DNA of 49,185 nucleotides, from the NCBI GenBank assembly GCA_964580825.1, contig CAZOLB010000003.1, positions 1 to 49,185 of the forward strand, written 5' to 3'. Of this stretch, positions 1 through 49,185 are shown one piece after another. How positions within the stretch are numbered: position 1 is the first letter of the stretch; each line of letters starts with the position of its first letter. The stretch is from an uncultured Gammaproteobacteria bacterium. GTDB lineage: Bacteria; Patescibacteriota; Patescibacteriia; UBA2591; UBA6264. The notes below the pieces were generated by a model that worked only from the letters and a program-made list of their open reading frames with translations, was not told the DNA's origin and did no database searches. The position numbers and the translations under genes were made by a program.

Positions 1-5
1 AATTT

Positions 6-30
6 AAAAGACCCGTTTCTCGGGTCTTTT
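6..30. terminator. Intrinsic-terminator-like hairpin (perfect 10-bp stem, A-run 5', T-run 3'), usable in either direction
   Basis: Read directly: AAAAGACCCG-TTTCT-CGGGTCTTTT. It lies downstream of the minus-strand ORF that ends at 155. Confidence 0.6.
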
Positions 31-40
31 AACATATTTT

Positions 41-91
41 ACAGGTCGCACCTGTTTTACAGGTCGCACCTGTAAGACAGGTGCGACCTGT
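41..91. repeat. Three tandem copies (18-nt period) of the 15-nt near-palindrome ACAGGT-CGC-ACCTGT
   Basis: Copies at 41-55 and 59-73 are identical. The copy at 77-91 has the centre inverted (ACAGGTGCGACCTGT). A CTGTA-rich tract follows at 92-117. Confidence 0.85.
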
Positions 92-154
92 ATTACTGTA
101 CTGTATTGCTGTATTACGAACGCGGCCTACTCTGTATCCTAGAGCTTTTATTTG

Positions 155-1012
155 TTATAAATCTATGATTTTTTTTATAATTTTTTCAGGCACTAATTTC
201 TGAGTTATAGCGGAATTAAAAATTTTATAATCAATTGAACTATACAATTGCCATAATCTGCTTGTGATATTGTATTTTTTTCTTATTTTTTTAGCAAATT
301 GATGATAAGGCAAATATAGGTGGTGATCGACTGTTTCGGAAATATTCATTTTTTTTATTTTATTTAAAAATGTTTTTATCTTTTCTATATCTTTATATTT
401 GATATGACCAACCCGAAAAAGATATAAATGAATAAGCGTTTCCGGACTAAAAGACGGAGCGCTCAATTTTCCGTTTTTTGTTTCAATTTCTAAATTTTGG
501 AGATCGAAAGTTTTGGGGTCGACTTCTTCCATAATATCTCTGAATTGTAAGAAAAAATGGGAGTTTTCGCGCAAGATATGCGGCGCCAACTGAAAGCGTC
601 TTTTATTTGATTTTTCTAAATACTCTTTATTTTTAACTTGGGAAAGATTAACTTCCGGATAAATAGGCGTATTGCGATGACAGTCGTTAAAATCGGCCAT
701 TTCTTTTTTAAAAAAATTAGACATTTCTTTGACTTTTTCAGTTGATTCCAATTGATCGTCTAAGACGATAATATCTAGGTCTTTGATTGAATTATTATTT
801 CGGCGAGGGCTGGGCATTTCATTTAAGTAAAAACTTAAGGCGGTCCCCCCCACTAATCTCCAGTCTAAATTAGTTTCATTTAGTTTATGAAAAATATTTT
901 TTAAAACCGTTTCATAGACGTTTTTTTCCTTTTCTTGAATCTCTTCTTTTTCGTCTAATTGTAAATCGGATTTTTGATCTAAATTGATTTGGGGGCGTAT
1001 TTTTTCAAACAT
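155..1012 (-). CDS. Hypothetical protein, possible nucleotidyltransferase fold (AbiEii/DUF1814- or MNT-like core)
   Basis: 285-aa ORF with an ATG start. The segment WRLVGGTALSFYL...IKDLDIIVLDD resembles the GGTAL...DLD core of NTase-fold proteins. No AbiEi-like partner is adjacent. Assignment is by eye only. Confidence 0.45.
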   Translation of the reverse strand: MFEKIRPQINLDQKSDLQLDEKEEIQEKEKNVYETVLKNIFHKLNETNLDWRLVGGTALSFYLNEMPSPRRNNNSIKDLDIIVLDDQLESTEKVKEMSNFFKKEMADFNDCHRNTPIYPEVNLSQVKNKEYLEKSNKRRFQLAPHILRENSHFFLQFRDIMEEVDPKTFDLQNLEIETKNGKLSAPSFSPETLIHLYLFRVGHIKYKDIEKIKTFLNKIKKMNISETVDHHLYLPYHQFAKKIRKKYNITSRLWQLYSSIDYKIFNSAITQKLVPEKIIKKIIDL

Positions 1013-1083
1013 AGATTTTAATTTTATTGTTTTTTAGATGCTTTTTACTGTATTTTCTACTGTAATTTTTATTACAGTTTTTA

Positions 1084-1100
1084 TTACAGGTGCGACCTGT
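1084..1100. repeat. Fourth copy of the 15-nt palindrome; 17-nt inverted match to 59-75
   Basis: TTACAGGTGCGACCTGT at 1084-1100 is the reverse complement of ACAGGTCGCACCTGTAA at 59-75. The flanks are rich in CTGTAA/TTACAG half-sites (1047-1083). Confidence 0.8.
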
Positions 1101-1139
1101 GTTTTTCTGTGTTTTCTAATATTTTCGTATTTTTCTGGC

Positions 1140-2681
1140 CTATTCCCCGAACACCTCGGCGGAAAAGACATAGAGATCAACGTTGCCGGTTTTCCAGGCA
1201 TTGCGAGGCAAGTTGGCTTTGTGCTCGCATAATTCATTCATAAATGTTTCCAAATCCCAGTTGTTTTCCGTGGCCACCTGGGGCAAAAAAACCCCGCCTT
1301 TTTGTCCACCAAAGGTGGATCCGCCTCTGGCGGAGACAATAACTCCGTGTTTGCCGACCTCAATTTCCTTAAACGGGTCAGTGATTTTTTCCAAAGGCGA
1401 AAGGACTGAAATCTCAATGTTAATTTCTTTTATTTCCTCTTTCGCCACCGGATAAAAACGCGGGTCTTCAAAGGCGGCCACTTTGGCCATTTCCGCCACG
1501 ACTTGGTAAAGCGGCTCTTTTTCTTCAATAATCCGCCCCATACAGCCGCGCAATTGGTCGTTTTTATTTAAAGTGACAAAAGCGCCTTGCGGTTGTTTTA
1601 GTTGTTCAGTTAAATCACCGTCATCAATACTAGTTTTTTTGCCGTTTAATTGGTTTTCAATACTTTGTCGGGCGATTTTTAACAGGGTTTGTTTTTCCGC
1701 CAGTGTCAGGGTTTCTTTATTTACCCCTTGATTATTGTTAAAAGCAATGGCGGCGTAGCCGACAACGCGGGAGAGATCGCCTGAGGAATCGCCGGAGTTG
1801 GCATAATTTAGAAGTTTAATTTTGTTCCAACCCATTTCTCTGGCTAAATATAATCCGGCTTTAATCGGTTCTTCGCCACAGGCGCAGGTGTCTAGGTTGG
1901 GCAATTCTTGCGCCATATTTTCTTGAACGGCTTTTTCAAAATCCTGAACTGAACCGCTTAAAATTCCTTGAATTGTTTTTTGATCGGCCCGTTGCGCGTC
2001 TTCATAGGCGGGATAATGAGACAAGTCAGAGCTGATAATGACTAAATCGTCTTCGCTGAGGTGTTTTTTAATTGTTTGTGCCAAACTCGACAAAAATTTA
2101 TCGTCGGCTTGAGAAATAATAATCGGCATAACTTTAAAATCTTTTAAAACTTTTTGTAAAAACGGCAACATTAATTCCAAACAATGTTCGTTTTGATGCG
2201 CTTGTTCGCGAATAAAAATATTTTTATCTTCTTGACTTAATTTTTGCCCCAATTCTTTGTCAATTTGCACTTTGCCCAATGGTGTTTGCCAGTAATCGTC
2301 GTTCGCGAGCGCGGCGCCGAAAAACCAATCCTGATGCGACGGCCCGATTAAAATCACGGTCTTAAAATTTTTGCCGGCCAGTTGTTTAAAGCCGTAAGCC
2401 GCGACTGGGCCGGAATAGTCATAGCCGGCATGGGGCAAAATCAACATTTTCAAATTATCTTCAATTTTCGCTTCCTCCGTTTGGGACAAAAAATCGTCAA
2501 TTTGCCGCGCCAAAATATTTTTATCCGCCGGATAAAAGGCGCCGGCCACCGCCGGCGGCCTGATTAACAATTCTTTTTTGTTGACTTTCATATAATTAAA
2601 AAATAGAATTACAGCGACAATAATTAGAACGATAAAAATCGTCGTTAAAACATAGTGGATTTTTTTTCTTTTCATTGACAT
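1140..2681 (-). CDS. Fused AmmeMemoRadiSam system protein B (Memo-like) + protein A (AMMECR1 domain) with an N-terminal membrane anchor
   Basis: Memo motifs AGAFYPAD and ILPHAGYDYSGPVAAYGF are present. AMMECR1 motifs GAFVTLNKNDQLRGCMGRI and GGVFLPQVA are present. A Lys-rich/hydrophobic N-terminus reads MSMKRKKIHYVLTTIFIVLIIVAVILFF. The ORF track starts at a TTG at 2798; I prefer the internal ATG near 2681 because the extra 39 codons overlap the neighbouring gene's 3' end. Confidence 0.85.
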   Translation of the reverse strand: MSMKRKKIHYVLTTIFIVLIIVAVILFFNYMKVNKKELLIRPPAVAGAFYPADKNILARQIDDFLSQTEEAKIEDNLKMLILPHAGYDYSGPVAAYGFKQLAGKNFKTVILIGPSHQDWFFGAALANDDYWQTPLGKVQIDKELGQKLSQEDKNIFIREQAHQNEHCLELMLPFLQKVLKDFKVMPIIISQADDKFLSSLAQTIKKHLSEDDLVIISSDLSHYPAYEDAQRADQKTIQGILSGSVQDFEKAVQENMAQELPNLDTCACGEEPIKAGLYLAREMGWNKIKLLNYANSGDSSGDLSRVVGYAAIAFNNNQGVNKETLTLAEKQTLLKIARQSIENQLNGKKTSIDDGDLTEQLKQPQGAFVTLNKNDQLRGCMGRIIEEKEPLYQVVAEMAKVAAFEDPRFYPVAKEEIKEINIEISVLSPLEKITDPFKEIEVGKHGVIVSARGGSTFGGQKGGVFLPQVATENNWDLETFMNELCEHKANLPRNAWKTGNVDLYVFSAEVFGE

Positions 2682-2748
2682 TTTACGTTTGAATTCAAAA
2701 TTTTGAATTTGATTGAAAATTGGGGATTCTCTGGCAAGGCAAAAATTT

Positions 2749-3864
2749 TTATTCCCAAACGCCGGGTATTTTTTCACCGTCAAAACATTGGCCGTCAATT
2801 AAATTAGTTTCTTTAATGAAATAACCCTGACGTTTAATTGCGGTTTGTTTTGATGCCGGACAATAAGTTGATTCGGTTTCTTCGTCCCCTAAATTGCCGG
2901 TGTAAACGTATTTCAGACCTTCTTTTAAAGCGATTTTTCTTAAGTCCTTGACGGTTTGTTCCGGCGTCGGCGGCAAATTAATTAGCTTGTACATCGGATG
3001 AAAGCGGGAAAAATGAAGTGGCACGTCCTCGCCTAGATTTTCCTTAATCCATCGGCTCATCATTTTTATTTCTTCCGGTTGGTCGTTTTCTCCGGGAATA
3101 ACCAAATAAACGATTTCCAACCAAACGCCTTGTTTTTTAATCGTTTTTAGGGTTTCTAAAACCGGCTCTAATTCTCCGCCGACGATTCGCTTGTAAAAAC
3201 CATTATTGAACGCTTTTAAGTCAATTTTAATGGCGTCAAGGTATGGAGACAATTGCTTTAGCGGTTCGGAATTGATGTAGCCGGCGCTAATCATGACGTT
3301 TTTTAACCCTTTTTCTCGGGCTAATTTCGCCGTCTCCAGCATATATTCGTAGAAAACAGTCGGCTCAGAGTAAGTGTAGGCAATACTTTTGGCGCCAGAA
3401 GCCAACGCCTGTTCCACTACTTGTTCCGGCGTCATTTTAACGCTTTCTACCCGTTCTGGCGAGGACTGGGAAATTTCCCAATTTTGGCAATAAAGGCAGC
3501 GTAAATTGCAGCCGACCGTGGCGATTGAATAAGCTGCCGTTCCCGGCAAAAAATGGAATAAAGGTTTTTTTTCAATCGGGTCTAAATGAACACTGACCGG
3601 TTGGCCGTAAACCAGAGAATAAAGTTTGCCTTGAATATTTTTTCTTACTCGGCAAAAGCCGGTTTCGCCTTCGGCTAAAACGCAAAAACGCGGGCAAAGT
3701 TGGCATTGAACCGCTCCGCCAGCCAATTTTTGATAATAACTCGCCTCTTTTAATTCTACTAGGTTTATTTGTTTTTCCCCGGTAAAATTATATTTAACAA
3801 CATAAATAAGAGAGATTGTTAAAATGACGATTAGAATAATAATTGAGAATATTTTGCGTTGCAT
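2749..3864 (-). CDS. AmmeMemoRadiSam system radical SAM enzyme with an added N-terminal transmembrane helix
   Basis: CNLRCLYCQNWE is a CxxxCxxC radical SAM motif. The N-terminal Cys cluster CQLCPRFCVLAEGETGFC is typical of this family. The anchor reads MQRKIFSIIILIVILTISLIYVV. Confidence 0.85.
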   Translation of the reverse strand: MQRKIFSIIILIVILTISLIYVVKYNFTGEKQINLVELKEASYYQKLAGGAVQCQLCPRFCVLAEGETGFCRVRKNIQGKLYSLVYGQPVSVHLDPIEKKPLFHFLPGTAAYSIATVGCNLRCLYCQNWEISQSSPERVESVKMTPEQVVEQALASGAKSIAYTYSEPTVFYEYMLETAKLAREKGLKNVMISAGYINSEPLKQLSPYLDAIKIDLKAFNNGFYKRIVGGELEPVLETLKTIKKQGVWLEIVYLVIPGENDQPEEIKMMSRWIKENLGEDVPLHFSRFHPMYKLINLPPTPEQTVKDLRKIALKEGLKYVYTGNLGDEETESTYCPASKQTAIKRQGYFIKETNLIDGQCFDGEKIPGVWE

Positions 3865-3878
3865 ATCAAAATATAAAA

Positions 3879-5174
3879 TTATTTTTTAGGTTCACTGCCC
3901 TTTTCGCTTTTCTTTTTGAAGAGCGATATTTTGGAGAGCAAATCTAAAATTGCGCCATAAGGACAGAAAAATTGGCACCAAGGCCGCCAGATAAACAAAG
4001 AAGAGATGACCAAAGCGGCGAGAAAAATTATCGAACCCGCGGTGACAAAACGCCCGAAAAGCGCGCCAAAGGGGTCAAGGCCGCAGAGAATCGGTTTTCT
4101 AAGAATTAACAAAAGCGTGACGACAGTCGCCAGTATCAGATATTTAATTTTTCCCGCGGTTTTACTCTTAAAATAGATATTTTTAAGACATTTGCATTTT
4201 AGCGTATTTTTACCCTTGTTAATGAATTCTTGAAAAGCGCCCAAAGGGCAAAGCCAAAGGCAATAGATTCTTCCCCAAAGCAGGGCTAAAATAATCGGCA
4301 AAAGAAAAAATAGAAATAAAACTAAATTTGCGGCGATTTTACCGCCGTCAATAAACATTATTTGAAACGTTTTGAGAGGACAAAAAATGTTTTTCAACCA
4401 GAAGCCGAAATAAAACAAGGAAAAAAGCAAGGTGAAATTTCTTAGCCAAGGATATTTGTCATTGAGAAAAAAAATAACCGCCGTTAAAATTAATAAACAA
4501 AAAATTACCAAAGGAACAAGTCCCGGCATTTGTTCCATTTTGAAAAATGGACAGTCAAAACAGGATTGAGGGGAATATCCTAACCAGACACTTAGGCCGT
4601 AAATTAAAAACAAGCCGCCAACCAAAATAGAGGCAAGTTTAGCGATTTTTTGAAATGCTCGGCCGATATTCAGATAGCTGAGAAATAAAAGGGGAACGAG
4701 GTAAAGGGTAGTGGCGATAAAAAAACTGACGAAAAATAAAACCCCTTTAATAATCTCGCCGGCGTTAAAGACATAGGAGAGGGACAAAAGAAACGACGGG
4801 CATAAATTGACACCGGTTAAAAAACCGGCTAAAATAGGAAATCTTATTTTTTTAAAAAACCGGCAAAGATTGTGTTTCTCTTTGAATAAGCCAAGCCCAT
4901 AGAGAATCAATAGGGACGATAAAAGCATTAAAGCGCCTAAATTGATTTTTTGAACGATCGTGTTTTGAAATTTAGACCCCAAATAGCCGAAAATAGCGCC
5001 AAATAAAACATAACCGATTAATCGTCCGGCAATAAATTCCAAAAAAAGCAGGATCGACTGTTTGATATTTTTTTTCTCCGATAAAATTAAAGAAATAAAG
5101 ACCGGCCCGCACCAGGTCAGACAGAAAATGCCGGTTGACAAACCTAATAAAAATCCGTCAAAAAATAAATTCAT
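3879..5174 (-). CDS. Polytopic membrane protein: N-terminal DsbD_2/TauE-like half fused to a NapH/YccM-type 4Fe-4S (CxxxCP) half
   Basis: 431-aa, highly hydrophobic ORF. CLTWCGP lies in the first helix. Two CxxxCP motifs (CLWLCPLGAF and CQFFCPYGAI) match membrane polyferredoxins. Confidence 0.55.
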   Translation of the reverse strand: MNLFFDGFLLGLSTGIFCLTWCGPVFISLILSEKKNIKQSILLFLEFIAGRLIGYVLFGAIFGYLGSKFQNTIVQKINLGALMLLSSLLILYGLGLFKEKHNLCRFFKKIRFPILAGFLTGVNLCPSFLLSLSYVFNAGEIIKGVLFFVSFFIATTLYLVPLLFLSYLNIGRAFQKIAKLASILVGGLFLIYGLSVWLGYSPQSCFDCPFFKMEQMPGLVPLVIFCLLILTAVIFFLNDKYPWLRNFTLLFSLFYFGFWLKNIFCPLKTFQIMFIDGGKIAANLVLFLFFLLPIILALLWGRIYCLWLCPLGAFQEFINKGKNTLKCKCLKNIYFKSKTAGKIKYLILATVVTLLLILRKPILCGLDPFGALFGRFVTAGSIIFLAALVISSLFIWRPWCQFFCPYGAILDLLSKISLFKKKSEKGSEPKK

Positions 5175-5357
5175 AGCGATAAAATACTAATTGTGTAAAT
5201 TTATTTTCTTGCCGCCGGTGGTTTCTTAATTATTGCTGATTTTTACGTTTTTTTAAGTTCGTATTAATTGGCGGTAGAATTATAGGTATTATTCATATTT
5301 TAGCAACTGAAAAGACTCTGGTCAATTTGCTATTTCTATGTTAAAATATTGCTTGAT

Positions 5358-6611
5358 ATGAAAAAGAAGAAGATATTAAAAATATTCATCATTTTGGTTT
5401 TGGGCTTTATTTTTTTTGTTTTTAGTTCGAGCGGGATTAAAGCGCAAGAACAAAATGTCGCCCTTCAACAAAAAAAAGAGGAGTTCACTTGTTTTATTTA
5501 TTTTACTTCTCTTGATTGCCCCCATTGCGCCAAAGTAAACCCGACAATTCACGGAGATTTATTAAAAAAATATCCGAATTTGGTGGTTATTGAATATGAA
5601 CTTTCCCAATATCCTGAAAATGGCCCCTTACTTTTTCAATATGACAGCGTTTACGGAACGGGATTGAATATTCCTTTGGTTATTTTTAATAAAAAAAATC
5701 GCTTAGTTGGCGATGAACCGATTTTAAGCAATATTGGACGTCTGGTCGAGAGATATAAAGGAAATGAATGTCTTTTGTCTGATGGCTCCGCGGTGGGCGC
5801 GGAAAATTTGGATTTTACCAAGGTATTGGGTCGGCCGAAAATTTGGGCGGGGAAGAATTTTTCCGTTAAGCCGATTGACATTACCCAGATTCCCGGACCA
5901 ACTACGGAAACGCGGCCGGAATTCACTTTAATAAAAATTCTATCGCTGGCCGCTGTTGATTCCATTAATCCTTGCGCCCTGGTGGTTTTAACCTTGATTT
6001 TAATTTCCATTTTGACTTATAACCCCGAAAACAGAAAAAAAGTTTTATGGGCCGGACTCGGATTTTGTTTGTCTGTTTTTGTTATGTATTTCATTTACGG
6101 TTTGATTATTATCAGATTTTTCCAATTAACCCAGATTTTGGAACCGATCCGTTTTTGGCTATATAAAATTTTAGGCCTGTTGGCGGCGATTCTTGGCGTT
6201 TTGAATATTAAAGATTTTTTTAGATACAAACCAGGGGGTTTGGCGACTGAAATGCCGATGTCTTTGAGGCCCAAGGTTAAAAGAATAATATCCGGCATCA
6301 CTTCTCCGGTCGGAGCGGTGGCGGGAGGAGTCCTTGTCACGGTATTTTTATTACCCTGCACTATTGGTCCATATATAATTTGTGGCGGTATTTTATGCGC
6401 TTTTGATTTATTGAAATCTTTGCCTTGGCTTTTGCTCTACAATTTGGTTTTTATTTTGCCGATGGCGGTTATTACCGCCGCTGTTTATCTCGGCATGGCC
6501 AAGGCGCAAGGCGTTTCTGGATGGAAAGATAAAAATATCAAATATTTGCATTTGGTTTCCGGAGTAATTATACTAGGTTTAGGCGTAGTTATATTTTTTG
6601 GTCTGATTTAA
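5358..6611 (+). CDS. Thiol:disulfide oxidoreductase: secreted thioredoxin-like domain (CPHC) fused to a CcdA/DsbD-type transmembrane domain
   Basis: A signal/anchor is followed by SLDCPHCAKV. The C-terminal TM region has conserved Cys in INPCALVVL and LLPCTIGPY. ATG at 5358 is preferred over the TTG at 5349. Confidence 0.75.
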   Translation: MKKKKILKIFIILVLGFIFFVFSSSGIKAQEQNVALQQKKEEFTCFIYFTSLDCPHCAKVNPTIHGDLLKKYPNLVVIEYELSQYPENGPLLFQYDSVYGTGLNIPLVIFNKKNRLVGDEPILSNIGRLVERYKGNECLLSDGSAVGAENLDFTKVLGRPKIWAGKNFSVKPIDITQIPGPTTETRPEFTLIKILSLAAVDSINPCALVVLTLILISILTYNPENRKKVLWAGLGFCLSVFVMYFIYGLIIIRFFQLTQILEPIRFWLYKILGLLAAILGVLNIKDFFRYKPGGLATEMPMSLRPKVKRIISGITSPVGAVAGGVLVTVFLLPCTIGPYIICGGILCAFDLLKSLPWLLLYNLVFILPMAVITAAVYLGMAKAQGVSGWKDKNIKYLHLVSGVIILGLGVVIFFGLI

Positions 6612-6650
6612 GAGCGGTAATTTTAAGACGCGATTAATATTTTTTATTAA

Positions 6651-8333
6651 ATGTGCGATTACTCGATTTTAATTGGCGGCAGCGCTGGTCAAGGTTCGAG
6701 AAAGGCCGGGTTTATTATTGGTCAATTATTTTTAGAACTTGGTTATCGAGTTTTTATTTACGATGATTACCAGTCCTTGATTAAGGGCGGCCATAATTTT
6801 TCTCAAATCAGAGTCTCAAATAAAGAAGTTCTGTCGCATCGGGAAAAAATAGATTTTCTTTTGGCCTTGGATAAAAATACCATTGATAAACATCAGGGCG
6901 ATTTGGACAAAGACGGCATAATTGTCTATAACGGCGATAAAATTTCTTTACCACCGCATTTTTCAAAAAACGGAAAAACGAAAATTGTTGGAATGCCATT
7001 AATGGCGATCGTCCAACAGGCGGGCGGAGAGGGAATTATGGAAAATATCGCTTTGATTGCCGGCTTTGCCAAGATTGCCGGCATTGACTGGTTGTTATTA
7101 TCAAGGGTTTTGAAAAGAGAATTTAAAAAATGGCAGGACTTGAATTTGAAAGTGGCCGAAGCCGCTTTCGGCAGCGTGTCAAATTTAATTAAGATAGAGA
7201 AGGGGGCGGAGAAAAAATCATTAACCTTGTTAACCGGCAATCAGGCGGTGAGTTTGGGCGCGGTTAAAGCCGGCTTGGATTCTTATTTTGCTTATCCAAT
7301 GACGCCGGCGACAGGAATCCTTCATTATTTGATTCAGCGCCAAAATGATTTCAATATTAAGGCGGTTCAAATGGAAAATGAAATCGCAGTCGTCAACGCC
7401 GCTTTAGGCGCGGCTTATGCCGGAGCGAGGGCAATGGTCGGAACTTCGGGAGGCGGCTTTGCCTTGATGGCCGAAGCCTTAAGTTTATCGGTTCAAGCCG
7501 AAACGCCCGTCGTCATTATTGAGAGTCAGCGGTCGGGTCCGGCCACCGGCGTGCCGACTTATACGTCCCAATCGGATTTATTATTTGTTCTTTCGGCCGG
7601 ACATGGAGATATTGTAAAATTTGTTATTGCTCCTGGCGATGCCGAGCAAGCTTGTTTTTGGACTAGTAAAGCGTTAAATCTCGCTTGGCAATACCAGACG
7701 CCGGTTGTTTTGCTGATAGATAAAGAGATTTCGGAAAGTACTTTTACTTTTAGCCCCGATATTTTAAATCGGATAAAAATCGAAAAATTTTTCACTTGGG
7801 ATAAAAAAGGAAAATATCAAAGATATAAAGACGTTAACAACGGAATCTCTCCTTTGGCCTTTCCCGGAACTAAAGGAGCTGTAATTAAATCTACTAGTTA
7901 TGAACACGACGAGTTCGGCTTGGGAGTGGAAGATGAAGAAAGTGTCGTAAAAATGCAGAATAAGAGATTACGAAAATTTGAAGCGATGAAGCGGGAGGCA
8001 GAGCGACTGCCGGCGGTCGAAGTTTATGGAAAAAAAGATTCTTCAAAAGCGGTTATTGTTTGGGGATCAACCAAAGGGCCGGTTCAAGAAGCGGCGGAGG
8101 AATTGGGTTTTAAAGTAATCCAACCGGTTATTCTTCAACCATTTCCGGAAAAACAAATAAAAAACGCTTTGAAGGGTGTGGAAAAGACGGTTTTAATAGA
8201 AACGACCGCCACTGGTCAGTTAGCTGAAGTCCTGAACGGTTATGCGATAAAAATAGACAAGAAAATTTTAAAGTACGACGGCCGGCCGTTTTCTTTTGAT
8301 GAAATAAAAGATAAATTAAGCCGCTGGCGTTAG
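6651..8333 (+). CDS. 2-oxoacid:ferredoxin oxidoreductase, fused gamma-alpha subunit
   Basis: The N-terminal gamma-type domain reads IGGSAGQGSRKAGFIIGQ...GGHNFSQIRV. The alpha domain reads LTGNQAVSLGAVKAGLDSYFAYPMTPAT. A beta subunit gene follows. Confidence 0.9.
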   Translation: MCDYSILIGGSAGQGSRKAGFIIGQLFLELGYRVFIYDDYQSLIKGGHNFSQIRVSNKEVLSHREKIDFLLALDKNTIDKHQGDLDKDGIIVYNGDKISLPPHFSKNGKTKIVGMPLMAIVQQAGGEGIMENIALIAGFAKIAGIDWLLLSRVLKREFKKWQDLNLKVAEAAFGSVSNLIKIEKGAEKKSLTLLTGNQAVSLGAVKAGLDSYFAYPMTPATGILHYLIQRQNDFNIKAVQMENEIAVVNAALGAAYAGARAMVGTSGGGFALMAEALSLSVQAETPVVIIESQRSGPATGVPTYTSQSDLLFVLSAGHGDIVKFVIAPGDAEQACFWTSKALNLAWQYQTPVVLLIDKEISESTFTFSPDILNRIKIEKFFTWDKKGKYQRYKDVNNGISPLAFPGTKGAVIKSTSYEHDEFGLGVEDEESVVKMQNKRLRKFEAMKREAERLPAVEVYGKKDSSKAVIVWGSTKGPVQEAAEELGFKVIQPVILQPFPEKQIKNALKGVEKTVLIETTATGQLAEVLNGYAIKIDKKILKYDGRPFSFDEIKDKLSRWR

Positions 8334-8357
8334 TTTTAATAAATTGAGCGTAATTTT

Positions 8358-9185
8358 ATGAAATTAGACGCTGATTGCCAAAATACTTGGTGTCCGGGAT
8401 GCGGAAATTTTGGTATTTTACAGGCCTTGAAACAGGCGGTTGAAGTTTTAAATAAAAAGGGGATTGCCCCTGAAGATATCGTTTTAACCGCCGGCATCGG
8501 CTGCCATGCCAAAACCATCGATTATTTGAATTTGAATTCTTTTTACGGCCTGCATGGGCGGGGAATCGCCGTGGCTCAAGGAGTAAAAATCGGCAATCCG
8601 AAACTGAAAATAATCGCCTTGGCCGGCGATGGCGACGCTTATAACGAAGGAATATCCCACTTAATTCACGCCGCCAAAAGAAATATCGATATTGCCGTTT
8701 TAATCCATAATAACCGAACTTTTGCTTTAACTGCCGGCCAGTTTACCGCCACTTCGCCTCGCGGGTTTAAGGGCGTTTCCAGTCCGCAAGGGAGCAATGA
8801 GGATTCTTTTAATCCTTTAAAATTAATGTTGGCTTCAAAGGCCAGTTTTATCGCTCGGGCTTACTCGGCTAAATCAGAGCATCTTAGAGATTTGATTGTT
8901 AAAGCCGTCGAGCACCAAGGTTTTTCTTTTATTGATATTCTTCAGCCCTGTGTTTCTTTTTTCAATACTTGCCAATTTTATAACCAAAGAGTTTATGAAG
9001 TAGAAGAGAGCGATTTAACTTCGGAAAAGCGGGCTTTGGAAAAAATCCAAGAATGGGAGTATGATGATAAAGAAACCTGTAAAATTCCGCTTGGCCTTTT
9101 TTATCAAATTCAAAGACCGGTTTACGAACAGGGAGCGGTTGGTAGCGCGGTTTTTCGCGGGAGAAAAAAAATAAATTTTTTATAA
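8358..9185 (+). CDS. 2-oxoacid:ferredoxin oxidoreductase, beta (TPP-binding) subunit
   Basis: WCPGCGNFGIL and the TPP motif GDGDAYNEG are present. It sits directly downstream of the alpha/gamma gene. Confidence 0.9.
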   Translation: MKLDADCQNTWCPGCGNFGILQALKQAVEVLNKKGIAPEDIVLTAGIGCHAKTIDYLNLNSFYGLHGRGIAVAQGVKIGNPKLKIIALAGDGDAYNEGISHLIHAAKRNIDIAVLIHNNRTFALTAGQFTATSPRGFKGVSSPQGSNEDSFNPLKLMLASKASFIARAYSAKSEHLRDLIVKAVEHQGFSFIDILQPCVSFFNTCQFYNQRVYEVEESDLTSEKRALEKIQEWEYDDKETCKIPLGLFYQIQRPVYEQGAVGSAVFRGRKKINFL

Positions 9186-9221
9186 ATCGGAGACAAATTA
9201 AAATTGTCAATCGCTGAAAAT

Positions 9222-9252
9222 AAAGTTGGATTTAAAATCCGACTTTATTTTT
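9222..9252 (+). terminator. Intrinsic terminator after the oxidoreductase operon
   Basis: AAAGTTGGA-TTTAAAA-TCCGACTTT (one G-T pair) followed by ATTTTT. Confidence 0.55.
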
Positions 9253-9266
9253 GCCAAAAAATAAAA

Positions 9267-9337
9267 AGCGGGATACCAGAATCGGACTGGCGTCTCCACC
9301 TTGGAGGGGTGGCGTACTACCACTATACGAATCCCGC
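9267..9337 (-). tRNA. tRNA-Gly (anticodon UCC), CCA not encoded, with unusual loop residues
   Basis: Manual cloverleaf: acceptor GCGGGAT/ATCCCGC, D-arm GTAT-AGTGGTA-GTAC, anticodon arm CCACC-CCTCCAA-GGTGG, T-arm GCCAG-TCCGATT-CTGGT. Position 33 reads C, and the T-loop reads TCC where TTC is expected. Confidence 0.75.
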
Positions 9338-9492
9338 ATTTTAATAATCAAAATTATGTCAGATTTCCTAATTTTGTCAAATTATGGCATTTGGCTTGTG
9401 ATTTCGTGGATATTTGTTAAAATAAAAGCGTTATGGCTTAATAAGTAATCGTCCTTGAAAAGAATTTATGAAAAGGGACGGAACAAAATATT

Positions 9493-9921
9493 ATGATTTT
9501 TATCGGTTCAGACCACGCCGGCTTTAAATTAAAACAGGTGGTGAAAAAATATTTGGCCGACCTCGGAATTAAATATCAGGATGTTGGCAATCAAGAATTT
9601 GACCCCGATGATGATTATACCGATTTTGCTGAAGCAGTGGGTAGGCGAGTTGTGGTCAGTAAAGGCGGCAAAGGGATTTTGATTTGTTCCAGCGGGATTG
9701 GCATGGCAATGGCGGCAAACAAAATTAAAGGCGTCCGCGCGGCCAATGTTTTTAATTTGGCCATGACGGAAAAATCGCGTCAGAATAACAACAGCAATGT
9801 TTTATGTTTAGGACAAAGTTATATTAGTCCGAACTTGGCGAAAAGAATAATAGGGGTTTGGCTAAGAACCAAATTTAGTTCGGCGCCTCGACATCGGCGG
9901 CGGTTAAACAAAATTGAGTAA
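9493..9921 (+). CDS. rpiB: Ribose-5-phosphate isomerase B
   Basis: IFIGSDHAGFKLK and ILICSSGIGMAMAANKIKGVRAA are RpiB/LacAB family signatures. Confidence 0.9.
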   Translation: MIFIGSDHAGFKLKQVVKKYLADLGIKYQDVGNQEFDPDDDYTDFAEAVGRRVVVSKGGKGILICSSGIGMAMAANKIKGVRAANVFNLAMTEKSRQNNNSNVLCLGQSYISPNLAKRIIGVWLRTKFSSAPRHRRRLNKIE

Positions 9922-9979
9922 AATTATCCGGTAAAAGCGAAATTTTACGGCGTTTAGCGCCAAGATTATTTTAGATATT

Positions 9980-10621
9980 ATGGGAAAAAAAATTATTCCG
10001 GTTATTTTAACCAATAAAAGAGAAAAGTTAGTCATTAAGTTGAGAAAATTGAAGGGATTGGCCAAAGAAACGCAGATTGATATCGCCGACGGCAAGTTTG
10101 TTAATAATCAGACCGTGGGCCTTGAGGACTTGATTCAAGTCAGGCCGCACCTTGTGACTGAAGTCCATTTGATGGTTTTAAAACCGGAAAGTTATTTAAT
10201 TCAAGCCAAGAAGGCGGGAATAAGAACGGTAATTTTTCATTTTGAGTCCGTTAAAAATATTTCGACGGTCTTAAAAAAAATAAAAGATTTTGGTTTTAAA
10301 AGGGGGCTGGCGATAAATCCGGAGACGCCAGTAAGAAAAATCAAACCTTATTTAAAAAAATTGGACTTGGTTTTATTAATGAGCGTTCGCCCCGGTTTTG
10401 GTGGGCAGAAATTTCTTCCCTCGACAATCGATAAAATAAAAGCGTTGCGGCTAATGAGTAAAGATATTAAAATTGAGGTTGACGGCGGAATTAATTTGTC
10501 CAATGCCGAAAAAATCGCCAAGGCGGGAGCGGATTATCTTGTGGTGGGCGTCCATTTGCTCAATACCCCCAATATTAAAAAAAGATTTAAGCAATTGCAA
10601 TTGGCAATAAATAATCGATAA
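9980..10621 (+). CDS. rpe: Ribulose-phosphate 3-epimerase
   Basis: The motifs VHLMV, MSVRPGFGGQKF and IEVDGGIN match, the length is 213 aa, and it lies between rpiB and tkt. Confidence 0.85.
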   Translation: MGKKIIPVILTNKREKLVIKLRKLKGLAKETQIDIADGKFVNNQTVGLEDLIQVRPHLVTEVHLMVLKPESYLIQAKKAGIRTVIFHFESVKNISTVLKKIKDFGFKRGLAINPETPVRKIKPYLKKLDLVLLMSVRPGFGGQKFLPSTIDKIKALRLMSKDIKIEVDGGINLSNAEKIAKAGADYLVVGVHLLNTPNIKKRFKQLQLAINNR

Positions 10622-10635
10622 ATTTTTAATAACAG

Positions 10636-12486
10636 ATGATTCAACTAATTGAGTTGAAAAAAATAGCCAAGCTAATCAGATATTGGATTTTATCTTCCAC
10701 TACTCAGGCCGGATCGGGGCATCCGACATCGTGTTTGTCGGCGGTGGAGTTGATGGTTGGGTTGTTTTTTAGCGGACGATTTAGGTTTGATTTGGAAAAT
10801 CCCGAATATATCGGCAATGATCGCCTTATTTTTTCCAAGGGACACGCGGCGCCCTTGCTTTATTCTCTTTGGGCGGCCGCTGGAGCAGTCAAACAAGAGG
10901 CATTAATGACTCTAAGAAAATTTGACAGCCCTTTGGAAGGTCATCCGACTCCCGTTTTCCCCTACGTCGAAGCGGCCACGGGTTCTTTGGGGCAAGGATT
11001 GTCCATTGGTTTAGGATTGGCGTTAAACGCCAAATATCTCGATTTTTCTCCCTACCGAACGTTTGTTTTGCTGGGCGACGGCGAAATGGCCGAAGGATCG
11101 CAATGGGAGGCGATTCAACTGGCGGGTTATTATAAATTGAATAATTTAGTCGGCATTTTAGACGTCAATCGTTTGGGTCAGTGCGGGCAGACGATATGCG
11201 GGCATTCTTTAAAAGAATATGCCAGAAGGATTTCAAGTTTTGGCTGGAAAACGATTATGGTCAACGGTCATAATCTGAAACAGATTATTAGCGCTTATGA
11301 TCGCGCTTTTAAAAGTAAGGCGCCGACGATGATTATCGCCAAAACCCTTAAAGGCAAGGGAATAAGTTTTTTACAGGATAAAAATGGCTGGCACGGTCGA
11401 GCGCTTTCTTCTGGCGAATTTAAAAAAGCGATCGGCGAATTAGGGAGAGTGGATGTTTCAATTCGCGGACGGATTTTAAAGCCGAAATCGGCGGAAAAAA
11501 TCAAACCGCGGATTATAATTCGCCGGCCAATAAAAAAAATACGGGCGGAATATAAAAAGGGGCAAATGATAGCCACGAGAAAGGTTTATGGTCGGGCCTT
11601 GGCGAGAATTTTCCCCAGGTTTCCCGAATTAGTGGCTTTAGACGCCGAAGTTTCCAATTCCACTTACACTGAAACGTTCAAGAAAATCCATCCTAAAAGT
11701 TTTTTTGAGATGTTTATTGCCGAACAAAATATGGTTGGCGCGGCTCTGGGGCTGGCTCGTCAAGGTAAAATTCCCTTTGTTTCCAGTTTTGCCGCTTTTT
11801 TAACTCGGGCTCATGATCAGATTAGAATGATTCAATATTCGTCAAAATTCGCCAATGTTAAATTTGTGGGTTCGCATGCCGGAGTTTTTACCGGCCAAGA
11901 CGGACCCTCGCAAATGGGACTTGAGGATTTGGCAATGTTTCGTTCTGTTTTAAATAGCGTGGTTTTTTATCCGGCCGACGCGGTGGCCATGGAAAAATTA
12001 GTCGAACGCGCGGCTGAACATTTTGGTTTGGTTTATATTCGAACGACTCGTCAAAATATGCCGGTTATTTATGATTGCAAAGAGAGTTTCGTCGTTGGCG
12101 GCAGTAAGACATTAAAACAAAGTCAAAAAGACGTTATTACCGTCGTTGCCGCCGGAATCACTCTTCATCAAACCCTAGCCGCTTATTGGTCTTTAAAAAA
12201 GCAAGGTATTTTAATCAGGGTGATCGATCTCTATTGTATTAAACCGGTTGATAAACTGGCGCTGGTAAAAGCCGCCAAGGAGACGAAATGTATTTTGACA
12301 GTTGAAGATCATTTTGCCGAAGGCGGATTGGGCGAGGCGGTTCGCGGCGCTTTGACGGGTATAGCGGCAAAAATTTACTCTTTAGCAGTTAAGAAAATTC
12401 CCGGAAGCGGGACCCCGGAACAACTTCTTGATTATGAAGAAATTTCTCAAAAAGCGGTTATTGAGAAAATAAAGGAGTTGGTTTGA
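10636..12486 (+). CDS. tkt: Transketolase (single-chain, N- and C-terminal halves fused)
   Basis: GSGHPTSCLSAVELMV and GDGEMAEGSQWEA (TPP-binding) are present, with pyrimidine-binding and C-terminal domains. 616 aa. Confidence 0.9.
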   Translation: MIQLIELKKIAKLIRYWILSSTTQAGSGHPTSCLSAVELMVGLFFSGRFRFDLENPEYIGNDRLIFSKGHAAPLLYSLWAAAGAVKQEALMTLRKFDSPLEGHPTPVFPYVEAATGSLGQGLSIGLGLALNAKYLDFSPYRTFVLLGDGEMAEGSQWEAIQLAGYYKLNNLVGILDVNRLGQCGQTICGHSLKEYARRISSFGWKTIMVNGHNLKQIISAYDRAFKSKAPTMIIAKTLKGKGISFLQDKNGWHGRALSSGEFKKAIGELGRVDVSIRGRILKPKSAEKIKPRIIIRRPIKKIRAEYKKGQMIATRKVYGRALARIFPRFPELVALDAEVSNSTYTETFKKIHPKSFFEMFIAEQNMVGAALGLARQGKIPFVSSFAAFLTRAHDQIRMIQYSSKFANVKFVGSHAGVFTGQDGPSQMGLEDLAMFRSVLNSVVFYPADAVAMEKLVERAAEHFGLVYIRTTRQNMPVIYDCKESFVVGGSKTLKQSQKDVITVVAAGITLHQTLAAYWSLKKQGILIRVIDLYCIKPVDKLALVKAAKETKCILTVEDHFAEGGLGEAVRGALTGIAAKIYSLAVKKIPGSGTPEQLLDYEEISQKAVIEKIKELV

Positions 12487-12527
12487 TTTTTTTTGGAAAC
12501 AGGATTTCGGACAATTTTATGAAATAT

Positions 12528-12551
12528 AAAAGCCGGCGGAAGCCGACTTTT
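12528..12551. terminator. Bidirectional hairpin terminator between convergent tkt and trxB
   Basis: AAAAGCCGGC-GGAA-GCCGACTTTT (one mismatch, GNRA-type loop) flanked by A- and T-runs. Confidence 0.6.
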
Positions 12552-12574
12552 TAAGTTTCTAAGTTCGTTTTTTG

Positions 12575-13498
12575 TCAGCGCGATTTATTCAGATAATCAA
12601 CGACGGACAGAGCAGCGATAACACCTTGCCCCGAAGCAATGGCAATTTGTTTGTAAGGGATATTAGTGACGTCGCCGGCGGCAAAAAGACCCTTGATATT
12701 TGTTTGTCCCATTTGGTCGGTGATAATCTCGCCATATTGATTTTTAAGAGTTTGCTCGGGAACAAATTGGCTGTTGGGAATCATCCCGATATGAACGAAG
12801 ACGCCATCAACCTTCAGAGTTTGTTTTTGATTATTTTTGTCTTTATAGGTCAATTCTTTAATAAAATCCCCGCCGGAAATTTCCAAAGTGAGAGCGTTGT
12901 AAATAATTTCAACTTTATTGGCCTTTTGGACTTTGTCAAAGATAATTTTATCCCCTTTAAATTGGGGGTTTTTGTTAATTAAATAAACTTTGGAAGCAAA
13001 CTCGTTAAGCATGAGAGCCGATTCCAGGGACGAGTTTCCTCCCCCAATAGTGGCGACCGTTTTATTTTTGAATAACGGTCCGTCGCAGACCGTACAATAC
13101 GAAAGGCCTTTGCGCCGGTACTTTTCTTCTCCTGGAATGTTAAGTTTTTTCGGATGAAGACCAGTGGCGACAATAACGGATTTTGATTGATATTTCATTT
13201 TTTGCGCCCCCTTTTGTCCGATTATTTCAAAAGAACCATCGGTAAGAGGGCTTATTTTTAAAATTTCGACGCCAGCCTCAGGTTTAAGATTATAAAATTT
13301 AAGGTGTTCTTGAAATTTTTTTGCCGTTTCCACGCCGTTGGTTTTTCCCCAGCCGGGCAGGTTCTCAATTTCGCCGGAAATAGCCATTTCCCCACCTAAA
13401 TCGTAAGTGACGATTTTAAAATTCAGATTTCTGCGAGCCGCGTAAATCGCGGCGGAAATTCCAGCGGCTGAACAACCGATGATAATTAAATCCAACAT
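12575..13498 (-). CDS. trxB: Thioredoxin-disulfide reductase
   Basis: The FAD motif DLIIIGCSAAGISAAIYAARR, redox-active CTVCDG, the NADPH motif TIGGGNSSLE and AAGDV are present. 307 aa. Confidence 0.9.
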   Translation of the reverse strand: MLDLIIIGCSAAGISAAIYAARRNLNFKIVTYDLGGEMAISGEIENLPGWGKTNGVETAKKFQEHLKFYNLKPEAGVEILKISPLTDGSFEIIGQKGAQKMKYQSKSVIVATGLHPKKLNIPGEEKYRRKGLSYCTVCDGPLFKNKTVATIGGGNSSLESALMLNEFASKVYLINKNPQFKGDKIIFDKVQKANKVEIIYNALTLEISGGDFIKELTYKDKNNQKQTLKVDGVFVHIGMIPNSQFVPEQTLKNQYGEIITDQMGQTNIKGLFAAGDVTNIPYKQIAIASGQGVIAALSVVDYLNKSR

Positions 13499-13514
13499 AA
13501 TATTTGTTTATTTA

Positions 13515-14333
13515 CTAAGTATTATGTTCCCATAAAGGAAGAAGTTCTTGAGTTAGGGTTTCTACGTCTCGCCTTGCCGCTCTAATGAGTTCCGGGTCGG
13601 CCGGTTTGCGAATCAACTTATTATTGATATATGGCTTGTTTGATTTATCTTCCTCTATTGTTTGTATTTTGTGGACTCCCAAAAAATCGGCTTTATAAAA
13701 AGCATCTCTTCCTACACTGTCGACATTCCCATAAATAAGACGGGCTCCAATTCTCGGATCAAAATATTGAGGCCCCCATTTTAAAGAAAGGGCGGCAATA
13801 TCGAAATCTACACCTGCATCTTCCAAAATATCGACAATTCGTTTGATGGTGTAGCCCGAAGAAATAAATTCGGTCGACACTAATGCTTTTTTTATAGAGT
13901 ATTTTTTACTCTCAACGAATTTTTCAATTGGATCGTATGAATCGAGAGAAAGTCTCGATGGTTTTGATGGCTGAAAATCATCGTCATAGATGTAGCGTCC
14001 AGGCAGAAAAAAGATTTTCGTTTTCGGCTTTTTTTGTTCACTTCTTTTCTTATCGATCATCTTTTTAAGAAAAAGCGAAACGAATCGGCCGCTGGCGTCG
14101 TCGCTTAAAATAGTGTCGTAATTAACCGCTTTATCTTTGAGTTCCAAACATAAACGGGACAAAGATTTAACTACTTGTTCTCTGCTTGTAAGAGGAAGGT
14201 CGATTCTTATTTTTTGAGAAATAGAATCGATATTTATTTTTTCGGAAATTATTTTTTCTGCTTCTTCGTCGGTAAATTTTCGATTGTCTTCCTGTTTTTG
14301 TTCAAAAAATTTTTTAAAAAATTCAAACCCCAT
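13515..14333 (-). CDS. Hypothetical protein with a degenerate phosphoribosyltransferase-like core
   Basis: ALVSTEFISSGYTIKRIVDIL resembles the PRPP-loop region of type I PRTases, but the acidic pair is replaced. No other recognisable motif. Confidence 0.35.
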   Translation of the reverse strand: MGFEFFKKFFEQKQEDNRKFTDEEAEKIISEKINIDSISQKIRIDLPLTSREQVVKSLSRLCLELKDKAVNYDTILSDDASGRFVSLFLKKMIDKKRSEQKKPKTKIFFLPGRYIYDDDFQPSKPSRLSLDSYDPIEKFVESKKYSIKKALVSTEFISSGYTIKRIVDILEDAGVDFDIAALSLKWGPQYFDPRIGARLIYGNVDSVGRDAFYKADFLGVHKIQTIEEDKSNKPYINNKLIRKPADPELIRAARRDVETLTQELLPLWEHNT

Positions 14334-14337
14334 ATTG

Positions 14338-15957
14338 TTAGAACATAGAAGATAAAATAGGACTATCTCCGGAAAAATAGAGATAAAAAGAAATTATAAC
14401 AAGAATGACCGGCAAAATAAAGGCCCAAAGGGCGGGATGGCTTGCAATTTTTTCTTGTTCTGTTTGGAGATATTTCAAAGAAACGGTTGAATTAAGTCCG
14501 CGATAAAACCAGCCAATGGCGCGAGAAGGCGCGCCAAGCAGTTTTTTGATTTTTGTCAGAGCGAAGAACAGGTTGCCGATAGAGCCGAGCGCCGAAGTGT
14601 AATTTAAAAAAATGAGCCCGGTTGAATCCTGATACATCATATCTTCGCTGAATATATAACCGGGAATTCCCCGGCCAATCGTCCGCCCGGACAGAGAAAT
14701 CAGTTTTCCTTTAATGGGTGAAGCGTAAGGATTGCGCATTTGTTCAAGAATAGTGGTTTCAATTGGCTCGCCAAAAGGAAATTTATAAGGAAGTTGTAAA
14801 ATCAAGCCAAGGGCAAAAATAGCTAAAAGAAAGACGGGTGGGATAAAAAATAATCCCGCCAAGACAAGAATATAAGGCAGAAGCGCGATAAGAAGTTCAA
14901 AGAAAAAATCGCCGTATAACTTTTTTTTGTCGATTTTCAGCCGTTGTTCGGCGGCTTCAACGTTGAAAAGAAGCGGTTGTCCTTGTATTTTGGCGATTTT
15001 ATCCAAGTGGCTGATTCTTTTGCCGGTTAGCGGATGAGTGGAATTCAGTTCAGTTAGTTTTGCCCAAGGGTTTATTTTATCAAAAACCATCACCTCGGCA
15101 AGAATATCGGGATTGTTTTGGGTGATATAAGAGATGACTCCATAGTGTTTCGCGTTTTTAACGTCAATAATTCCCAAATGCCTGGTGGATTGAAGAAGCC
15201 TTTTTGAACTGTTATCATCTTCGGCTGTAACTATGCCGTAAGCTATTTTTATTAAAGCGTTGGCAAGGTCTTTTGGTTGGGTGAATTTGGCGGAAAAGGC
15301 GTCGGCAAGATACTCGCGCGTTCGGCTTAGATAAAAAACAAGATAAATGCCGATTATATAAAAAACATAAGAAATAAGGGCGATAGCCAGAGCCGGAAAT
15401 TTGTTTTTTTCTTTATTGTTTTTTCTCGCCATTCTTATGGAGAAAAAATAAATTTCGTAGAGTATTTGGATGAGAGTGCTGGCGATCATCATAACGATGA
15501 AATCCCGATGAACGATATGCCCCATTTCATGGGCGACGACCGCTTTTACTTCTTGCGGATTAAGAAAATGGAGAAGACCCTCGGTGAGAACGAGGCGGGC
15601 GTTAAAACGTCCCGAACCATAAGTGAAAGCAGTTGGATTTTTATCGGGAATAATTCCGACTTTGGGAAAAGAAAAGTGGTATTGGGAGGATATTTGTTCT
15701 ATAAATCCGGCAATTTCGGGATGTTGTTGAATAAGATCTTCTTTTTTCAGGAAATTTACTTTATAAAACCACTTATTGATTAAATCAGTAAAAAACGGCC
15801 CGACCAGCCATAAGATAAAATTAATGCCGAGCGTCAAGCCAATGGCGAGTCCGAGGTTAATGTTTTCAGTGTAAATCAAAATCAAAATAATTCCTCCGGC
15901 AACGAAAGAAAAAATAATGACTAATGTGAATAAAGAAGCGAAAAATAATTTTCCCAT
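14338..15957 (-). CDS. M48 family (HtpX-like) membrane zinc metallopeptidase with a long C-terminal membrane extension
   Basis: HEMGHIVHRD is an HExxH motif and multiple TM helices are present. The start is set at MGKLFFASLF (15957) because the longer ORF (to 16017) runs into tRNA-Pro. Confidence 0.8.
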   Translation of the reverse strand: MGKLFFASLFTLVIIFSFVAGGIILILIYTENINLGLAIGLTLGINFILWLVGPFFTDLINKWFYKVNFLKKEDLIQQHPEIAGFIEQISSQYHFSFPKVGIIPDKNPTAFTYGSGRFNARLVLTEGLLHFLNPQEVKAVVAHEMGHIVHRDFIVMMIASTLIQILYEIYFFSIRMARKNNKEKNKFPALAIALISYVFYIIGIYLVFYLSRTREYLADAFSAKFTQPKDLANALIKIAYGIVTAEDDNSSKRLLQSTRHLGIIDVKNAKHYGVISYITQNNPDILAEVMVFDKINPWAKLTELNSTHPLTGKRISHLDKIAKIQGQPLLFNVEAAEQRLKIDKKKLYGDFFFELLIALLPYILVLAGLFFIPPVFLLAIFALGLILQLPYKFPFGEPIETTILEQMRNPYASPIKGKLISLSGRTIGRGIPGYIFSEDMMYQDSTGLIFLNYTSALGSIGNLFFALTKIKKLLGAPSRAIGWFYRGLNSTVSLKYLQTEQEKIASHPALWAFILPVILVIISFYLYFSGDSPILSSMF

Positions 15958-15974
15958 ATTTTTTGTATTTAAGT

Positions 15975-16048
15975 TGGTCGGGGCACAGAGATTTGAACTC
16001 TGACTAAATCCTCCCAAAGGACTCGTGCTACCATTACACTATGCCCCG
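15975..16048 (-). tRNA. tRNA-Pro (anticodon UGG), CCA encoded
   Basis: Manual cloverleaf: acceptor CGGGGCA/TGCCCCG-A-CCA, anticodon arm AGTCC-TTTGGGA-GGATT (G37), T-arm CAGAG-TTCAAAT-CTCTG. Confidence 0.85.
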
Positions 16049-16567
16049 TTTTCTTTTATCTTACCTTGATTTTTTTGAGAAATCAAGGTTTTGTTAAAAT
16101 GTTAAAATAAGAAATCAATAAGGGCTAAATAATAGCCGCCCTTTAGCTTTTTGGCTTAGCGGGCGGCGTTTTTTTTGTGGCATAACGGATCGCGTCATGC
16201 CACTTCCCGGCGAACGGTTTTTTTCCATTGCCAGAAACAAGAGTAAGGCCCTCCGATTTATTAAAAAAATATTTTTTATTTTTTAAACAAAAAGGTCGGC
16301 TGTTTTGCCGACTCGATTTTTTAACACTGTCTTAAAAAGATGAGTCGGCTTTTAGCTGACCGCTAAAGTAACGACCAAAATCAAACCAACGGGCGTCGGT
16401 TTTATCAGTTTCGCAAATTGTTTTGTTTTTTTGGCCATTGAGAGATCGTTAATTTTTTAACTGCTGTAGATTATACGCGATTTTAAAATAAAAACAAGAA
16501 TTTTATCCACGGGGGACTTGACTCTAAATGTTTATTTGATGTTTTAGCGTCCAAATGTTAAAATATT

Positions 16568-17722
16568 ATGATGATTTATATTATTTGCCATTATGGAGAA
16601 ATAGGGCTTAAGGGTAAAAATCGGGGATTTTTTGAAAAAAAATTGGTTGAGAATATTAAAACGACTTTGAATAAGGATTTTTTTAACGAGGTTAAGAGAA
16701 TTTCCGGACGGTTGCTCATCAAACTGACCGCCAAAGGAGAAGAAGAAAGAGAAGAAATCGAGAAAACTCTAAAAAAGGTTTTTGGTTTGGTTTATTTCGC
16801 TTTCGCCGAGAGAGAAGAACAAAAGATCGAATCAATCGAAAAACGAGCCGCGGATTTGATTAGAGAAAAAAATTTTGAGACATTTCGCGTTTCCACTCAG
16901 AGATCAAAAAAAGATTTTTTTCTAACCTCGCCGGAGATAAACGAGAAGGTCGGGGGCGGACTCAAGAAAGAATTGAATAAGCGGGTTGATTTAGAAAATC
17001 CCGACTTGACCGTATTTATCGAAATTGTGGAAAAGTACGCTTTTTTATATTTGGAAAAAATTAGCGGTCCGGGCGGTTTGCCAGTCGGCGTCAGCGGCCG
17101 GGCTTTATGTTTGATTTCCGGCGGCTTGGATTCTCCAGTAGCCGCCTGGCAGATGATGAAACGGGGATTGAAAATCGTTTTTATTCATTTTTACGCTTAT
17201 GTCGGAGATGAAAATAAGGCGTTGGAAAAAATAGAAAAAATCGCAAGTACTTTAAATCAATATCAGGCAAAGTCAAGATTATATTTAATTCCCTTTAAAC
17301 GAATTCAAGAGAGAATTTTAAAGGATAATCGGTATTGTTGCCTATGCTGTAAAAGATTGATGTTCAAGATTGCCGAAAAAATCGCGCAAGAGGAAAATTG
17401 CCAGGCCTTGGTTACCGGTGATAACCTGGGGCAAGTAGCTTCGCAAACCATTGAAAATATAAGCGTGATCGGCAAGGCGGTTAATTTGCCGGTTTTAAGA
17501 CCTTTAATCGGGTTTGATAAACAGGAGATTATTGAAATTGCCGAGGAAATCGGCACTTACGATCTTTCTTGTTTGCCGACGGAATTTTATTGTCAAAAGC
17601 TTCTGCCCAGACATCCGGCAACTAAGGCGAATCTGGAGAAAGTCGAGATAATTGAGAAAGGTTTAAAAATAGAAAAGATTTCAATAGAATCGACAGAGAT
17701 AAAAAGAGTGGAGTTGAGATAA
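16568..17722 (+). CDS. thiI: tRNA 4-thiouridine(8) synthase ThiI (THUMP + PP-loop ATPase)
   Basis: The PP-loop SGGLDSPVAAW and the motif VTGDNLGQVASQT are present, with a THUMP-like N-terminus. 384 aa, with no rhodanese domain. Confidence 0.85.
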   Translation: MMIYIICHYGEIGLKGKNRGFFEKKLVENIKTTLNKDFFNEVKRISGRLLIKLTAKGEEEREEIEKTLKKVFGLVYFAFAEREEQKIESIEKRAADLIREKNFETFRVSTQRSKKDFFLTSPEINEKVGGGLKKELNKRVDLENPDLTVFIEIVEKYAFLYLEKISGPGGLPVGVSGRALCLISGGLDSPVAAWQMMKRGLKIVFIHFYAYVGDENKALEKIEKIASTLNQYQAKSRLYLIPFKRIQERILKDNRYCCLCCKRLMFKIAEKIAQEENCQALVTGDNLGQVASQTIENISVIGKAVNLPVLRPLIGFDKQEIIEIAEEIGTYDLSCLPTEFYCQKLLPRHPATKANLEKVEIIEKGLKIEKISIESTEIKRVELR

Positions 17723-17749
17723 GTGGAATAAAAAATATTTTAGTATTTT

Positions 17750-17789
17750 AGATAAAGCGGTTTTAGTCGCGCGACTAAAACCGCTTTAT
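17750..17789. terminator. Perfect 40-nt palindrome between convergent thiI and the SpoIID-like gene (bidirectional terminator)
   Basis: GATAAAGCGGTTTTAGTCGC|GCGACTAAAACCGCTTTATC read directly. Confidence 0.7.
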
Positions 17790-17815
17790 CTATTAGATGT
17801 GTTTTAAGAATATTT

Positions 17816-19345
17816 TTAGTACATTTTAGTCAAATCAATACCGGTATAGTAGTATTTTAGAATCTGTGCGTAGTTGGCACCTTGTTTAGCGGCGGCGATA
17901 CCGCTGATTTGAGGTAGTCCGACGCCATGTCCAAGCAGGGTTTTGCCTTGTCCCGGCGGGTCGATTTTAGCTTGAAGATAATCAACGGGCGCCAGTGTCA
18001 TGCCAGCCTCGTAAGAGGAGCGCGTTTTGCCGTTTGATTGGGCGAAATAATAAGCTAAAATAGGGTCGCCCTGATAAGTAGCGATGACTCCCTTTGTTTG
18101 CTCGGCCGCCGCTAAAGTATTAGGCGCGCGTTGTTCTCTTTGATAACCGCGGTAAACTTGGTCGGCTTGAGTGGCTTGGAGCGTGAAAAATGGCCGATTG
18201 TCAGCCGTATTAGTGTATTTGGGTGTCAAATAACGAAATAAAGCGTAAGTTCGGGCGGCAATCATTTGGGCTTTTAAAAATTCACTGGGCGAAGAATCGC
18301 TGACTTCGGCAACACTTTGGACATATTCTTCCATCGGCAATTGATTAATCAACCAAAGCCGTTCCGTGTTGGCATTATAACGGATTTCTATTTTGCGGCG
18401 GAATTCGTTATCATTTTTGCCTTCGTCCCAGAAAGGGCCGTTTTGCCAGTTATTAATTTTAAAAATAACCGGATTTGTTCCTTGAAAGATAATCGGAGAG
18501 TCGGTCATCAAAATCCTTTGGCCATTGCTATCATTGATAAAATAGCGATTAAGAGAATAATCGTAATCGATTTCCATTAATTCGCCGGCGGTATTGCGGA
18601 TCAGTAAATTGCCGTTTTGATCAAAAATGTCGTAAAGAGCGTTGTTAAGAGCGGATATTCTAAAAGGCAGATAATCTTTTTTTTCTCCTTTTTCAACATA
18701 AAGCAATCCGACTTTGATTTCCGGACCTTGAGATAAATTCGTCCATTGCGGCTGGTTCACAATTTTTATTTCAGTTGGGATATTTTGCCAAAAAATTTGT
18801 TCTTCCGCGACCGGCGGAATTGTTGTTGGCGGCGCTTCGGGAAGCGGCGCGGGAGTCGGAGTTGGCGGTATTTCCGCGCCGGTGGTGGCGACTTTGACCG
18901 CTATCTCGATTTCTCCGCCGAGAATGGGAGCTGAACCGGCAAATAATTGAAACTTTTCCCAATAAAGGCCGGCCTGAGAGGGGGCTAAAAGGGTAAAACG
19001 AAATAAAGCTTCGCTGTCGGGATAAATCGTTGAAACCGGATTGACCGTATTGGGGATATAGTCGCTATACCAACTTGAGTGGGTTAATTTGCTTTTCATG
19101 CCGGAAGTAGTCCTTAAAATAACGGCTTCGCTTCCCATGCCGTTCCAGGGGTTGAATCCGATATTTTTAAATTTAACCCAAAATTCGAAAGTTTGGGTTG
19201 GAGTCAATTCAATAACGCCGGCTTGACTTTGGTCGGTTTTTTGCGCTTGATAGCCGGTGTCGGCCAGAACATCTTGGGAGAAAAAAATAAAAATAAATAT
19301 TGCCGGTAAAAAAATAAAATTGATTTTAATCGATTTTTTTATCAT
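17816..19345 (-). CDS. Secreted SpoIID/LytB-domain protein with an N-terminal Ig-like domain and a Pro-rich linker
   Basis: A signal peptide is present. SpoIID-type motifs AQMIAARTYAL, QVYRGY and AYYFAQSNGKTRS are present. The linker reads PPTPTPAPLPEAPPTTIPP. Confidence 0.8.
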   Translation of the reverse strand: MIKKSIKINFIFLPAIFIFIFFSQDVLADTGYQAQKTDQSQAGVIELTPTQTFEFWVKFKNIGFNPWNGMGSEAVILRTTSGMKSKLTHSSWYSDYIPNTVNPVSTIYPDSEALFRFTLLAPSQAGLYWEKFQLFAGSAPILGGEIEIAVKVATTGAEIPPTPTPAPLPEAPPTTIPPVAEEQIFWQNIPTEIKIVNQPQWTNLSQGPEIKVGLLYVEKGEKKDYLPFRISALNNALYDIFDQNGNLLIRNTAGELMEIDYDYSLNRYFINDSNGQRILMTDSPIIFQGTNPVIFKINNWQNGPFWDEGKNDNEFRRKIEIRYNANTERLWLINQLPMEEYVQSVAEVSDSSPSEFLKAQMIAARTYALFRYLTPKYTNTADNRPFFTLQATQADQVYRGYQREQRAPNTLAAAEQTKGVIATYQGDPILAYYFAQSNGKTRSSYEAGMTLAPVDYLQAKIDPPGQGKTLLGHGVGLPQISGIAAAKQGANYAQILKYYYTGIDLTKMY

Positions 19346-19492
19346 ACCCCTAAAGTTTAAAGAGAAATTAAGAATGAGTCAACCCCGTTGGAAGTTCATT
19401 TTAAAAAAATAGAGATTAAAAATTTTTTATTTCTGATTAATTCAGCCCTTTTGCTGTTGATAAAATATTTTTTTTTGATATGCTTTATCTAT

Positions 19493-20914
19493 ATGACTCT
19501 TACTCGGCAAATTGCGAAAAATACAAGTATTCATTTAGTGGGGAAAATAGCCGGTTTATTTTTGAATTTATTGGCTTTTGCTTTTATTGCCCGTCATTTG
19601 GGACAAGTTGGTTTCGGGCAATTTACGACCGTTATGGCTTTTGTTCAGGCCTTTGCCATTTTCAGCGATTGGGGTTTGTATATGATTTTGATTCAAATGC
19701 TTTCTTTGCCCGGAGCCGATAAAAAATATATTGTCGGCAATTTTTTCACCCTTCGTCTTATTTCCAGTCTTGTCTTTTTAAGTATGGCGCCTTTAGCGGC
19801 TTTATTTATTCCCCAATATTATCATTTAATTAAGGTTGGAATTGCGGTGACCGCTTTTTCTTTTATTTTTAGTTCGTTAATCCAACTTTTAACGGGATTT
19901 TTCCAAAAGGAATTAAAGACAAAACCGGTGATTATCGCCGAAATAATCGGCAGGATTTTTTTAGTTCTTTTGGTGGTTTTGGCAATTAAATTGAAATTAG
20001 GATTAATATCCATTTTGTTGACCGTCGTCGTTTCTGGAGCGATTAATTTTATTTTTCTTTATTTATTTTCTCGGCGGTTTATCAAGATTGGTTTTCTTTT
20101 TAATTTTCCTTTTTGGTTAAGGGTTTTAAAAAAAACTTGGCCGGTTGGCCTCTCGATTATTTTTACCACGATTTATTTTAAAGGAGATACGATTATCCTT
20201 TCCTTATTTAGGTCTCAACAAGAAGTGGGCGTTTACGGCGCGGCTTATCGCGTTTTAGAGGCCTTAATTATGCTGCCGCCGCTTTTTATGGGATTGGTTT
20301 TACCTTACTTGACTCGTTCTTGGTCTGAAGGGGCGGTCAGAGATTTTCGGCGTTTTTTTCAGAGATCGTTTGATTTTATGGCAATTGCCATTTTGCCTTT
20401 AATTGTTGGGCTTTTATTTTTAGCTCGGCCGATAATGGTTTTTATCGCCGGTTATGATTTTGCCGTTGCCGGCGAACCTTTGAAAGTATTGGCTTTCGCC
20501 GCCGGTTTGATTTTTTTGGGCAGTTTGGCGACTCATGTTGTTATCGCTCTGGAAAAACAAAGAGAGATGCTTAAGTTTTATTTTTTTTCGGCTTTGATTG
20601 GCATCGCCGGTTATTGGTTTTTTATCCCCAGATATTCTTATTGGGGCGCCGCGGCAATGACGGTGGCGGTTGAATTTTTAGTCACTTGTTCCGCCTTTTG
20701 GGTTATTTATAGAACGACTAAGTTTTTCCCCAATCTTCGCGTTTTTAATCGGGCTTTTTTATCCAGCTTGGTCATGGCTGTTTGTTTATTCCTTTTTCCC
20801 CGGGCAAATTTATTTTTTTTGATCTTAACCTCGTTGTTTGTTTATTTTGCCGGCCTTTATTTTTTCCAAGCGATTGACAAACGGACAATTAAACAGATTG
20901 TGGGACGCAAATAA
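19493..20914 (+). CDS. Polysaccharide/oligosaccharide flippase (MOP superfamily, Wzx-like)
   Basis: About 14 TM helices with an N-terminus MTLTRQIAKNTSIHLVGKIAG typical of Wzx-type flippases. The ATG at 19493 is preferred to the alternative start at 19388. Confidence 0.7.
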   Translation: MTLTRQIAKNTSIHLVGKIAGLFLNLLAFAFIARHLGQVGFGQFTTVMAFVQAFAIFSDWGLYMILIQMLSLPGADKKYIVGNFFTLRLISSLVFLSMAPLAALFIPQYYHLIKVGIAVTAFSFIFSSLIQLLTGFFQKELKTKPVIIAEIIGRIFLVLLVVLAIKLKLGLISILLTVVVSGAINFIFLYLFSRRFIKIGFLFNFPFWLRVLKKTWPVGLSIIFTTIYFKGDTIILSLFRSQQEVGVYGAAYRVLEALIMLPPLFMGLVLPYLTRSWSEGAVRDFRRFFQRSFDFMAIAILPLIVGLLFLARPIMVFIAGYDFAVAGEPLKVLAFAAGLIFLGSLATHVVIALEKQREMLKFYFFSALIGIAGYWFFIPRYSYWGAAAMTVAVEFLVTCSAFWVIYRTTKFFPNLRVFNRAFLSSLVMAVCLFLFPRANLFFLILTSLFVYFAGLYFFQAIDKRTIKQIVGRK

Positions 20915-20942
20915 TCAATGATTATTGATTATCGATAGTATT

Positions 20943-22268
20943 ATGTTTTATATTTTATTATTTGCGGTTTACGGTTTTTTAATCTATTTTAAGCCGAAAT
21001 ACGGCTTGGCTTTGATTTTGATTTTTTTGCCGACTTATCAGATTAAGTTTCAAATTGCAGAGATTCCTTTTACTTTTTTGGAAATAATGATTTTAATTTC
21101 TTTTTTTTGTTGGGCGATTAAAAAATGGAAAAATCTGGCCGTCGGGCAATTGAGAGATTTATTGGACGATTGGTTTTTGCCAATTTGTCTTTGGTTGCTG
21201 GTATCGACCACGGCGGTATTTATCGCTCCTGACTTGCGGGCGGCCGCCGGCGTGTGGAGGGCGTATTTTGTCGAACCAATTTTATTTTTACTTGTTTTGT
21301 TGGATTTGGCGGAGAATAAAATGAATAAAGAAAGTATTTTGGATATTATTTTCTTTGGTTTAAGCGTTTCGGCGTTTGGCTGTTCAATTTGGGCGGTTTT
21401 GCAAAAATGGTTCGGTGGCGGAGTTTGGAGTATGGAGGTTTGGGGACAGCCCGAGATTTGGCGGGCGACTGGACCCTTTTCTCATCCGAATTTTTTAGGA
21501 TTGTATTTGGCGCCGGCGATTATTTTAGGAATTGGCATTTTGATCGCGAATGCCCGTAAAAATTTCGGACTTGTTATTTATTATTCATTATTTATTATTT
21601 TGACGTTTTGGGCGTTAGTTTTAACCCGTTCGGAGGGCGCGATGGTCGGCATGGTGGCCGGATTGCTGTTTTTGGGAATTATTTTTAAAAAGAGCAGAAA
21701 ATATGTTTTAATCGGACTGGCGGCGGCGATTTTATTAGTGGCGATTTGTCCGGCCTCTCGTTATTATATTTTGGAAAAAGCGTTTTTGCGGGATTTGTCA
21801 GGAGAATTTCGTTTGAACATCTGGTCTGGAGCGGTTTCTTTATTGGAAACTTCGCCTATTTTTGGAGTTGGTCTGGACGGTTATGAAAAATTGATTGTCG
21901 ATTATCAGGCAAATAATTTTGTCGCCGGCGGCGGCCAAACGTTTTTCGCCCCGATCCAGCCGTATCCACATAATTTATTTTTAGCTGTCTGGTTGGAGTT
22001 GGGATTGGCGGGAATGATTATTTTTATCTGGATTTTAATAAAATTTTTCAGACGGGGATTTAAGAATGTTAAAAATAATGCTATAATATCGTCAACGGCA
22101 ATGGGTATGATGGTTTGCGTTTTAGTTCATGGCTTGGTCGATACGCCTTATTTTAAAAACGACTTGGCAATTGTTTTTTGGCTGATTGTCGGATTAGGGA
22201 TAATACTTGGTAATTTAAAAAAGGACGGAATGGTTAAAAAAGAATCATTGGCGCGTAGTAAAATATAA
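20943..22268 (+). CDS. O-antigen ligase / polymerase family (Wzy_C) membrane protein
   Basis: GPFSHPNFLGLYL, LTRSEGAMVG and GVGLDGYE are present in a polytopic protein. The ORF track starts at the TTG at 20925; the first ATG is at 20943. Confidence 0.75.
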   Translation: MFYILLFAVYGFLIYFKPKYGLALILIFLPTYQIKFQIAEIPFTFLEIMILISFFCWAIKKWKNLAVGQLRDLLDDWFLPICLWLLVSTTAVFIAPDLRAAAGVWRAYFVEPILFLLVLLDLAENKMNKESILDIIFFGLSVSAFGCSIWAVLQKWFGGGVWSMEVWGQPEIWRATGPFSHPNFLGLYLAPAIILGIGILIANARKNFGLVIYYSLFIILTFWALVLTRSEGAMVGMVAGLLFLGIIFKKSRKYVLIGLAAAILLVAICPASRYYILEKAFLRDLSGEFRLNIWSGAVSLLETSPIFGVGLDGYEKLIVDYQANNFVAGGGQTFFAPIQPYPHNLFLAVWLELGLAGMIIFIWILIKFFRRGFKNVKNNAIISSTAMGMMVCVLVHGLVDTPYFKNDLAIVFWLIVGLGIILGNLKKDGMVKKESLARSKI

Positions 22269-23883
22269 TATTATAGTGATTTTTTGGAGACGTGGCTGAG
22301 GGGCTGAAAGCGGCAGTTTCGAAAACTGCTATGCCCGCAAGGGCATCGGGGGTTCGAATCCTCCCGTCTCCGCCAGATGTCCTACTTTGAACCTGAGAGA
22401 TTGCAAGGGTTTTCGAGCCTTTTGGAGGTTCTTGCCCAGCATCATTCAGGTCCATTAGAACATCAAAGACTGGCGTCCATATAGGCGTCAGTTTTTGATT
22501 TTTGACGGTAAAACCATCAAAGCAAAGTTTGATCAGCGTCCTCTTTTGGTACGTGCCGCTGGCCTTAAATACCCGATCCGCGTGATCGGTAAAATCCAAA
22601 AGCTCATTAAACTTTTGCACGAATTTGTCCGATTTACCCTCGAGCTCTGCCAAACGACCCTGATACATTTCCTTCTCTTTTAAAAGCTCGTCCTGAATCT
22701 TTATAAAGACCTCGGCATCAATGATGCGTTTCGAGCGATCCATGACGATGTTCCGGATCTGCTGTTGAACCCGAACCAGCTCATGCTTGAGACTACTGCG
22801 TTCTTTTTCTTCATTGGAAAGACGCTCTTGCGCGAAATGCTGGAAATACGCATCCAACACCTTCTTAAACTTTAATGGCATGTGAACGCGAGAAAGGTGG
22901 GTAGCCACCTGATCCTCAACGGTTTCCCAACGGATATATTTGCGTTCGGTGCAATTTTTTTCGAGCCAGTGAGTACATCCATAGTAAAGATGGCCTTTTT
23001 GAGTTTGGCCGCATAACATCGAGCCACACACCGCGCACCTCATGAATCCCGAAATCGGATAGACATGTTTCCTTGTGCGATCGGCATAGTGATTGTGCTG
23101 TTCGATTATCTCCTGTACATCATCGAACGCTTTCTTGGTGACGATCGAGGGAAAGTTTGCCTGACAGGTAGCCGATCTGGTTTTTACCAAACCGTAGTAG
23201 ATCGTGTTCTGAAGCATCCTCTCGATATTTTTCTTGGTCACCCGTTTGGCGTTTTTTGTTTTCAAACCTCGTTTAGCCAGTTCATCCGCAAGCGTGTAAT
23301 AAGAATATTTGCCGGTGGCATACAAATTAAAAGCCATTTTGACGTAGGGTGCCCGGATGGTATCAACGATCAGCGATTTTGTTTTCTTATCATTTAAATA
23401 CCCGATAGGCGCCACGCCAGGGAACCGACCTCGCTCCACGGCCTCTTTAAGGCCTTTCCTGACCTCCCAGCTGATATTCTGGGATGTCCATTGAGCGATT
23501 GAGGACATGATGTTCTCGACGAGCTCTCCGGAAAAAGATTCGTCAAATTGCTCGACCACCGAGATCAACCGAACATCGTGCTTTTTGAGCATCATTTTGA
23601 TGGCCGCATAGTCGGCGACGTTGCGACACATACGATCAAGTTTGTGCATTAAAATAACGTCAACCTTAGAATCAGTCTTTGCCCGGTGAAGCATTTTTTG
23701 AAGCTGAGGACGTTCGACCGTCCGGGCCGATTCACCCTTCTCCTCGTAGACACCGTCCGGCAGAAGATTCCAATGATGATCCATGCCGTATTTTTGGCAC
23801 GCCTTGACCTGCACCGGAATACTCAATTCTCGCTCAGCCTGGCGAGTGGTAGAGACGCGGCCGTAGATTAAATAGTTAGTCAT
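22234..23883 (-). CDS. Large serine recombinase (integrase); the 3' end reads antisense through tRNA-Ser
   Basis: The N-terminal resolvase motif is YGRVSTTRQ. A recombinase domain, the zinc ribbon CAVCGSMLCGQ...YYGCTHW and a coiled-coil are present. Residues after about 502 (SGGDGRIRTPDALAG...) are the antisense translation of the tRNA. Confidence 0.85.
   Translation of the reverse strand: MTNYLIYGRVSTTRQAERELSIPVQVKACQKYGMDHHWNLLPDGVYEEKGESARTVERPQLQKMLHRAKTDSKVDVILMHKLDRMCRNVADYAAIKMMLKKHDVRLISVVEQFDESFSGELVENIMSSIAQWTSQNISWEVRKGLKEAVERGRFPGVAPIGYLNDKKTKSLIVDTIRAPYVKMAFNLYATGKYSYYTLADELAKRGLKTKNAKRVTKKNIERMLQNTIYYGLVKTRSATCQANFPSIVTKKAFDDVQEIIEQHNHYADRTRKHVYPISGFMRCAVCGSMLCGQTQKGHLYYGCTHWLEKNCTERKYIRWETVEDQVATHLSRVHMPLKFKKVLDAYFQHFAQERLSNEEKERSSLKHELVRVQQQIRNIVMDRSKRIIDAEVFIKIQDELLKEKEMYQGRLAELEGKSDKFVQKFNELLDFTDHADRVFKASGTYQKRTLIKLCFDGFTVKNQKLTPIWTPVFDVLMDLNDAGQEPPKGSKTLAISQVQSRTSGGDGRIRTPDALAGIAVFETAAFSPSATSPKNHYNIIFYYAPMILF
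22286..22375 (+). tRNA. tRNA-Ser (anticodon CGA), long variable arm, CCA encoded
   Basis: Acceptor GGAGACG/CGTCTCC-G-CCA, anticodon arm GCAGT-TTCGAAA-ACTGC, variable arm TATGCCCGCAAGGGCAT, T-loop TTCGAAT. Confidence 0.9.
22381..22393. repeat. Left terminal inverted repeat (candidate P' arm of attL)
   Basis: CCAGAT-GTC-CTACTTTGAACC; the reverse complement pairs with 26188-26202. Confidence 0.55.
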
Positions 23884-23974
23884 AGTTTTATAAAATGTTT
23901 ATTATTTTTTGACCTTTATTTAATAAATACTTCTTTAAAATAGCGGCAGGGCTCTTTGGGAGCCCTGTTGTTCG

Positions 23975-24700
23975 CTAATATTTTTTTATGTGGTATACCA
24001 GCCGGCCTAGCATCTTCGACTCCTTGAGATGGTAGGTTTTTTTGAATCCTTCCGTCTCCGGCCGAAGTTCTAAGTGGTCGCCTCGTTCATGATAGTAAGT
24101 CATGACCGGTCCGTCTGGTGTTTCCATGATCACGATGTCACCATTTTTCGGCTTGGCGTCCGCGTCGAGGATGACGAAGTCGCCGGCAAGTATCCCGGCA
24201 TCCGGTAAAAGCAAATCGGATACCCGGAGTCCGAATGGCCGATGACCGCTGGGAATTCCATCCTGTGGCATAAAAACGAATTCATTTGCTTCTTTCAAAC
24301 GAGCGTCGAGATTATCCGAGGGGATCGCCTTCAACACCGGAACCTTGTAGTGGTCGTCGACAGAAAATGTTTTTTTCAATTCCTCCAATCCTTGTTCCAT
24401 CCTGCTGGCCGCTTCGTGCACACGTTTCTCACCAACCTCTTTGATGTTGAATTTATAATTCGTCGATATGCTGACCTTTTGAATTTTTGTTTCAGCCCAT
24501 CGCTTGTTCAACTCCTCATCCGAAACACGATAGGCCTTGGCCAAAATGGCCAGCTGTTTTTGAGATGGCATCCGGGTCCCGTTCTCCAGCTGGCTGATAT
24601 AGCTCGACGAAAAACCGAGACGATCCGCGAGCTCTTTGATCGTCCATCCGTTCGTTTCTCTTTGCTGTTTTAGAAACAGCCCAAATGACATAAATGGCAT
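23975..24700 (-). CDS. CI/LexA-like repressor (XRE HTH + S24 peptidase-like C-terminal domain)
   Basis: The HTH reads WTIKELADRLGFSSSYISQLENGTRMPS. The C-terminal beta-domain reads AGILAGDFVILDADAKPKNGDIVIM and resembles S24 autopeptidases. Confidence 0.75.
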   Translation of the reverse strand: MPFMSFGLFLKQQRETNGWTIKELADRLGFSSSYISQLENGTRMPSQKQLAILAKAYRVSDEELNKRWAETKIQKVSISTNYKFNIKEVGEKRVHEAASRMEQGLEELKKTFSVDDHYKVPVLKAIPSDNLDARLKEANEFVFMPQDGIPSGHRPFGLRVSDLLLPDAGILAGDFVILDADAKPKNGDIVIMETPDGPVMTYYHERGDHLELRPETEGFKKTYHLKESKMLGRLVYHIKKY

Positions 24701-24769
24701 ATTTTTGTGTGTTTAAGCTTATCCACTCCTTACGACCATCTTAATATACAATAGCAAAATTGTAAAGAA

Positions 24770-24827
24770 TAAGCAATTATGCTTATCCACACCCTCTATG
24801 TTTGACGAATTAAGCAAAAATGCTTAA
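24770..24827. promoter_or_regulatory. Divergent switch region: two 16-bp palindromic operators plus a sigma70-like promoter for the Cro-like gene
   Basis: TAAGCA-ATTA-TGCTTA at 24770-24785 and TAAGCA-AAAA-TGCTTA at 24811-26 within TTAAGCAAAAATGCTTAA (24810-24827). TTGACG (24802-07), N17, TAATAT (24825-30) overlaps the second operator. GCTTATCCAC is repeated at 24717-26 and 24781-90. Confidence 0.65.
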
Positions 24828-24859
24828 TATGATTATAGAGGTCTATTAGCGAATCAACT

Positions 24860-25066
24860 ATGAAAAAAACACCGACCAACGTACGCCTAAGAGATCTTCG
24901 GATCAAGAAGGGGCTGACGCAATACCAGCTCGCCCGGATTCTCGGCTTCCGGCACAACACCGCAATCAGCCGATATGAGACCGGCCGGAAGCGGCCAAAT
25001 TTGGAAACCGCCCAAAGGATTGCCCTCGCGCTTGGATCAAAAGTCGAGGAAGTCTTTTTGCCGTGA
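24860..25066 (+). CDS. Cro/XRE-family HTH protein
   Basis: 68 aa with the HTH KGLTQYQLARILGFRHNTAISRYETGRKRP. It is divergent from the CI-like gene. Confidence 0.8.
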   Translation: MKKTPTNVRLRDLRIKKGLTQYQLARILGFRHNTAISRYETGRKRPNLETAQRIALALGSKVEEVFLP

Positions 25067-25116
25067 GTGTGAGGTCAATAAAAGTGTGAGGTCACTCTTA
25101 TGAACTACCGCACCAC

Positions 25117-25395
25117 ATGTCGAAGCCAACAAAGGACGAGGAAGCTCTCATTGAGCTTACCAAGGGCGCTCTCGCCGACGTTCTCGGTCGTGAGCCGACC
25201 AAGCAAGAAGTTTGGAAAGTCCACGCCGGCTTCAAGCGCATGGCATTCATGCTGTTGGAGCACTTAGATCACATCAAAAAGTATGAAAACCAAAATCCTG
25301 ATCAAGAGACTCACCCGGACGATTTGGAAACGGATGACCAAAAAACCGCTCACCCGGAGGGAACTCTTGGCGAGGAGGGAGAACCTCTTGAGTAA
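25117..25395 (+). CDS. Hypothetical protein (acidic C-terminal tail)
   Basis: 92-aa ORF inside the element with no recognisable motif. Its last third overlaps a second ORF in another frame. Confidence 0.4.
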   Translation: MSKPTKDEEALIELTKGALADVLGREPTKQEVWKVHAGFKRMAFMLLEHLDHIKKYENQNPDQETHPDDLETDDQKTAHPEGTLGEEGEPLE

Positions 25396-25495
25396 TTTCA
25401 CCATTCGAGAACTTGAAAATCCGACTATCCGAAGGGACTTCTGCCGAGCGATGGACAACATCGACCGGGCACTGCCCAAAGCCCGGGAATGGTAG
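25283..25495 (+). CDS. Hypothetical small basic protein (alternative or overlapping frame)
   Basis: 70-aa Arg/Lys-rich ORF overlapping 25117..25395. I cannot tell which frame is expressed in the overlap. Confidence 0.3.
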   Translation: MKTKILIKRLTRTIWKRMTKKPLTRRELLARRENLLSNFTIRELENPTIRRDFCRAMDNIDRALPKAREW

Positions 25496-25595
25496 ATAGC
25501 CCCTTACTCTCCCCTCAATGGCGCCAGACGTGAAGGGAGGAATAAGGCGCGATCTCGGCCGAGGTCGACGGGGCACGCCTTTATTTTTCGTGGCC

Positions 25596-26051
25596 ATGTC
25601 GGATGAAAAAATAAAAGTTAGGGATCTGCGGAATGGCGATTGGTATTGGATCAGTAAAGTCTTGCTCGATGAGTACGGCGGCAAGATCAAACCGATCGGC
25701 ATTGCCGTTTACAACTGCCTGGCTGAACACGCTAACCAGGAGGGTTTTTGTTTTCCGTCCCACAAACATATCGCCGATAGGATCGGCGCGAGCATCTCAA
25801 GCGTGCAACGAGGCATCCGACAAATGATAAAGCTTGGAATAATCCGCAAAGGCCGCCGCCGATATTCCAATGTGTATTACCTGTTGAAATTAGACCGGTC
25901 AGATAGACCGAACTCGAACAAGACCAGTCAGTCAGACCGGCACATCGGTCATACAGACCGGTCAGATCGGTCTGTGGGAACTACTAACAAGAATAAAGAA
26001 AAAGAATTTATTAAAAAGAATTACGGATCGAATAAAAAAAACTGTGGATAA
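25596..26051 (+). CDS. HTH-domain replication-initiator-like protein
   Basis: CFPSHKHIADRIGASISSVQRGIRQMIKLGIIRK matches the 'FPS...LA...G.S..TV.R.I..L...G.I' winged-HTH signature common in plasmid/phage replication proteins. The start is set at MSDEKIK; the ORF track starts at 25518. Confidence 0.6.
   Translation: MSDEKIKVRDLRNGDWYWISKVLLDEYGGKIKPIGIAVYNCLAEHANQEGFCFPSHKHIADRIGASISSVQRGIRQMIKLGIIRKGRRRYSNVYYLLKLDRSDRPNSNKTSQSDRHIGHTDRSDRSVGTTNKNKEKEFIKKNYGSNKKNCG
25892..25974. repeat. Iteron-like AGACCG(GTCAGAT) repeats inside the 3' end of the replication-type gene
   Basis: AGACCGGTCAGAT at 25892-25904, AGACCG at 25905-10, AGACCAGTCAGTCAGACCGG at 25921-40, and the inverted pair CAGACCG-GTCAGAT-CGGTCTG at 25954-74. 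Confidence 0.7.
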
Positions 26052-26070
26052 CTTTAAAGAACTAAAGTCG

Positions 26071-26175
26071 ATGCTCGCAGAGAAAATGTCTATTGAAGGG
26101 ATAAAGATTAAAATTATAGATGGCAAGAAGCATATGTGGTCTGGAAAACAGTGGGTAGCAGTCGATGACGCTTAG
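26071..26175 (+). CDS. Possible small ORF (34 aa; 43 aa if it starts at the GTG at 26044)
   Basis: MLAEKMSIEGIKIKIIDGKKHMWSGKQWVAVDDA. It is below the ORF-track cutoff, and the GTG overlaps the preceding stop. It would be the last gene before the right end of the element. Confidence 0.3.
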   Translation: MLAEKMSIEGIKIKIIDGKKHMWSGKQWVAVDDA

Positions 26176-26187
26176 ACTATTTTTAAT

Positions 26188-26202
26188 GGTTCGGGAAGTA
26201 GG
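26188..26202. repeat. Right terminal inverted repeat (candidate P arm of attR)
   Basis: GGTTCGGGAAGTAG-GTC-GAACCCGAGCG; the inverted partner is 22381-22393. GC falls back to host level to the right. Confidence 0.55.
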
Positions 26203-26386
26203 TCGAACCCGAGCGTTTAATTCGTTATCAACAATTAATTTATGTTTAAAGATTTCTGTTATTGAGACCCGAAGTAACGATGGTTTTAATTTTATCTGCC
26301 ATCTCGTTGCTAGGTTCTCTTTTGCCAGCCGGATGGACTAAATTATCTCGGGCTGGAAACAGAGAACCTAATAAAATAATAAATAT

Positions 26387-26605
26387 ATGAGCAAGGATCA
26401 ATTGGCGGTGGGCAATTGTCCGCATTGTACAAAAATTATATTTAAGGATGCCGTGTTTAACTCCGAGGGATCTTTTTGTATGCGTTGTCCACATTGCGAC
26501 AAACTACTTAAAGTCATAATAAAAAGGAAAATTGAAATCATTATATCCCCCTGCAGTGATTGCAAAAACGACAAAGAGTGTACTTCTAATAAATATTTGA
26601 CATAG
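26387..26605 (+). CDS. Small zinc-ribbon protein
   Basis: 72 aa with CPHC...CPHC plus CSDC...C. No obvious RBS, so coding status is uncertain. Confidence 0.45.
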   Translation: MSKDQLAVGNCPHCTKIIFKDAVFNSEGSFCMRCPHCDKLLKVIIKRKIEIIISPCSDCKNDKECTSNKYLT

Positions 26606-26630
26606 TATAATTATGGGTGTATACTCATAA
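26597..26630 (+). promoter_or_regulatory. Near-consensus sigma70-type promoter with an overlapping 20-bp imperfect palindrome, upstream of the metal-cluster operon
   Basis: TTGACA (26597-602), N17, TATACT (26620-25). TTATGGGTGTATACTCATAA (26611-30) matches its own reverse complement at 16 of 20 positions. Confidence 0.55.
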
Positions 26631-26687
26631 TAGGCAATGTACAAAAGGTCGATTGCCAACCATTATTAACTATTTAACAACAAATAT

Positions 26688-26948
26688 ATGCCAAGACAAA
26701 ATGGTACAGGTCCGTTAGGATTTGGCGCCGGAACCGGCAGAGGCATGGGTCCTTGCGGCGGTGGTATGGCCTATGGTCGCCGAGGGAGTGGCCGCGGATT
26801 GGGCTGGAGAAGATTTTGGGGATATTATCCCGCTCCTACCCCTTCAAAAAAAGATGAAGCCGAAATGCTTTCAGAAGAGGCAGAAATCATGGAAGAAGAA
26901 TTGAAGAATATCAAATCCCGATTAGCCGAGCTTAAAGGTCAAAAATAA
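26688..26948 (+). CDS. DUF5320-type protein (Gly-rich N-terminus, C-terminal coiled coil)
   Basis: MPRQNGTGPLGFGAGTGRGMGPCGGG...EEAEIMEEELKNIKSRLAELK matches the characteristic MPRGDGTGP.G.GP.TGRG..C architecture. Confidence 0.8.
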   Translation: MPRQNGTGPLGFGAGTGRGMGPCGGGMAYGRRGSGRGLGWRRFWGYYPAPTPSKKDEAEMLSEEAEIMEEELKNIKSRLAELKGQK

Positions 26949-26954
26949 ATAACC

Positions 26955-27009
26955 GAAATTATTTTCTATTGAAATTATTTTCTATTAATACTTTTATAGA
27001 AAATAATTT
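26955..27009. repeat. 16-mer GAAATTATTTTCTATT as a perfect tandem pair plus one inverted copy
   Basis: Direct copies at 26955-70 and 26971-86. The inverted copy ATAGAAAATAATTT is at 26996-27009. Copy 2 and the inverted copy can form a 14-bp AT-rich hairpin followed by TTTT. Confidence 0.8.
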
Positions 27010-27042
27010 TGGCATATTAATTTATTATTAATATCTAATAAT

Positions 27043-27327
27043 ATGATGTCACAAATACCAATCAATCTGGAGAAAATCAATAAAACCGATTTGGATATGG
27101 AAATATTGAGAATCGGAGTGATAGCGGAATTGGATGCTATAAATTTATATGAACAAATGTCTGCCATAGCGCAAGATGAAAATATAAAGAAAATGCTTTT
27201 AGATATTGCTAAAGAAGAAAAGGCGCATGTGGGAGAATTTCAAGCCTTGTTATTAAATAGAGACAAAGAACAAGCCGCAGAGCTGGAAGCGGGCAAAGAA
27301 GAAGTTAAAAAAGAGGTTGGCGAATAA
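27043..27327 (+). CDS. Mini-ferritin-like protein of the EncFtn / ferritin-like four-helix type
   Basis: IAELDAINLYEQM...DIAKEEKAHVGEFQALL parallels the E..E....Y / EE..H di-iron ligand pattern of encapsulated-ferritin-like proteins. 94 aa. Confidence 0.6.
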   Translation: MMSQIPINLEKINKTDLDMEILRIGVIAELDAINLYEQMSAIAQDENIKKMLLDIAKEEKAHVGEFQALLLNRDKEQAAELEAGKEEVKKEVGE

Positions 27328-27377
27328 ATTAAAATAAGAGGTTTTGAGTCATTTAATAAAAATTAAAATCATAAATT

Positions 27378-28103
27378 ATGAGATTAAACAATAAAGTAGC
27401 TATAGTAACCGGGTCAACCCTGGGTATTGGCAAGGGAATTGCAGAGAAGCTTATTAATGAAGGAGCAAAAGTTGTTTTTTCCGATATAAATGGTGACGAT
27501 TCTTTGGTTGCGGGATTTGGAGGAAATGCCATATTTGTAAAATGCGACGTATCAAAAATGGAAGAAGTGGAAAATTTAATTAATCAAGCCGTTACACATT
27601 TCGGCCAGTTGGATATATTAGTTAATAATGCCGGTATTTATCCTTTTGTGCCTTTTGCAAAAATGACTGAGGCCGATTGGGATAGGGTCATGTCTGTTAA
27701 TTTAAAAAGTGTTTTTTTATGTTCTCAAGCCGCGGCTAAAGTAATGCCAGAAGGCGCAAGAATAATAAATATTTCTTCGATTGCCTCTTTTGTTGGTTTT
27801 TCCGGCCTGGTTCACTATTGTGCTTCGAAAGGTGGAATTAGTGGCATGATCAGAGCCTTAGCTTTGGAATTGGCAGATAGAAAGATTACGGTTAATGCTG
27901 TTGCTCCGGGTGCGATTGAAACTCCGGGCGCCAATCAAGGTTTAACTGATGAATCGAGAAAGCAGACTATAGCCATGATACCGCTATCGCGCATGGGTCA
28001 GCCGGAGGATATTGCGGGAGCAGTTGCTTTTTTAGCTTCTGATCAAGCCAGCTATATTACTGGTCAGACTATTATAGTTGATGGCGGATGGACATTGAGA
28101 TAA
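27378..28103 (+). CDS. SDR-family oxidoreductase (FabG-like)
   Basis: TGSTLGIGKGIA is the cofactor motif, with NNAG and the catalytic YCASKGG. Confidence 0.85.
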   Translation: MRLNNKVAIVTGSTLGIGKGIAEKLINEGAKVVFSDINGDDSLVAGFGGNAIFVKCDVSKMEEVENLINQAVTHFGQLDILVNNAGIYPFVPFAKMTEADWDRVMSVNLKSVFLCSQAAAKVMPEGARIINISSIASFVGFSGLVHYCASKGGISGMIRALALELADRKITVNAVAPGAIETPGANQGLTDESRKQTIAMIPLSRMGQPEDIAGAVAFLASDQASYITGQTIIVDGGWTLR

Positions 28104-28137
28104 GCTCGGTTTGCTAATTTAAATAACAATCAAAAAT

Positions 28138-28461
28138 ATGAAAATAGCAATAAGCTCAATCGGAAAAAGCCTTGATGACAATATTGCTGAGGTTTTTGGG
28201 CGGTGCCCCTATTTTATCATTGTTGATATTGAAAAAAGTGGGATTAAGGAAAATGAAATTATTAAAAATATCGGCGATAGCCAGATGAGCGGTGCGGGTA
28301 TGGCGGCCGCTAAAATGATAGCTGAAAAAGGAGTCAATATTGTTATTGCAAAGAATGTGGGTCCAAGAGCATTAGATGTTTTAAAGCAATTCAATATTGA
28401 AATAGTTGAAGCTAATGGAAAAATTAGTAAGGCATTGCAAGATTTTATTAAAAAAATTTAA
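28138..28461 (+). CDS. NifX/NifB-C-terminal-type (dinitrogenase Fe-Mo cofactor family) cluster-binding protein
   Basis: 107 aa. FGRCPYFIIVD...GAGMAAAKMIAEKGVNIVIAKNVGPRA is the typical family pattern. Confidence 0.75.
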   Translation: MKIAISSIGKSLDDNIAEVFGRCPYFIIVDIEKSGIKENEIIKNIGDSQMSGAGMAAAKMIAEKGVNIVIAKNVGPRALDVLKQFNIEIVEANGKISKALQDFIKKI

Positions 28462-28462
28462 T

Positions 28463-28831
28463 ATGAAAAATTTAAAAATCGTTATTCCTACAGACGGTCA
28501 GAACGGCTTAGATGAAAAAGTAGCTGATCATTTTGGCCGTTCCCTAACTTATACTTTTCTTGATGAGAAAGGTGAAATTATTGAGATAATAAAAAATACA
28601 AGCGAGCATATGGGAGGGCAAGGATTACCACCTGAATTAATGAAACAGCACGGAGCTGATATTTTACTGTGCCGCGATCTCGGTCCTAAGGCAATTAGCT
28701 TATGCGCGGAATTAGATATAGACGTTTATACTTGTCAGGCAGAAACGGTCAAAGATATTTTTAAAATGTGGCAGAGTAATAAACTTAAAAAAGCGGGCGC
28801 AGAAGATGCTTGTGAACATCATAAAATATGA
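28463..28831 (+). CDS. Second NifX/NifB-C-terminal-type cluster-binding protein
   Basis: MKNLKIVIPTDG...HFGRSLTYTFLD...GADILLCRDLGPKA. The start is set at the ATG at 28463, 1 nt after the preceding stop. The C-terminal tail reads CEHH. Confidence 0.7.
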   Translation: MKNLKIVIPTDGQNGLDEKVADHFGRSLTYTFLDEKGEIIEIIKNTSEHMGGQGLPPELMKQHGADILLCRDLGPKAISLCAELDIDVYTCQAETVKDIFKMWQSNKLKKAGAEDACEHHKI

Positions 28832-29688
28832 GAATTGCCATCACTGGCGGCAAGGGCGGAACAGGCAAATCGATGGTTGCCACTTCGTTGGCCGTCCTGT
28901 TTGCTAAAAATAAAAAAACACTCTTGGTTGATGCCGACGCCGAATGCCCTAATGACCATTTATTGTTGGCGGTTAAATTGAAAAAAGCATCGATAGTTAA
29001 TCAAACTATTCCTAAATGGAATTTTAAAAAATGCGTTAAATGCGGATCTTGCGCTTTGGCTTGCCAAAAAAACGCTATCGTTTTTATTAAAGACAGATAT
29101 CCGGCTTTTGTGAAAGACGTTTGCATCGGTTGTAAGGCCTGTATTTCTTCTTGCTCTTTCGGTGCGATAACTGAAGATAAGAAAGAGATCGGCAAGATTT
29201 ATGCCGGTAAGAATTATAATATTAGTCTAATTTCCGGGGAGCTGAAACTTGGGGAATTAGCATCCGGCGAAGTGGTAGCCGAGGTTAGAAAATATGCGGA
29301 AAAAATCAATGAGCAGTTGAAAGCAGACATTATTTTGATAGATTCGGCGGCCGGAGTCGGTTGTCCGGTGATTGCCTCTTTAGTAGGCACTGATTATATT
29401 GTGGCAGTAACCGAGCCCACGCCGTCTGCCCTACATGATTTAAAGCGCGTATTGCATCTGGCCAAACATTTTAAAATAAAACACGGTATTATTATTAATA
29501 AATATGATCTGTCAAAAAGTTATTGTTTGCAGATTGAAAAATTTGCCACAAAAAATAAAATCTCGATTATGGGCAAAATTCCTTATCGCCAAGATTTTGT
29601 TGATTCAATGATAAAAATGAAGCCAGTAGCAGAAATAAACCCGGATTATCAAAAATTATTTTTAGATATTATTAAACAAATAAGATAA
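28828..29688 (+). CDS. MinD/ParA-superfamily P-loop ATPase with an inserted 2x[4Fe-4S] ferredoxin domain
   Basis: The deviant Walker A is GGKGGTGKS. The Cys clusters are CVKCGSCALAC and CIGCKACISSC. The start overlaps the previous stop by 4 nt. Confidence 0.85.
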   Translation: MRIAITGGKGGTGKSMVATSLAVLFAKNKKTLLVDADAECPNDHLLLAVKLKKASIVNQTIPKWNFKKCVKCGSCALACQKNAIVFIKDRYPAFVKDVCIGCKACISSCSFGAITEDKKEIGKIYAGKNYNISLISGELKLGELASGEVVAEVRKYAEKINEQLKADIILIDSAAGVGCPVIASLVGTDYIVAVTEPTPSALHDLKRVLHLAKHFKIKHGIIINKYDLSKSYCLQIEKFATKNKISIMGKIPYRQDFVDSMIKMKPVAEINPDYQKLFLDIIKQIR

Positions 29689-29696
29689 ACAATCAG

Positions 29697-30746
29697 ATGA
29701 AAGAAAAAATTGCGACAATTTCAATATTAGCCAATATGATTTTAGCCGGAGGCAAGATTACCGTCGGCATTTTTTCCAATTCAGCCGCGATATTGGCGGC
29801 CGGGTTAGATTCATTTGCTGATATTTTTTCTTCTACTATCAGCTATATTGGAATTAAAATATCCGGCAAGCCGGCTGATGAGGAACATCCATATGGACAT
29901 TATAAATTTGAGGTTTTGGGAGGCGCTATTATTACTTTGATAATTCTGGCGACTGGTATCGGGATAATTTACGATGCTTGTCAAAATTTTTTTAAACCGG
30001 CGAATATAGCTATTAGTTATTTATCGTTTGGTGTAATGATTTTTTCAGTGTTAATTAATGAAGCAATGTCGAGACTGAAAATTCATTATGGCAAAAAAGA
30101 AGGTTCAGTCAGCCTGCTTTCAGATGGAGTCCATTCAAAAATTGATGTTTATACATCGATAGCGATTTTAGTAGGATTATTTTTCACTAAATACTGGATT
30201 TATGCTGATGCAGTTTTGGCCTTACTAATGGGAGTCTATATTATTAAAGAAGCGTTTACGATCGGTAAGGAAGCGATCAGTTCGCTTTTGGATGTTTCCG
30301 CTGGAGCGGAAATAGAGGCGAAGATAAAATCAATTGCCAAATGGCAAAATATTGAAATTAATAATTTAAAAACCCAGAAAAAAGGATTGATAATTACAGC
30401 CAATTTGGAAATCAAATTGCCGAATAATTTGAATGTTGAAGAGGCGGCTAAAATATCCGATAAGTTAAGACAACAGCTGGTTGAAAAAATTGATAATCTG
30501 CAATATGTGGTTATTCAGATTTCCAGCCATAGTATTGAAACCAATTTTTATAAGCCGGAATTCGGGCAAGGTTTCGGCTGGCAAAGAAAAGGCAAATTTA
30601 AAGAAAAAATTAAAGAAGCAACTGGCCGAGGGCCGGAGGGTAATTGCGTCTGTGAAAAATGCGGCTATAAAACACCGCATCAAAGAGGCATTCCCTGCTC
30701 AAACTTAAAATGTCCAAACTGCGATATAAATTTAAAAAGAGAATAA
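29697..30746 (+). CDS. Cation diffusion facilitator (CDF) metal exporter with a C-terminal Gly-rich/zinc-ribbon extension
   Basis: Six-TM CDF core (DSFADIFSS, HPYGHYKFE, LSDGVHSKIDV) plus a cytoplasmic domain. The extra tail reads GRGPEGNCVCEKCGYKTPHQRGIPCSNLKCPNCD. Confidence 0.8.
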   Translation: MKEKIATISILANMILAGGKITVGIFSNSAAILAAGLDSFADIFSSTISYIGIKISGKPADEEHPYGHYKFEVLGGAIITLIILATGIGIIYDACQNFFKPANIAISYLSFGVMIFSVLINEAMSRLKIHYGKKEGSVSLLSDGVHSKIDVYTSIAILVGLFFTKYWIYADAVLALLMGVYIIKEAFTIGKEAISSLLDVSAGAEIEAKIKSIAKWQNIEINNLKTQKKGLIITANLEIKLPNNLNVEEAAKISDKLRQQLVEKIDNLQYVVIQISSHSIETNFYKPEFGQGFGWQRKGKFKEKIKEATGRGPEGNCVCEKCGYKTPHQRGIPCSNLKCPNCDINLKRE

Positions 30747-30765
30747 TTAAATTAATACAAATATT

Positions 30766-31053
30766 ATGGCCAGACCAGCACGTTGTTTATGCAGAGGAAT
30801 AAAATTTAATCCTGATATTGTTTATTTTAAACCGCAAGGCGTACCAATTCACAATCTGCAAGTTGTTGAACTTACAATGGAAGAAATTGAGGCATACCGT
30901 TTGCGCCATATTAATGATTTGGAGCAAAAGGAAGCGGCCGGGAAAATGCATACCTCCCAAAGCACATATCAAAGAATACTTTATTCGGCTTATAAAAAAA
31001 TTGCCGATGCCTTAATTAATGGCAAGGCTATAAAAATTATTAAACATGAATAA
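30766..31053 (+). CDS. DUF134 / UPF0251 family putative DNA-binding protein
   Basis: MARPARCLCRGIKFNPDIVYFKPQGVP...LTMEEIEAYRL...QKEAAGKMHTSQSTYQRIL..A.KKIADALINGKAIKI matches the family end to end. Confidence 0.85.
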   Translation: MARPARCLCRGIKFNPDIVYFKPQGVPIHNLQVVELTMEEIEAYRLRHINDLEQKEAAGKMHTSQSTYQRILYSAYKKIADALINGKAIKIIKHE

Positions 31054-31744
31054 TATGCTTTTAGAAGTTAGGAATCTAAATGTTACTTTAAACAAAGAAA
31101 AGATACTGGAAAATTTATCTTTTCAAGTTGAACCAGGAGAAATTTTAACCATTTTGGGTCCGAATGGCGCCGGGAAAAGTGTGCTTTTAAAAACTCTTTT
31201 GGGTTTTTTGCCATATGAAGGAAGCATTATTTGGCATCAAAAAATGAAAATCGGTTATTTGCCACAAGGTTTAAATCAGTTAAAGGTTAAAGATTTTCCG
31301 CTAACAGTACAGGATTTTTTTGCATTAAAAAATACCGCTCTAACATCCGAAGAAATTATTGAATTTTTGCATCTGGTAGGATTAGAAAAAGACGTTCTTT
31401 TTAAAACAGCTGGCAGTTTGTCGGGAGGACAATTCCAAAGGATGCTCGTGGCCTGGGTGCTGATTTCTCATCCAGACGTTATATTTTTTGATGAACCGAC
31501 GACAGGGATAGATATTGGCGGAGGAGAAACAATTTATTCTCTTCTACATACTATCCGGGAAAAAGAAAAATTAACAATTTTTCTCGTAACGCATGACCTG
31601 CATATCGTATACAAGCATTCTACCAGTGTATTATGTTTAAGCCGCAAGGGGCACAACTGTTTTGGAGCACCAAAAGAAATATTAAATACAGAGACGCTGG
31701 AGCAAATTTTTGGCACGGAAATTAAATTTTATGAACATCATTAA
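31046..31744 (+). CDS. Metal (Zn/Mn/Fe-type, ABC-3 system) ABC transporter ATP-binding protein
   Basis: Walker A is GPNGAGKS, the signature is LSGGQFQRM, and Walker B is IFFDEPT. It overlaps DUF134 by 8 nt. Confidence 0.85.
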   Translation: MNNMLLEVRNLNVTLNKEKILENLSFQVEPGEILTILGPNGAGKSVLLKTLLGFLPYEGSIIWHQKMKIGYLPQGLNQLKVKDFPLTVQDFFALKNTALTSEEIIEFLHLVGLEKDVLFKTAGSLSGGQFQRMLVAWVLISHPDVIFFDEPTTGIDIGGGETIYSLLHTIREKEKLTIFLVTHDLHIVYKHSTSVLCLSRKGHNCFGAPKEILNTETLEQIFGTEIKFYEHH

Positions 31745-31757
31745 TACATAAATAAAT

Positions 31758-32531
31758 ATGACATATCAGATTATCCTTACGTTAATAAGTGGGATTTTTA
31801 TAAGTGGAGTTGCTGGTTATCTCGGTACGTTAATGCTTTCAAAAAAAATGTCGGTGGTCGCCGGCCCACTTGCTCATTTAGCTCTACCCGGAGTAGCCCT
31901 GGCACTTATCTATGGATTTAGCATCTCATTGGGAGCGTTCCCATTTGTCATTTTAGGTGCATTCTTAATTTGGCTTTTAGAAAAAAGAACAAAATTACCA
32001 ATGGAAAATTTAGCCGCGATTATTTTTGCATTCGGAGTTGGAACGGCACTTCTTATTCTGCCAATTGAGCAAGCAGAAGAGGCATTAATCGGGAATATTA
32101 CAAAAATAACCTTGTCAGAAACAATTATAACGGTTATCTTGAGTCTTCTCGTTTTTTATGTAGCAAAAAAGATTTATCAAAAAATAATGTTGATGAATAT
32201 TTATGAAGATTTGGCAGTAATAGAGGGAACTAATAAAAATTTATGTAATCTATTTTATCTATTAAGCATCGCTATGGTTGTCGCGTTGGGCGTTTATTTG
32301 GTAGGCGGGCTAATAACTGTTGCCCTAATTGCGATACCGGCGGCATCGGCAAAAAATGTAAGCAAAGGTTTGCATTTTTATAAAATTTCAGCAGTCGTTT
32401 TTGGGGTTATTTCAGCGGTCGCTGGAATTTTTATTGCCCGTTTTATTCATCTCCCAACCGGTCCTTTAGTAATTATTTCTGGCGTGGTATTGTTTTTGAT
32501 TACAGTAATTTTTCGCAAGCGATTATTCTAA
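31758..32531 (+). CDS. ABC-3 family metal transporter permease
   Basis: 257 aa with about 8 TM helices, directly after the ATPase. No substrate-binding protein gene is nearby. Confidence 0.75.
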   Translation: MTYQIILTLISGIFISGVAGYLGTLMLSKKMSVVAGPLAHLALPGVALALIYGFSISLGAFPFVILGAFLIWLLEKRTKLPMENLAAIIFAFGVGTALLILPIEQAEEALIGNITKITLSETIITVILSLLVFYVAKKIYQKIMLMNIYEDLAVIEGTNKNLCNLFYLLSIAMVVALGVYLVGGLITVALIAIPAASAKNVSKGLHFYKISAVVFGVISAVAGIFIARFIHLPTGPLVIISGVVLFLITVIFRKRLF

Positions 32532-32541
32532 TTTTTTAATT

Positions 32542-33294
32542 ATGCAACCAAAAATAAAAAAAGTTTTGCTGATTTTTTCTGGCAAAGGTGGCGTCGGTAA
32601 ATCTACGGTAGCCGTAAATTTGGCTATTGCTCTTGCCAAAAAAGGATTAAAGATTGGCTTACTTGATGCTGATATTCACGGTCCGAATTTAGCTCTAATG
32701 CTTGGAGCGCAAAATGGGGCAGTGTTCCCTTATGGTGAAAATCAAATCCTGCCGGTAGAAATAAGCAAAAATTTATCTTTAGTTTCTATCGCGTATTTTA
32801 TACCAAAGCTTGATACGCCGATAATTTGGCGAGGTCCGGCTAAGATGAAAATTATTGAAAGATTTGTTAAGGATGTAACTTGGGGCGATTTAGACTGGTT
32901 GATAGTCGATTCCCCTCCGGGTACAGGCGACGAACCTCTTTCTATAGCTCAACTCTTACCAAAAGCCGGTGCGATTATAGTTACCACTCCTCAAGATGTA
33001 TCTCTGCTTGATTCGAAAAAAGCCATAAATTTTGCTAGGGAGCTAAAATTAAAAATTCATGGTCTAATTGAAAATATGAGTGGACTAAGTTGCCCTCATT
33101 GCGGTAAAACGATCAACTTGTTTAAAAAGAATGGCGGATCAATAATTGCTAAACAGTATAAAATACCATTTTTAGGATCTATTCCAATTGATCCTGAAAT
33201 TGTTATTTCCGGAGATAGTGGGATTCCCGTGACAATGAATGAGAATTTCAAAATTTCAAAAATATTTTTAGAAATTGCAAATAAAATATTATGA
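32542..33294 (+). CDS. Mrp/NBP35 (ApbC-type) Fe-S cluster carrier ATPase
   Basis: SGKGGVGKSTVAVNLA, DSPPGTGDE and the CPHCG cluster-ligand motif are present. Confidence 0.85.
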   Translation: MQPKIKKVLLIFSGKGGVGKSTVAVNLAIALAKKGLKIGLLDADIHGPNLALMLGAQNGAVFPYGENQILPVEISKNLSLVSIAYFIPKLDTPIIWRGPAKMKIIERFVKDVTWGDLDWLIVDSPPGTGDEPLSIAQLLPKAGAIIVTTPQDVSLLDSKKAINFARELKLKIHGLIENMSGLSCPHCGKTINLFKKNGGSIIAKQYKIPFLGSIPIDPEIVISGDSGIPVTMNENFKISKIFLEIANKIL

Positions 33295-33695
33295 AAAATA
33301 GAACTATTATACCAACTATTTTATTTATTATCATTTTAATTTTTTCTTTTATAGCGTTTTCGCAAGAAAAAAGTAAAAACCAGCCAGAAATGATTGAGAT
33401 TACTAATCAAATATCTGAACAAGGTCAAATTATTCTTTTTTATAGTGACAATTGTCCGCATTGTAAAATAGTAGAAGATTATCTTAAGCAATATCAGATT
33501 GACAAAAAGATTTCTTTTGCTCAAAAGGAGGTTTATTATAATCAAAACAACACCAAAGAGCTTGAAATCAAAGCAAAAATTTGCGGATTGCCAACCGATT
33601 CAATCGGCGTGCCATTTCTGTGGGACGGGAAAAAATGTTTGATCGGCGATCAAAATATTATTGATTTCTTTAAACAAAAAACTAATGGGCGATAA
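33291..33695 (+). CDS. Membrane-anchored/secreted thioredoxin-like protein (CPHC)
   Basis: An N-terminal hydrophobic helix is followed by ILFYSDNCPHCKIVEDYL. It resembles the N-terminal domain of the 5358..6611 product. Confidence 0.7.
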   Translation: MKNRTIIPTILFIIILIFSFIAFSQEKSKNQPEMIEITNQISEQGQIILFYSDNCPHCKIVEDYLKQYQIDKKISFAQKEVYYNQNNTKELEIKAKICGLPTDSIGVPFLWDGKKCLIGDQNIIDFFKQKTNGR

Positions 33696-33696
33696 T

Positions 33697-34212
33697 ATGA
33701 AAAAAATATCAATTTATCTTTTATTTGTCTTTGCGATAAGTTTTCTTTTCGCCCAAAAAGCTTTGGCAGTTTGCCCAATTTGCACTATCGCCGTCGGCGC
33801 CGGAGTTGGACTTTCCCGCTGGCTGGGAATTGATGATGCAATAACCGGATTATGGGTTGGCGGATTTATTGTTTCTATGATTACTTGGACGGAGGGCTGG
33901 TTGGAAAAGAAAAATATCCACTTCAAAGGCAGAATTTTCGTCAATATTTTCGTTTACTACGCCTTGATTATTATTCCGCTTTTTTACTCCGGCATTATTG
34001 GCAATCCGCTAAATACTTTATGTGCCTGCGGATTGGATAAATTACTTTTTGGAATAATCGCAGGTAGTTTGGCTTTTTGGTTTGGCGCGAGCTGGTATTT
34101 TCATTTGAAAGAAAAAAATAACGGCCACGCTTATTTTCCTTTTCAAAAAGTCGTTATGCCAATTTTGCCACTTATAATTTTAAGCATAATTTATTATTTT
34201 CTAACCAAATAA
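33697..34212 (+). CDS. Hypothetical polytopic membrane protein with CPIC and CAC motifs
   Basis: The signal-like N-terminus MKKISIYLLFVFAISFLFAQKALA is followed immediately by VCPICTIAVGAGVG. About 4 further TM helices and LCACG are present. I recognise no family. Confidence 0.55.
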   Translation: MKKISIYLLFVFAISFLFAQKALAVCPICTIAVGAGVGLSRWLGIDDAITGLWVGGFIVSMITWTEGWLEKKNIHFKGRIFVNIFVYYALIIIPLFYSGIIGNPLNTLCACGLDKLLFGIIAGSLAFWFGASWYFHLKEKNNGHAYFPFQKVVMPILPLIILSIIYYFLTK

Positions 34213-34216
34213 TCAT

Positions 34217-34756
34217 ATGAACAACAATCAAAATCCTATAAAAAATTTAAACGAATTTATTCAAAAAGTGGGCGAGATAAAAAAGCAAGAAAAAATGGAT
34301 TTATCGTCCGATCAAGATTTGAGTATTGCCATAATGAATTTAGTAAGTATTGAGGAACATTTCTTTTTTACTGGCGCTAAATTTGGAAAAACTGAATACT
34401 ACGACATGATTAAGGATGTGAGGAAAATGAGAAAAGAGCTACTTAAAAAAATTATCAAAGAATACGAGGGCGAAATTTGGTGCATTTCCAAACACCTGCT
34501 CGCCGCTTCTATGCGCCTTATGGAAGTCGGCACCAAACAATTAGGAATGAATAAAAAGGACGAGGCATATGATCTTTTCGGCAAAGCCTACAATCTTTAT
34601 TCCTTATTTTGGGGACTCAATATGAAACTTTTCAATGTCGGCGATATCAAAAAAATAGATGATAAAGCTCTAAATAAACAAGATAAAGAGAAAAAAGGAT
34701 TTATAGGAAAACTTGGCGAATTAATAAAAAGAGTAATCGATTGCTGTATCGAATAA
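34217..34756 (+). CDS. Hypothetical helical protein ending in CCIE
   Basis: 179-aa, Lys/Glu-rich ORF with a C-terminal DCCIE. No recognisable motif. Confidence 0.5.
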   Translation: MNNNQNPIKNLNEFIQKVGEIKKQEKMDLSSDQDLSIAIMNLVSIEEHFFFTGAKFGKTEYYDMIKDVRKMRKELLKKIIKEYEGEIWCISKHLLAASMRLMEVGTKQLGMNKKDEAYDLFGKAYNLYSLFWGLNMKLFNVGDIKKIDDKALNKQDKEKKGFIGKLGELIKRVIDCCIE

Positions 34757-34848
34757 AAAATGTTTTAAAAAAATATTAAGTTTTTTACTTTTTACATCTA
34801 AACCCAAATGATTGATGTTTGGATAATAACTAATTAAATAATATAACT

Positions 34849-35076
34849 ATGGGAAAACAAATATTTTTAACTGAGGCAGAGGAAGGCAGGGAAGTCGAAA
34901 TTATTTCTATTGAAGCAGGATTGCATGCGACCAAAAGATTGTCTGATTTGGGTTTGACTCCTAAAACTAAAATAAAGGTTTTAAGAAAAGCAATCTCCGG
35001 CCCGATAGAAATTGAGTTAAGGGGCTCAAAATTAGTAGTGGGCAGAGGGTTGGCAAGCAAAATATTTATAAAATAA
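34849..35076 (+). CDS. feoA: Ferrous iron transport protein A
   Basis: 75 aa. GREVEIISI...RLSDLGLTPKTKIKVL...GPIEIELRGSKLVVGRGLASKIFI is the FeoA SH3-like pattern. Confidence 0.85.
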   Translation: MGKQIFLTEAEEGREVEIISIEAGLHATKRLSDLGLTPKTKIKVLRKAISGPIEIELRGSKLVVGRGLASKIFIK

Positions 35077-35083
35077 ATTTAAT

Positions 35084-37015
35084 ATGCTAGGAAAGAAGAT
35101 AAATATCGTTTTAGCCGGCCAAGCCAATGTGGGCAAGAGTGTTACTTTTAACTATTTGACTGGCCTGCACCAGCATATCGGCAATTGGCCGGGAAAGACA
35201 ATTGAAAAAGCTGAAGGCACTTTGTTTTATCGCGGCCATACTATTGATATTGTTGATTTGCCCGGTATTTATTCTTTGTCAACTTATTCAATTGAAGAAT
35301 TAATATCCAGAGAATATATTGCCGAACAAAATCCCGATTTAATAATAAATGTTGTCGATGCGACTCGCTTGGAAAGAAATTTACTTTTTACTTTACAGCT
35401 TTTAGAGATGGGCAAACCAGTAGTTTTGAGCCTAAACATGACCAACTTATTGGAAAAAAGAGGTATGGCGATTAATACGATTGAACTTGAAAAAATTTTA
35501 GGAATTCCGGTTGTACCCGCAATTGCTACTCAGGGCAAAGGTCTGACTGAGATGTTAGACCGCGGTATTGAGTTAATAAAAAAAGAAAAAGACGTTAAAC
35601 CGATAAAATACGGAAATGAAGTTGAGGAAAAAATAAATCACTTAGCAAAAAAATTAAAAAATACAAAGTTGCAATCTTCGCCGAGATGGATCGCAATTAA
35701 ACTTTTGGAAAAAGACAAGGAAATAGAAAAACTAATCAAAGAGAGCACCCCTGATATATTAAAGGAGGCGGAATGTTTGTGCCAAGAGCTGGAAAAAATT
35801 CATGGCCATGATTCATCGCTCGTAATTGCTGGTGAAAGATGTTTTTTGGCTTCGCAAATAATCGCAAAGGTTTTAAAAATAACCGAATCTAACAAAAAAA
35901 ACTTTAATGAAATACTGGACTCGATAATCTGCCACAAAATTTGGGGGTATCCACTAATGCTGGCTTCATTGAGTCTTGTTTTTTATATAATTTTTACATT
36001 TGGCGGCTGGGCAACTTCTCTTTTGGAAAATATAACATCCGGCTGGCAATTGGCCTGGGAACAATTTTTCGGCATCTCTGTTTTAAGTTCGCTTTTTTGG
36101 TCAGCCATTGAATCAATCTTGGCTTTAATCAGTATTGCCCTTCCCTACATCATCCCTTTTTATTTAATCTTATTCTTGCTGGAAAATTTTGGTTACCTAT
36201 CCAGAGTCGCTTTTTTAATGGATCATTTTATGCATAAAATGGGAGTTCATGGCAAGGCCTGCATTCCTATGATAATGGGATTTAGTTGTAATGTGCCGGC
36301 TTGTTTATCCTGCCGTATCATGGAAACGGAAAGAGAAAGGTTTATCACCGGTTTTTTAACGACTCTGATTCCCTGTTCGGCGAAAACAATAATTGTCATG
36401 GGATTAGTGTCAAAGTTTGTCGGCATAGGCTGGGCATTTGGTTTGTATCTTTTTCTTGGTTTATTAATTTTTATCTTAGGCAAAATAACTTCTCGCGTAT
36501 TGTCGGGTGAAAGCGTTGAGCTGATCATGGAGATGCCGGACTATAGAAAACCAAACATCAAAGCAATCCTTTTGCAAACATGGTTTAGGGTAAGGGCATT
36601 TATTTTTATCGCCGCTCCTTTAGTGGTTTTATTGGGAGTATTGATAAGAGCAATTTCCTTGGCCGGATGGTTAGACGCAATCGCCGGCTTCTTAAGCCCA
36701 ATAACGGTTGGCTGGCTGGGTTTGCCGGCAATTTGCGGGGTTTTGCTTATTTTTGGCATCTTGCGGAAAGAGCTGATTTTGGTTATGCTTGCTGGCTTGC
36801 TGGGAACGGCGGATTTCACTCAAGTATTATCACCGGCACAAATGATTACTTTGGCTTTGGTAAGTTTACTTTATTTCCCTTGCATAGCAACCGTTGCGGC
36901 TTTTTGGCATGAATTCGGCTGGAAAAAAACAATAAGCGTTGTTATGGTAGAATTATCCATTGCCATTTTATTGGGAGGCTTGGCATATAGAATATTAAAA
37001 TTATTTTTTATTTAA
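35084..37015 (+). CDS. feoB: Ferrous iron transporter B
   Basis: The N-terminal G-domain has GQANVGKSVTFNYLTG and DLPG, followed by polytopic gate-motif membrane domains. 643 aa. Confidence 0.9.
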   Translation: MLGKKINIVLAGQANVGKSVTFNYLTGLHQHIGNWPGKTIEKAEGTLFYRGHTIDIVDLPGIYSLSTYSIEELISREYIAEQNPDLIINVVDATRLERNLLFTLQLLEMGKPVVLSLNMTNLLEKRGMAINTIELEKILGIPVVPAIATQGKGLTEMLDRGIELIKKEKDVKPIKYGNEVEEKINHLAKKLKNTKLQSSPRWIAIKLLEKDKEIEKLIKESTPDILKEAECLCQELEKIHGHDSSLVIAGERCFLASQIIAKVLKITESNKKNFNEILDSIICHKIWGYPLMLASLSLVFYIIFTFGGWATSLLENITSGWQLAWEQFFGISVLSSLFWSAIESILALISIALPYIIPFYLILFLLENFGYLSRVAFLMDHFMHKMGVHGKACIPMIMGFSCNVPACLSCRIMETERERFITGFLTTLIPCSAKTIIVMGLVSKFVGIGWAFGLYLFLGLLIFILGKITSRVLSGESVELIMEMPDYRKPNIKAILLQTWFRVRAFIFIAAPLVVLLGVLIRAISLAGWLDAIAGFLSPITVGWLGLPAICGVLLIFGILRKELILVMLAGLLGTADFTQVLSPAQMITLALVSLLYFPCIATVAAFWHEFGWKKTISVVMVELSIAILLGGLAYRILKLFFI

Positions 37016-37035
37016 TTACTTACCATTTAAACACT

Positions 37036-38224
37036 ATGAAAAAAAGCTTTTTTCTTTTCTTGATAATTTTATTTAGCATGATTTTTCTTGCTTCTAATTT
37101 CTCTTATGCTCAAGATAACGGAATAGAAACTATAACGAAGAAAGTGTCTCAGAAGAAATGATGCCGCAGGAACAAGCCACAAACCGCAAGGCGCGGAAGA
37201 AACTTTTGAAGCAAAAATAATAAAAATTTTAGATCAAAAAGAGATTAGCAGGGAAGATGGATCGAAGGCTATTCAGCAAAATTTATTATTGAAAGGATTA
37301 AAAGGAAAAGGGAAAGATAAAGAAATAAAATTTGACGGAATTTCCGATATAGAAGTAGCCAATGCTGGAATTTATAAGGCAGGCGATAAAGTTTTAGTGC
37401 AAAAATCTACTAATGTTGCAGGTAAAGAAATATATTATGTCACAGATTTTGTCAGACGAGGATATTTGTATTTGCTTGGAGCTATTTTTTGCCTGATAAT
37501 CGTTTTAATCGGCAGACAAAAAGGAATAAAATCTTTAATTGGTCTAATTGTTAGTTTTTTTATCATTATTAAATTTATTTTGCCTAAAATATTAGACGGA
37601 AGCAATCCTTTATATATTGGTCTTATCGGCGCTTTTCTTATCTTAACTATAATAATTTATTTAACTGAGGGGCTGAACAAAAAATCACACTTAGCGGTAT
37701 TGAGCGTTTTCATTTCTTTGTTCATTACATTGATATTTTCTTGGTTGTTTACAAAGTTAACCAGGCTATCGGGCTTGTCCCAAGAAGATGCCGTTTTTTT
37801 AATCGGTATGACTAAGACAGCAATTAACTTTCAAGGTTTGTTATTGGCCGGCATGCTGATTGGGGCAGTCGGCGTTTTAGATGATGTGATTGTCAGTCAA
37901 ATTGAAGTGGTAAAACAGATTAAAGAAATAAATCCGCAGATGGATAATGGTAAAGTATTTAAAGCCGCTTTTAAAGTCGGGAATACTCATTTAGGGACGA
38001 TGGTAAATACTTTATTTTTGACTTATGCCGGCGCTTCTTTGCCGTTATTGCTTTTATTTACAATTCAGCAAGAACCGTTTTTGTCTTTTAGCCAGATTAT
38101 CAATAATGAAATGATAGCAACTGAAATTGTCAGAACATTTGTCGGCAGTATCGGTGTCGCTCTTTCAATGCCGATTGCTACATATTTTGGAGCTTATTGG
38201 CTTAAAAACAAAAAGGGGTTATAA
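37036..38224 (+). pseudogene. YibE/F-family membrane protein, apparently interrupted by two frameshifts near its 5' end
   Basis: The signal/anchor ORF MKKSFFLFLIILFSMIFLASNFSYAQDNGIETIT... (37036-37160) is in one frame. EESVSEEMMPQEQATNRKA is in a second frame. EETFEAKIIKILDQKEI..., continuous with the 37289..38224 ORF, is in a third frame. Confidence 0.6.
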
Positions 38225-38326
38225 AAATTACCTTATAAATTATTCATTAGTTTATTAGTGAGTTTTCTGGTATTGGTTCAATTACACCCCACTGTTCGTT
38301 TGACTTATATTTTTTAATAATATACA

Positions 38327-38941
38327 ATGGAAGCAAGAGTATTTAATGCTTCCGTCAAACATATACTTATGGACAGCTTAATTGCCAAATTATACCAATC
38401 CCCCAAAACCATCCTTACCACAAAGGACTTGGCTTTGCTTTGGGAGGAAACCAACCCGATCAATTTAAAGTCTAAGATTGGCTATTATGCCAAGCAAGGC
38501 ACATTAATCCGATTAACTCGGGGGATTTTCGCAAAGGATAAAAATTATAATTCTAAAGAATTGGCGACGAGCATTTATACGCCATCCTACATCAGCTTTG
38601 AGACGGTCTTGCGAGAAGCTGGAGTTATTTTCCAACACTATGACACCATTTTTGTTGCCGGTCCCTGGCCGTTGACCAAGAAAATCGGACAATATACATT
38701 TACTTTTAGAAAACTTAAAGACAGCGTGCTTTATAGTTCGGCTGGAGTTAAGAATGAAAATAATTTCAGCATTGCCACATTAGAGCGGGCGTTTTTGGAT
38801 ATGATTTATCTGTTTCCGAAATACTATTTTGATAATCTGAAATCAATAAACTGGGAGATGTGTTTTGAACTGGCTAAAATTTATGATAATCAGCAATTGA
38901 TCAAACGCTTAACTAAATATCAAAAAAATTATGCCGAATAA
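38327..38941 (+). CDS. abiEi: AbiEi-family antitoxin / transcriptional regulator (type IV TA)
   Basis: ILTTKDLALLW...YYAKQGTLIRLTRGIFA matches the AbiEi N-terminal wHTH pattern. It overlaps the downstream NTase gene by 11 nt. Confidence 0.75.
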   Translation: MEARVFNASVKHILMDSLIAKLYQSPKTILTTKDLALLWEETNPINLKSKIGYYAKQGTLIRLTRGIFAKDKNYNSKELATSIYTPSYISFETVLREAGVIFQHYDTIFVAGPWPLTKKIGQYTFTFRKLKDSVLYSSAGVKNENNFSIATLERAFLDMIYLFPKYYFDNLKSINWEMCFELAKIYDNQQLIKRLTKYQKNYAE

Positions 38942-39641
38942 AGAAAAACATCAGTTGATCATGGGACAGATTTTGAGAGATATTTATACCGACGTTTCCA
39001 TTTCTTCTCTCATTGGATTTAAGGGCGGCACCTGTGCTTATTTTTTCTACGGCCTGCCGAGATTTTCAGTGGATTTGGATTTTGACTTATTTTCGACGGA
39101 CGAAGCCACGCAAAAATTAGTGTTTGAAAAAGTCGGAGGCATGCTGAAAAAATATGGGGAGATCAAAGACAACTACATCAAACGAAATACGATATTCTTC
39201 TTGCTTTCCTATGGCGACGCTGACCATAATATCAAAGTTGAGGTGAACATAAGAATACTGATGCCTGATATTAAAGAGCATTACGAGTTGAAAGAGTATT
39301 TAGGCATTTCCATGCTGGTCGGCAAGAAGGATTATTTGTTCGCGAGCAAACTGGCCGCACTAACACTTCGAAGCGAAACGGCCACACGTGATATTTACGA
39401 CATTTGGTATTTCGCCAAAAGCAATTGGGATATCAATGCAGAAGTCATAAAAGCGAGGACAGACAAAACTATCAAAGAGCACTTAGCTGACTGCATCCCG
39501 GTTATTGAAGAGGTCAAAGATAATCAAATCCTTCAGGGTCTTGGCGAGCTTTTAAGCGAAAAGGAAAAAGCATGGGTCAAAAATCATTTGAGAAAAGAAG
39601 TAGTTTTTTTGCTTAAAAATTATATGTCGGTATTAAAATAA
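38931..39641 (+). CDS. abiEii: AbiEii/AbiGii-family nucleotidyltransferase toxin (DUF1814)
   Basis: FKGGTCAYFFYGLPRFSVDLDFD is the NTase core. 236 aa, paired with AbiEi. Confidence 0.8.
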   Translation: MPNKEKHQLIMGQILRDIYTDVSISSLIGFKGGTCAYFFYGLPRFSVDLDFDLFSTDEATQKLVFEKVGGMLKKYGEIKDNYIKRNTIFFLLSYGDADHNIKVEVNIRILMPDIKEHYELKEYLGISMLVGKKDYLFASKLAALTLRSETATRDIYDIWYFAKSNWDINAEVIKARTDKTIKEHLADCIPVIEEVKDNQILQGLGELLSEKEKAWVKNHLRKEVVFLLKNYMSVLK

Positions 39642-39651
39642 AAATCACATT

Positions 39652-40149
39652 ATGATCAACAAAGAACCTAAACACAAACTGGATAAACGATATCTCAAGA
39701 AATTCGAGATTATCGAGACCGAAGTCGAATTGCCCATTCAGGGACAAGTTCGTGACCCGGAAGATTTATATCAATTTCTCAAAGATTTAGAAAATGAAAA
39801 TGTTTCCAAAGTGATTGGAATTTATCTCGACAACAATAATTTATTTTTAGGCCATCAGGTCTTTATCGGGGCTTCCTCCGGAGCTTTTGATACCCAACTC
39901 CTCTATCATTATTACGCTCTTTTCCTCGCCAAGAAGTTTATGGTTTTAATAAACCATCCTGATTCCACCGACCCGACTCCTGATGATGCTGATAAGAAAC
40001 TAATGAGGGCACTGCAAACAGACGCACAAGTACTCTCATTCAAGCCATTTTTTGCAGATTTTATTATCGTTGCCAAGAGATCATATTTCAGCATGGCCAT
40101 ACAAGATGGCACGGCCGGTCACGGCCATCAGAAACCTATAGAAAAGTAG
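39652..40149 (+). CDS. RadC-like JAB/MPN-domain protein with a degenerate metal site
   Basis: LINHPDSTDPTPDDAD...FADFIIV parallels the RadC motif HNHPSGDPTPS.ED...DHIIV, but the first His and the Ser are replaced. Confidence 0.6.
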   Translation: MINKEPKHKLDKRYLKKFEIIETEVELPIQGQVRDPEDLYQFLKDLENENVSKVIGIYLDNNNLFLGHQVFIGASSGAFDTQLLYHYYALFLAKKFMVLINHPDSTDPTPDDADKKLMRALQTDAQVLSFKPFFADFIIVAKRSYFSMAIQDGTAGHGHQKPIEK

Positions 40150-40187
40150 GTGCCTATTTGGTCGAAAATTATGCACACCGGCGACTA

Positions 40188-40217
40188 TTGCACGACTTTT
40201 ATGTAAAGTGCTATAAT
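40188..40217 (+). promoter_or_regulatory. Sigma70-type promoter with an extended -10
   Basis: TTGCAC (40188-93), N18, TGcTATAAT (40209-17). Confidence 0.55.
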
Positions 40218-40223
40218 AAAAAT

Positions 40224-40332
40224 AACAACTGAATAGCATATGCCTCAAGAGGCATCCTGAAAGGTATTCCGAGTTCAAGAGCTCGCGATCCGTAATCAAT
40301 TTTGATTGCAGGTCGCGAGCTCTTTTTGTTTT
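40224..40332 (+). ncRNA. Candidate roughly 105-nt small RNA (promoter, 5' hairpin, long terminator hairpin), family unknown
   Basis: The 5' hairpin is ATGCCT-CAAG-AGGCAT (40239-54). A long hairpin at 40278-40323 pairs AGAGCTCGCGA with TCGCGAGCTCT, has an inner AATCA/TGATT stem, and is followed by TTTTGTTTT. The only ORF inside is 6 codons. Confidence 0.45.
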
Positions 40333-40480
40333 CAGTTGTTGTCAGCTCTCTGATACCCCGGGCGGTCGACATCCAACATTCGTGATCGACCTCACACTGC
40401 TCGGAGCTCACGGGTTCCGGGTTGAATAATAAAACACGAAGGATGCCGGAGTATTAGAGATTTGAATAAATATTTATTTT

Positions 40481-41248
40481 ATGTTTTCCAAATTCCAATC
40501 ATTACCAAGTTATTTCGGCGGCAAGCGCAAGCTGGTCAAATATATTTTTAAGCCGATCAAAAAGACCGAGGGAATTTTTATCGACGCCTTTCTTGGTGGC
40601 GGATCAGTGAGTCTCTATGCCAAAGCTAAAGGATACAAAGTTATTGCCAACGACATCGCCTTCCGGTCCCTGATCATCGGCAAAGCGATCATCTCCAACA
40701 ATTCAGTAAAACTTGAAAGCGAGGATCTGGCGCGTCTCTTTTTCAAAACCAAACACGATGGATTTATAAAAAAGAATTACTGTCCGAAAGTTTTCACCAC
40801 CAAGATCGCGGACTTTCTCGATAACGCCGTAGCCGCCGCGCGAGAAGTGGAAAACGAAACTAAACGATATCTGCTTTTGCACCTTTTAATAAAATTTGTT
40901 CTCTCCTGCCGGCAATTCGGAAAATTCACTCACACCCGGGACACCCTCGATCTTGAAGCTCGGAAATGGGAGTGGCCTCTCCGGTCCAAATCGCACGCGC
41001 CAAAGAATCTTCGGATGATACAAAACCCGATGTTCACTTTGGAGAAATTAAAAGACGAAGTCAATCATGGAATTTTTGACAATCACCAAGACAACGAAAT
41101 ACACCAACAGGATGTGTTTGATTTTCTCAAAGACGTTAAGGGTGACGATAAAGTTTCGTTGGAGACCATGGCGAGGATCCGGTACGCCGCAAATACAAGA
41201 TTTGATGAATCATTATGTTCTATATGCGGTTGTGACCATAAGATCTAG
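40481..41248 (+). pseudogene. Decayed D12-class (Dam-like) N6-adenine DNA methyltransferase
   Basis: The N-terminal motifs PSYFGGKRKL and AFLGGGSVSL are intact. No in-frame DPPY is present: a remnant GAT CCG (DP) at 41176-81 lies in a different frame from the following TAC GCC GCA (YAA). The ORF ends about 20 codons later, far short of full length. Confidence 0.6.
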
Positions 41249-41314
41249 AGATTTCCCACTCAGGTTAAACTTTTCTCCAGTGATTAGTTAATGACTCTAA
41301 AAATTTTGTTTTTT

Positions 41315-41346
41315 AAGGGCGAATAAACTCAATTCGCCCTTTTATT
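41315..41346 (+). terminator. Intrinsic terminator
   Basis: AAGGGCGAAT-AAACTCA-ATTCGCCCTT followed by TTATT. Confidence 0.6.
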
Positions 41347-41390
41347 GTCAAAAATGTTGGTAGCTGGTAAAATATTGAAAAATAGAGATT

Positions 41391-43661
41391 ATGAACGAAA
41401 TTAAGAAAAAAAACGAGCTAGATATCGTTTTGGAAACAATTTGGTTGATTATCGTTTTTTTTGTTCCTCTTTTTTTTCTGCGCGAAATGCATAATGTTTT
41501 TGAAATTCCTAAAAACATTATATTTCAGACTTTAGTAGAGATTTTATTATTCGTTTATTTGCTTAAAATTATTCTCTATGGTTCGCCGGATAAGGGTTTT
41601 CTGAGGCAAAGAGTCAAATATCTTATTCCAGGCTTTATTTTCATTATTATCCTTGGCGTTTCCACGATTTTTTCCCAAGTTCCTTGGTTTAGTTTTTGGG
41701 GTTCTTGGGAAAGGAGGATGGGCTATTTGACTTGGCTTCATTTTTTTGTTTTCGCCTCGATTTTACTTTTATCTTTAAAAAATAAACAACAAATTATCCG
41801 TTTATTTTTTAGCATTGTCGCCTGTTCTTTTTTTGTCAGCATCTACGGGTTGGCTCAAGCTGTTAATCTTGATCCGTTTGAATGGACATATGACCCTTTT
41901 TTATTAAAGCGAATTTTTTCCGCGGTCGGTCAGCCGAATTTTTTGGGATCTTGGTTATTATTGGTTATTCCGATATTTTTAATCTTATTGGCGGAAAGAA
42001 ATAAAAGAGAATTTGGCTTGATTAAAAAAAAATTAGTTTTTTATTTATTTTCTTTTATCTTTTTACTTCTGCTTTTTTGGATTTTATTTGCCACCAAATC
42101 CCGCGGCGCTTGGGTCGGATTGGTTGCTTTAGTCGGGTTTTTAAGCGTGGTTTTTATTTGGAAAAAGAATAAAAAATTCATTATTATTCCGATTTTTTGC
42201 CTTGCCATTCTTGTCGGCCTGGTGGTGTTTTTTAATCAATCTGGCTTTAATAAAACGTCGTTTTCTTATAACCCCCTTCTTTTTCGTTTGCAAACTTTTA
42301 CCGATTTAAAAGAAGCGGGGAATTATCGTCTGATGCACTGGCAAGCGGCTTGGGATTTAATCAAAAAAAAACCTTTTTTCGGCTATGGATTAGGGTCTCA
42401 ACGTTTTAATTTCCCGCGTTATTACGTCCCTGCCTTTTCTCTTTATGAAAAACCGAATATTTATCTTGATTATGCCCACAACGATATTTTAGACGTTTTG
42501 CTTGCCGCTGGTTTTGCGGGTTTGCTCAGTTATTTATTTCTGGTCGGGAGCGTTTTTTGGTTCGGGTTGAAATATATTTTTAAGCCGAACCAGCCGTTTT
42601 TAGTTTCAGAAAAAAATTCGGACGCCAAATTACCCGTTTTGTTTTTAATGGCCGGTTTATTTGGTTATTTGTTTTCGATTTTATTTTCTTTCCACGTAAT
42701 GTCTACTTTGACTTATTTTTGGTTATTTCTCGTCTTAATAACCGTTTTAAGTCGGAATTTACTTGACGGGGAAGATAAGTCGGAAAGGCGCGTTATCGGA
42801 TTAACTCCTGAAAAAAGTTTAATTATCATTTTACTTTTGATTCTTTTAGGGATTAGCTGGTGGCATTTTAACGCTCGTTTATATTTGTCCAGTCATTATT
42901 TTTTCCAAGCGCAAAAGGCTAAATCATTGGGTGATTGGCAAAAAGCCATTAAAGAGCATCAACGAGCGATTAAATTCAGTCCAAATGACCCTTATTTTCA
43001 TCAAGAGTTTGCTTTGAGTTTGTATCAATTGGTTGATTTCCTTCCTGTTTCAGCCGATCAATCGTCGGAAATATCCCTGATTCTGAATCAAAAAATAGAT
43101 TGGCTTGACTTAGGGATTGTTAACTTAAAAGAGATCTCTGAAACCGAAAGACCGATTGAGGCCATCATCTGGTTGCCTTGGTTGGAATCGGAAAGGGCTC
43201 GCTTAACCGGACAAGAAGAAGATTTTCTTCAGGCGGAACGATCGTTTCAGAAAGCGGCCGACTTTTCCCCTCAAACGGCTTTGATTTATAATAAATGGTG
43301 CGATTTAGAGATATATCGGCAACAGTGGGATCGAGCGGCGGAAATGTGCGAAAAAGCTCTTTTGCTTTATCCAGACATTGACCACCCCCATATTAATATT
43401 GAACATCAACAATGTGTCGTTGACGAGATGACGCCGGTTTATCTGAATTTGGGGGGGATAAGCCAAATTTTAAACGAGATGGAAAAGGCAGTTGACTATT
43501 ATCGAAAAATCGCTTACCTTATAATAAAGGTTTATTCGCCCCCTTATCCTACGTCTTTGAATTATATCTATGCCAGAATGTCGTCTCTTTACGCTGAAAT
43601 GGGCAGGAAGGACTTGGCGGATTTTTACGCGGGAAAGGCGCAGAATCAGTCGGGCAATTAA
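41391..43661 (+). CDS. O-antigen ligase family (Wzy_C) membrane protein with a C-terminal TPR-repeat domain
   Basis: GQPNFLGSWLL, ATKSRGAWVG and GYGLGSQRF are present in a polytopic N-terminal region. The C-terminal roughly 270 aa has TPR-like repeats (AIKEHQRAIKFSPNDPYFH..., FQKAADFSPQTALIYNKW...). Confidence 0.75.
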   Translation: MNEIKKKNELDIVLETIWLIIVFFVPLFFLREMHNVFEIPKNIIFQTLVEILLFVYLLKIILYGSPDKGFLRQRVKYLIPGFIFIIILGVSTIFSQVPWFSFWGSWERRMGYLTWLHFFVFASILLLSLKNKQQIIRLFFSIVACSFFVSIYGLAQAVNLDPFEWTYDPFLLKRIFSAVGQPNFLGSWLLLVIPIFLILLAERNKREFGLIKKKLVFYLFSFIFLLLLFWILFATKSRGAWVGLVALVGFLSVVFIWKKNKKFIIIPIFCLAILVGLVVFFNQSGFNKTSFSYNPLLFRLQTFTDLKEAGNYRLMHWQAAWDLIKKKPFFGYGLGSQRFNFPRYYVPAFSLYEKPNIYLDYAHNDILDVLLAAGFAGLLSYLFLVGSVFWFGLKYIFKPNQPFLVSEKNSDAKLPVLFLMAGLFGYLFSILFSFHVMSTLTYFWLFLVLITVLSRNLLDGEDKSERRVIGLTPEKSLIIILLLILLGISWWHFNARLYLSSHYFFQAQKAKSLGDWQKAIKEHQRAIKFSPNDPYFHQEFALSLYQLVDFLPVSADQSSEISLILNQKIDWLDLGIVNLKEISETERPIEAIIWLPWLESERARLTGQEEDFLQAERSFQKAADFSPQTALIYNKWCDLEIYRQQWDRAAEMCEKALLLYPDIDHPHINIEHQQCVVDEMTPVYLNLGGISQILNEMEKAVDYYRKIAYLIIKVYSPPYPTSLNYIYARMSSLYAEMGRKDLADFYAGKAQNQSGN

Positions 43662-43707
43662 AACGTATTTTTGTAATTTGATATTTAATTTTTAATTTTT
43701 GGCGTCT

Positions 43708-44238
43708 ATGCCTAAAAATAATTTTTTGCCAACTAAAGATACCGCCGGAGAAAAAGAAGAAATTGATCGTGGGGCACTTCTTTTTGACTGGCATTTTCCT
43801 GAATATGCTCAATATCAAAGGAGCCGATCTTGGTATGTAATAATTGTTATTCTTTTGTTGGCGCTTTTTTGTATTGCTTTATCGACGGCGAATTTCATTT
43901 TTGCCCTTTTTTTGGTTTTATTCGGCATAATTCTCATTATTCAGCTTCGTCAGTCGCCCCTTGAAGTGAAATTTGCGATTTTTGAAGACGGAATCGGCAT
44001 CGGCGAGAAATTTTACGAATGGTCGGAAATAAAGAATTTCCACATCATTTATCGGCCACCTCAAATAAAAAGACTTTATTTCGATTTGAAGAATACTTTT
44101 TTTTCTGATTTTTCCGTGCCTTTGGAAAAACAAAATCCTCTTGAAATCCGCGCGACTTTAAAAAAATATTTGTCTGAAGACTTAAGTAAAGATTCGGAGA
44201 GTTTGACCGACAGTTTAGGACGATTATTAAAGATATAA
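43708..44238 (+). CDS. Hypothetical membrane protein (two TM helices plus a small cytoplasmic domain)
   Basis: ORF with the hydrophobic hairpin WYVIIVILLLALFCIAL...FIFALFLVLFGIILII. The ATG at 43708 is preferred to the TTG at 43699. Confidence 0.55.
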   Translation: MPKNNFLPTKDTAGEKEEIDRGALLFDWHFPEYAQYQRSRSWYVIIVILLLALFCIALSTANFIFALFLVLFGIILIIQLRQSPLEVKFAIFEDGIGIGEKFYEWSEIKNFHIIYRPPQIKRLYFDLKNTFFSDFSVPLEKQNPLEIRATLKKYLSEDLSKDSESLTDSLGRLLKI

Positions 44239-44253
44239 TATAAGGCTTTATTA

Positions 44254-44325
44254 CCCCTCGTCGTTCAACGGATAGGACACGAGATTGCGGATCTCGAAAT
44301 AGAGGTTCGATTCCTCTCGGGGGGA
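44254..44325 (+). tRNA. tRNA-Arg (anticodon GCG), CCA not encoded
   Basis: Acceptor CCCCTCG/CGGGGGG (one T-G pair), D-arm GTTC-AACGGATA-GGAC, anticodon arm CGAGA-TTGCGGA-TCTCG, T-arm AGAGG-TTCGATT-CCTCT. Confidence 0.8.
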
Positions 44326-44599
44326 TTTTCGGCACAAAGATTTTTTAAAGAATGCCGATTATTCGTTTTTATTGTCTTGATAAAGACGAATTATTTTTAT
44401 TCTGAAATAGATTCTGATTTTATTTTAGTAAAAAATTATAGAGAGACAGTTGCCTGTCTTAGACCTTATTTTTTCGAAGCTCAACGGGGTTTCTTTTTTA
44501 AAACAAAAAAATCGTTTTAAGCACGATTTAATATGACAGGGACGGACCCTATCACCGGAACAGAGGATTTACCACTCCGTAGCCTTTGGCGTAGGATGG

Positions 44600-44675
44600 T
44601 GGCGGTCCGGACGGGACTCGAACCCGCAACCTTCTGCGTGACAGGCAGATGATCTAACCATTGATCTACCGGACC
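44600..44675 (-). tRNA. tRNA-Asp (anticodon GUC), CCA encoded
   Basis: GGTCCGGTAGATCAATGGTTAGATCATCTGCCTGTCACGCAGAAGGTTGCGGGTTCGAGTCCCGTCCGGACCGCCA is a canonical bacterial tRNA-Asp. Confidence 0.9.
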
Positions 44676-45010
44676 ATTTTAACAATTTCAGCAAAGATTT
44701 GCGGGTATTTTTCCGCCACCTCGGCCAATATTTTGCGGTCGAGTTCTATTTTATTTTTTTTGAGTGCGGAAATAAATTTGGAGTAACTTAAATCATAAAG
44801 CCGACAGGCCGCGTTGATTTTAATTTGCCAAAGGGAACGAGCGGTTCTTTTTTTGATTCTTCGGTCGCGATAAGCGTAAACGCCGGCTTTTTTAATTGCG
44901 GTTCTGGCCAGTTTAATTTTGCTTTTTCTTCCCCAGCGATAACCCTTGGCTTGTTTAAGTAATTTTTTTCTTCTTTTTAAATGGAGTTTTCCTCGTTTGA
45001 CCCTAGGCAT
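44666..45010 (-). CDS. rplT: 50S ribosomal protein L20
   Basis: MPRVKRGKLHLKRRKKLLKQAKGYRWGR... 114 aa. Confidence 0.95.
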   Translation of the reverse strand: MPRVKRGKLHLKRRKKLLKQAKGYRWGRKSKIKLARTAIKKAGVYAYRDRRIKKRTARSLWQIKINAACRLYDLSYSKFISALKKNKIELDRKILAEVAEKYPQIFAEIVKMVR

Positions 45011-45070
45011 AAAAAAGTGTTTAATCGGAGATTTTTAATTAAAAATATTGGGTTAACAGTTTGTTTAATT

Positions 45071-45256
45071 CTAATGCAGGTGTTGTTTGAGGGTTTTTTT
45101 AAAAACTCTTCCCAATGACCTGTTTTGACGCTTATTCTTAGTCGTTTCACCCGATTCTCGGGCGTTAAAGTGATTCTGTCCGCAAGCGCGGTGAAGAATT
45201 TTTTCTTTTTTTGTCAATCGCAATCTTTTGGCGATTAATTTATGAGTTTTGACCAT
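45071..45256 (-). CDS. rpmI: 50S ribosomal protein L35
   Basis: MVKTHKLIAKRLRLTKKEKILHRACGQNHF... 61 aa, between infC and rplT. Confidence 0.9.
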   Translation of the reverse strand: MVKTHKLIAKRLRLTKKEKILHRACGQNHFNARESGETTKNKRQNRSLGRVFKKTLKQHLH

Positions 45257-45776
45257 AAGTATCTTTATCTTTGGAGTAAGGAACCACTAAGGCGGTTAGG
45301 CAATTGCCTTGCCTAAGGGGCGGTTGTTCTATTTTAATGTTTTCCCCTAAGAGATTTATAAATTTATCCACTAAATCTTTGGCTAAATTAAAGTGTACTT
45401 TTTCTCTTCCTTTAAGCACTAAATCGATTTTTACCTTTTGATTTTGATTGAGAAATTCTTTTGTTTTTTCCGCTTTAAAATTCAAATCATGTTGGCCGAT
45501 TCTAAGAGTCAACCGGACGCCTTTAATTTCGCCGACTTTTTGCTGTTTTTTTTGCTGTTTTTCTTTTTTTCTTAAATTATATTTGAATTGTCCGAAATTC
45601 GTGATTTTGGCCACCGGTGGTTGGGCTTTTGGGTCGATTTCGATTAAATCTAAACCTCTTTCCTGGGCTATAGCCAAAGCTTTTTTTATTTCCATAATGC
45701 CTAAGTATTGGTCGTTTTCATCGATTAGGCGCACTTCGGGAGAATTTATTTTGTTGTTGACAAGATAGTATTTCAC
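45240..45776 (-). CDS. infC: Translation initiation factor IF-3
   Basis: INSPEVRLIDENDQYLGIMEIKKALAIAQERGLDLIEI with a C-terminal domain. It has a GTG start in the ORF track, and its 3' end overlaps rpmI by 17 nt. Confidence 0.9.
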   Translation of the reverse strand: MKYYLVNNKINSPEVRLIDENDQYLGIMEIKKALAIAQERGLDLIEIDPKAQPPVAKITNFGQFKYNLRKKEKQQKKQQKVGEIKGVRLTLRIGQHDLNFKAEKTKEFLNQNQKVKIDLVLKGREKVHFNLAKDLVDKFINLLGENIKIEQPPLRQGNCLTALVVPYSKDKDTYGQNS

Positions 45777-45938
45777 TAGAAACTATAAAATAAAATATAA
45801 AGAATAAAAAACAAAAAACTAAAATAAAAAATAGAGAGTGGAGAATCGAGAAATAAAAGAAGGCATTTATCTATTCTTGCTATTTTTGTTTTTTATTTTT
45901 GATTTTTTATTTTGAACAAAGCGTAAGATTTGCGATGG

Positions 45939-46364
45939 GGTGGAGGTGACGAGAATTGAACTCGTGTCCAAAAAATATTGATAAAAATTTCTACCTTCAT
46001 AGTCTGATTGTCCAATTCGAATTTTGGAATTTCCGTTTAAACGGCTCAACTTGTTACGGCTGAAAAATCAGACAAAATTCCCAAAATTCTAGCCTAGTTT
46101 ATTTCAGTTTTTTGATTTAGGCGGTCAAAAACCTATTCCTGCTGAATGAACGCCAATCACCAAATAGCAGGCATTTTCGGGATTAGCGGCCGTAGCTTTT
46201 ATTAGGCGACGGCAAAAGCCAAATTTCTGTTGGCAATTATTGATTTGAGAAATTTTGCCCTATTGAAATTTCGCTGAAAGCGGAATTTTTTAATAAGGCG
46301 AATGCCCTTCTCGGGACAGAAGGCTATTTTTATCAAGGGTTTTTTGTCGAAGCCTTTCACCCCC
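45939..46364 (-). ncRNA. ssrA: tmRNA (SsrA); predicted tag ANRNLAFAVA
   Basis: The 5' end is GGGGGTGAAAGGCTTCGAC. The 3' tRNA-like end is GGACACGAGTTCAATTCTCGTCACCTCCACC, with a G3-U70 pair. The internal frame GCC AAC AGA AAT TTG GCT TTT GCC GTC GCC TAA TAA lies at 46234..46199. Confidence 0.85.
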
Positions 46365-46429
46365 TGAAATATTGTTTTGTAATGTATATATAATAACGGT
46401 AATTAGAATAGCATTTTTTTGCTAGCAAG

Positions 46430-48547
46430 TCAACCTTTGGAGCCGTTGCCGGCGTTGCCTTCAATTATTTTTTCTTGAATATTTTTGGGAATAGGCGCGT
46501 AATGAGAGAGTTCCATTGTCGAACTTCCCCGCCCTTCGGTCATTGATCGCAAGGCCGTGGTGTAGCCGAAAATTTCAGCCAAAGGGACTATAGCGTCGAT
46601 TAGTTTTATTTGACCTCGAGTTTTAGTGCCTTGAATTTGCGCTCGCCGCGAATTAAGGTCGCCGATGACTTCGCCGAGAAATTTTTCCGGAACCACGACT
46701 TCAATACTCATCACTGGTTCCAAAAGAGTCGGCTTGGCGTTTTTAACTCCTTCGCGAATAGCCCGATTAGCGGCGATTTTAAAAGCCATTTCAGAAGAAT
46801 CAACCTCGTGAAAAGAGCCGTCATAAAGGGTAACCATCATGTCGACTACGGGGTAGCCGGCGATAACGCCTTCGCTCATTGCCTCAATAACTCCTTTTTT
46901 TATTGCCGGCACGTATTCTCTGGGAATGGCTCCGCCTTTAAGTTTGTCAATAAATTCGAAACCCTTGCCTCTTTCTAAGGGTTCGAGCTTGAGCCAACAA
47001 TGTCCGTATTGACCGCGACCGCCTGACTGATGAATATATTTTCCTTCGGTTTCAACGTTTGAAGTGATGGTTTCTTTATAAGCCACTTGAGGCCGTCCGA
47101 CATTGGCGTCGACGGAGAATTCGCGTTTCAGCCGGTCAACAATGATTTCCAAATGCAGTTCGCCCATGCCGGAAATAATGGTTTGTCCGGTTTCCTCGTT
47201 CGTTTTTACTTTGAAAGTCGGATCTTCTTCAACCAGTTTACCTATGGCCAAACCCATTTTTTCCTGATCGCTTTTTGTTTTCGGTTCAATAGCGACGGAA
47301 ACCACCGGCTCGGGAAAAGAAATTGATTCTAAAATAATCGGCTGATTGGGATCACACAAAGTGTCGCCGGTGCTGGTATTTTTAATGCCGACAATGGCAG
47401 CAATATCGCCGGCGGAAACTTGTTCCACTTCTTCGCGGTGATTGGCGTGCATTCTGACAATCCGTCCGATCCTTTCTTTATTATTGGTTGAAGTGTTTAG
47501 GACATAAGAGCCGGTTAAAAGGGCTCCGGAATAGACTCGAAAATAACATAAGCGGCCGACATAAGGGTCGGTGGCGATTTTAAAAGCCAGAGCGGCAAAA
47601 GGTTCTTTTTCATCGGCTTTTCTGATTATTTCTTCTTCAGTTTTCGGAGATTTGCCTTTGGCCGGCGGTACATCTAAAGGAGAAGGCAGATAAAAACAAA
47701 TGGCGTCTAAAAGCAATTGAATCCCCTTATTCCTTAAAGCCGACCCACAAAGAACAGGAATAAGTTTTCCTTTAATGACGGCTTGACGCAATGATTTTTT
47801 TAATTCTTCAACAGAGATTTCTTTTCCTTCCAGATATTGTTCCATTAGGCGATTATCGTTTTCAACAATGGCTTCAACGAGTTTATGCCGATGTTTTTCC
47901 GTTTCTTCTTTCATATTGTCGGGGATGTCTTCTTCTTTTGATTCTTTACCCATTTCGTCGAGATAGATTCGGGCTCGGCGGGTGAATAAATCGACGATGC
48001 CTTTGAAATTTGACTCGGCGCCGATCGGCAGTTGGACGGGATAAGCGTTTTTGGTCAGCCGTTCGTGGATTGAATTTAAATCGGCGTAAAAATTGGCGCC
48101 CATTCTGTCCATTTTATTGACAAAAGCAATTAAAGGAACGTTGAATTTTTCCGCTTGGTGCCAAACGGTTTCGGATTGGGGTTCTACGCCGGCAACACCG
48201 TCAAAAACCACGACGCCGCCGTCGAGGACGCGCAAAGAGCGTTGGACTTCGGCTGTAAAATCAATATGTCCGGGAGTGTCGATAATATTTATTTTTACCA
48301 TCTTCTCTTCTTGGGTGGAAACCAGCGGTTTCCAAAAGACCGTGGTGGCGGCGGCGGTAATGGTAACGCCTCTTTCTCTTTCTTGAACCATCCAATCCAT
48401 TTCCGCCTGGCCTTCGTGAACTTCGCCGACTTTGTGTTTTTTCCCCGTATAATATAAAATCCGTTCACTGACCGTGGTTTTGCCAGCGTCGATGTGAGCG
48501 ATGATGCCGATATTGCGAGTTTGCTCCAAAGAAAATTTTTCAGGCAT
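46430..48547 (-). CDS. fusA: Elongation factor G
   Basis: [25 protein letters not shown] and full five-domain length (705 aa). Confidence 0.95.
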
Positions 48548-48710
48548 AATTGTATAATATTGTATATATTATTTAAAGTAAACGGAATCTCTCACCGATT
48601 TTATTCCAGTGAGGGTTAATGTGTTTATTCAAGAGGAATTTTATTAAACGGTGTGGCAATGTTTTTAAAATTAAACCAATTATAAATCGGGCGGTTTAAA
48701 ATATCTTTTG

Positions 48711-49184
48711 TCAATGGAAGCGCGCAAAATGGGCGAAGGCCTTATTGGCTTCGGCCATGCGATGAACATCATCTTTTTTCTTAATGGCGTTACTTTGATT
48801 TTCTGAAGTTTCAATGAGTTCTTGCGCCAGTTTTTCCGTCATTGATTTTCCCCTTTTTGATCTGGCCGATTCAATAATCCAACGCGAAGCCAAAACAAAA
48901 CGCCGATTTTCATTGGTTGGAGTCGGAATTTGGTAGTTGCCGCCGCCGACGCGTCGCGACCTGACTTCGATTAAAGGGGAAGCGTTCTTAATGGCCTTTT
49001 GAAATATTTCCAAAGGATCTTTTTTAGTTTTTTCTCCAATAATGTCAAAACAGCCGTAAAGTATTTTTGCGGCCAAACTCTTTTTACCCCCCTTCATGAT
49101 AAGGTTGATAAATTTGGCTATTTCAACCGAATTATATTTAAGATCGGGTTCAATTTTTCTTTTTGGTGCTGGTTTTCCTCGCAT
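48711..49184 (-). CDS. rpsG: 30S ribosomal protein S7
   Basis: MRGKPAPKRKIEPDLKYNSVEIAKFINLIMKGGKKSLA... 157 aa, upstream of fusA as in the str operon. Confidence 0.95.
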   Translation of the reverse strand: MRGKPAPKRKIEPDLKYNSVEIAKFINLIMKGGKKSLAAKILYGCFDIIGEKTKKDPLEIFQKAIKNASPLIEVRSRRVGGGNYQIPTPTNENRRFVLASRWIIESARSKRGKSMTEKLAQELIETSENQSNAIKKKDDVHRMAEANKAFAHFARFH

Positions 49185-49185
49185 A

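Follow-up and report, generated by a model that had tools for sequence, protein, structure and literature searches.

In Mx8, attP lies within the integrase coding sequence, so that the gene is recombinant after integration and carries a new 3' end (IntP/IntX; PMC6070905; PMC4383910); the altered C-terminus was shown to change the activity of the integrase (PMC6070905). In archaeal viruses and plasmids, the SSV-type ('suicidal') integrases also have the recombination site inside their ORF and target tRNA genes (PMC7253208; PMC4383910). In the integration-dependent immunity of mycobacteriophages (BPs and relatives), attP lies inside a gene whose product has a C-terminus that depends on the integration state (PMC4557955). 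A large survey of large serine recombinases (LSRs) never mentions tRNA (PMC10083194).

The window (the whole stretch of DNA analysed here, 49,185 nt) contains an LSR ORF that overlaps a tRNA-Ser gene in antisense, as stated in the initial annotation (Table 1). With a probability of roughly 0.7, we interpret the locus as an element of a candidate-phyla-radiation bacterium, inserted at a tRNA end, whose integrase gene spans its own attP, with a protein tail that depends on the junction. Within the element the recombinase gene has no stop codon, and its last ~8 codons would form the integrase-proximal attP half-site, so that translation would end in whatever DNA lies across the junction. Members of the family insert at tRNA-Ser genes of any isoacceptor or at tRNA-Asp genes, in each case at the 3' end; the crossover would be in codon 504, at tRNA positions 73–75. 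In the integrated state, the antisense tRNA adds 45 host-encoded residues, and the tail reads ...SRTSGGDGRIRTPDALAG...PMILF. Translation of the tail and expression from the integrated copy are predicted from the sequence.

Table 1. Features of the element and its target, in coordinates of the window.
Feature	Position	Strand	Basis
LSR ORF, integrated state, 549 aa	22234..23883	-	Domains; PHROG 95 integrase, E 2.5e-95
Element-encoded recombinase part, residues 1-503	22375..23883	-	Family junction alignment
Host-encoded tail, residues 505-549 and stop codon	22234..22371	-	Antisense tRNA-Ser, 17-nt spacer, Wzy gene 3' end
tRNA-Ser(CGA), integration target	22286..22375	+	ARAGORN; occupied vs. unoccupied 3' ends
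Most likely crossover region (tRNA G73-C74-C75-A76)	22372..22375	.	Junction comparisons
Putative integrase-proximal attP half-site, also last ~8 codons of the LSR gene	22375..22397	.	Conserved in 89 junctions
CI/LexA-like repressor, HTH and S24 peptidase, intact	23975..24700	-	Pfam, PHROGs
Cro-like HTH regulator	24860..25066	+	Pfam, PHROGs
92-aa ORF without family match, conserved in related elements	25117..25395	+	
Replication-initiator-like protein	25518..26051	+	HTH_36; PHROG replication initiation O-like
Conserved internal stem-loop TCGGG-AAGTAGGTCGAA-CCCGA	26191..26212	.	At least 31 loci, compensatory stem changes
Small Zn-ribbon ORF (CPHC...CPHC), element gene	26390..26605	+	tblastn, alignment
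Element far end, two candidates	26611..26657	.	Contig ends; GCC pattern

Analysis of the ORF showed the Pfam domains Resolvase (PF00239, E 9e-30, residues 6–153), Recombinase (PF07508) and Zn_ribbon_recom (the zinc ribbon, PF13408), together with a YGRVST motif; its S11 was invariant in 33 homologues. The catalytic domain resembled that of the TP901-1 integrase (E 8e-14), a match to SPbeta SprA spanned residues 138–420, and the long helices at residues 337–429 of the AF2 model corresponded to the embedded coiled coil. Only serine-recombinase domains were detected; no tyrosine recombinase catalytic domain was found. Homology to PHROG integrases stopped at residue 467, the last predicted structured element was H471–479, and pLDDT was 25–34 for residues 480–549; the exchanged segment starts approximately 25 residues past the last predicted folded element. 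The close homologues (n = 33) were 492 to 569 aa long and differed only after ...S-G-G, with S503, G504 and G505 invariant. The Gly504 codon (22372–22374) spans the proposed crossover and encodes Gly in both states. The earlier proposal that the crossover lies inside the recombinase frame was upheld, as neither do homologues terminate before residue 500 nor does the crossover, as placed here, leave the ORF; the residues after approximately Gly504 would thus vary with the DNA across the junction.

On the plus strand, the attP half-site is AGATGTCCTACTTTGAACCTGAG, within which TTTGAACC (22386–22393) is conserved, and the pattern ...GGTTCWAA...ATC|TGGCGG was kept across 89 junctions; its role as a binding site is putative. 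Of 79 distinct occupied tRNA sites, 78 had GAT directly after ...CCGCCA and the remaining one had GGT; neither was present at any of 9 unoccupied tRNA-Ser/Asp genes. Judged by this comparison, the GAT that had been assigned to the host is element DNA, and the last bases, (CC)A, of tRNA-Ser(CGA) are probably supplied by the element. For near-identical elements at tRNA-Ser and tRNA-Asp genes, identity ended after TGGCGG(A), and several far flanks open with GCC(A/C); the sequence common to both junction sides is 6–7 nt at most, TGGCGG(A), and no long direct repeats flanking the element were found in the window. From these junctions we infer a crossover at G73–C75 (22372–22375), with GC or CC at 22372–22374 as the probable dinucleotide. 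The GTC (22379–22381) initially taken as the core of the left junction lies 5–9 nt off, the crossover being nearer the tRNA.

The best-fitting dinucleotide, GC, is palindromic (the alternative being CC), which to our knowledge is unusual among serine integrases. A single dinucleotide for all far junctions was rejected, given that GC/CC fits only 7–9 of ~14 flank types; the X-gene, L011 and L107 flanks fit neither, and the GCC signature is absent there. If the zinc-domain motif follows a rule of a 5-bp offset, TTCGAACC of the tRNA and TTTGAACC of the P arm centre the crossover at TGGC[GG]/[GA], an agreement with the proposed position that is partly circular. A Logan unitig break at 22374 was discarded as evidence of attB, being ambiguous between an in-branch and an out-branch.

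The sequence comparisons indicate that the element is a member of a family widespread in Patescibacteria. At 89 distinct junctions from this group the integrase ORF reached the junction without a stop (targets: Ser-gct 25, Ser-gga 19, Ser-cga 15, Ser-tga 11, Asp 7), and in none of them did the 60 codons leading up to it contain a stop in frame. The ORF entered antisense tRNA-Ser or tRNA-Asp in all 44 genome loci and also in the metagenome loci, and tRNA-antisense tails were clear in 104 of 129 full-length proteins. These tails ranged from 3 to 228 aa across the family, reflecting only the tRNA sequence, and the target genes, tRNA-Ser (four isoacceptors) or tRNA-Asp, all end in ...CCGCC(A). An open stretch of 47 codons through an antisense tRNA is unremarkable by itself; the part not attributable to chance is the stop-free last 60 codons (89/89). 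In L049 and L151, TGGCGG was followed by conserved non-tRNA sequence without Rfam or ARAGORN match, which could be attP or another target.

The window holds an integrative element of ~4.24–4.28 kb, from about 22375 to 26611–26657. Two candidates for its far end were identified: 26611|26612, where two independent contigs stop (L071 corresponds exactly to window positions 22370..26611, and L066 stops at 26611), and 26654|26655, where ...GATT|GCCA resembles other far junctions of the family. The family boundary was located at −4242 to −4250. Elements with 99.5–99.7% identity, among them those of the digester-sample loci L012, L084 and L094, sit in different flanks, with shared DNA stopping at −4247, which shows recent mobility of a ~4.25-kb unit. 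The remnant of the tRNA at some far junctions is at most 3–4 nt, GCC(A/C), and the displaced tDNA fragment at the other end that constitutes the Islander signature was absent, with no longer fragment in the window. Searches for the far half-site with the reverse complement of the P arm (fuzzy and Smith-Waterman) gave only chance-level matches, including both the site of the initial annotation and a candidate of our own at 26630–26650.

In gene content, the 4.2-kb unit is limited to integrase, repressor, Cro-like regulator, replication-initiator-like protein and small ORFs, without virion structural or packaging genes; no RDF/Xis gene was recognisable in the element with Pfam and PHROGs. The genes flanking it are metal-homeostasis genes. 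The DNA at 26688–44250 was also considered as cargo of a larger island, an idea favoured by L017, which shares DUF5320, DUF134 and Mrp beyond both candidate ends yet occupies a different tRNA, and by AbiEii, RadC and Dam downstream. What L017 shares there also counts against the preferred reading.

The initial annotation had placed the right end at 26202–26204. The element would then be 3.8 kb long (22382..26204) with a shared GTC, and would encode a 507-aa protein when excised and a 549-aa protein when integrated; the empty site would read tRNA-CCA-GATGTCGAACCCGAGCG, followed by the Zn-ribbon gene. The arithmetic was reproduced, as joining 26204 to 22382 at GTC does give 507 aa ending in ...QVQSRTYFPNH and a stop. 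GC content falls near 26050, the metagenome contig L108 begins ~20 nt past the hairpin, many pairwise homologies break near −3845, and the joined sequence GGTTCGGGAAGTAGGTCCTACTTTGAACC is near-palindromic. Its palindrome score, however, was no better than that of chance matches elsewhere in the window, and the GAT is element-derived. Moreover, the proposed end falls in the loop of a conserved stem-loop inside the element (stem 26191–26195/26208–26212), which at least 31 related elements have at the equivalent place, their stems covarying (TCGGG/CCCGA, CCGGG/CCCGG and TTGGG/CCCAA). Past the stem-loop the DNA still belongs to the element and includes the Zn-ribbon ORF, which had tblastn matches at the equivalent position in ~40 loci adjoining every tRNA type, and near-identical elements share DNA out to −4247. 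An element ending near 26204 is thus hardly credible, and the 507-aa isoform is unsupported because 26204 is internal and the crossover is nearer the tRNA than GTC.

An empty attB was sought through exact protein matches to the flanking Wzy and DUF5320 genes; the 13–15 contigs returned were all occupied. For the circular form, JGI metagenomes were searched by pattern (P arm followed within 30 nt by the common far-end motif), with no matches, and contigs of ~3.3–4.2 kb were linear pieces without terminal overlap. An attP would be recognised by CAGGTTCAAAGTAGGACATCT followed by sequence other than GGCGGAGACGG, and an attB by ...CCTCCCGTCTCCG joined to non-element DNA. The occupation of one site in 13–15 of 13–15 host contigs and the absence of circles in the search would suit a decayed, immobile remnant that had lost its original stop and for which an excised state does not exist. 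This is very unlikely in view of the high conservation of the recombinase, which keeps the catalytic Ser and shows many alignment columns invariant among homologues, the near-identical copies in different contexts, the recurrence of the open junction in 89 cases, and the breaks that the assembly graphs of three samples show at the element boundaries.

Because neither the excised circle nor the empty attB was found in any of the collections searched, the C-terminus of the free state is predicted rather than observed. In the free circle it would be read from the element far end. With that end at 26655 the integrase would have ~513 aa (...TSGNRPFVHCLL), and with other junction placements 510–574 aa; a length of 507 aa is not predicted. 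Host- and element-encoded tails could, as a functional switch, alter the stability or directionality of the integrase, which would make up for the lack of an obvious directionality factor and be comparable to Mx8 IntP/IntX or to the tagged integrase and repressor of phages with integration-dependent immunity. This idea draws on the Mx8 precedent, where the new 3' end changes integrase behaviour (PMC6070905), on the absence of a recognisable RDF/Xis gene, and on the finding that none of the 89 junctions has acquired a stop, though single-base changes in TGG, CAA and AAA codons could create one. Constraint on the DNA of the attP half-site explains the missing stop equally well, however, and the tails vary from 3 to 228 aa, are unconserved beyond what the tRNA dictates, and are predicted to be disordered, past the last folded element; predicted free-state tails would also differ among relatives. 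We therefore regard a switch as unlikely. The host-encoded tail always starts with SGG-x-G-x-IRT where the T-loop is TTCGAAT. The tmRNA tag of the host is ANRNLAFAVA.

A bolder interpretation, quite improbable as a whole, is that this is the first LSR lineage specialised on tRNA genes, reading the generic T-arm (TTCGAACC) and the ...CCGCC 3' end and giving a new (C)CA in return. The crossover would lie within G73–C75, and the junction-dependent tail, acting as a directionality or turnover signal, would replace a separate directionality factor. As the tail is predicted to be disordered and is unconserved, a by-product is likelier than a tuned switch; under the preferred reading, attP has been fitted into the 3' end of the gene, and the resulting change of isoform is most probably tolerated rather than being a calibrated regulatory device.

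LSRs that combine tRNA targets with an attP inside the coding sequence of the enzyme are apparently undescribed in the literature searched, where integrase genes that span the attachment site of their element are known among tyrosine recombinases (Mx8, SSV) and not among serine integrases. The present family does both; its more than 120 loci cover five tRNA targets and all belong to the Patescibacteria, a poorly understood group. It provides a single enzyme scaffold with a natural range of attB variants, of interest for the engineering of integrase specificity, and a small self-contained integrative replicon for organisms without genetic tools. It also calls for caution in annotation, since the C-terminal 3–228 residues of family proteins in databases represent antisense tRNA and not selected protein sequence.

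Compared with Mx8, the likeness lies in the attP crossover inside the integrase gene, in the replacement of its 3' end (here with all 89 junctions open) and in a tRNA gene region as target; the difference is that Mx8 Int is a tyrosine recombinase, whereas here an LSR exchanges only a disordered tail after approximately residue 504. The SSV-type integrases are likewise tyrosine recombinases, and integration splits their gene into two inactive parts, whereas the catalytic and DNA-binding domains remain intact here. In integration-dependent immunity, attP lies in the repressor gene, whereas here the integrase gene is affected; the analogy drawn in the initial annotation found no support, as the repressor ORF is complete and 1.6 kb from the junction. 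A tRNA-like 32-mer within the repressor (24041–24072) encodes the conserved LELRPETEGFK and is probably a chance match. With the integrases of A118, Bxb1, phiC31, TP901-1 and SPbeta (SprA), the recombinase shares the Resolvase and Recombinase domains, the Zn ribbon and the long coiled coil, and as with phage large serine integrases, the element is without long flanking direct repeats. Serine integrases are said not to target tRNA genes; the present element differs from phage large serine integrases in its tRNA targets, several per lineage, and in an attP that overlaps the coding sequence of the enzyme.

Based on its Resolvase, Recombinase and Zn_ribbon_recom domains, the 549-aa ORF of the element was identified as a large serine recombinase (LSR). 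The initial annotation had described this integrase as reading antisense through the resident tRNA-Ser gene, and the observation is real: the ORF crosses the entire tRNA and stops within the 3′-terminal part of the adjacent Wzy gene, with a tail reading ...QVQSRTSGGDGRIRTPDALAG...PMILF.

Coordinates of the integrase, its target and associated features
Feature	Location	Strand	Remarks
LSR ORF, 549 aa	22234..23883	-	integrase of the window element
tRNA-Ser(cga)	22286..22375	+	integration target
Conserved stem-loop	stem 26191-26195/26208-26212		between replication-initiator-like gene and Zn-ribbon ORF
Small Zn-ribbon ORF	26390..26605		tblastn matches in ~40 loci
Co-directional gene block	26688-44238		DUF5320, rubrerythrin-like, SDR, two NifX-like, MinD/Mrp-type ATPases, CDF transporter, DUF134, Zn/Mn ABC transporter, FeoB; then AbiEii, RadC, Dam methylase
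Optional ~0.9-kb gene	-5180..-4250 (nt from tRNA end)		L001, L003, L012, L019, L020, L080, L091, L117; displaced in L022, L047
Unrelated LSR, 507 aa	L051 13398-15331 (= L063 1-1950)		strain variant of the same host

A protein search returned approximately 33 close homologues (63–83% identity) that varied in length from 492 to 569 aa and diverged only past a common ...V-x-x-x-x-S-G-G, and scans of genome, viral and metagenome collections added over 120 loci, almost all of them carrying a Patescibacteria/CPR label. Several TPA MAG records titled 'uncultured Gammaproteobacteria' (L001, L005, L009, L015, L020, L028 and others) carried an element of the Patescibacteria type and are probably mislabelled bins. 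In every locus containing the 3′ end of the integrase gene, the ORF directly entered an antisense tRNA 3′ end. The 89 distinct junctions lay at tRNA-Ser(gct) (25), tRNA-Ser(gga) (19), tRNA-Ser(cga) (15), tRNA-Ser(tga) (11) and tRNA-Asp(gtc) (7), or were partial or at a contig end (12); none of them had an in-frame stop in the 60 codons preceding it. In integrase orientation, the junction read ...GGTTCWAA....ATC|TGGCGG, with the acceptor stem of the resident tRNA coming next. Tails were clearly tRNA-antisense in 104 of 129 full-length proteins, most others being short tRNA-derived ends, and extended 3 to 228 aa past the Ser (median 17). The proposal that the C-terminus depends on the state of the element held in outline and across the family, whereas the specific isoform predicted for the excised state did not.

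Two variations on this junction were observed. In loci L036/L127/L128, L116 and L118, an 18–23-nt copy of the tRNA 3′ end lay behind the P arm (the integrase-proximal attP half-site), directly past the integrase gene, and 95–160 nt of other DNA separated it from the complete tRNA; this suggests either that the recombinase needs at most about 18 nt of tRNA or that the fragment was displaced by another island. In L049 (3255-3396) and L151 (9520-9697), ATCTGGCGG was followed by a conserved non-tRNA sequence (..TACTCGGGTATGGTACCC..GTAAGGGT..GTGGGTCG.GGTC) that had no match in Rfam or by ARAGORN and could represent an attP junction or an uncharacterised RNA gene serving as the target.

The position of the exchange was narrowed by comparing occupied and unoccupied sites. 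Sequence common to near-identical elements at tRNA-Ser and tRNA-Asp ended with TGGCGG(A). At each of the 79 distinct occupied sites, ...CCGCCA was followed by GAT (78) or GGT (1), and an additional one, in L031, read CCGCCC|GAT. In these loci, nine tRNA-Ser/Asp genes were unoccupied; five of them lacked an encoded CCA and none was followed by GAT, which was therefore assigned to element DNA. The exchange would accordingly be placed at about G73-A76 (22372-22375), with GC or CC as the likely crossover dinucleotide, and the (C)CA end of the tRNA is probably donated by the element. This is 5–9 nt nearer the tRNA than the GTC core initially taken as the crossover, and the junction would fall in Gly504 instead of between R501 and T502.

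The right end proposed with that core, at 26202-26204, also had to be abandoned. The GTC there sits in the loop of a conserved internal stem-loop, present at this position in at least 31 loci with a loop beginning (G/T)TCGAC and with compensatory stem variants (TCGGG/CCCGA in 12 loci, CCGGG/CCCGG in 7, TTGGG/CCCAA in 3). DNA past 26204, including the Zn-ribbon ORF, was conserved beside elements at different tRNAs and in different hosts. The stem-loop may be an origin or terminator; it additionally marks a breakpoint at which element variants are mosaic. The arithmetic behind the 507-aa product was reproduced: TTAATGGTTCGGGAAGTAGGTC, which occurs once (26183-26204), joined to 22382 gives 507 aa ending YFPNH*. 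Built on an internal stem-loop and not on an element end, this isoform is nevertheless wrong. The attP-like near-palindrome created by the same join scored no higher than a dozen unrelated sites elsewhere in the window.

Counting from the tRNA end, homology between element pairs that were 94–99.7% identical but differently flanked was lost at -4242 to -4250 nt (e.g., L084 vs. L094, 99.7%; L012 vs. L094, 99.5%), indicating that a unit of ~4.25 kb moved recently. Either of two candidates may be the far end of the window element. The first, 26611, is where JGI contig L071, exactly window 22370..26611 (4242 nt), and the independent megahit contig L066 both terminate. The second, 26654|26655 (...GATT|GCCA), is similar to the far junctions seen in several relatives, where the flank starts with GCC(A/C), as expected for displaced G73-C74-C75. 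L017 occupies a different tRNA-Ser from the window (gga vs. cga), yet the two share DNA past both candidates (DUF5320, DUF134, Mrp); likewise, L012 (Ser-gct) and L084 (Asp) have the same element and far flank (99.8% over 7 kb). Such flank swapping possibly arose from recombination between element copies at different tRNAs. An optional gene (MSEYYTAQRVRGLYDS...CPRCFYYDRKLG...EL*) abutted the far end of many elements at any tRNA type, and in a Doudnabacteria contig (L151 673-4742) a diversity-generating-retroelement-like set (RVT_1 reverse transcriptase, bAvd protein and a 673-aa protein) lay directly past the far end of the element.

Predicted free-state products for the window ranged from 510 to 574 aa with junction placement; manual translation across the junction, with 26655 taken as the far end, gave ~513 aa (...TSGNRPFVHCLL). 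Neither an empty site nor an excised circle was found in the genome, viral and metagenome collections. In an AF2 model on the family alignment, the last secondary-structure element was H471-479 and residues 480-549 had pLDDT values of 25–34, while PHROG integrase family homology stopped at residue 467. The state-dependent segment is therefore predicted to be a disordered tail that begins ~25 residues past the folded protein. A regulatory role for its exchange is possible but not indicated.

Besides the integrase, the element encodes a CI/LexA-like repressor (HTH + S24), a Cro-like protein, a 92-aa ORF, a replication-initiator-like protein, a 43-aa ORF and the Zn-ribbon ORF; virion genes are absent. 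The element is a small integrative replicon and not a prophage. A 32-mer within the repressor gene (24041-24072) matched the 3′ end of tRNA-Ser at 81% identity, probably by chance, since the LELRPETEGFK it encodes is conserved as protein in relatives. The long co-directional block in the window, bounded by a tRNA-Arg and by a tRNA-Asp (44600-44675) that faces inward, is unoccupied and ends in CCGCCA, may be an island.

In a variant strain of this host, an unrelated 507-aa LSR reads antisense into tRNA-Pro(tgg) (tail ...LLVGAQRFEL*). Immediately upstream of that LSR gene lies an inverted copy (~100 nt) of the gene's 3′ end, CGACCA included; the matching tRNA-Pro in the window (15975-16048) was unoccupied. 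Integrase genes left open at a tRNA 3′ end may thus be more general in these bacteria.

An attP inside the integrase gene, with its 3′ end changed on integration, is established for Mx8 (PMC6070905), and an att site inside the ORF is likewise established for SSV-type integrases (PMC7253208; PMC4383910); those enzymes are tyrosine recombinases, however, whereas the enzyme studied here is an LSR. In integration-dependent immunity, attP sits in the repressor gene (PMC4557955), which is not the case in the window element. A large LSR survey nowhere mentions tRNA (PMC10083194). What appears new against the literature searched is the combination: a tRNA-targeting LSR with attP inside its own ORF.

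Follow-up and report, generated by a model that had tools for sequence, protein, structure and literature searches.

A large serine recombinase core at tRNA-Ser from an apparently undescribed family of mobile islands in Patescibacteria

Organization of the locus

The DNA analyzed is a stretch of 49,185 nucleotides (the window) that includes a cassette of genes located directly 3' of a tRNA-Ser(CGA) gene. The features of this cassette and its junctions are listed below.

22234-23883, minus strand: large serine recombinase, 549 amino acids (Resolvase, Recombinase and Zn_ribbon_recom domains)
22286-22375, plus strand: tRNA-Ser(CGA), ending in CCA (ARAGORN, Rfam)
22370-22400, plus strand: left junction (attL) zone, with CCGCCA/GAT at 22370-22378 (comparison across relatives)
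23947-23967, minus strand: terminator-like hairpin between the repressor and integrase genes, of putative function (consensus scan only)
23975-24700, minus strand: repressor with HTH_3 and S24-like C-terminal domains (Pfam HTH_3, 2e-16; Peptidase_S24, 1e-5)
24701-24859: divergent switch region (sequence and promoter scan)
24860-25066, plus strand: Cro-like HTH protein, 68 amino acids (Pfam HTH_3, 1.9e-14)
25117-25395, plus strand: conserved 92-amino acid ORF (synteny in all relatives)
25518-26051, plus strand: lambda-O-like replication initiator, 177 amino acids (Pfam HTH_36, 2e-9)
25892-26040: putative origin within the 3'-terminal part of the initiator gene, iterons followed by an AT-rich stretch
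26044-26175, plus strand: conserved 43-amino acid ORF (tblastn, 52-76% identity, about half of the relatives)
26188-26214: conserved GC-rich hairpin (TTCGGG...CCCGAG), found in 26 relatives at an equivalent internal position
26311-26370: second conserved hairpin with 23-nt arms 87% complementary (repeat I1), just upstream of the zinc-ribbon ORF
26387-26605, plus strand: zinc-ribbon ORF, 72 amino acids with two CPHC motifs, the last gene of the conserved core
26597-26625, plus strand: strong sigma-70-like promoter, TTGACA-17-TATACT (promoter scan, 11 of 12 matches)

Pfam and PHROG searches confirmed the gene content given in the initial annotation, namely a serine recombinase, a repressor, a divergent Cro-like HTH protein, small ORFs and an HTH initiator with iterons, and support its view of an integrated, non-viral mobile-element module in which a serine integrase is accompanied by a repressor/Cro switch and by a replication module. 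The recombinase matches Resolvase (9e-30), Recombinase (1e-15) and Zn_ribbon_recom (2.5e-7) in Pfam and an integrase family in PHROG (1e-95), and the RVST catalytic motif is constant in 24 homologues.

A family of related cassettes

The search of other genomes for the recombinase, repressor and replication genes together, which had been suggested as a check, located the cassette adjoining a tRNA-Ser gene, rarely tRNA-Asp, in 46 GTDB species genomes, most of them labelled Patescibacteria. The gene order Int-repressor/Cro-o92-HTH36-(o43)-Znr72 is found beside the tRNA at 36 loci. As 38 protein clusters have 62-83% identity to the integrase and the next match shows only 34%, they define a discrete family. 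The zinc-ribbon ORF is present, regardless of the tRNA or the host flank, in the 36 loci that reach that far, the sole exception being L032. Since this ORF accompanies the cassette, the block from 22375/6 to about 26611 (about 4.24 kb) is the conserved integration, control and replication core of what is apparently an undescribed mobile island family.

The assignment of the host to a CPR-type bacterium was borne out by its EF-G, whose best named matches are Patescibacteria proteins (82% identity). The core is more conserved than the host, because the integrase shares 90% of its residues with its counterpart in locus L029, where the flank has a G+C content of 0.50, while EF-G has no relative above 83%. 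The G+C content of the core lies between 0.42 and 0.48 in nearly all relatives (range 0.36-0.51), while that of the host flanks goes from 0.29 to 0.65. In the window it rises, as described initially, immediately after the CCA of the tRNA-Ser, from 0.39 in the left flank to 0.476 over nucleotides 22376-25975. The drop was not found near 26.2 kb, where it had been placed, but at about 25976, and the final 640 nucleotides of the conserved unit (25976-26611) have a flank-like value of 0.347.

Integration at the 3' end of the tRNA gene

The integrase gene adjoins the 3' end of a tRNA gene in all 45 relatives, the target being tRNA-Ser with any of four anticodons or, at three loci, tRNA-Asp. The sequence is host-variable up to tRNA position 70 and constant across relatives from CCGCCAGAT on. 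At occupied tRNA genes the junction reads CC[A/C]G[A/G]T in 45 of 45 cases and exactly CCGCCA/GAT in 43. On the host (B) side the left junction consists of the T-arm, acceptor strand and CCA end of the tRNA, and the element-side arm (P') of the attL zone is GATGTCCTACTTTGAACCTGAG. Two of the four unoccupied tRNA-Ser genes in the relatives' genomes end in CCGCC followed by a base other than A, and CCA is encoded by at most 25 of 58 unoccupied tRNA genes as compared to 44 of 45 occupied ones. From this anatomy, crossover most likely takes place at C74-C75 of the tRNA (22373-22374). A junction at a GTC trinucleotide common to both ends, as had been proposed, received no support, the near-invariant sequence being CCGCCA/GAT at the tRNA 3' terminus.

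The integrase ORF extends across the junction, which is spanned by residue 503; from residue 504 to residue 549 and through the stop codon, the coding sequence runs antisense to the tRNA and to the 5' flank of the tRNA. As a consequence the last 46 or so residues and the stop codon are host-encoded, and the C-terminus SGGxGxIRT, the antisense of the tRNA, is found in nearly all homologues.

Predicted regulatory and replication functions

The repressor had been described as CI/LexA-like, which holds for the fold and fails for the catalysis. When the protein is aligned with LexA and lambda CI, Leu and Tyr are found in place of S119 and K156, and the Ala-Gly cleavage site is missing; RecA-stimulated self-cleavage is therefore unlikely. 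The switch region includes two copies of the palindromic operator AAGCA-N4-TGCTT (24771-24784 and 24812-24825), which overlap promoter-like sites detected by the promoter scan for the repressor (24766-24738, minus strand) and Cro (24802-24830, plus strand) genes. Both operators occupy the same positions in 35 relative loci, with a spacing of 40-42 bp, mostly 41. The Cro-like protein shows 71-94% identity to its counterparts in the relatives. Pfam and PHROG searches gave no match for the 92-amino acid ORF, which we would regard, as a speculation, as a candidate excision or directionality factor.

The initiator matches PHROG families 428, 391, 270 and 1032, "replication initiation (O-like)", with E-values from 6e-15 to 3e-13, and consists of the origin-binding winged-helix part only. 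At least four iterons of the AGACCGGTCAGA type are located at 25892-25973, followed by an AT-rich stretch with a G+C content of 0.25 (25976-26060). This DNA is nearly invariant across relatives; the distant locus L064 has another iteron, AGATAGCTCA, in the same place, and the iteron type switches along with the initiator type across relatives.

The order integrase, CI-like repressor, Cro-like protein and O-like initiator, the last with an origin inside its gene, is the classical one of lambdoid phages, and a 55.9-kb contig with one member of the family is classed as viral by IMG/VR. The core could then be the lysogeny and early replication module of a CPR prophage, possibly defective, with its virion genes lost or further away. 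This is improbable: no capsid, terminase, portal or tail families were found between 22.4 and 41.3 kb of the window, in agreement with the initial observation that virion genes are missing, and no virion family was found in the 7 kb past the core on the IMG/VR contig. That contig carries the single close family member found among the 2.9 million of IMG/VR, and the annotated right flanks of the relatives (L024, L025, L029, L030 and L033) hold defense or metal-resistance genes.

The right end of the core

The initial annotation had proposed a complete element of 3.8 kb (22379-26204), with imperfect inverted repeats at its ends abutting GTC that would generate a palindromic attP. Both strings, CCTACTTTGAACC (22381-93) and GGTTCGGGAAGTAGG (26188-202), do exist, the high G+C content extends only to about 25.98 kb, the sequence GGTTC...GTAGG...CC at 26188-26209 bears a loose mirror resemblance to the left arm, and one contig, L007, ends at 26187. 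However, the repeats can only be matched with a 2-nt indel and are at chance level: in local alignments over 22.5-27 kb the best inverted match to the left end scored 9.0 as compared to a shuffle mean of 9.55, was equalled by 85% of the shuffles, and was not located at 26188. The right-hand string GGTTCGGGAAGTAGG is the 5' half of the hairpin at 26188-26214, conserved internally in the 26 relatives, in which one stem pair alternates in a compensatory manner between U-A (11 sequences) and C-G (10 sequences). The GTAGG portion of this hairpin is specific to the window and is missing from L029, which has the same left arm. The G+C fall at about 25976 does not coincide with the right repeat, and the conserved unit continues through the hairpin and the zinc-ribbon ORF to about 26611 in loci with varied tRNAs and hosts. 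Together with the invariance of the junction at the CCA end rather than at GTC, these comparisons of sequences already contradict the 3.8-kb element, which we consider highly improbable.

The second hairpin was recognized by eye in L025, L045, L064, L065, L073 and others. The promoter at 26597-26625 overlaps the zinc-ribbon stop codon and reads into a DUF5320 gene, an arrangement also present in L045. In most relatives the core ends in a terminator and a 26-nt motif, both absent from the window, so that the copy described here may be truncated or immobile.

The right flank of the core

Past the core, the following regions were annotated.

26612-41300: probable rest of the island, of inferred extent (Pfam, homology to L045, tetranucleotide composition)
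26688-38224: metal-homeostasis cluster (DUF5320, EncFtn-like, FeMo-co-type, MinD/Fer4, CDF efflux, DUF134, ABC-3, FeoAB and YibE/F; Pfam)
38327-41248: AbiEii/RadC/Dam block (Pfam)

Across relatives, right-flank DNA is carried along with the core. The right flank of the window is common to L045 up to 37.76 kb at about 75% identity, the same as that of the cores, while the left flanks are unrelated. The AbiE/RadC/Dam block has a counterpart with 78% identity beside the L032 core and is core-linked also in L049 and L053. In pairwise comparisons the relatives share 0% of their left flanks, 100% of their cores (75-92% identity) and part of their right flanks (72-92%), and the clusters of left and right flanks are incongruent. 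Tetranucleotide composition differs from that of the left flank in the remainder of the island (p = 0.004) and does not in the 41.4-49.2 kb segment (p = 0.5), the difference for the putative cargo being modest, with a range that overlaps the host's. As the composition is host-like again only near 41.3 kb, the core is probably the head of an island of about 19 kb with metal-homeostasis and AbiE/RadC/Dam cargo, whose right end would lie near 41.3 kb. We thus favor, with a probability of about 0.6, a reading in which the core is the tRNA-proximal module of Patescibacteria-wide integrative elements with a large serine recombinase, and heads such an island here. The comparative and compositional evidence makes it doubtful that the element is minimal, as it had been called, rather than a module of a larger, cargo-carrying island.

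A different reading would consider the core an integrative replicon of 4.2 kb that is complete in itself (22375 to about 26611), with an attR too divergent or decayed to be recognized and the DNA to its right being host sequence or older islands accreted at a tRNA hot spot. The core does end sharply past the zinc-ribbon ORF, with the terminator and 26-nt motif of most relatives, two independent assemblies break at exactly 26611, and the G+C content of the window's own right flank is host-like. Moreover, when 9.3 kb of L065 are searched for inverted matches to the element-side arm, the best is located 60 nt past the zinc-ribbon stop codon, with CC after it, a proximity that hints at the existence of core-only elements. 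Against this, right flanks are common to genomes with unrelated left flanks at identities equal to or higher than those of the core, and across relatives their G+C content follows the core rather than the host. The 26-nt motif, besides being missing from the window, has no consistent crossover dinucleotide after it and varies independently of the left-arm type. We therefore regard the self-contained replicon as unlikely, although clearly ahead of the prophage.

Mobility and proposed mechanism

The whole region is present in each of the 13-15 contigs sampled from this species, and the island appears to be fixed in the sampled population. Among these contigs the check for an excised circle and an empty site found no circular junction, empty site or presence/absence polymorphism, and no statistically supported right-end site (attR) was detected at 26.2, 26.6 or 41.26 kb; the earlier description of the element as apparently intact is therefore doubtful. 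Both metagenome scans returned zero matches but are uninformative, since a control pattern that should have been there gave none either.

The anatomy of the locus suggests that the recombinase would join a site on the element to the tRNA-Ser 3' terminus, most likely at C74-C75. The host half-site would consist of the T-arm, acceptor strand and CCA end, and the element half-site would be part of the 3'-terminal coding sequence of the integrase, so that the integrated ORF enters the tRNA and the element provides the A of CCA and the GAT that follows. The non-cleavable CI-like repressor and the Cro-like protein may act at the two palindromic operators between the divergent promoters. A flip of this switch would turn on the rightward operon, which includes Cro, the 92-amino acid ORF, the O-like initiator, the 43-amino acid ORF and, past the hairpin, the zinc-ribbon protein. 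Binding of the initiator to the iterons within its own gene would permit replication of the excised circle, and one of the small proteins could be the directionality factor. Transformation or a helper phage are candidate routes of transfer.

Comparison with known systems

Large serine recombinases such as those of Bxb1, phiC31, A118/LI, TP901-1 and SPbeta (SprA) are integrases of temperate phages and islands. Their mechanism, a 2-bp staggered crossover with the direction set by a separate factor, is expected here as well. The enzyme shares with Bxb1- and phiC31-type integrases the succession of Resolvase, Recombinase and zinc-ribbon domains followed by a coiled coil, as well as the RVST motif, but its identity to proteins outside the present family does not exceed 34%. 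Classical serine integrases target protein-coding genes, and tRNA 3' ends are the usual targets of tyrosine integrases. The present family differs from the classical serine enzymes in using the 3' terminus of a tRNA gene and in having the element half-site inside the integrase's own 3' coding end, so that the stop codon comes from the host.

As in the lambda cI/cro/O region, divergent repressor and Cro genes are found with palindromic operators over both promoters, and the initiator gene holds iterons and an AT-rich region. In contrast to lambda, the S24-like domain of the repressor has neither the Ser/Lys dyad nor the Ala-Gly site, the 177-amino acid initiator does not include the C-terminal part of O that recruits the helicase loader, and there is no P-like gene. 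PICIs and other phage satellites likewise combine an integrase with a master repressor and a Cro-like regulator divergent from it, have an initiator with its origin, are small and lack virion genes. PICIs typically use tyrosine integrases, and their terminase small subunit, capsid-remodelling and helper-interference genes were not found here. We know of no helper phage for the present island family.

The tycheposons of Prochlorococcus are small integrative elements of streamlined genomes and carry a site-specific integrase, replication genes and swappable cargo at tRNA genes, where they build islands; 910 of their 937 integrases are tyrosine recombinases and the rest are large serine recombinases (bioRxiv 10.1101/2020.12.28.424599). 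The integrase, replication genes, swappable cargo, tRNA site and island building are all shared with the present family, which nevertheless belongs to another phylum, has an unrelated integrase family and includes a CI/Cro-type switch and an O-like initiator instead of primase/helicase modules. The repeat of the tRNA 3' end that flanks tycheposons is absent, and no capsid or PICI-like members were seen. In Islander-type islands the tRNA gene is regenerated from a long identity block and a displaced tRNA fragment is left at the far end (PMC4383910); no second copy of the tRNA 3' end was found within the window, and the enzyme is a serine recombinase instead of a tyrosine integrase. The Islander-type islands (PMC4383910) and the present ones have in common the integration at the tRNA 3' end, the location of the integrase gene beside the tRNA, and a cargo of defense and metal-resistance genes.

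Gene content and relatives of the integrase family

The region next to the tRNA-Ser(CGA) gene includes all the genes that the initial annotation had attributed to it, that is, a recombinase, a repressor, a divergent Cro-like protein, small ORFs, and an HTH initiator with iterons, as well as an additional zinc-ribbon ORF:

22286-22375, plus strand: tRNA-Ser(CGA), CCA end encoded
22234-23883, minus strand: large serine recombinase (integrase), 549 amino acids, with Resolvase, Recombinase and Zn_ribbon_recom domains
23975-24700, minus strand: repressor, 241 amino acids, with HTH_3 and S24-like domains
24860-25066, plus strand: Cro-like protein, 68 amino acids, divergent from the repressor
25117-25395, plus strand: 92-amino acid ORF
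25518-26051, plus strand: HTH_36 protein, 177 amino acids
26044-26175, plus strand: 43-amino acid ORF
26387-26605, plus strand: zinc-ribbon ORF, 72 amino acids, kept in the cores of relatives

Residues 6-153 of the integrase correspond to the Pfam Resolvase domain (9e-30), the C-terminal domains are Pfam Recombinase (1.2e-15) and Zn_ribbon_recom (2.5e-7), and the protein matches the PHROG 95 integrase (1e-95). The motif Y-x-R-V-S-T-x-x-Q, which includes the nucleophilic serine, is invariant in 24 family members. Judged from these sequence features, the family consists of bona fide large serine recombinases. A protein search placed the integrase in a compact family, 38 clusters with 62-83% identity to it, beyond which the best match falls to 34%; one of the family matches carries the name Parcubacteria. 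The initial annotation had proposed a search of other genomes for the recombinase-repressor-initiator trio, and a scan of species-representative genomes located it in 46 of them. These 46 loci have mostly Patescibacteria-type labels (Parcubacteria/Paceibacterota, Azam-, Yonath-, Nomura-, Magasanik-, Vogel-, Kaiser- and Komeilibacteria), although a number of the automatic labels seem unreliable. The host of the window is a patescibacterium as well; its EF-G shares 82% identity with named Patescibacteria proteins and, itself aside, has no match above 83%. Literature and full-text searches returned no published description of the family. In IMG/VR the sole close member is found in UViG 3300025154_002045 (nucleotides 6161-6982); this contig of 55.9 kb, which IMG/VR lists as viral, carries it at its end. 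The genes to the right of the core in this contig code for a tyrosine recombinase, a PD-(D/E)XK nuclease, and a 929-amino acid PHP/SMC-like ATPase.

Tblastn comparison of the window proteins with all loci revealed a single gene order in 36 of them: the tRNA, the integrase and repressor genes on one strand, and on the other the genes for the Cro-like, 92-amino acid, HTH_36, (43-amino acid) and 72-amino acid zinc-ribbon proteins. The exception to this synteny is the relative L032 (L numbers designate contigs or loci of relatives or of the same species), in which the right part differs. Because of the synteny of the 36 loci, the zinc-ribbon ORF and the intergenic hairpins that precede it belong to the unit. 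The conserved core measures about 4.1-4.3 kb across relatives, and in the window extends from 22375/6 to about 26611.

An earlier proposal had placed the limits of the element at 22379 and 26204, on the basis of a shift in G+C content and of inverted repeats at both ends. The limit at 26204 was not sustained, as in the 36 loci conservation goes on past a hairpin and takes in the zinc-ribbon ORF, as far as about 26605. The G+C content is indeed higher over nucleotides 22376-25975 (0.476) than leftward (0.39), but it drops at about 25976 rather than at 26.2 kb. Both repeat strings exist, although they align only with an indel. When the 25 nt after the CCA were compared by local alignment with the region 22.5-27 kb, the best inverted match scored 9.0, the mean for shuffled sequences being 9.55, and it was located elsewhere than at 26188. 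The string on the right makes up the 5' arm of a GC-rich hairpin, TTCGGG...CCCGAG, which is internal to the element in 26 relatives; its position in these is constant and one stem pair alternates between U-A and C-G.

The junction at the tRNA gene

The integrase ORF extends into the tRNA gene: residue 503 straddles the junction, and residues 504-549 and the stop codon are encoded by the antisense strand of the tRNA and its upstream flank. Nearly all integrases of the family terminate in ...KVQxWxSGGxGxIRT, which is the tRNA 3' end translated in antisense, and the element-side half-site therefore lies inside the 3' coding region of the integrase gene.

The tRNA adjoining the integrase is tRNA-Ser with the anticodon CGA, GCT, GGA or TGA, or, in three loci, tRNA-Asp(GTC). 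The sequence of the 45 occupied tRNAs depends on the host through tRNA position 70; from there on it is CCGCCA followed by GAT in 43, the other two being single-base variants. The four unoccupied tRNA-Ser genes found in the same genomes have CCGCC followed by G (two), CCGAA (one), or an encoded CCA (one), and the CCA is encoded in at most 25 of 58 unoccupied tRNAs. An occupied tRNA-Ser(CGA) gene (L047) and an unoccupied one located in a syntenic tRNA cluster (L061) diverge directly after CCGCC. These comparisons lead us to infer a crossover at C74-C75 (22373-22374), in which the element would contribute the GAT as well as the final A of the CCA. The window has no second copy of the tRNA 3' end (none in 49 kb matches its 24 nt with up to 3 mismatches), which would be compatible with the att sites of large serine recombinases, where attP and attB have only a short central dinucleotide in common and the hybrid attL and attR lack long direct repeats.

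Two other features related to the tRNA sequence were considered and discarded. Breaks in Logan contigs at 22345/22374 could be taken as evidence of excision; they are best explained by a 30-mer common to another tRNA-Ser gene. A 32-nt tRNA-like repeat within the repressor gene (24041-24072 compared to 22353-22384) has 26 of 32 matches, the maximum for shuffled sequences being 20. This segment encodes LELRPETEGFK, a coding motif kept in one repressor subtype, and its counterparts in relatives agree with the tRNA of their own locus at fewer positions (17-23 of 32). The likeness is probably due to chance; less probably, the segment would be a pseudo-site. In L064, a distant relative (reverse-complemented, 154-300), an intact tRNA-Asp gene is followed by a terminator and, about 100 nt further on, its last ~19 nt recur without mismatch, AGTCCCTTCCATCCCGCCA, joined to the element at GACGTCCAA. 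This duplication suggests nested or successive insertions at that site.

The regulatory and replication modules

The region between the repressor and cro-like genes includes two AAGCA-N4-TGCTT palindromes, 41 bp apart, which overlap promoter-like sites on both strands and are kept in position in 35 relative loci. The repressor had been described as CI/LexA-like. This holds for its domain composition, HTH_3 (2e-16) and Peptidase_S24 (1.1e-5; 25.5 bits, cutoff 23.3), but not for the Ser-Lys dyad and the Ala-Gly site, which are missing. The assignment of these residues depends on an alignment, made by MAFFT, to LexA of E. coli and CI of lambda, which places Leu at the position of S119 and Tyr at that of K156, and has no Ala-Gly; the S119 position is taken by other residues in the repressors of relatives. 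Since the dyad and cleavage site are missing, induction through RecA-stimulated self-cleavage appears unlikely, and an anti-repressor or another signal would be the more likely inducer.

The HTH_36 protein matches phage families annotated as 'replication initiation (O-like)' with values of 6e-15 to 3e-13. In the 3' part of its gene, at least four iterons precede a stretch with a G+C content of 0.25. This intragenic arrangement is conserved, and in L064 the iteron sequence has changed along with the initiator. The O-like initiator, the intragenic iterons, and the AT-rich region together form a predicted lambda-style origin. Excision of the element would require a directionality factor, for which the 92-amino acid, 43-amino acid, and zinc-ribbon proteins are, speculatively, the sole candidates. 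Pfam families for the relaxases, coupling proteins, or T4SS components of an ICE or IME were found neither in the core nor among the precomputed Pfam hits of the 22-44 kb region.

The right end of the core

Most relatives have, about 60-110 nt past the zinc-ribbon stop codon (for example in L029, L031, L033 and L050), a terminator hairpin and then a highly conserved motif of 26 nt, GTTTGTTTGCCCCTKKGGCGAGCTTT, beyond which the sequences part ways and variable cargo begins. Possible roles of this motif are those of a recombination site, an operator, or a point of cargo exchange. The possibility that it mirrors the left arm was rejected, as no covariation with the left-arm type was seen. A portion of it is similar to the tRNA 3' end in inverted orientation (TGGCGAG). 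The motif is absent from the window and from the relative L045, in both of which the zinc-ribbon stop codon overlaps a strong promoter-like sequence, TTGACA-17-TATACT, directed into a DUF5320 gene.

A large conserved hairpin (AGGTTCTC..TTGCCAGCC ... GGGCTGG..AGAGAACCT) is located at 26311-26370, 15-25 nt upstream of the zinc-ribbon start codon, and is also present in L025, L045, L064, L065 and L073. It is preceded by a conserved mini-ORF-like motif (ATGATCGAGGATTTCTGA in relatives) and may be a translational or transcriptional control element.

Some assemblies end within or at the limit of the core, L004 and L006 at exactly 26611 and L007 at 26187. These come from three samples, all with the integrase variant 23048 C>T, and stop short of the DUF5320 flank. 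No known SNP accounts for the breaks, and an alternative continuation past 26611/26187 must exist in these samples. The two ends at 26611 had prompted us to consider 'AT' at 22377/26610 as the crossover; this candidate was dropped because the family-wide invariance and the unoccupied tRNAs indicate C74-C75, and because the break is not explained by a SNP.

A larger island or the core only

Clustering of the flanks showed that left flanks (the host side, beyond the tRNA) and right flanks (beyond the zinc-ribbon ORF) are incongruent, and the right flanks form a few classes that recur beside differing tRNAs and left flanks. The classes are HerA/NurA/PDDEXK/DruA/MmeI-type defence genes, a Cu-ATPase with a multicopper oxidase, and the metal cluster of the window and L045. 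The G+C content is 0.42-0.48 in nearly all cores of relatives and 0.29-0.65 in the host left flanks, with the right flank tracking the core (in L043, 0.65 left, 0.48 core and 0.44 right). In pairwise blastn comparisons left flanks had 0% in common, cores aligned over 100% at 75-92% identity, and right flanks aligned partly, at 72-92%. From these results, and from those on the window given below, the DNA beyond the right edge of the core would seem to be other than ordinary host DNA.

Comparison of the window with L045 showed homology in pieces up to 37.76 kb at about 75% identity, the level of the core, and unrelated left flanks. Further to the right, at 38298-41145, is a block with an AbiEi-like/AbiEii toxin-antitoxin pair, a Dam-type methylase, and RadC. 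L032 has a counterpart with 78% identity (12427-15255, reverse-complemented), 1.3 kb past a truncated core; RadC is also found after the cores of L049 and L053. The Dam-type methylase of the window seems shortened with respect to that of L032, where a ParB-like extension comes next. The tetranucleotide composition of the region 26.7-38.2 kb differs from that of the left flank (Mann-Whitney p = 0.004), whereas that of 41.4-49.2 kb does not (p = 0.5). The regions that removal of the island would make adjacent both encode O-antigen-ligase-type proteins. Taken together, the flank clustering, the G+C content, the pairwise identities, and the evidence from the window favor an island of about 19 kb, from 22375 to about 41.3 kb, a reading in which we have moderate confidence. 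As in tRNA islands, the family has an integrase at a tRNA and cargo that moves with the integrase module, and support from the window itself is moderate.

No significant right-end att site was found, nor an attR or attP. The sequence CTCAGGTTAAAC...CCAG at 41259-41279 was discarded as attR on account of its wrong spacing and p value of about 0.2. When the element-side arm of L065 was compared in inverted orientation, its best match, with a score that is not significant, was located 60 nt past the zinc-ribbon stop codon and is followed by CC. Its position is suggestive of an element limit near the end of the core, and a form consisting of the core only may therefore exist beside the favored island.

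Activity of this copy and other elements of the species

There is no evidence for activity of this copy. Contigs of the species from at least 8 samples, 99.7-100% identical, all carry the core and the entire right-hand region, and look-ups of exact proteins for the flanking genes (Wzy_C, DUF5320, Wzy/TPR) returned occupied sites only. Members of the integrase cluster have no alternative C-terminus that would mark a circle, and the predicted attP pattern had no match in viral contigs. A gapped tRNA-to-flank pattern had 0 matches in the JGI metagenome collection, as did the control, a 41-nt species-specific pattern that is present in JGI contigs (e.g. L008, of the same species) yet unmatched in the metagenome_contigs collection. 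Because this control, expected to be present, also returned none, both metagenome negatives are uninformative.

In some strains of the same species the CCA end of tRNA-Pro(TGG) is occupied by a second element with a large serine recombinase, unrelated to the first. Its integrase has 507 amino acids and is 22% identical to that of the tRNA-Ser element; the ORF likewise runs into the tRNA, and a transglutaminase-core gene is located at the far end. The carriers are L002 (13398-15331), L011 (1-1912), L015 (1-116) and L090 (1-1106), and the empty site is the tRNA-Pro(TGG) 3' end in the window (15974-15980, minus strand). The attB, attL and attR sites have in common the 7-bp core CGACCAA (tRNA positions 71-76 plus 1). 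Elsewhere in the window, between ThiI and SpoIID, a perfect 44-nt palindrome (17749-17792, TAGATAAAGCGGTTTTAGTCGC/GCGACTAAAACCGCTTTATCTA) is probably a bidirectional terminator; it gave rise to an artefactual hairpin where contig L004 begins.

Comparison with known systems

To our knowledge, mobile elements of CPR/Patescibacteria, whose tiny cells depend on hosts, have barely been described. A further-reaching reading, to which we give slightly less than even odds (about 0.45), is that Patescibacteria-wide recombinases target the near-universal T-arm/acceptor/CCA end of tRNA-Ser/Asp, write the final A of the CCA and borrow a stop codon from the target, and that a 4.2-kb core with the switch and the origin shuttles defence and metal-resistance cargo from one reduced genome to another among ultra-small bacteria. 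If true, this would be a tycheposon-like system for CPR, with integrases that have a conserved, predictable target. The family offers a handle on gene exchange in CPR, with 46 species genomes, a conserved target, a readable switch and origin, and defence/metal cargo. A large serine recombinase acting at a tRNA 3' end is unusual, as is a recombination site in the coding end of the integrase. Because the target sequence is conserved across bacteria, the family could also be of interest to those mining integrases for genome engineering.

Among the Pfam/PHROG hits between 22.4 and 44 kb there were none of the virion, packaging, or lysis genes of a temperate prophage, and the right flanks of relatives, where annotated, had no such genes either. 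In its regulation and replication genes the core is laid out like lambdoid phages. With PICI-like satellites the core has in common an integrase, a master repressor, and an initiator/origin; these satellites include terS, capsid-size redirection, and interference genes, families not detected in the core. In overall plan the family matches tRNA islands and the tycheposons, integrative elements of Prochlorococcus (bioRxiv 10.1101/2020.12.28.424599): a site-specific integrase adjoining a tRNA is combined with replication genes and exchangeable cargo, and the genome is a streamlined one. The family differs from them in its serine integrase directed at the tRNA 3' terminus, in a distal end without a displaced tRNA repeat, in a recombination site within the integrase's own 3' end, in a repressor without the catalytic dyad, and in the phylum of its hosts.
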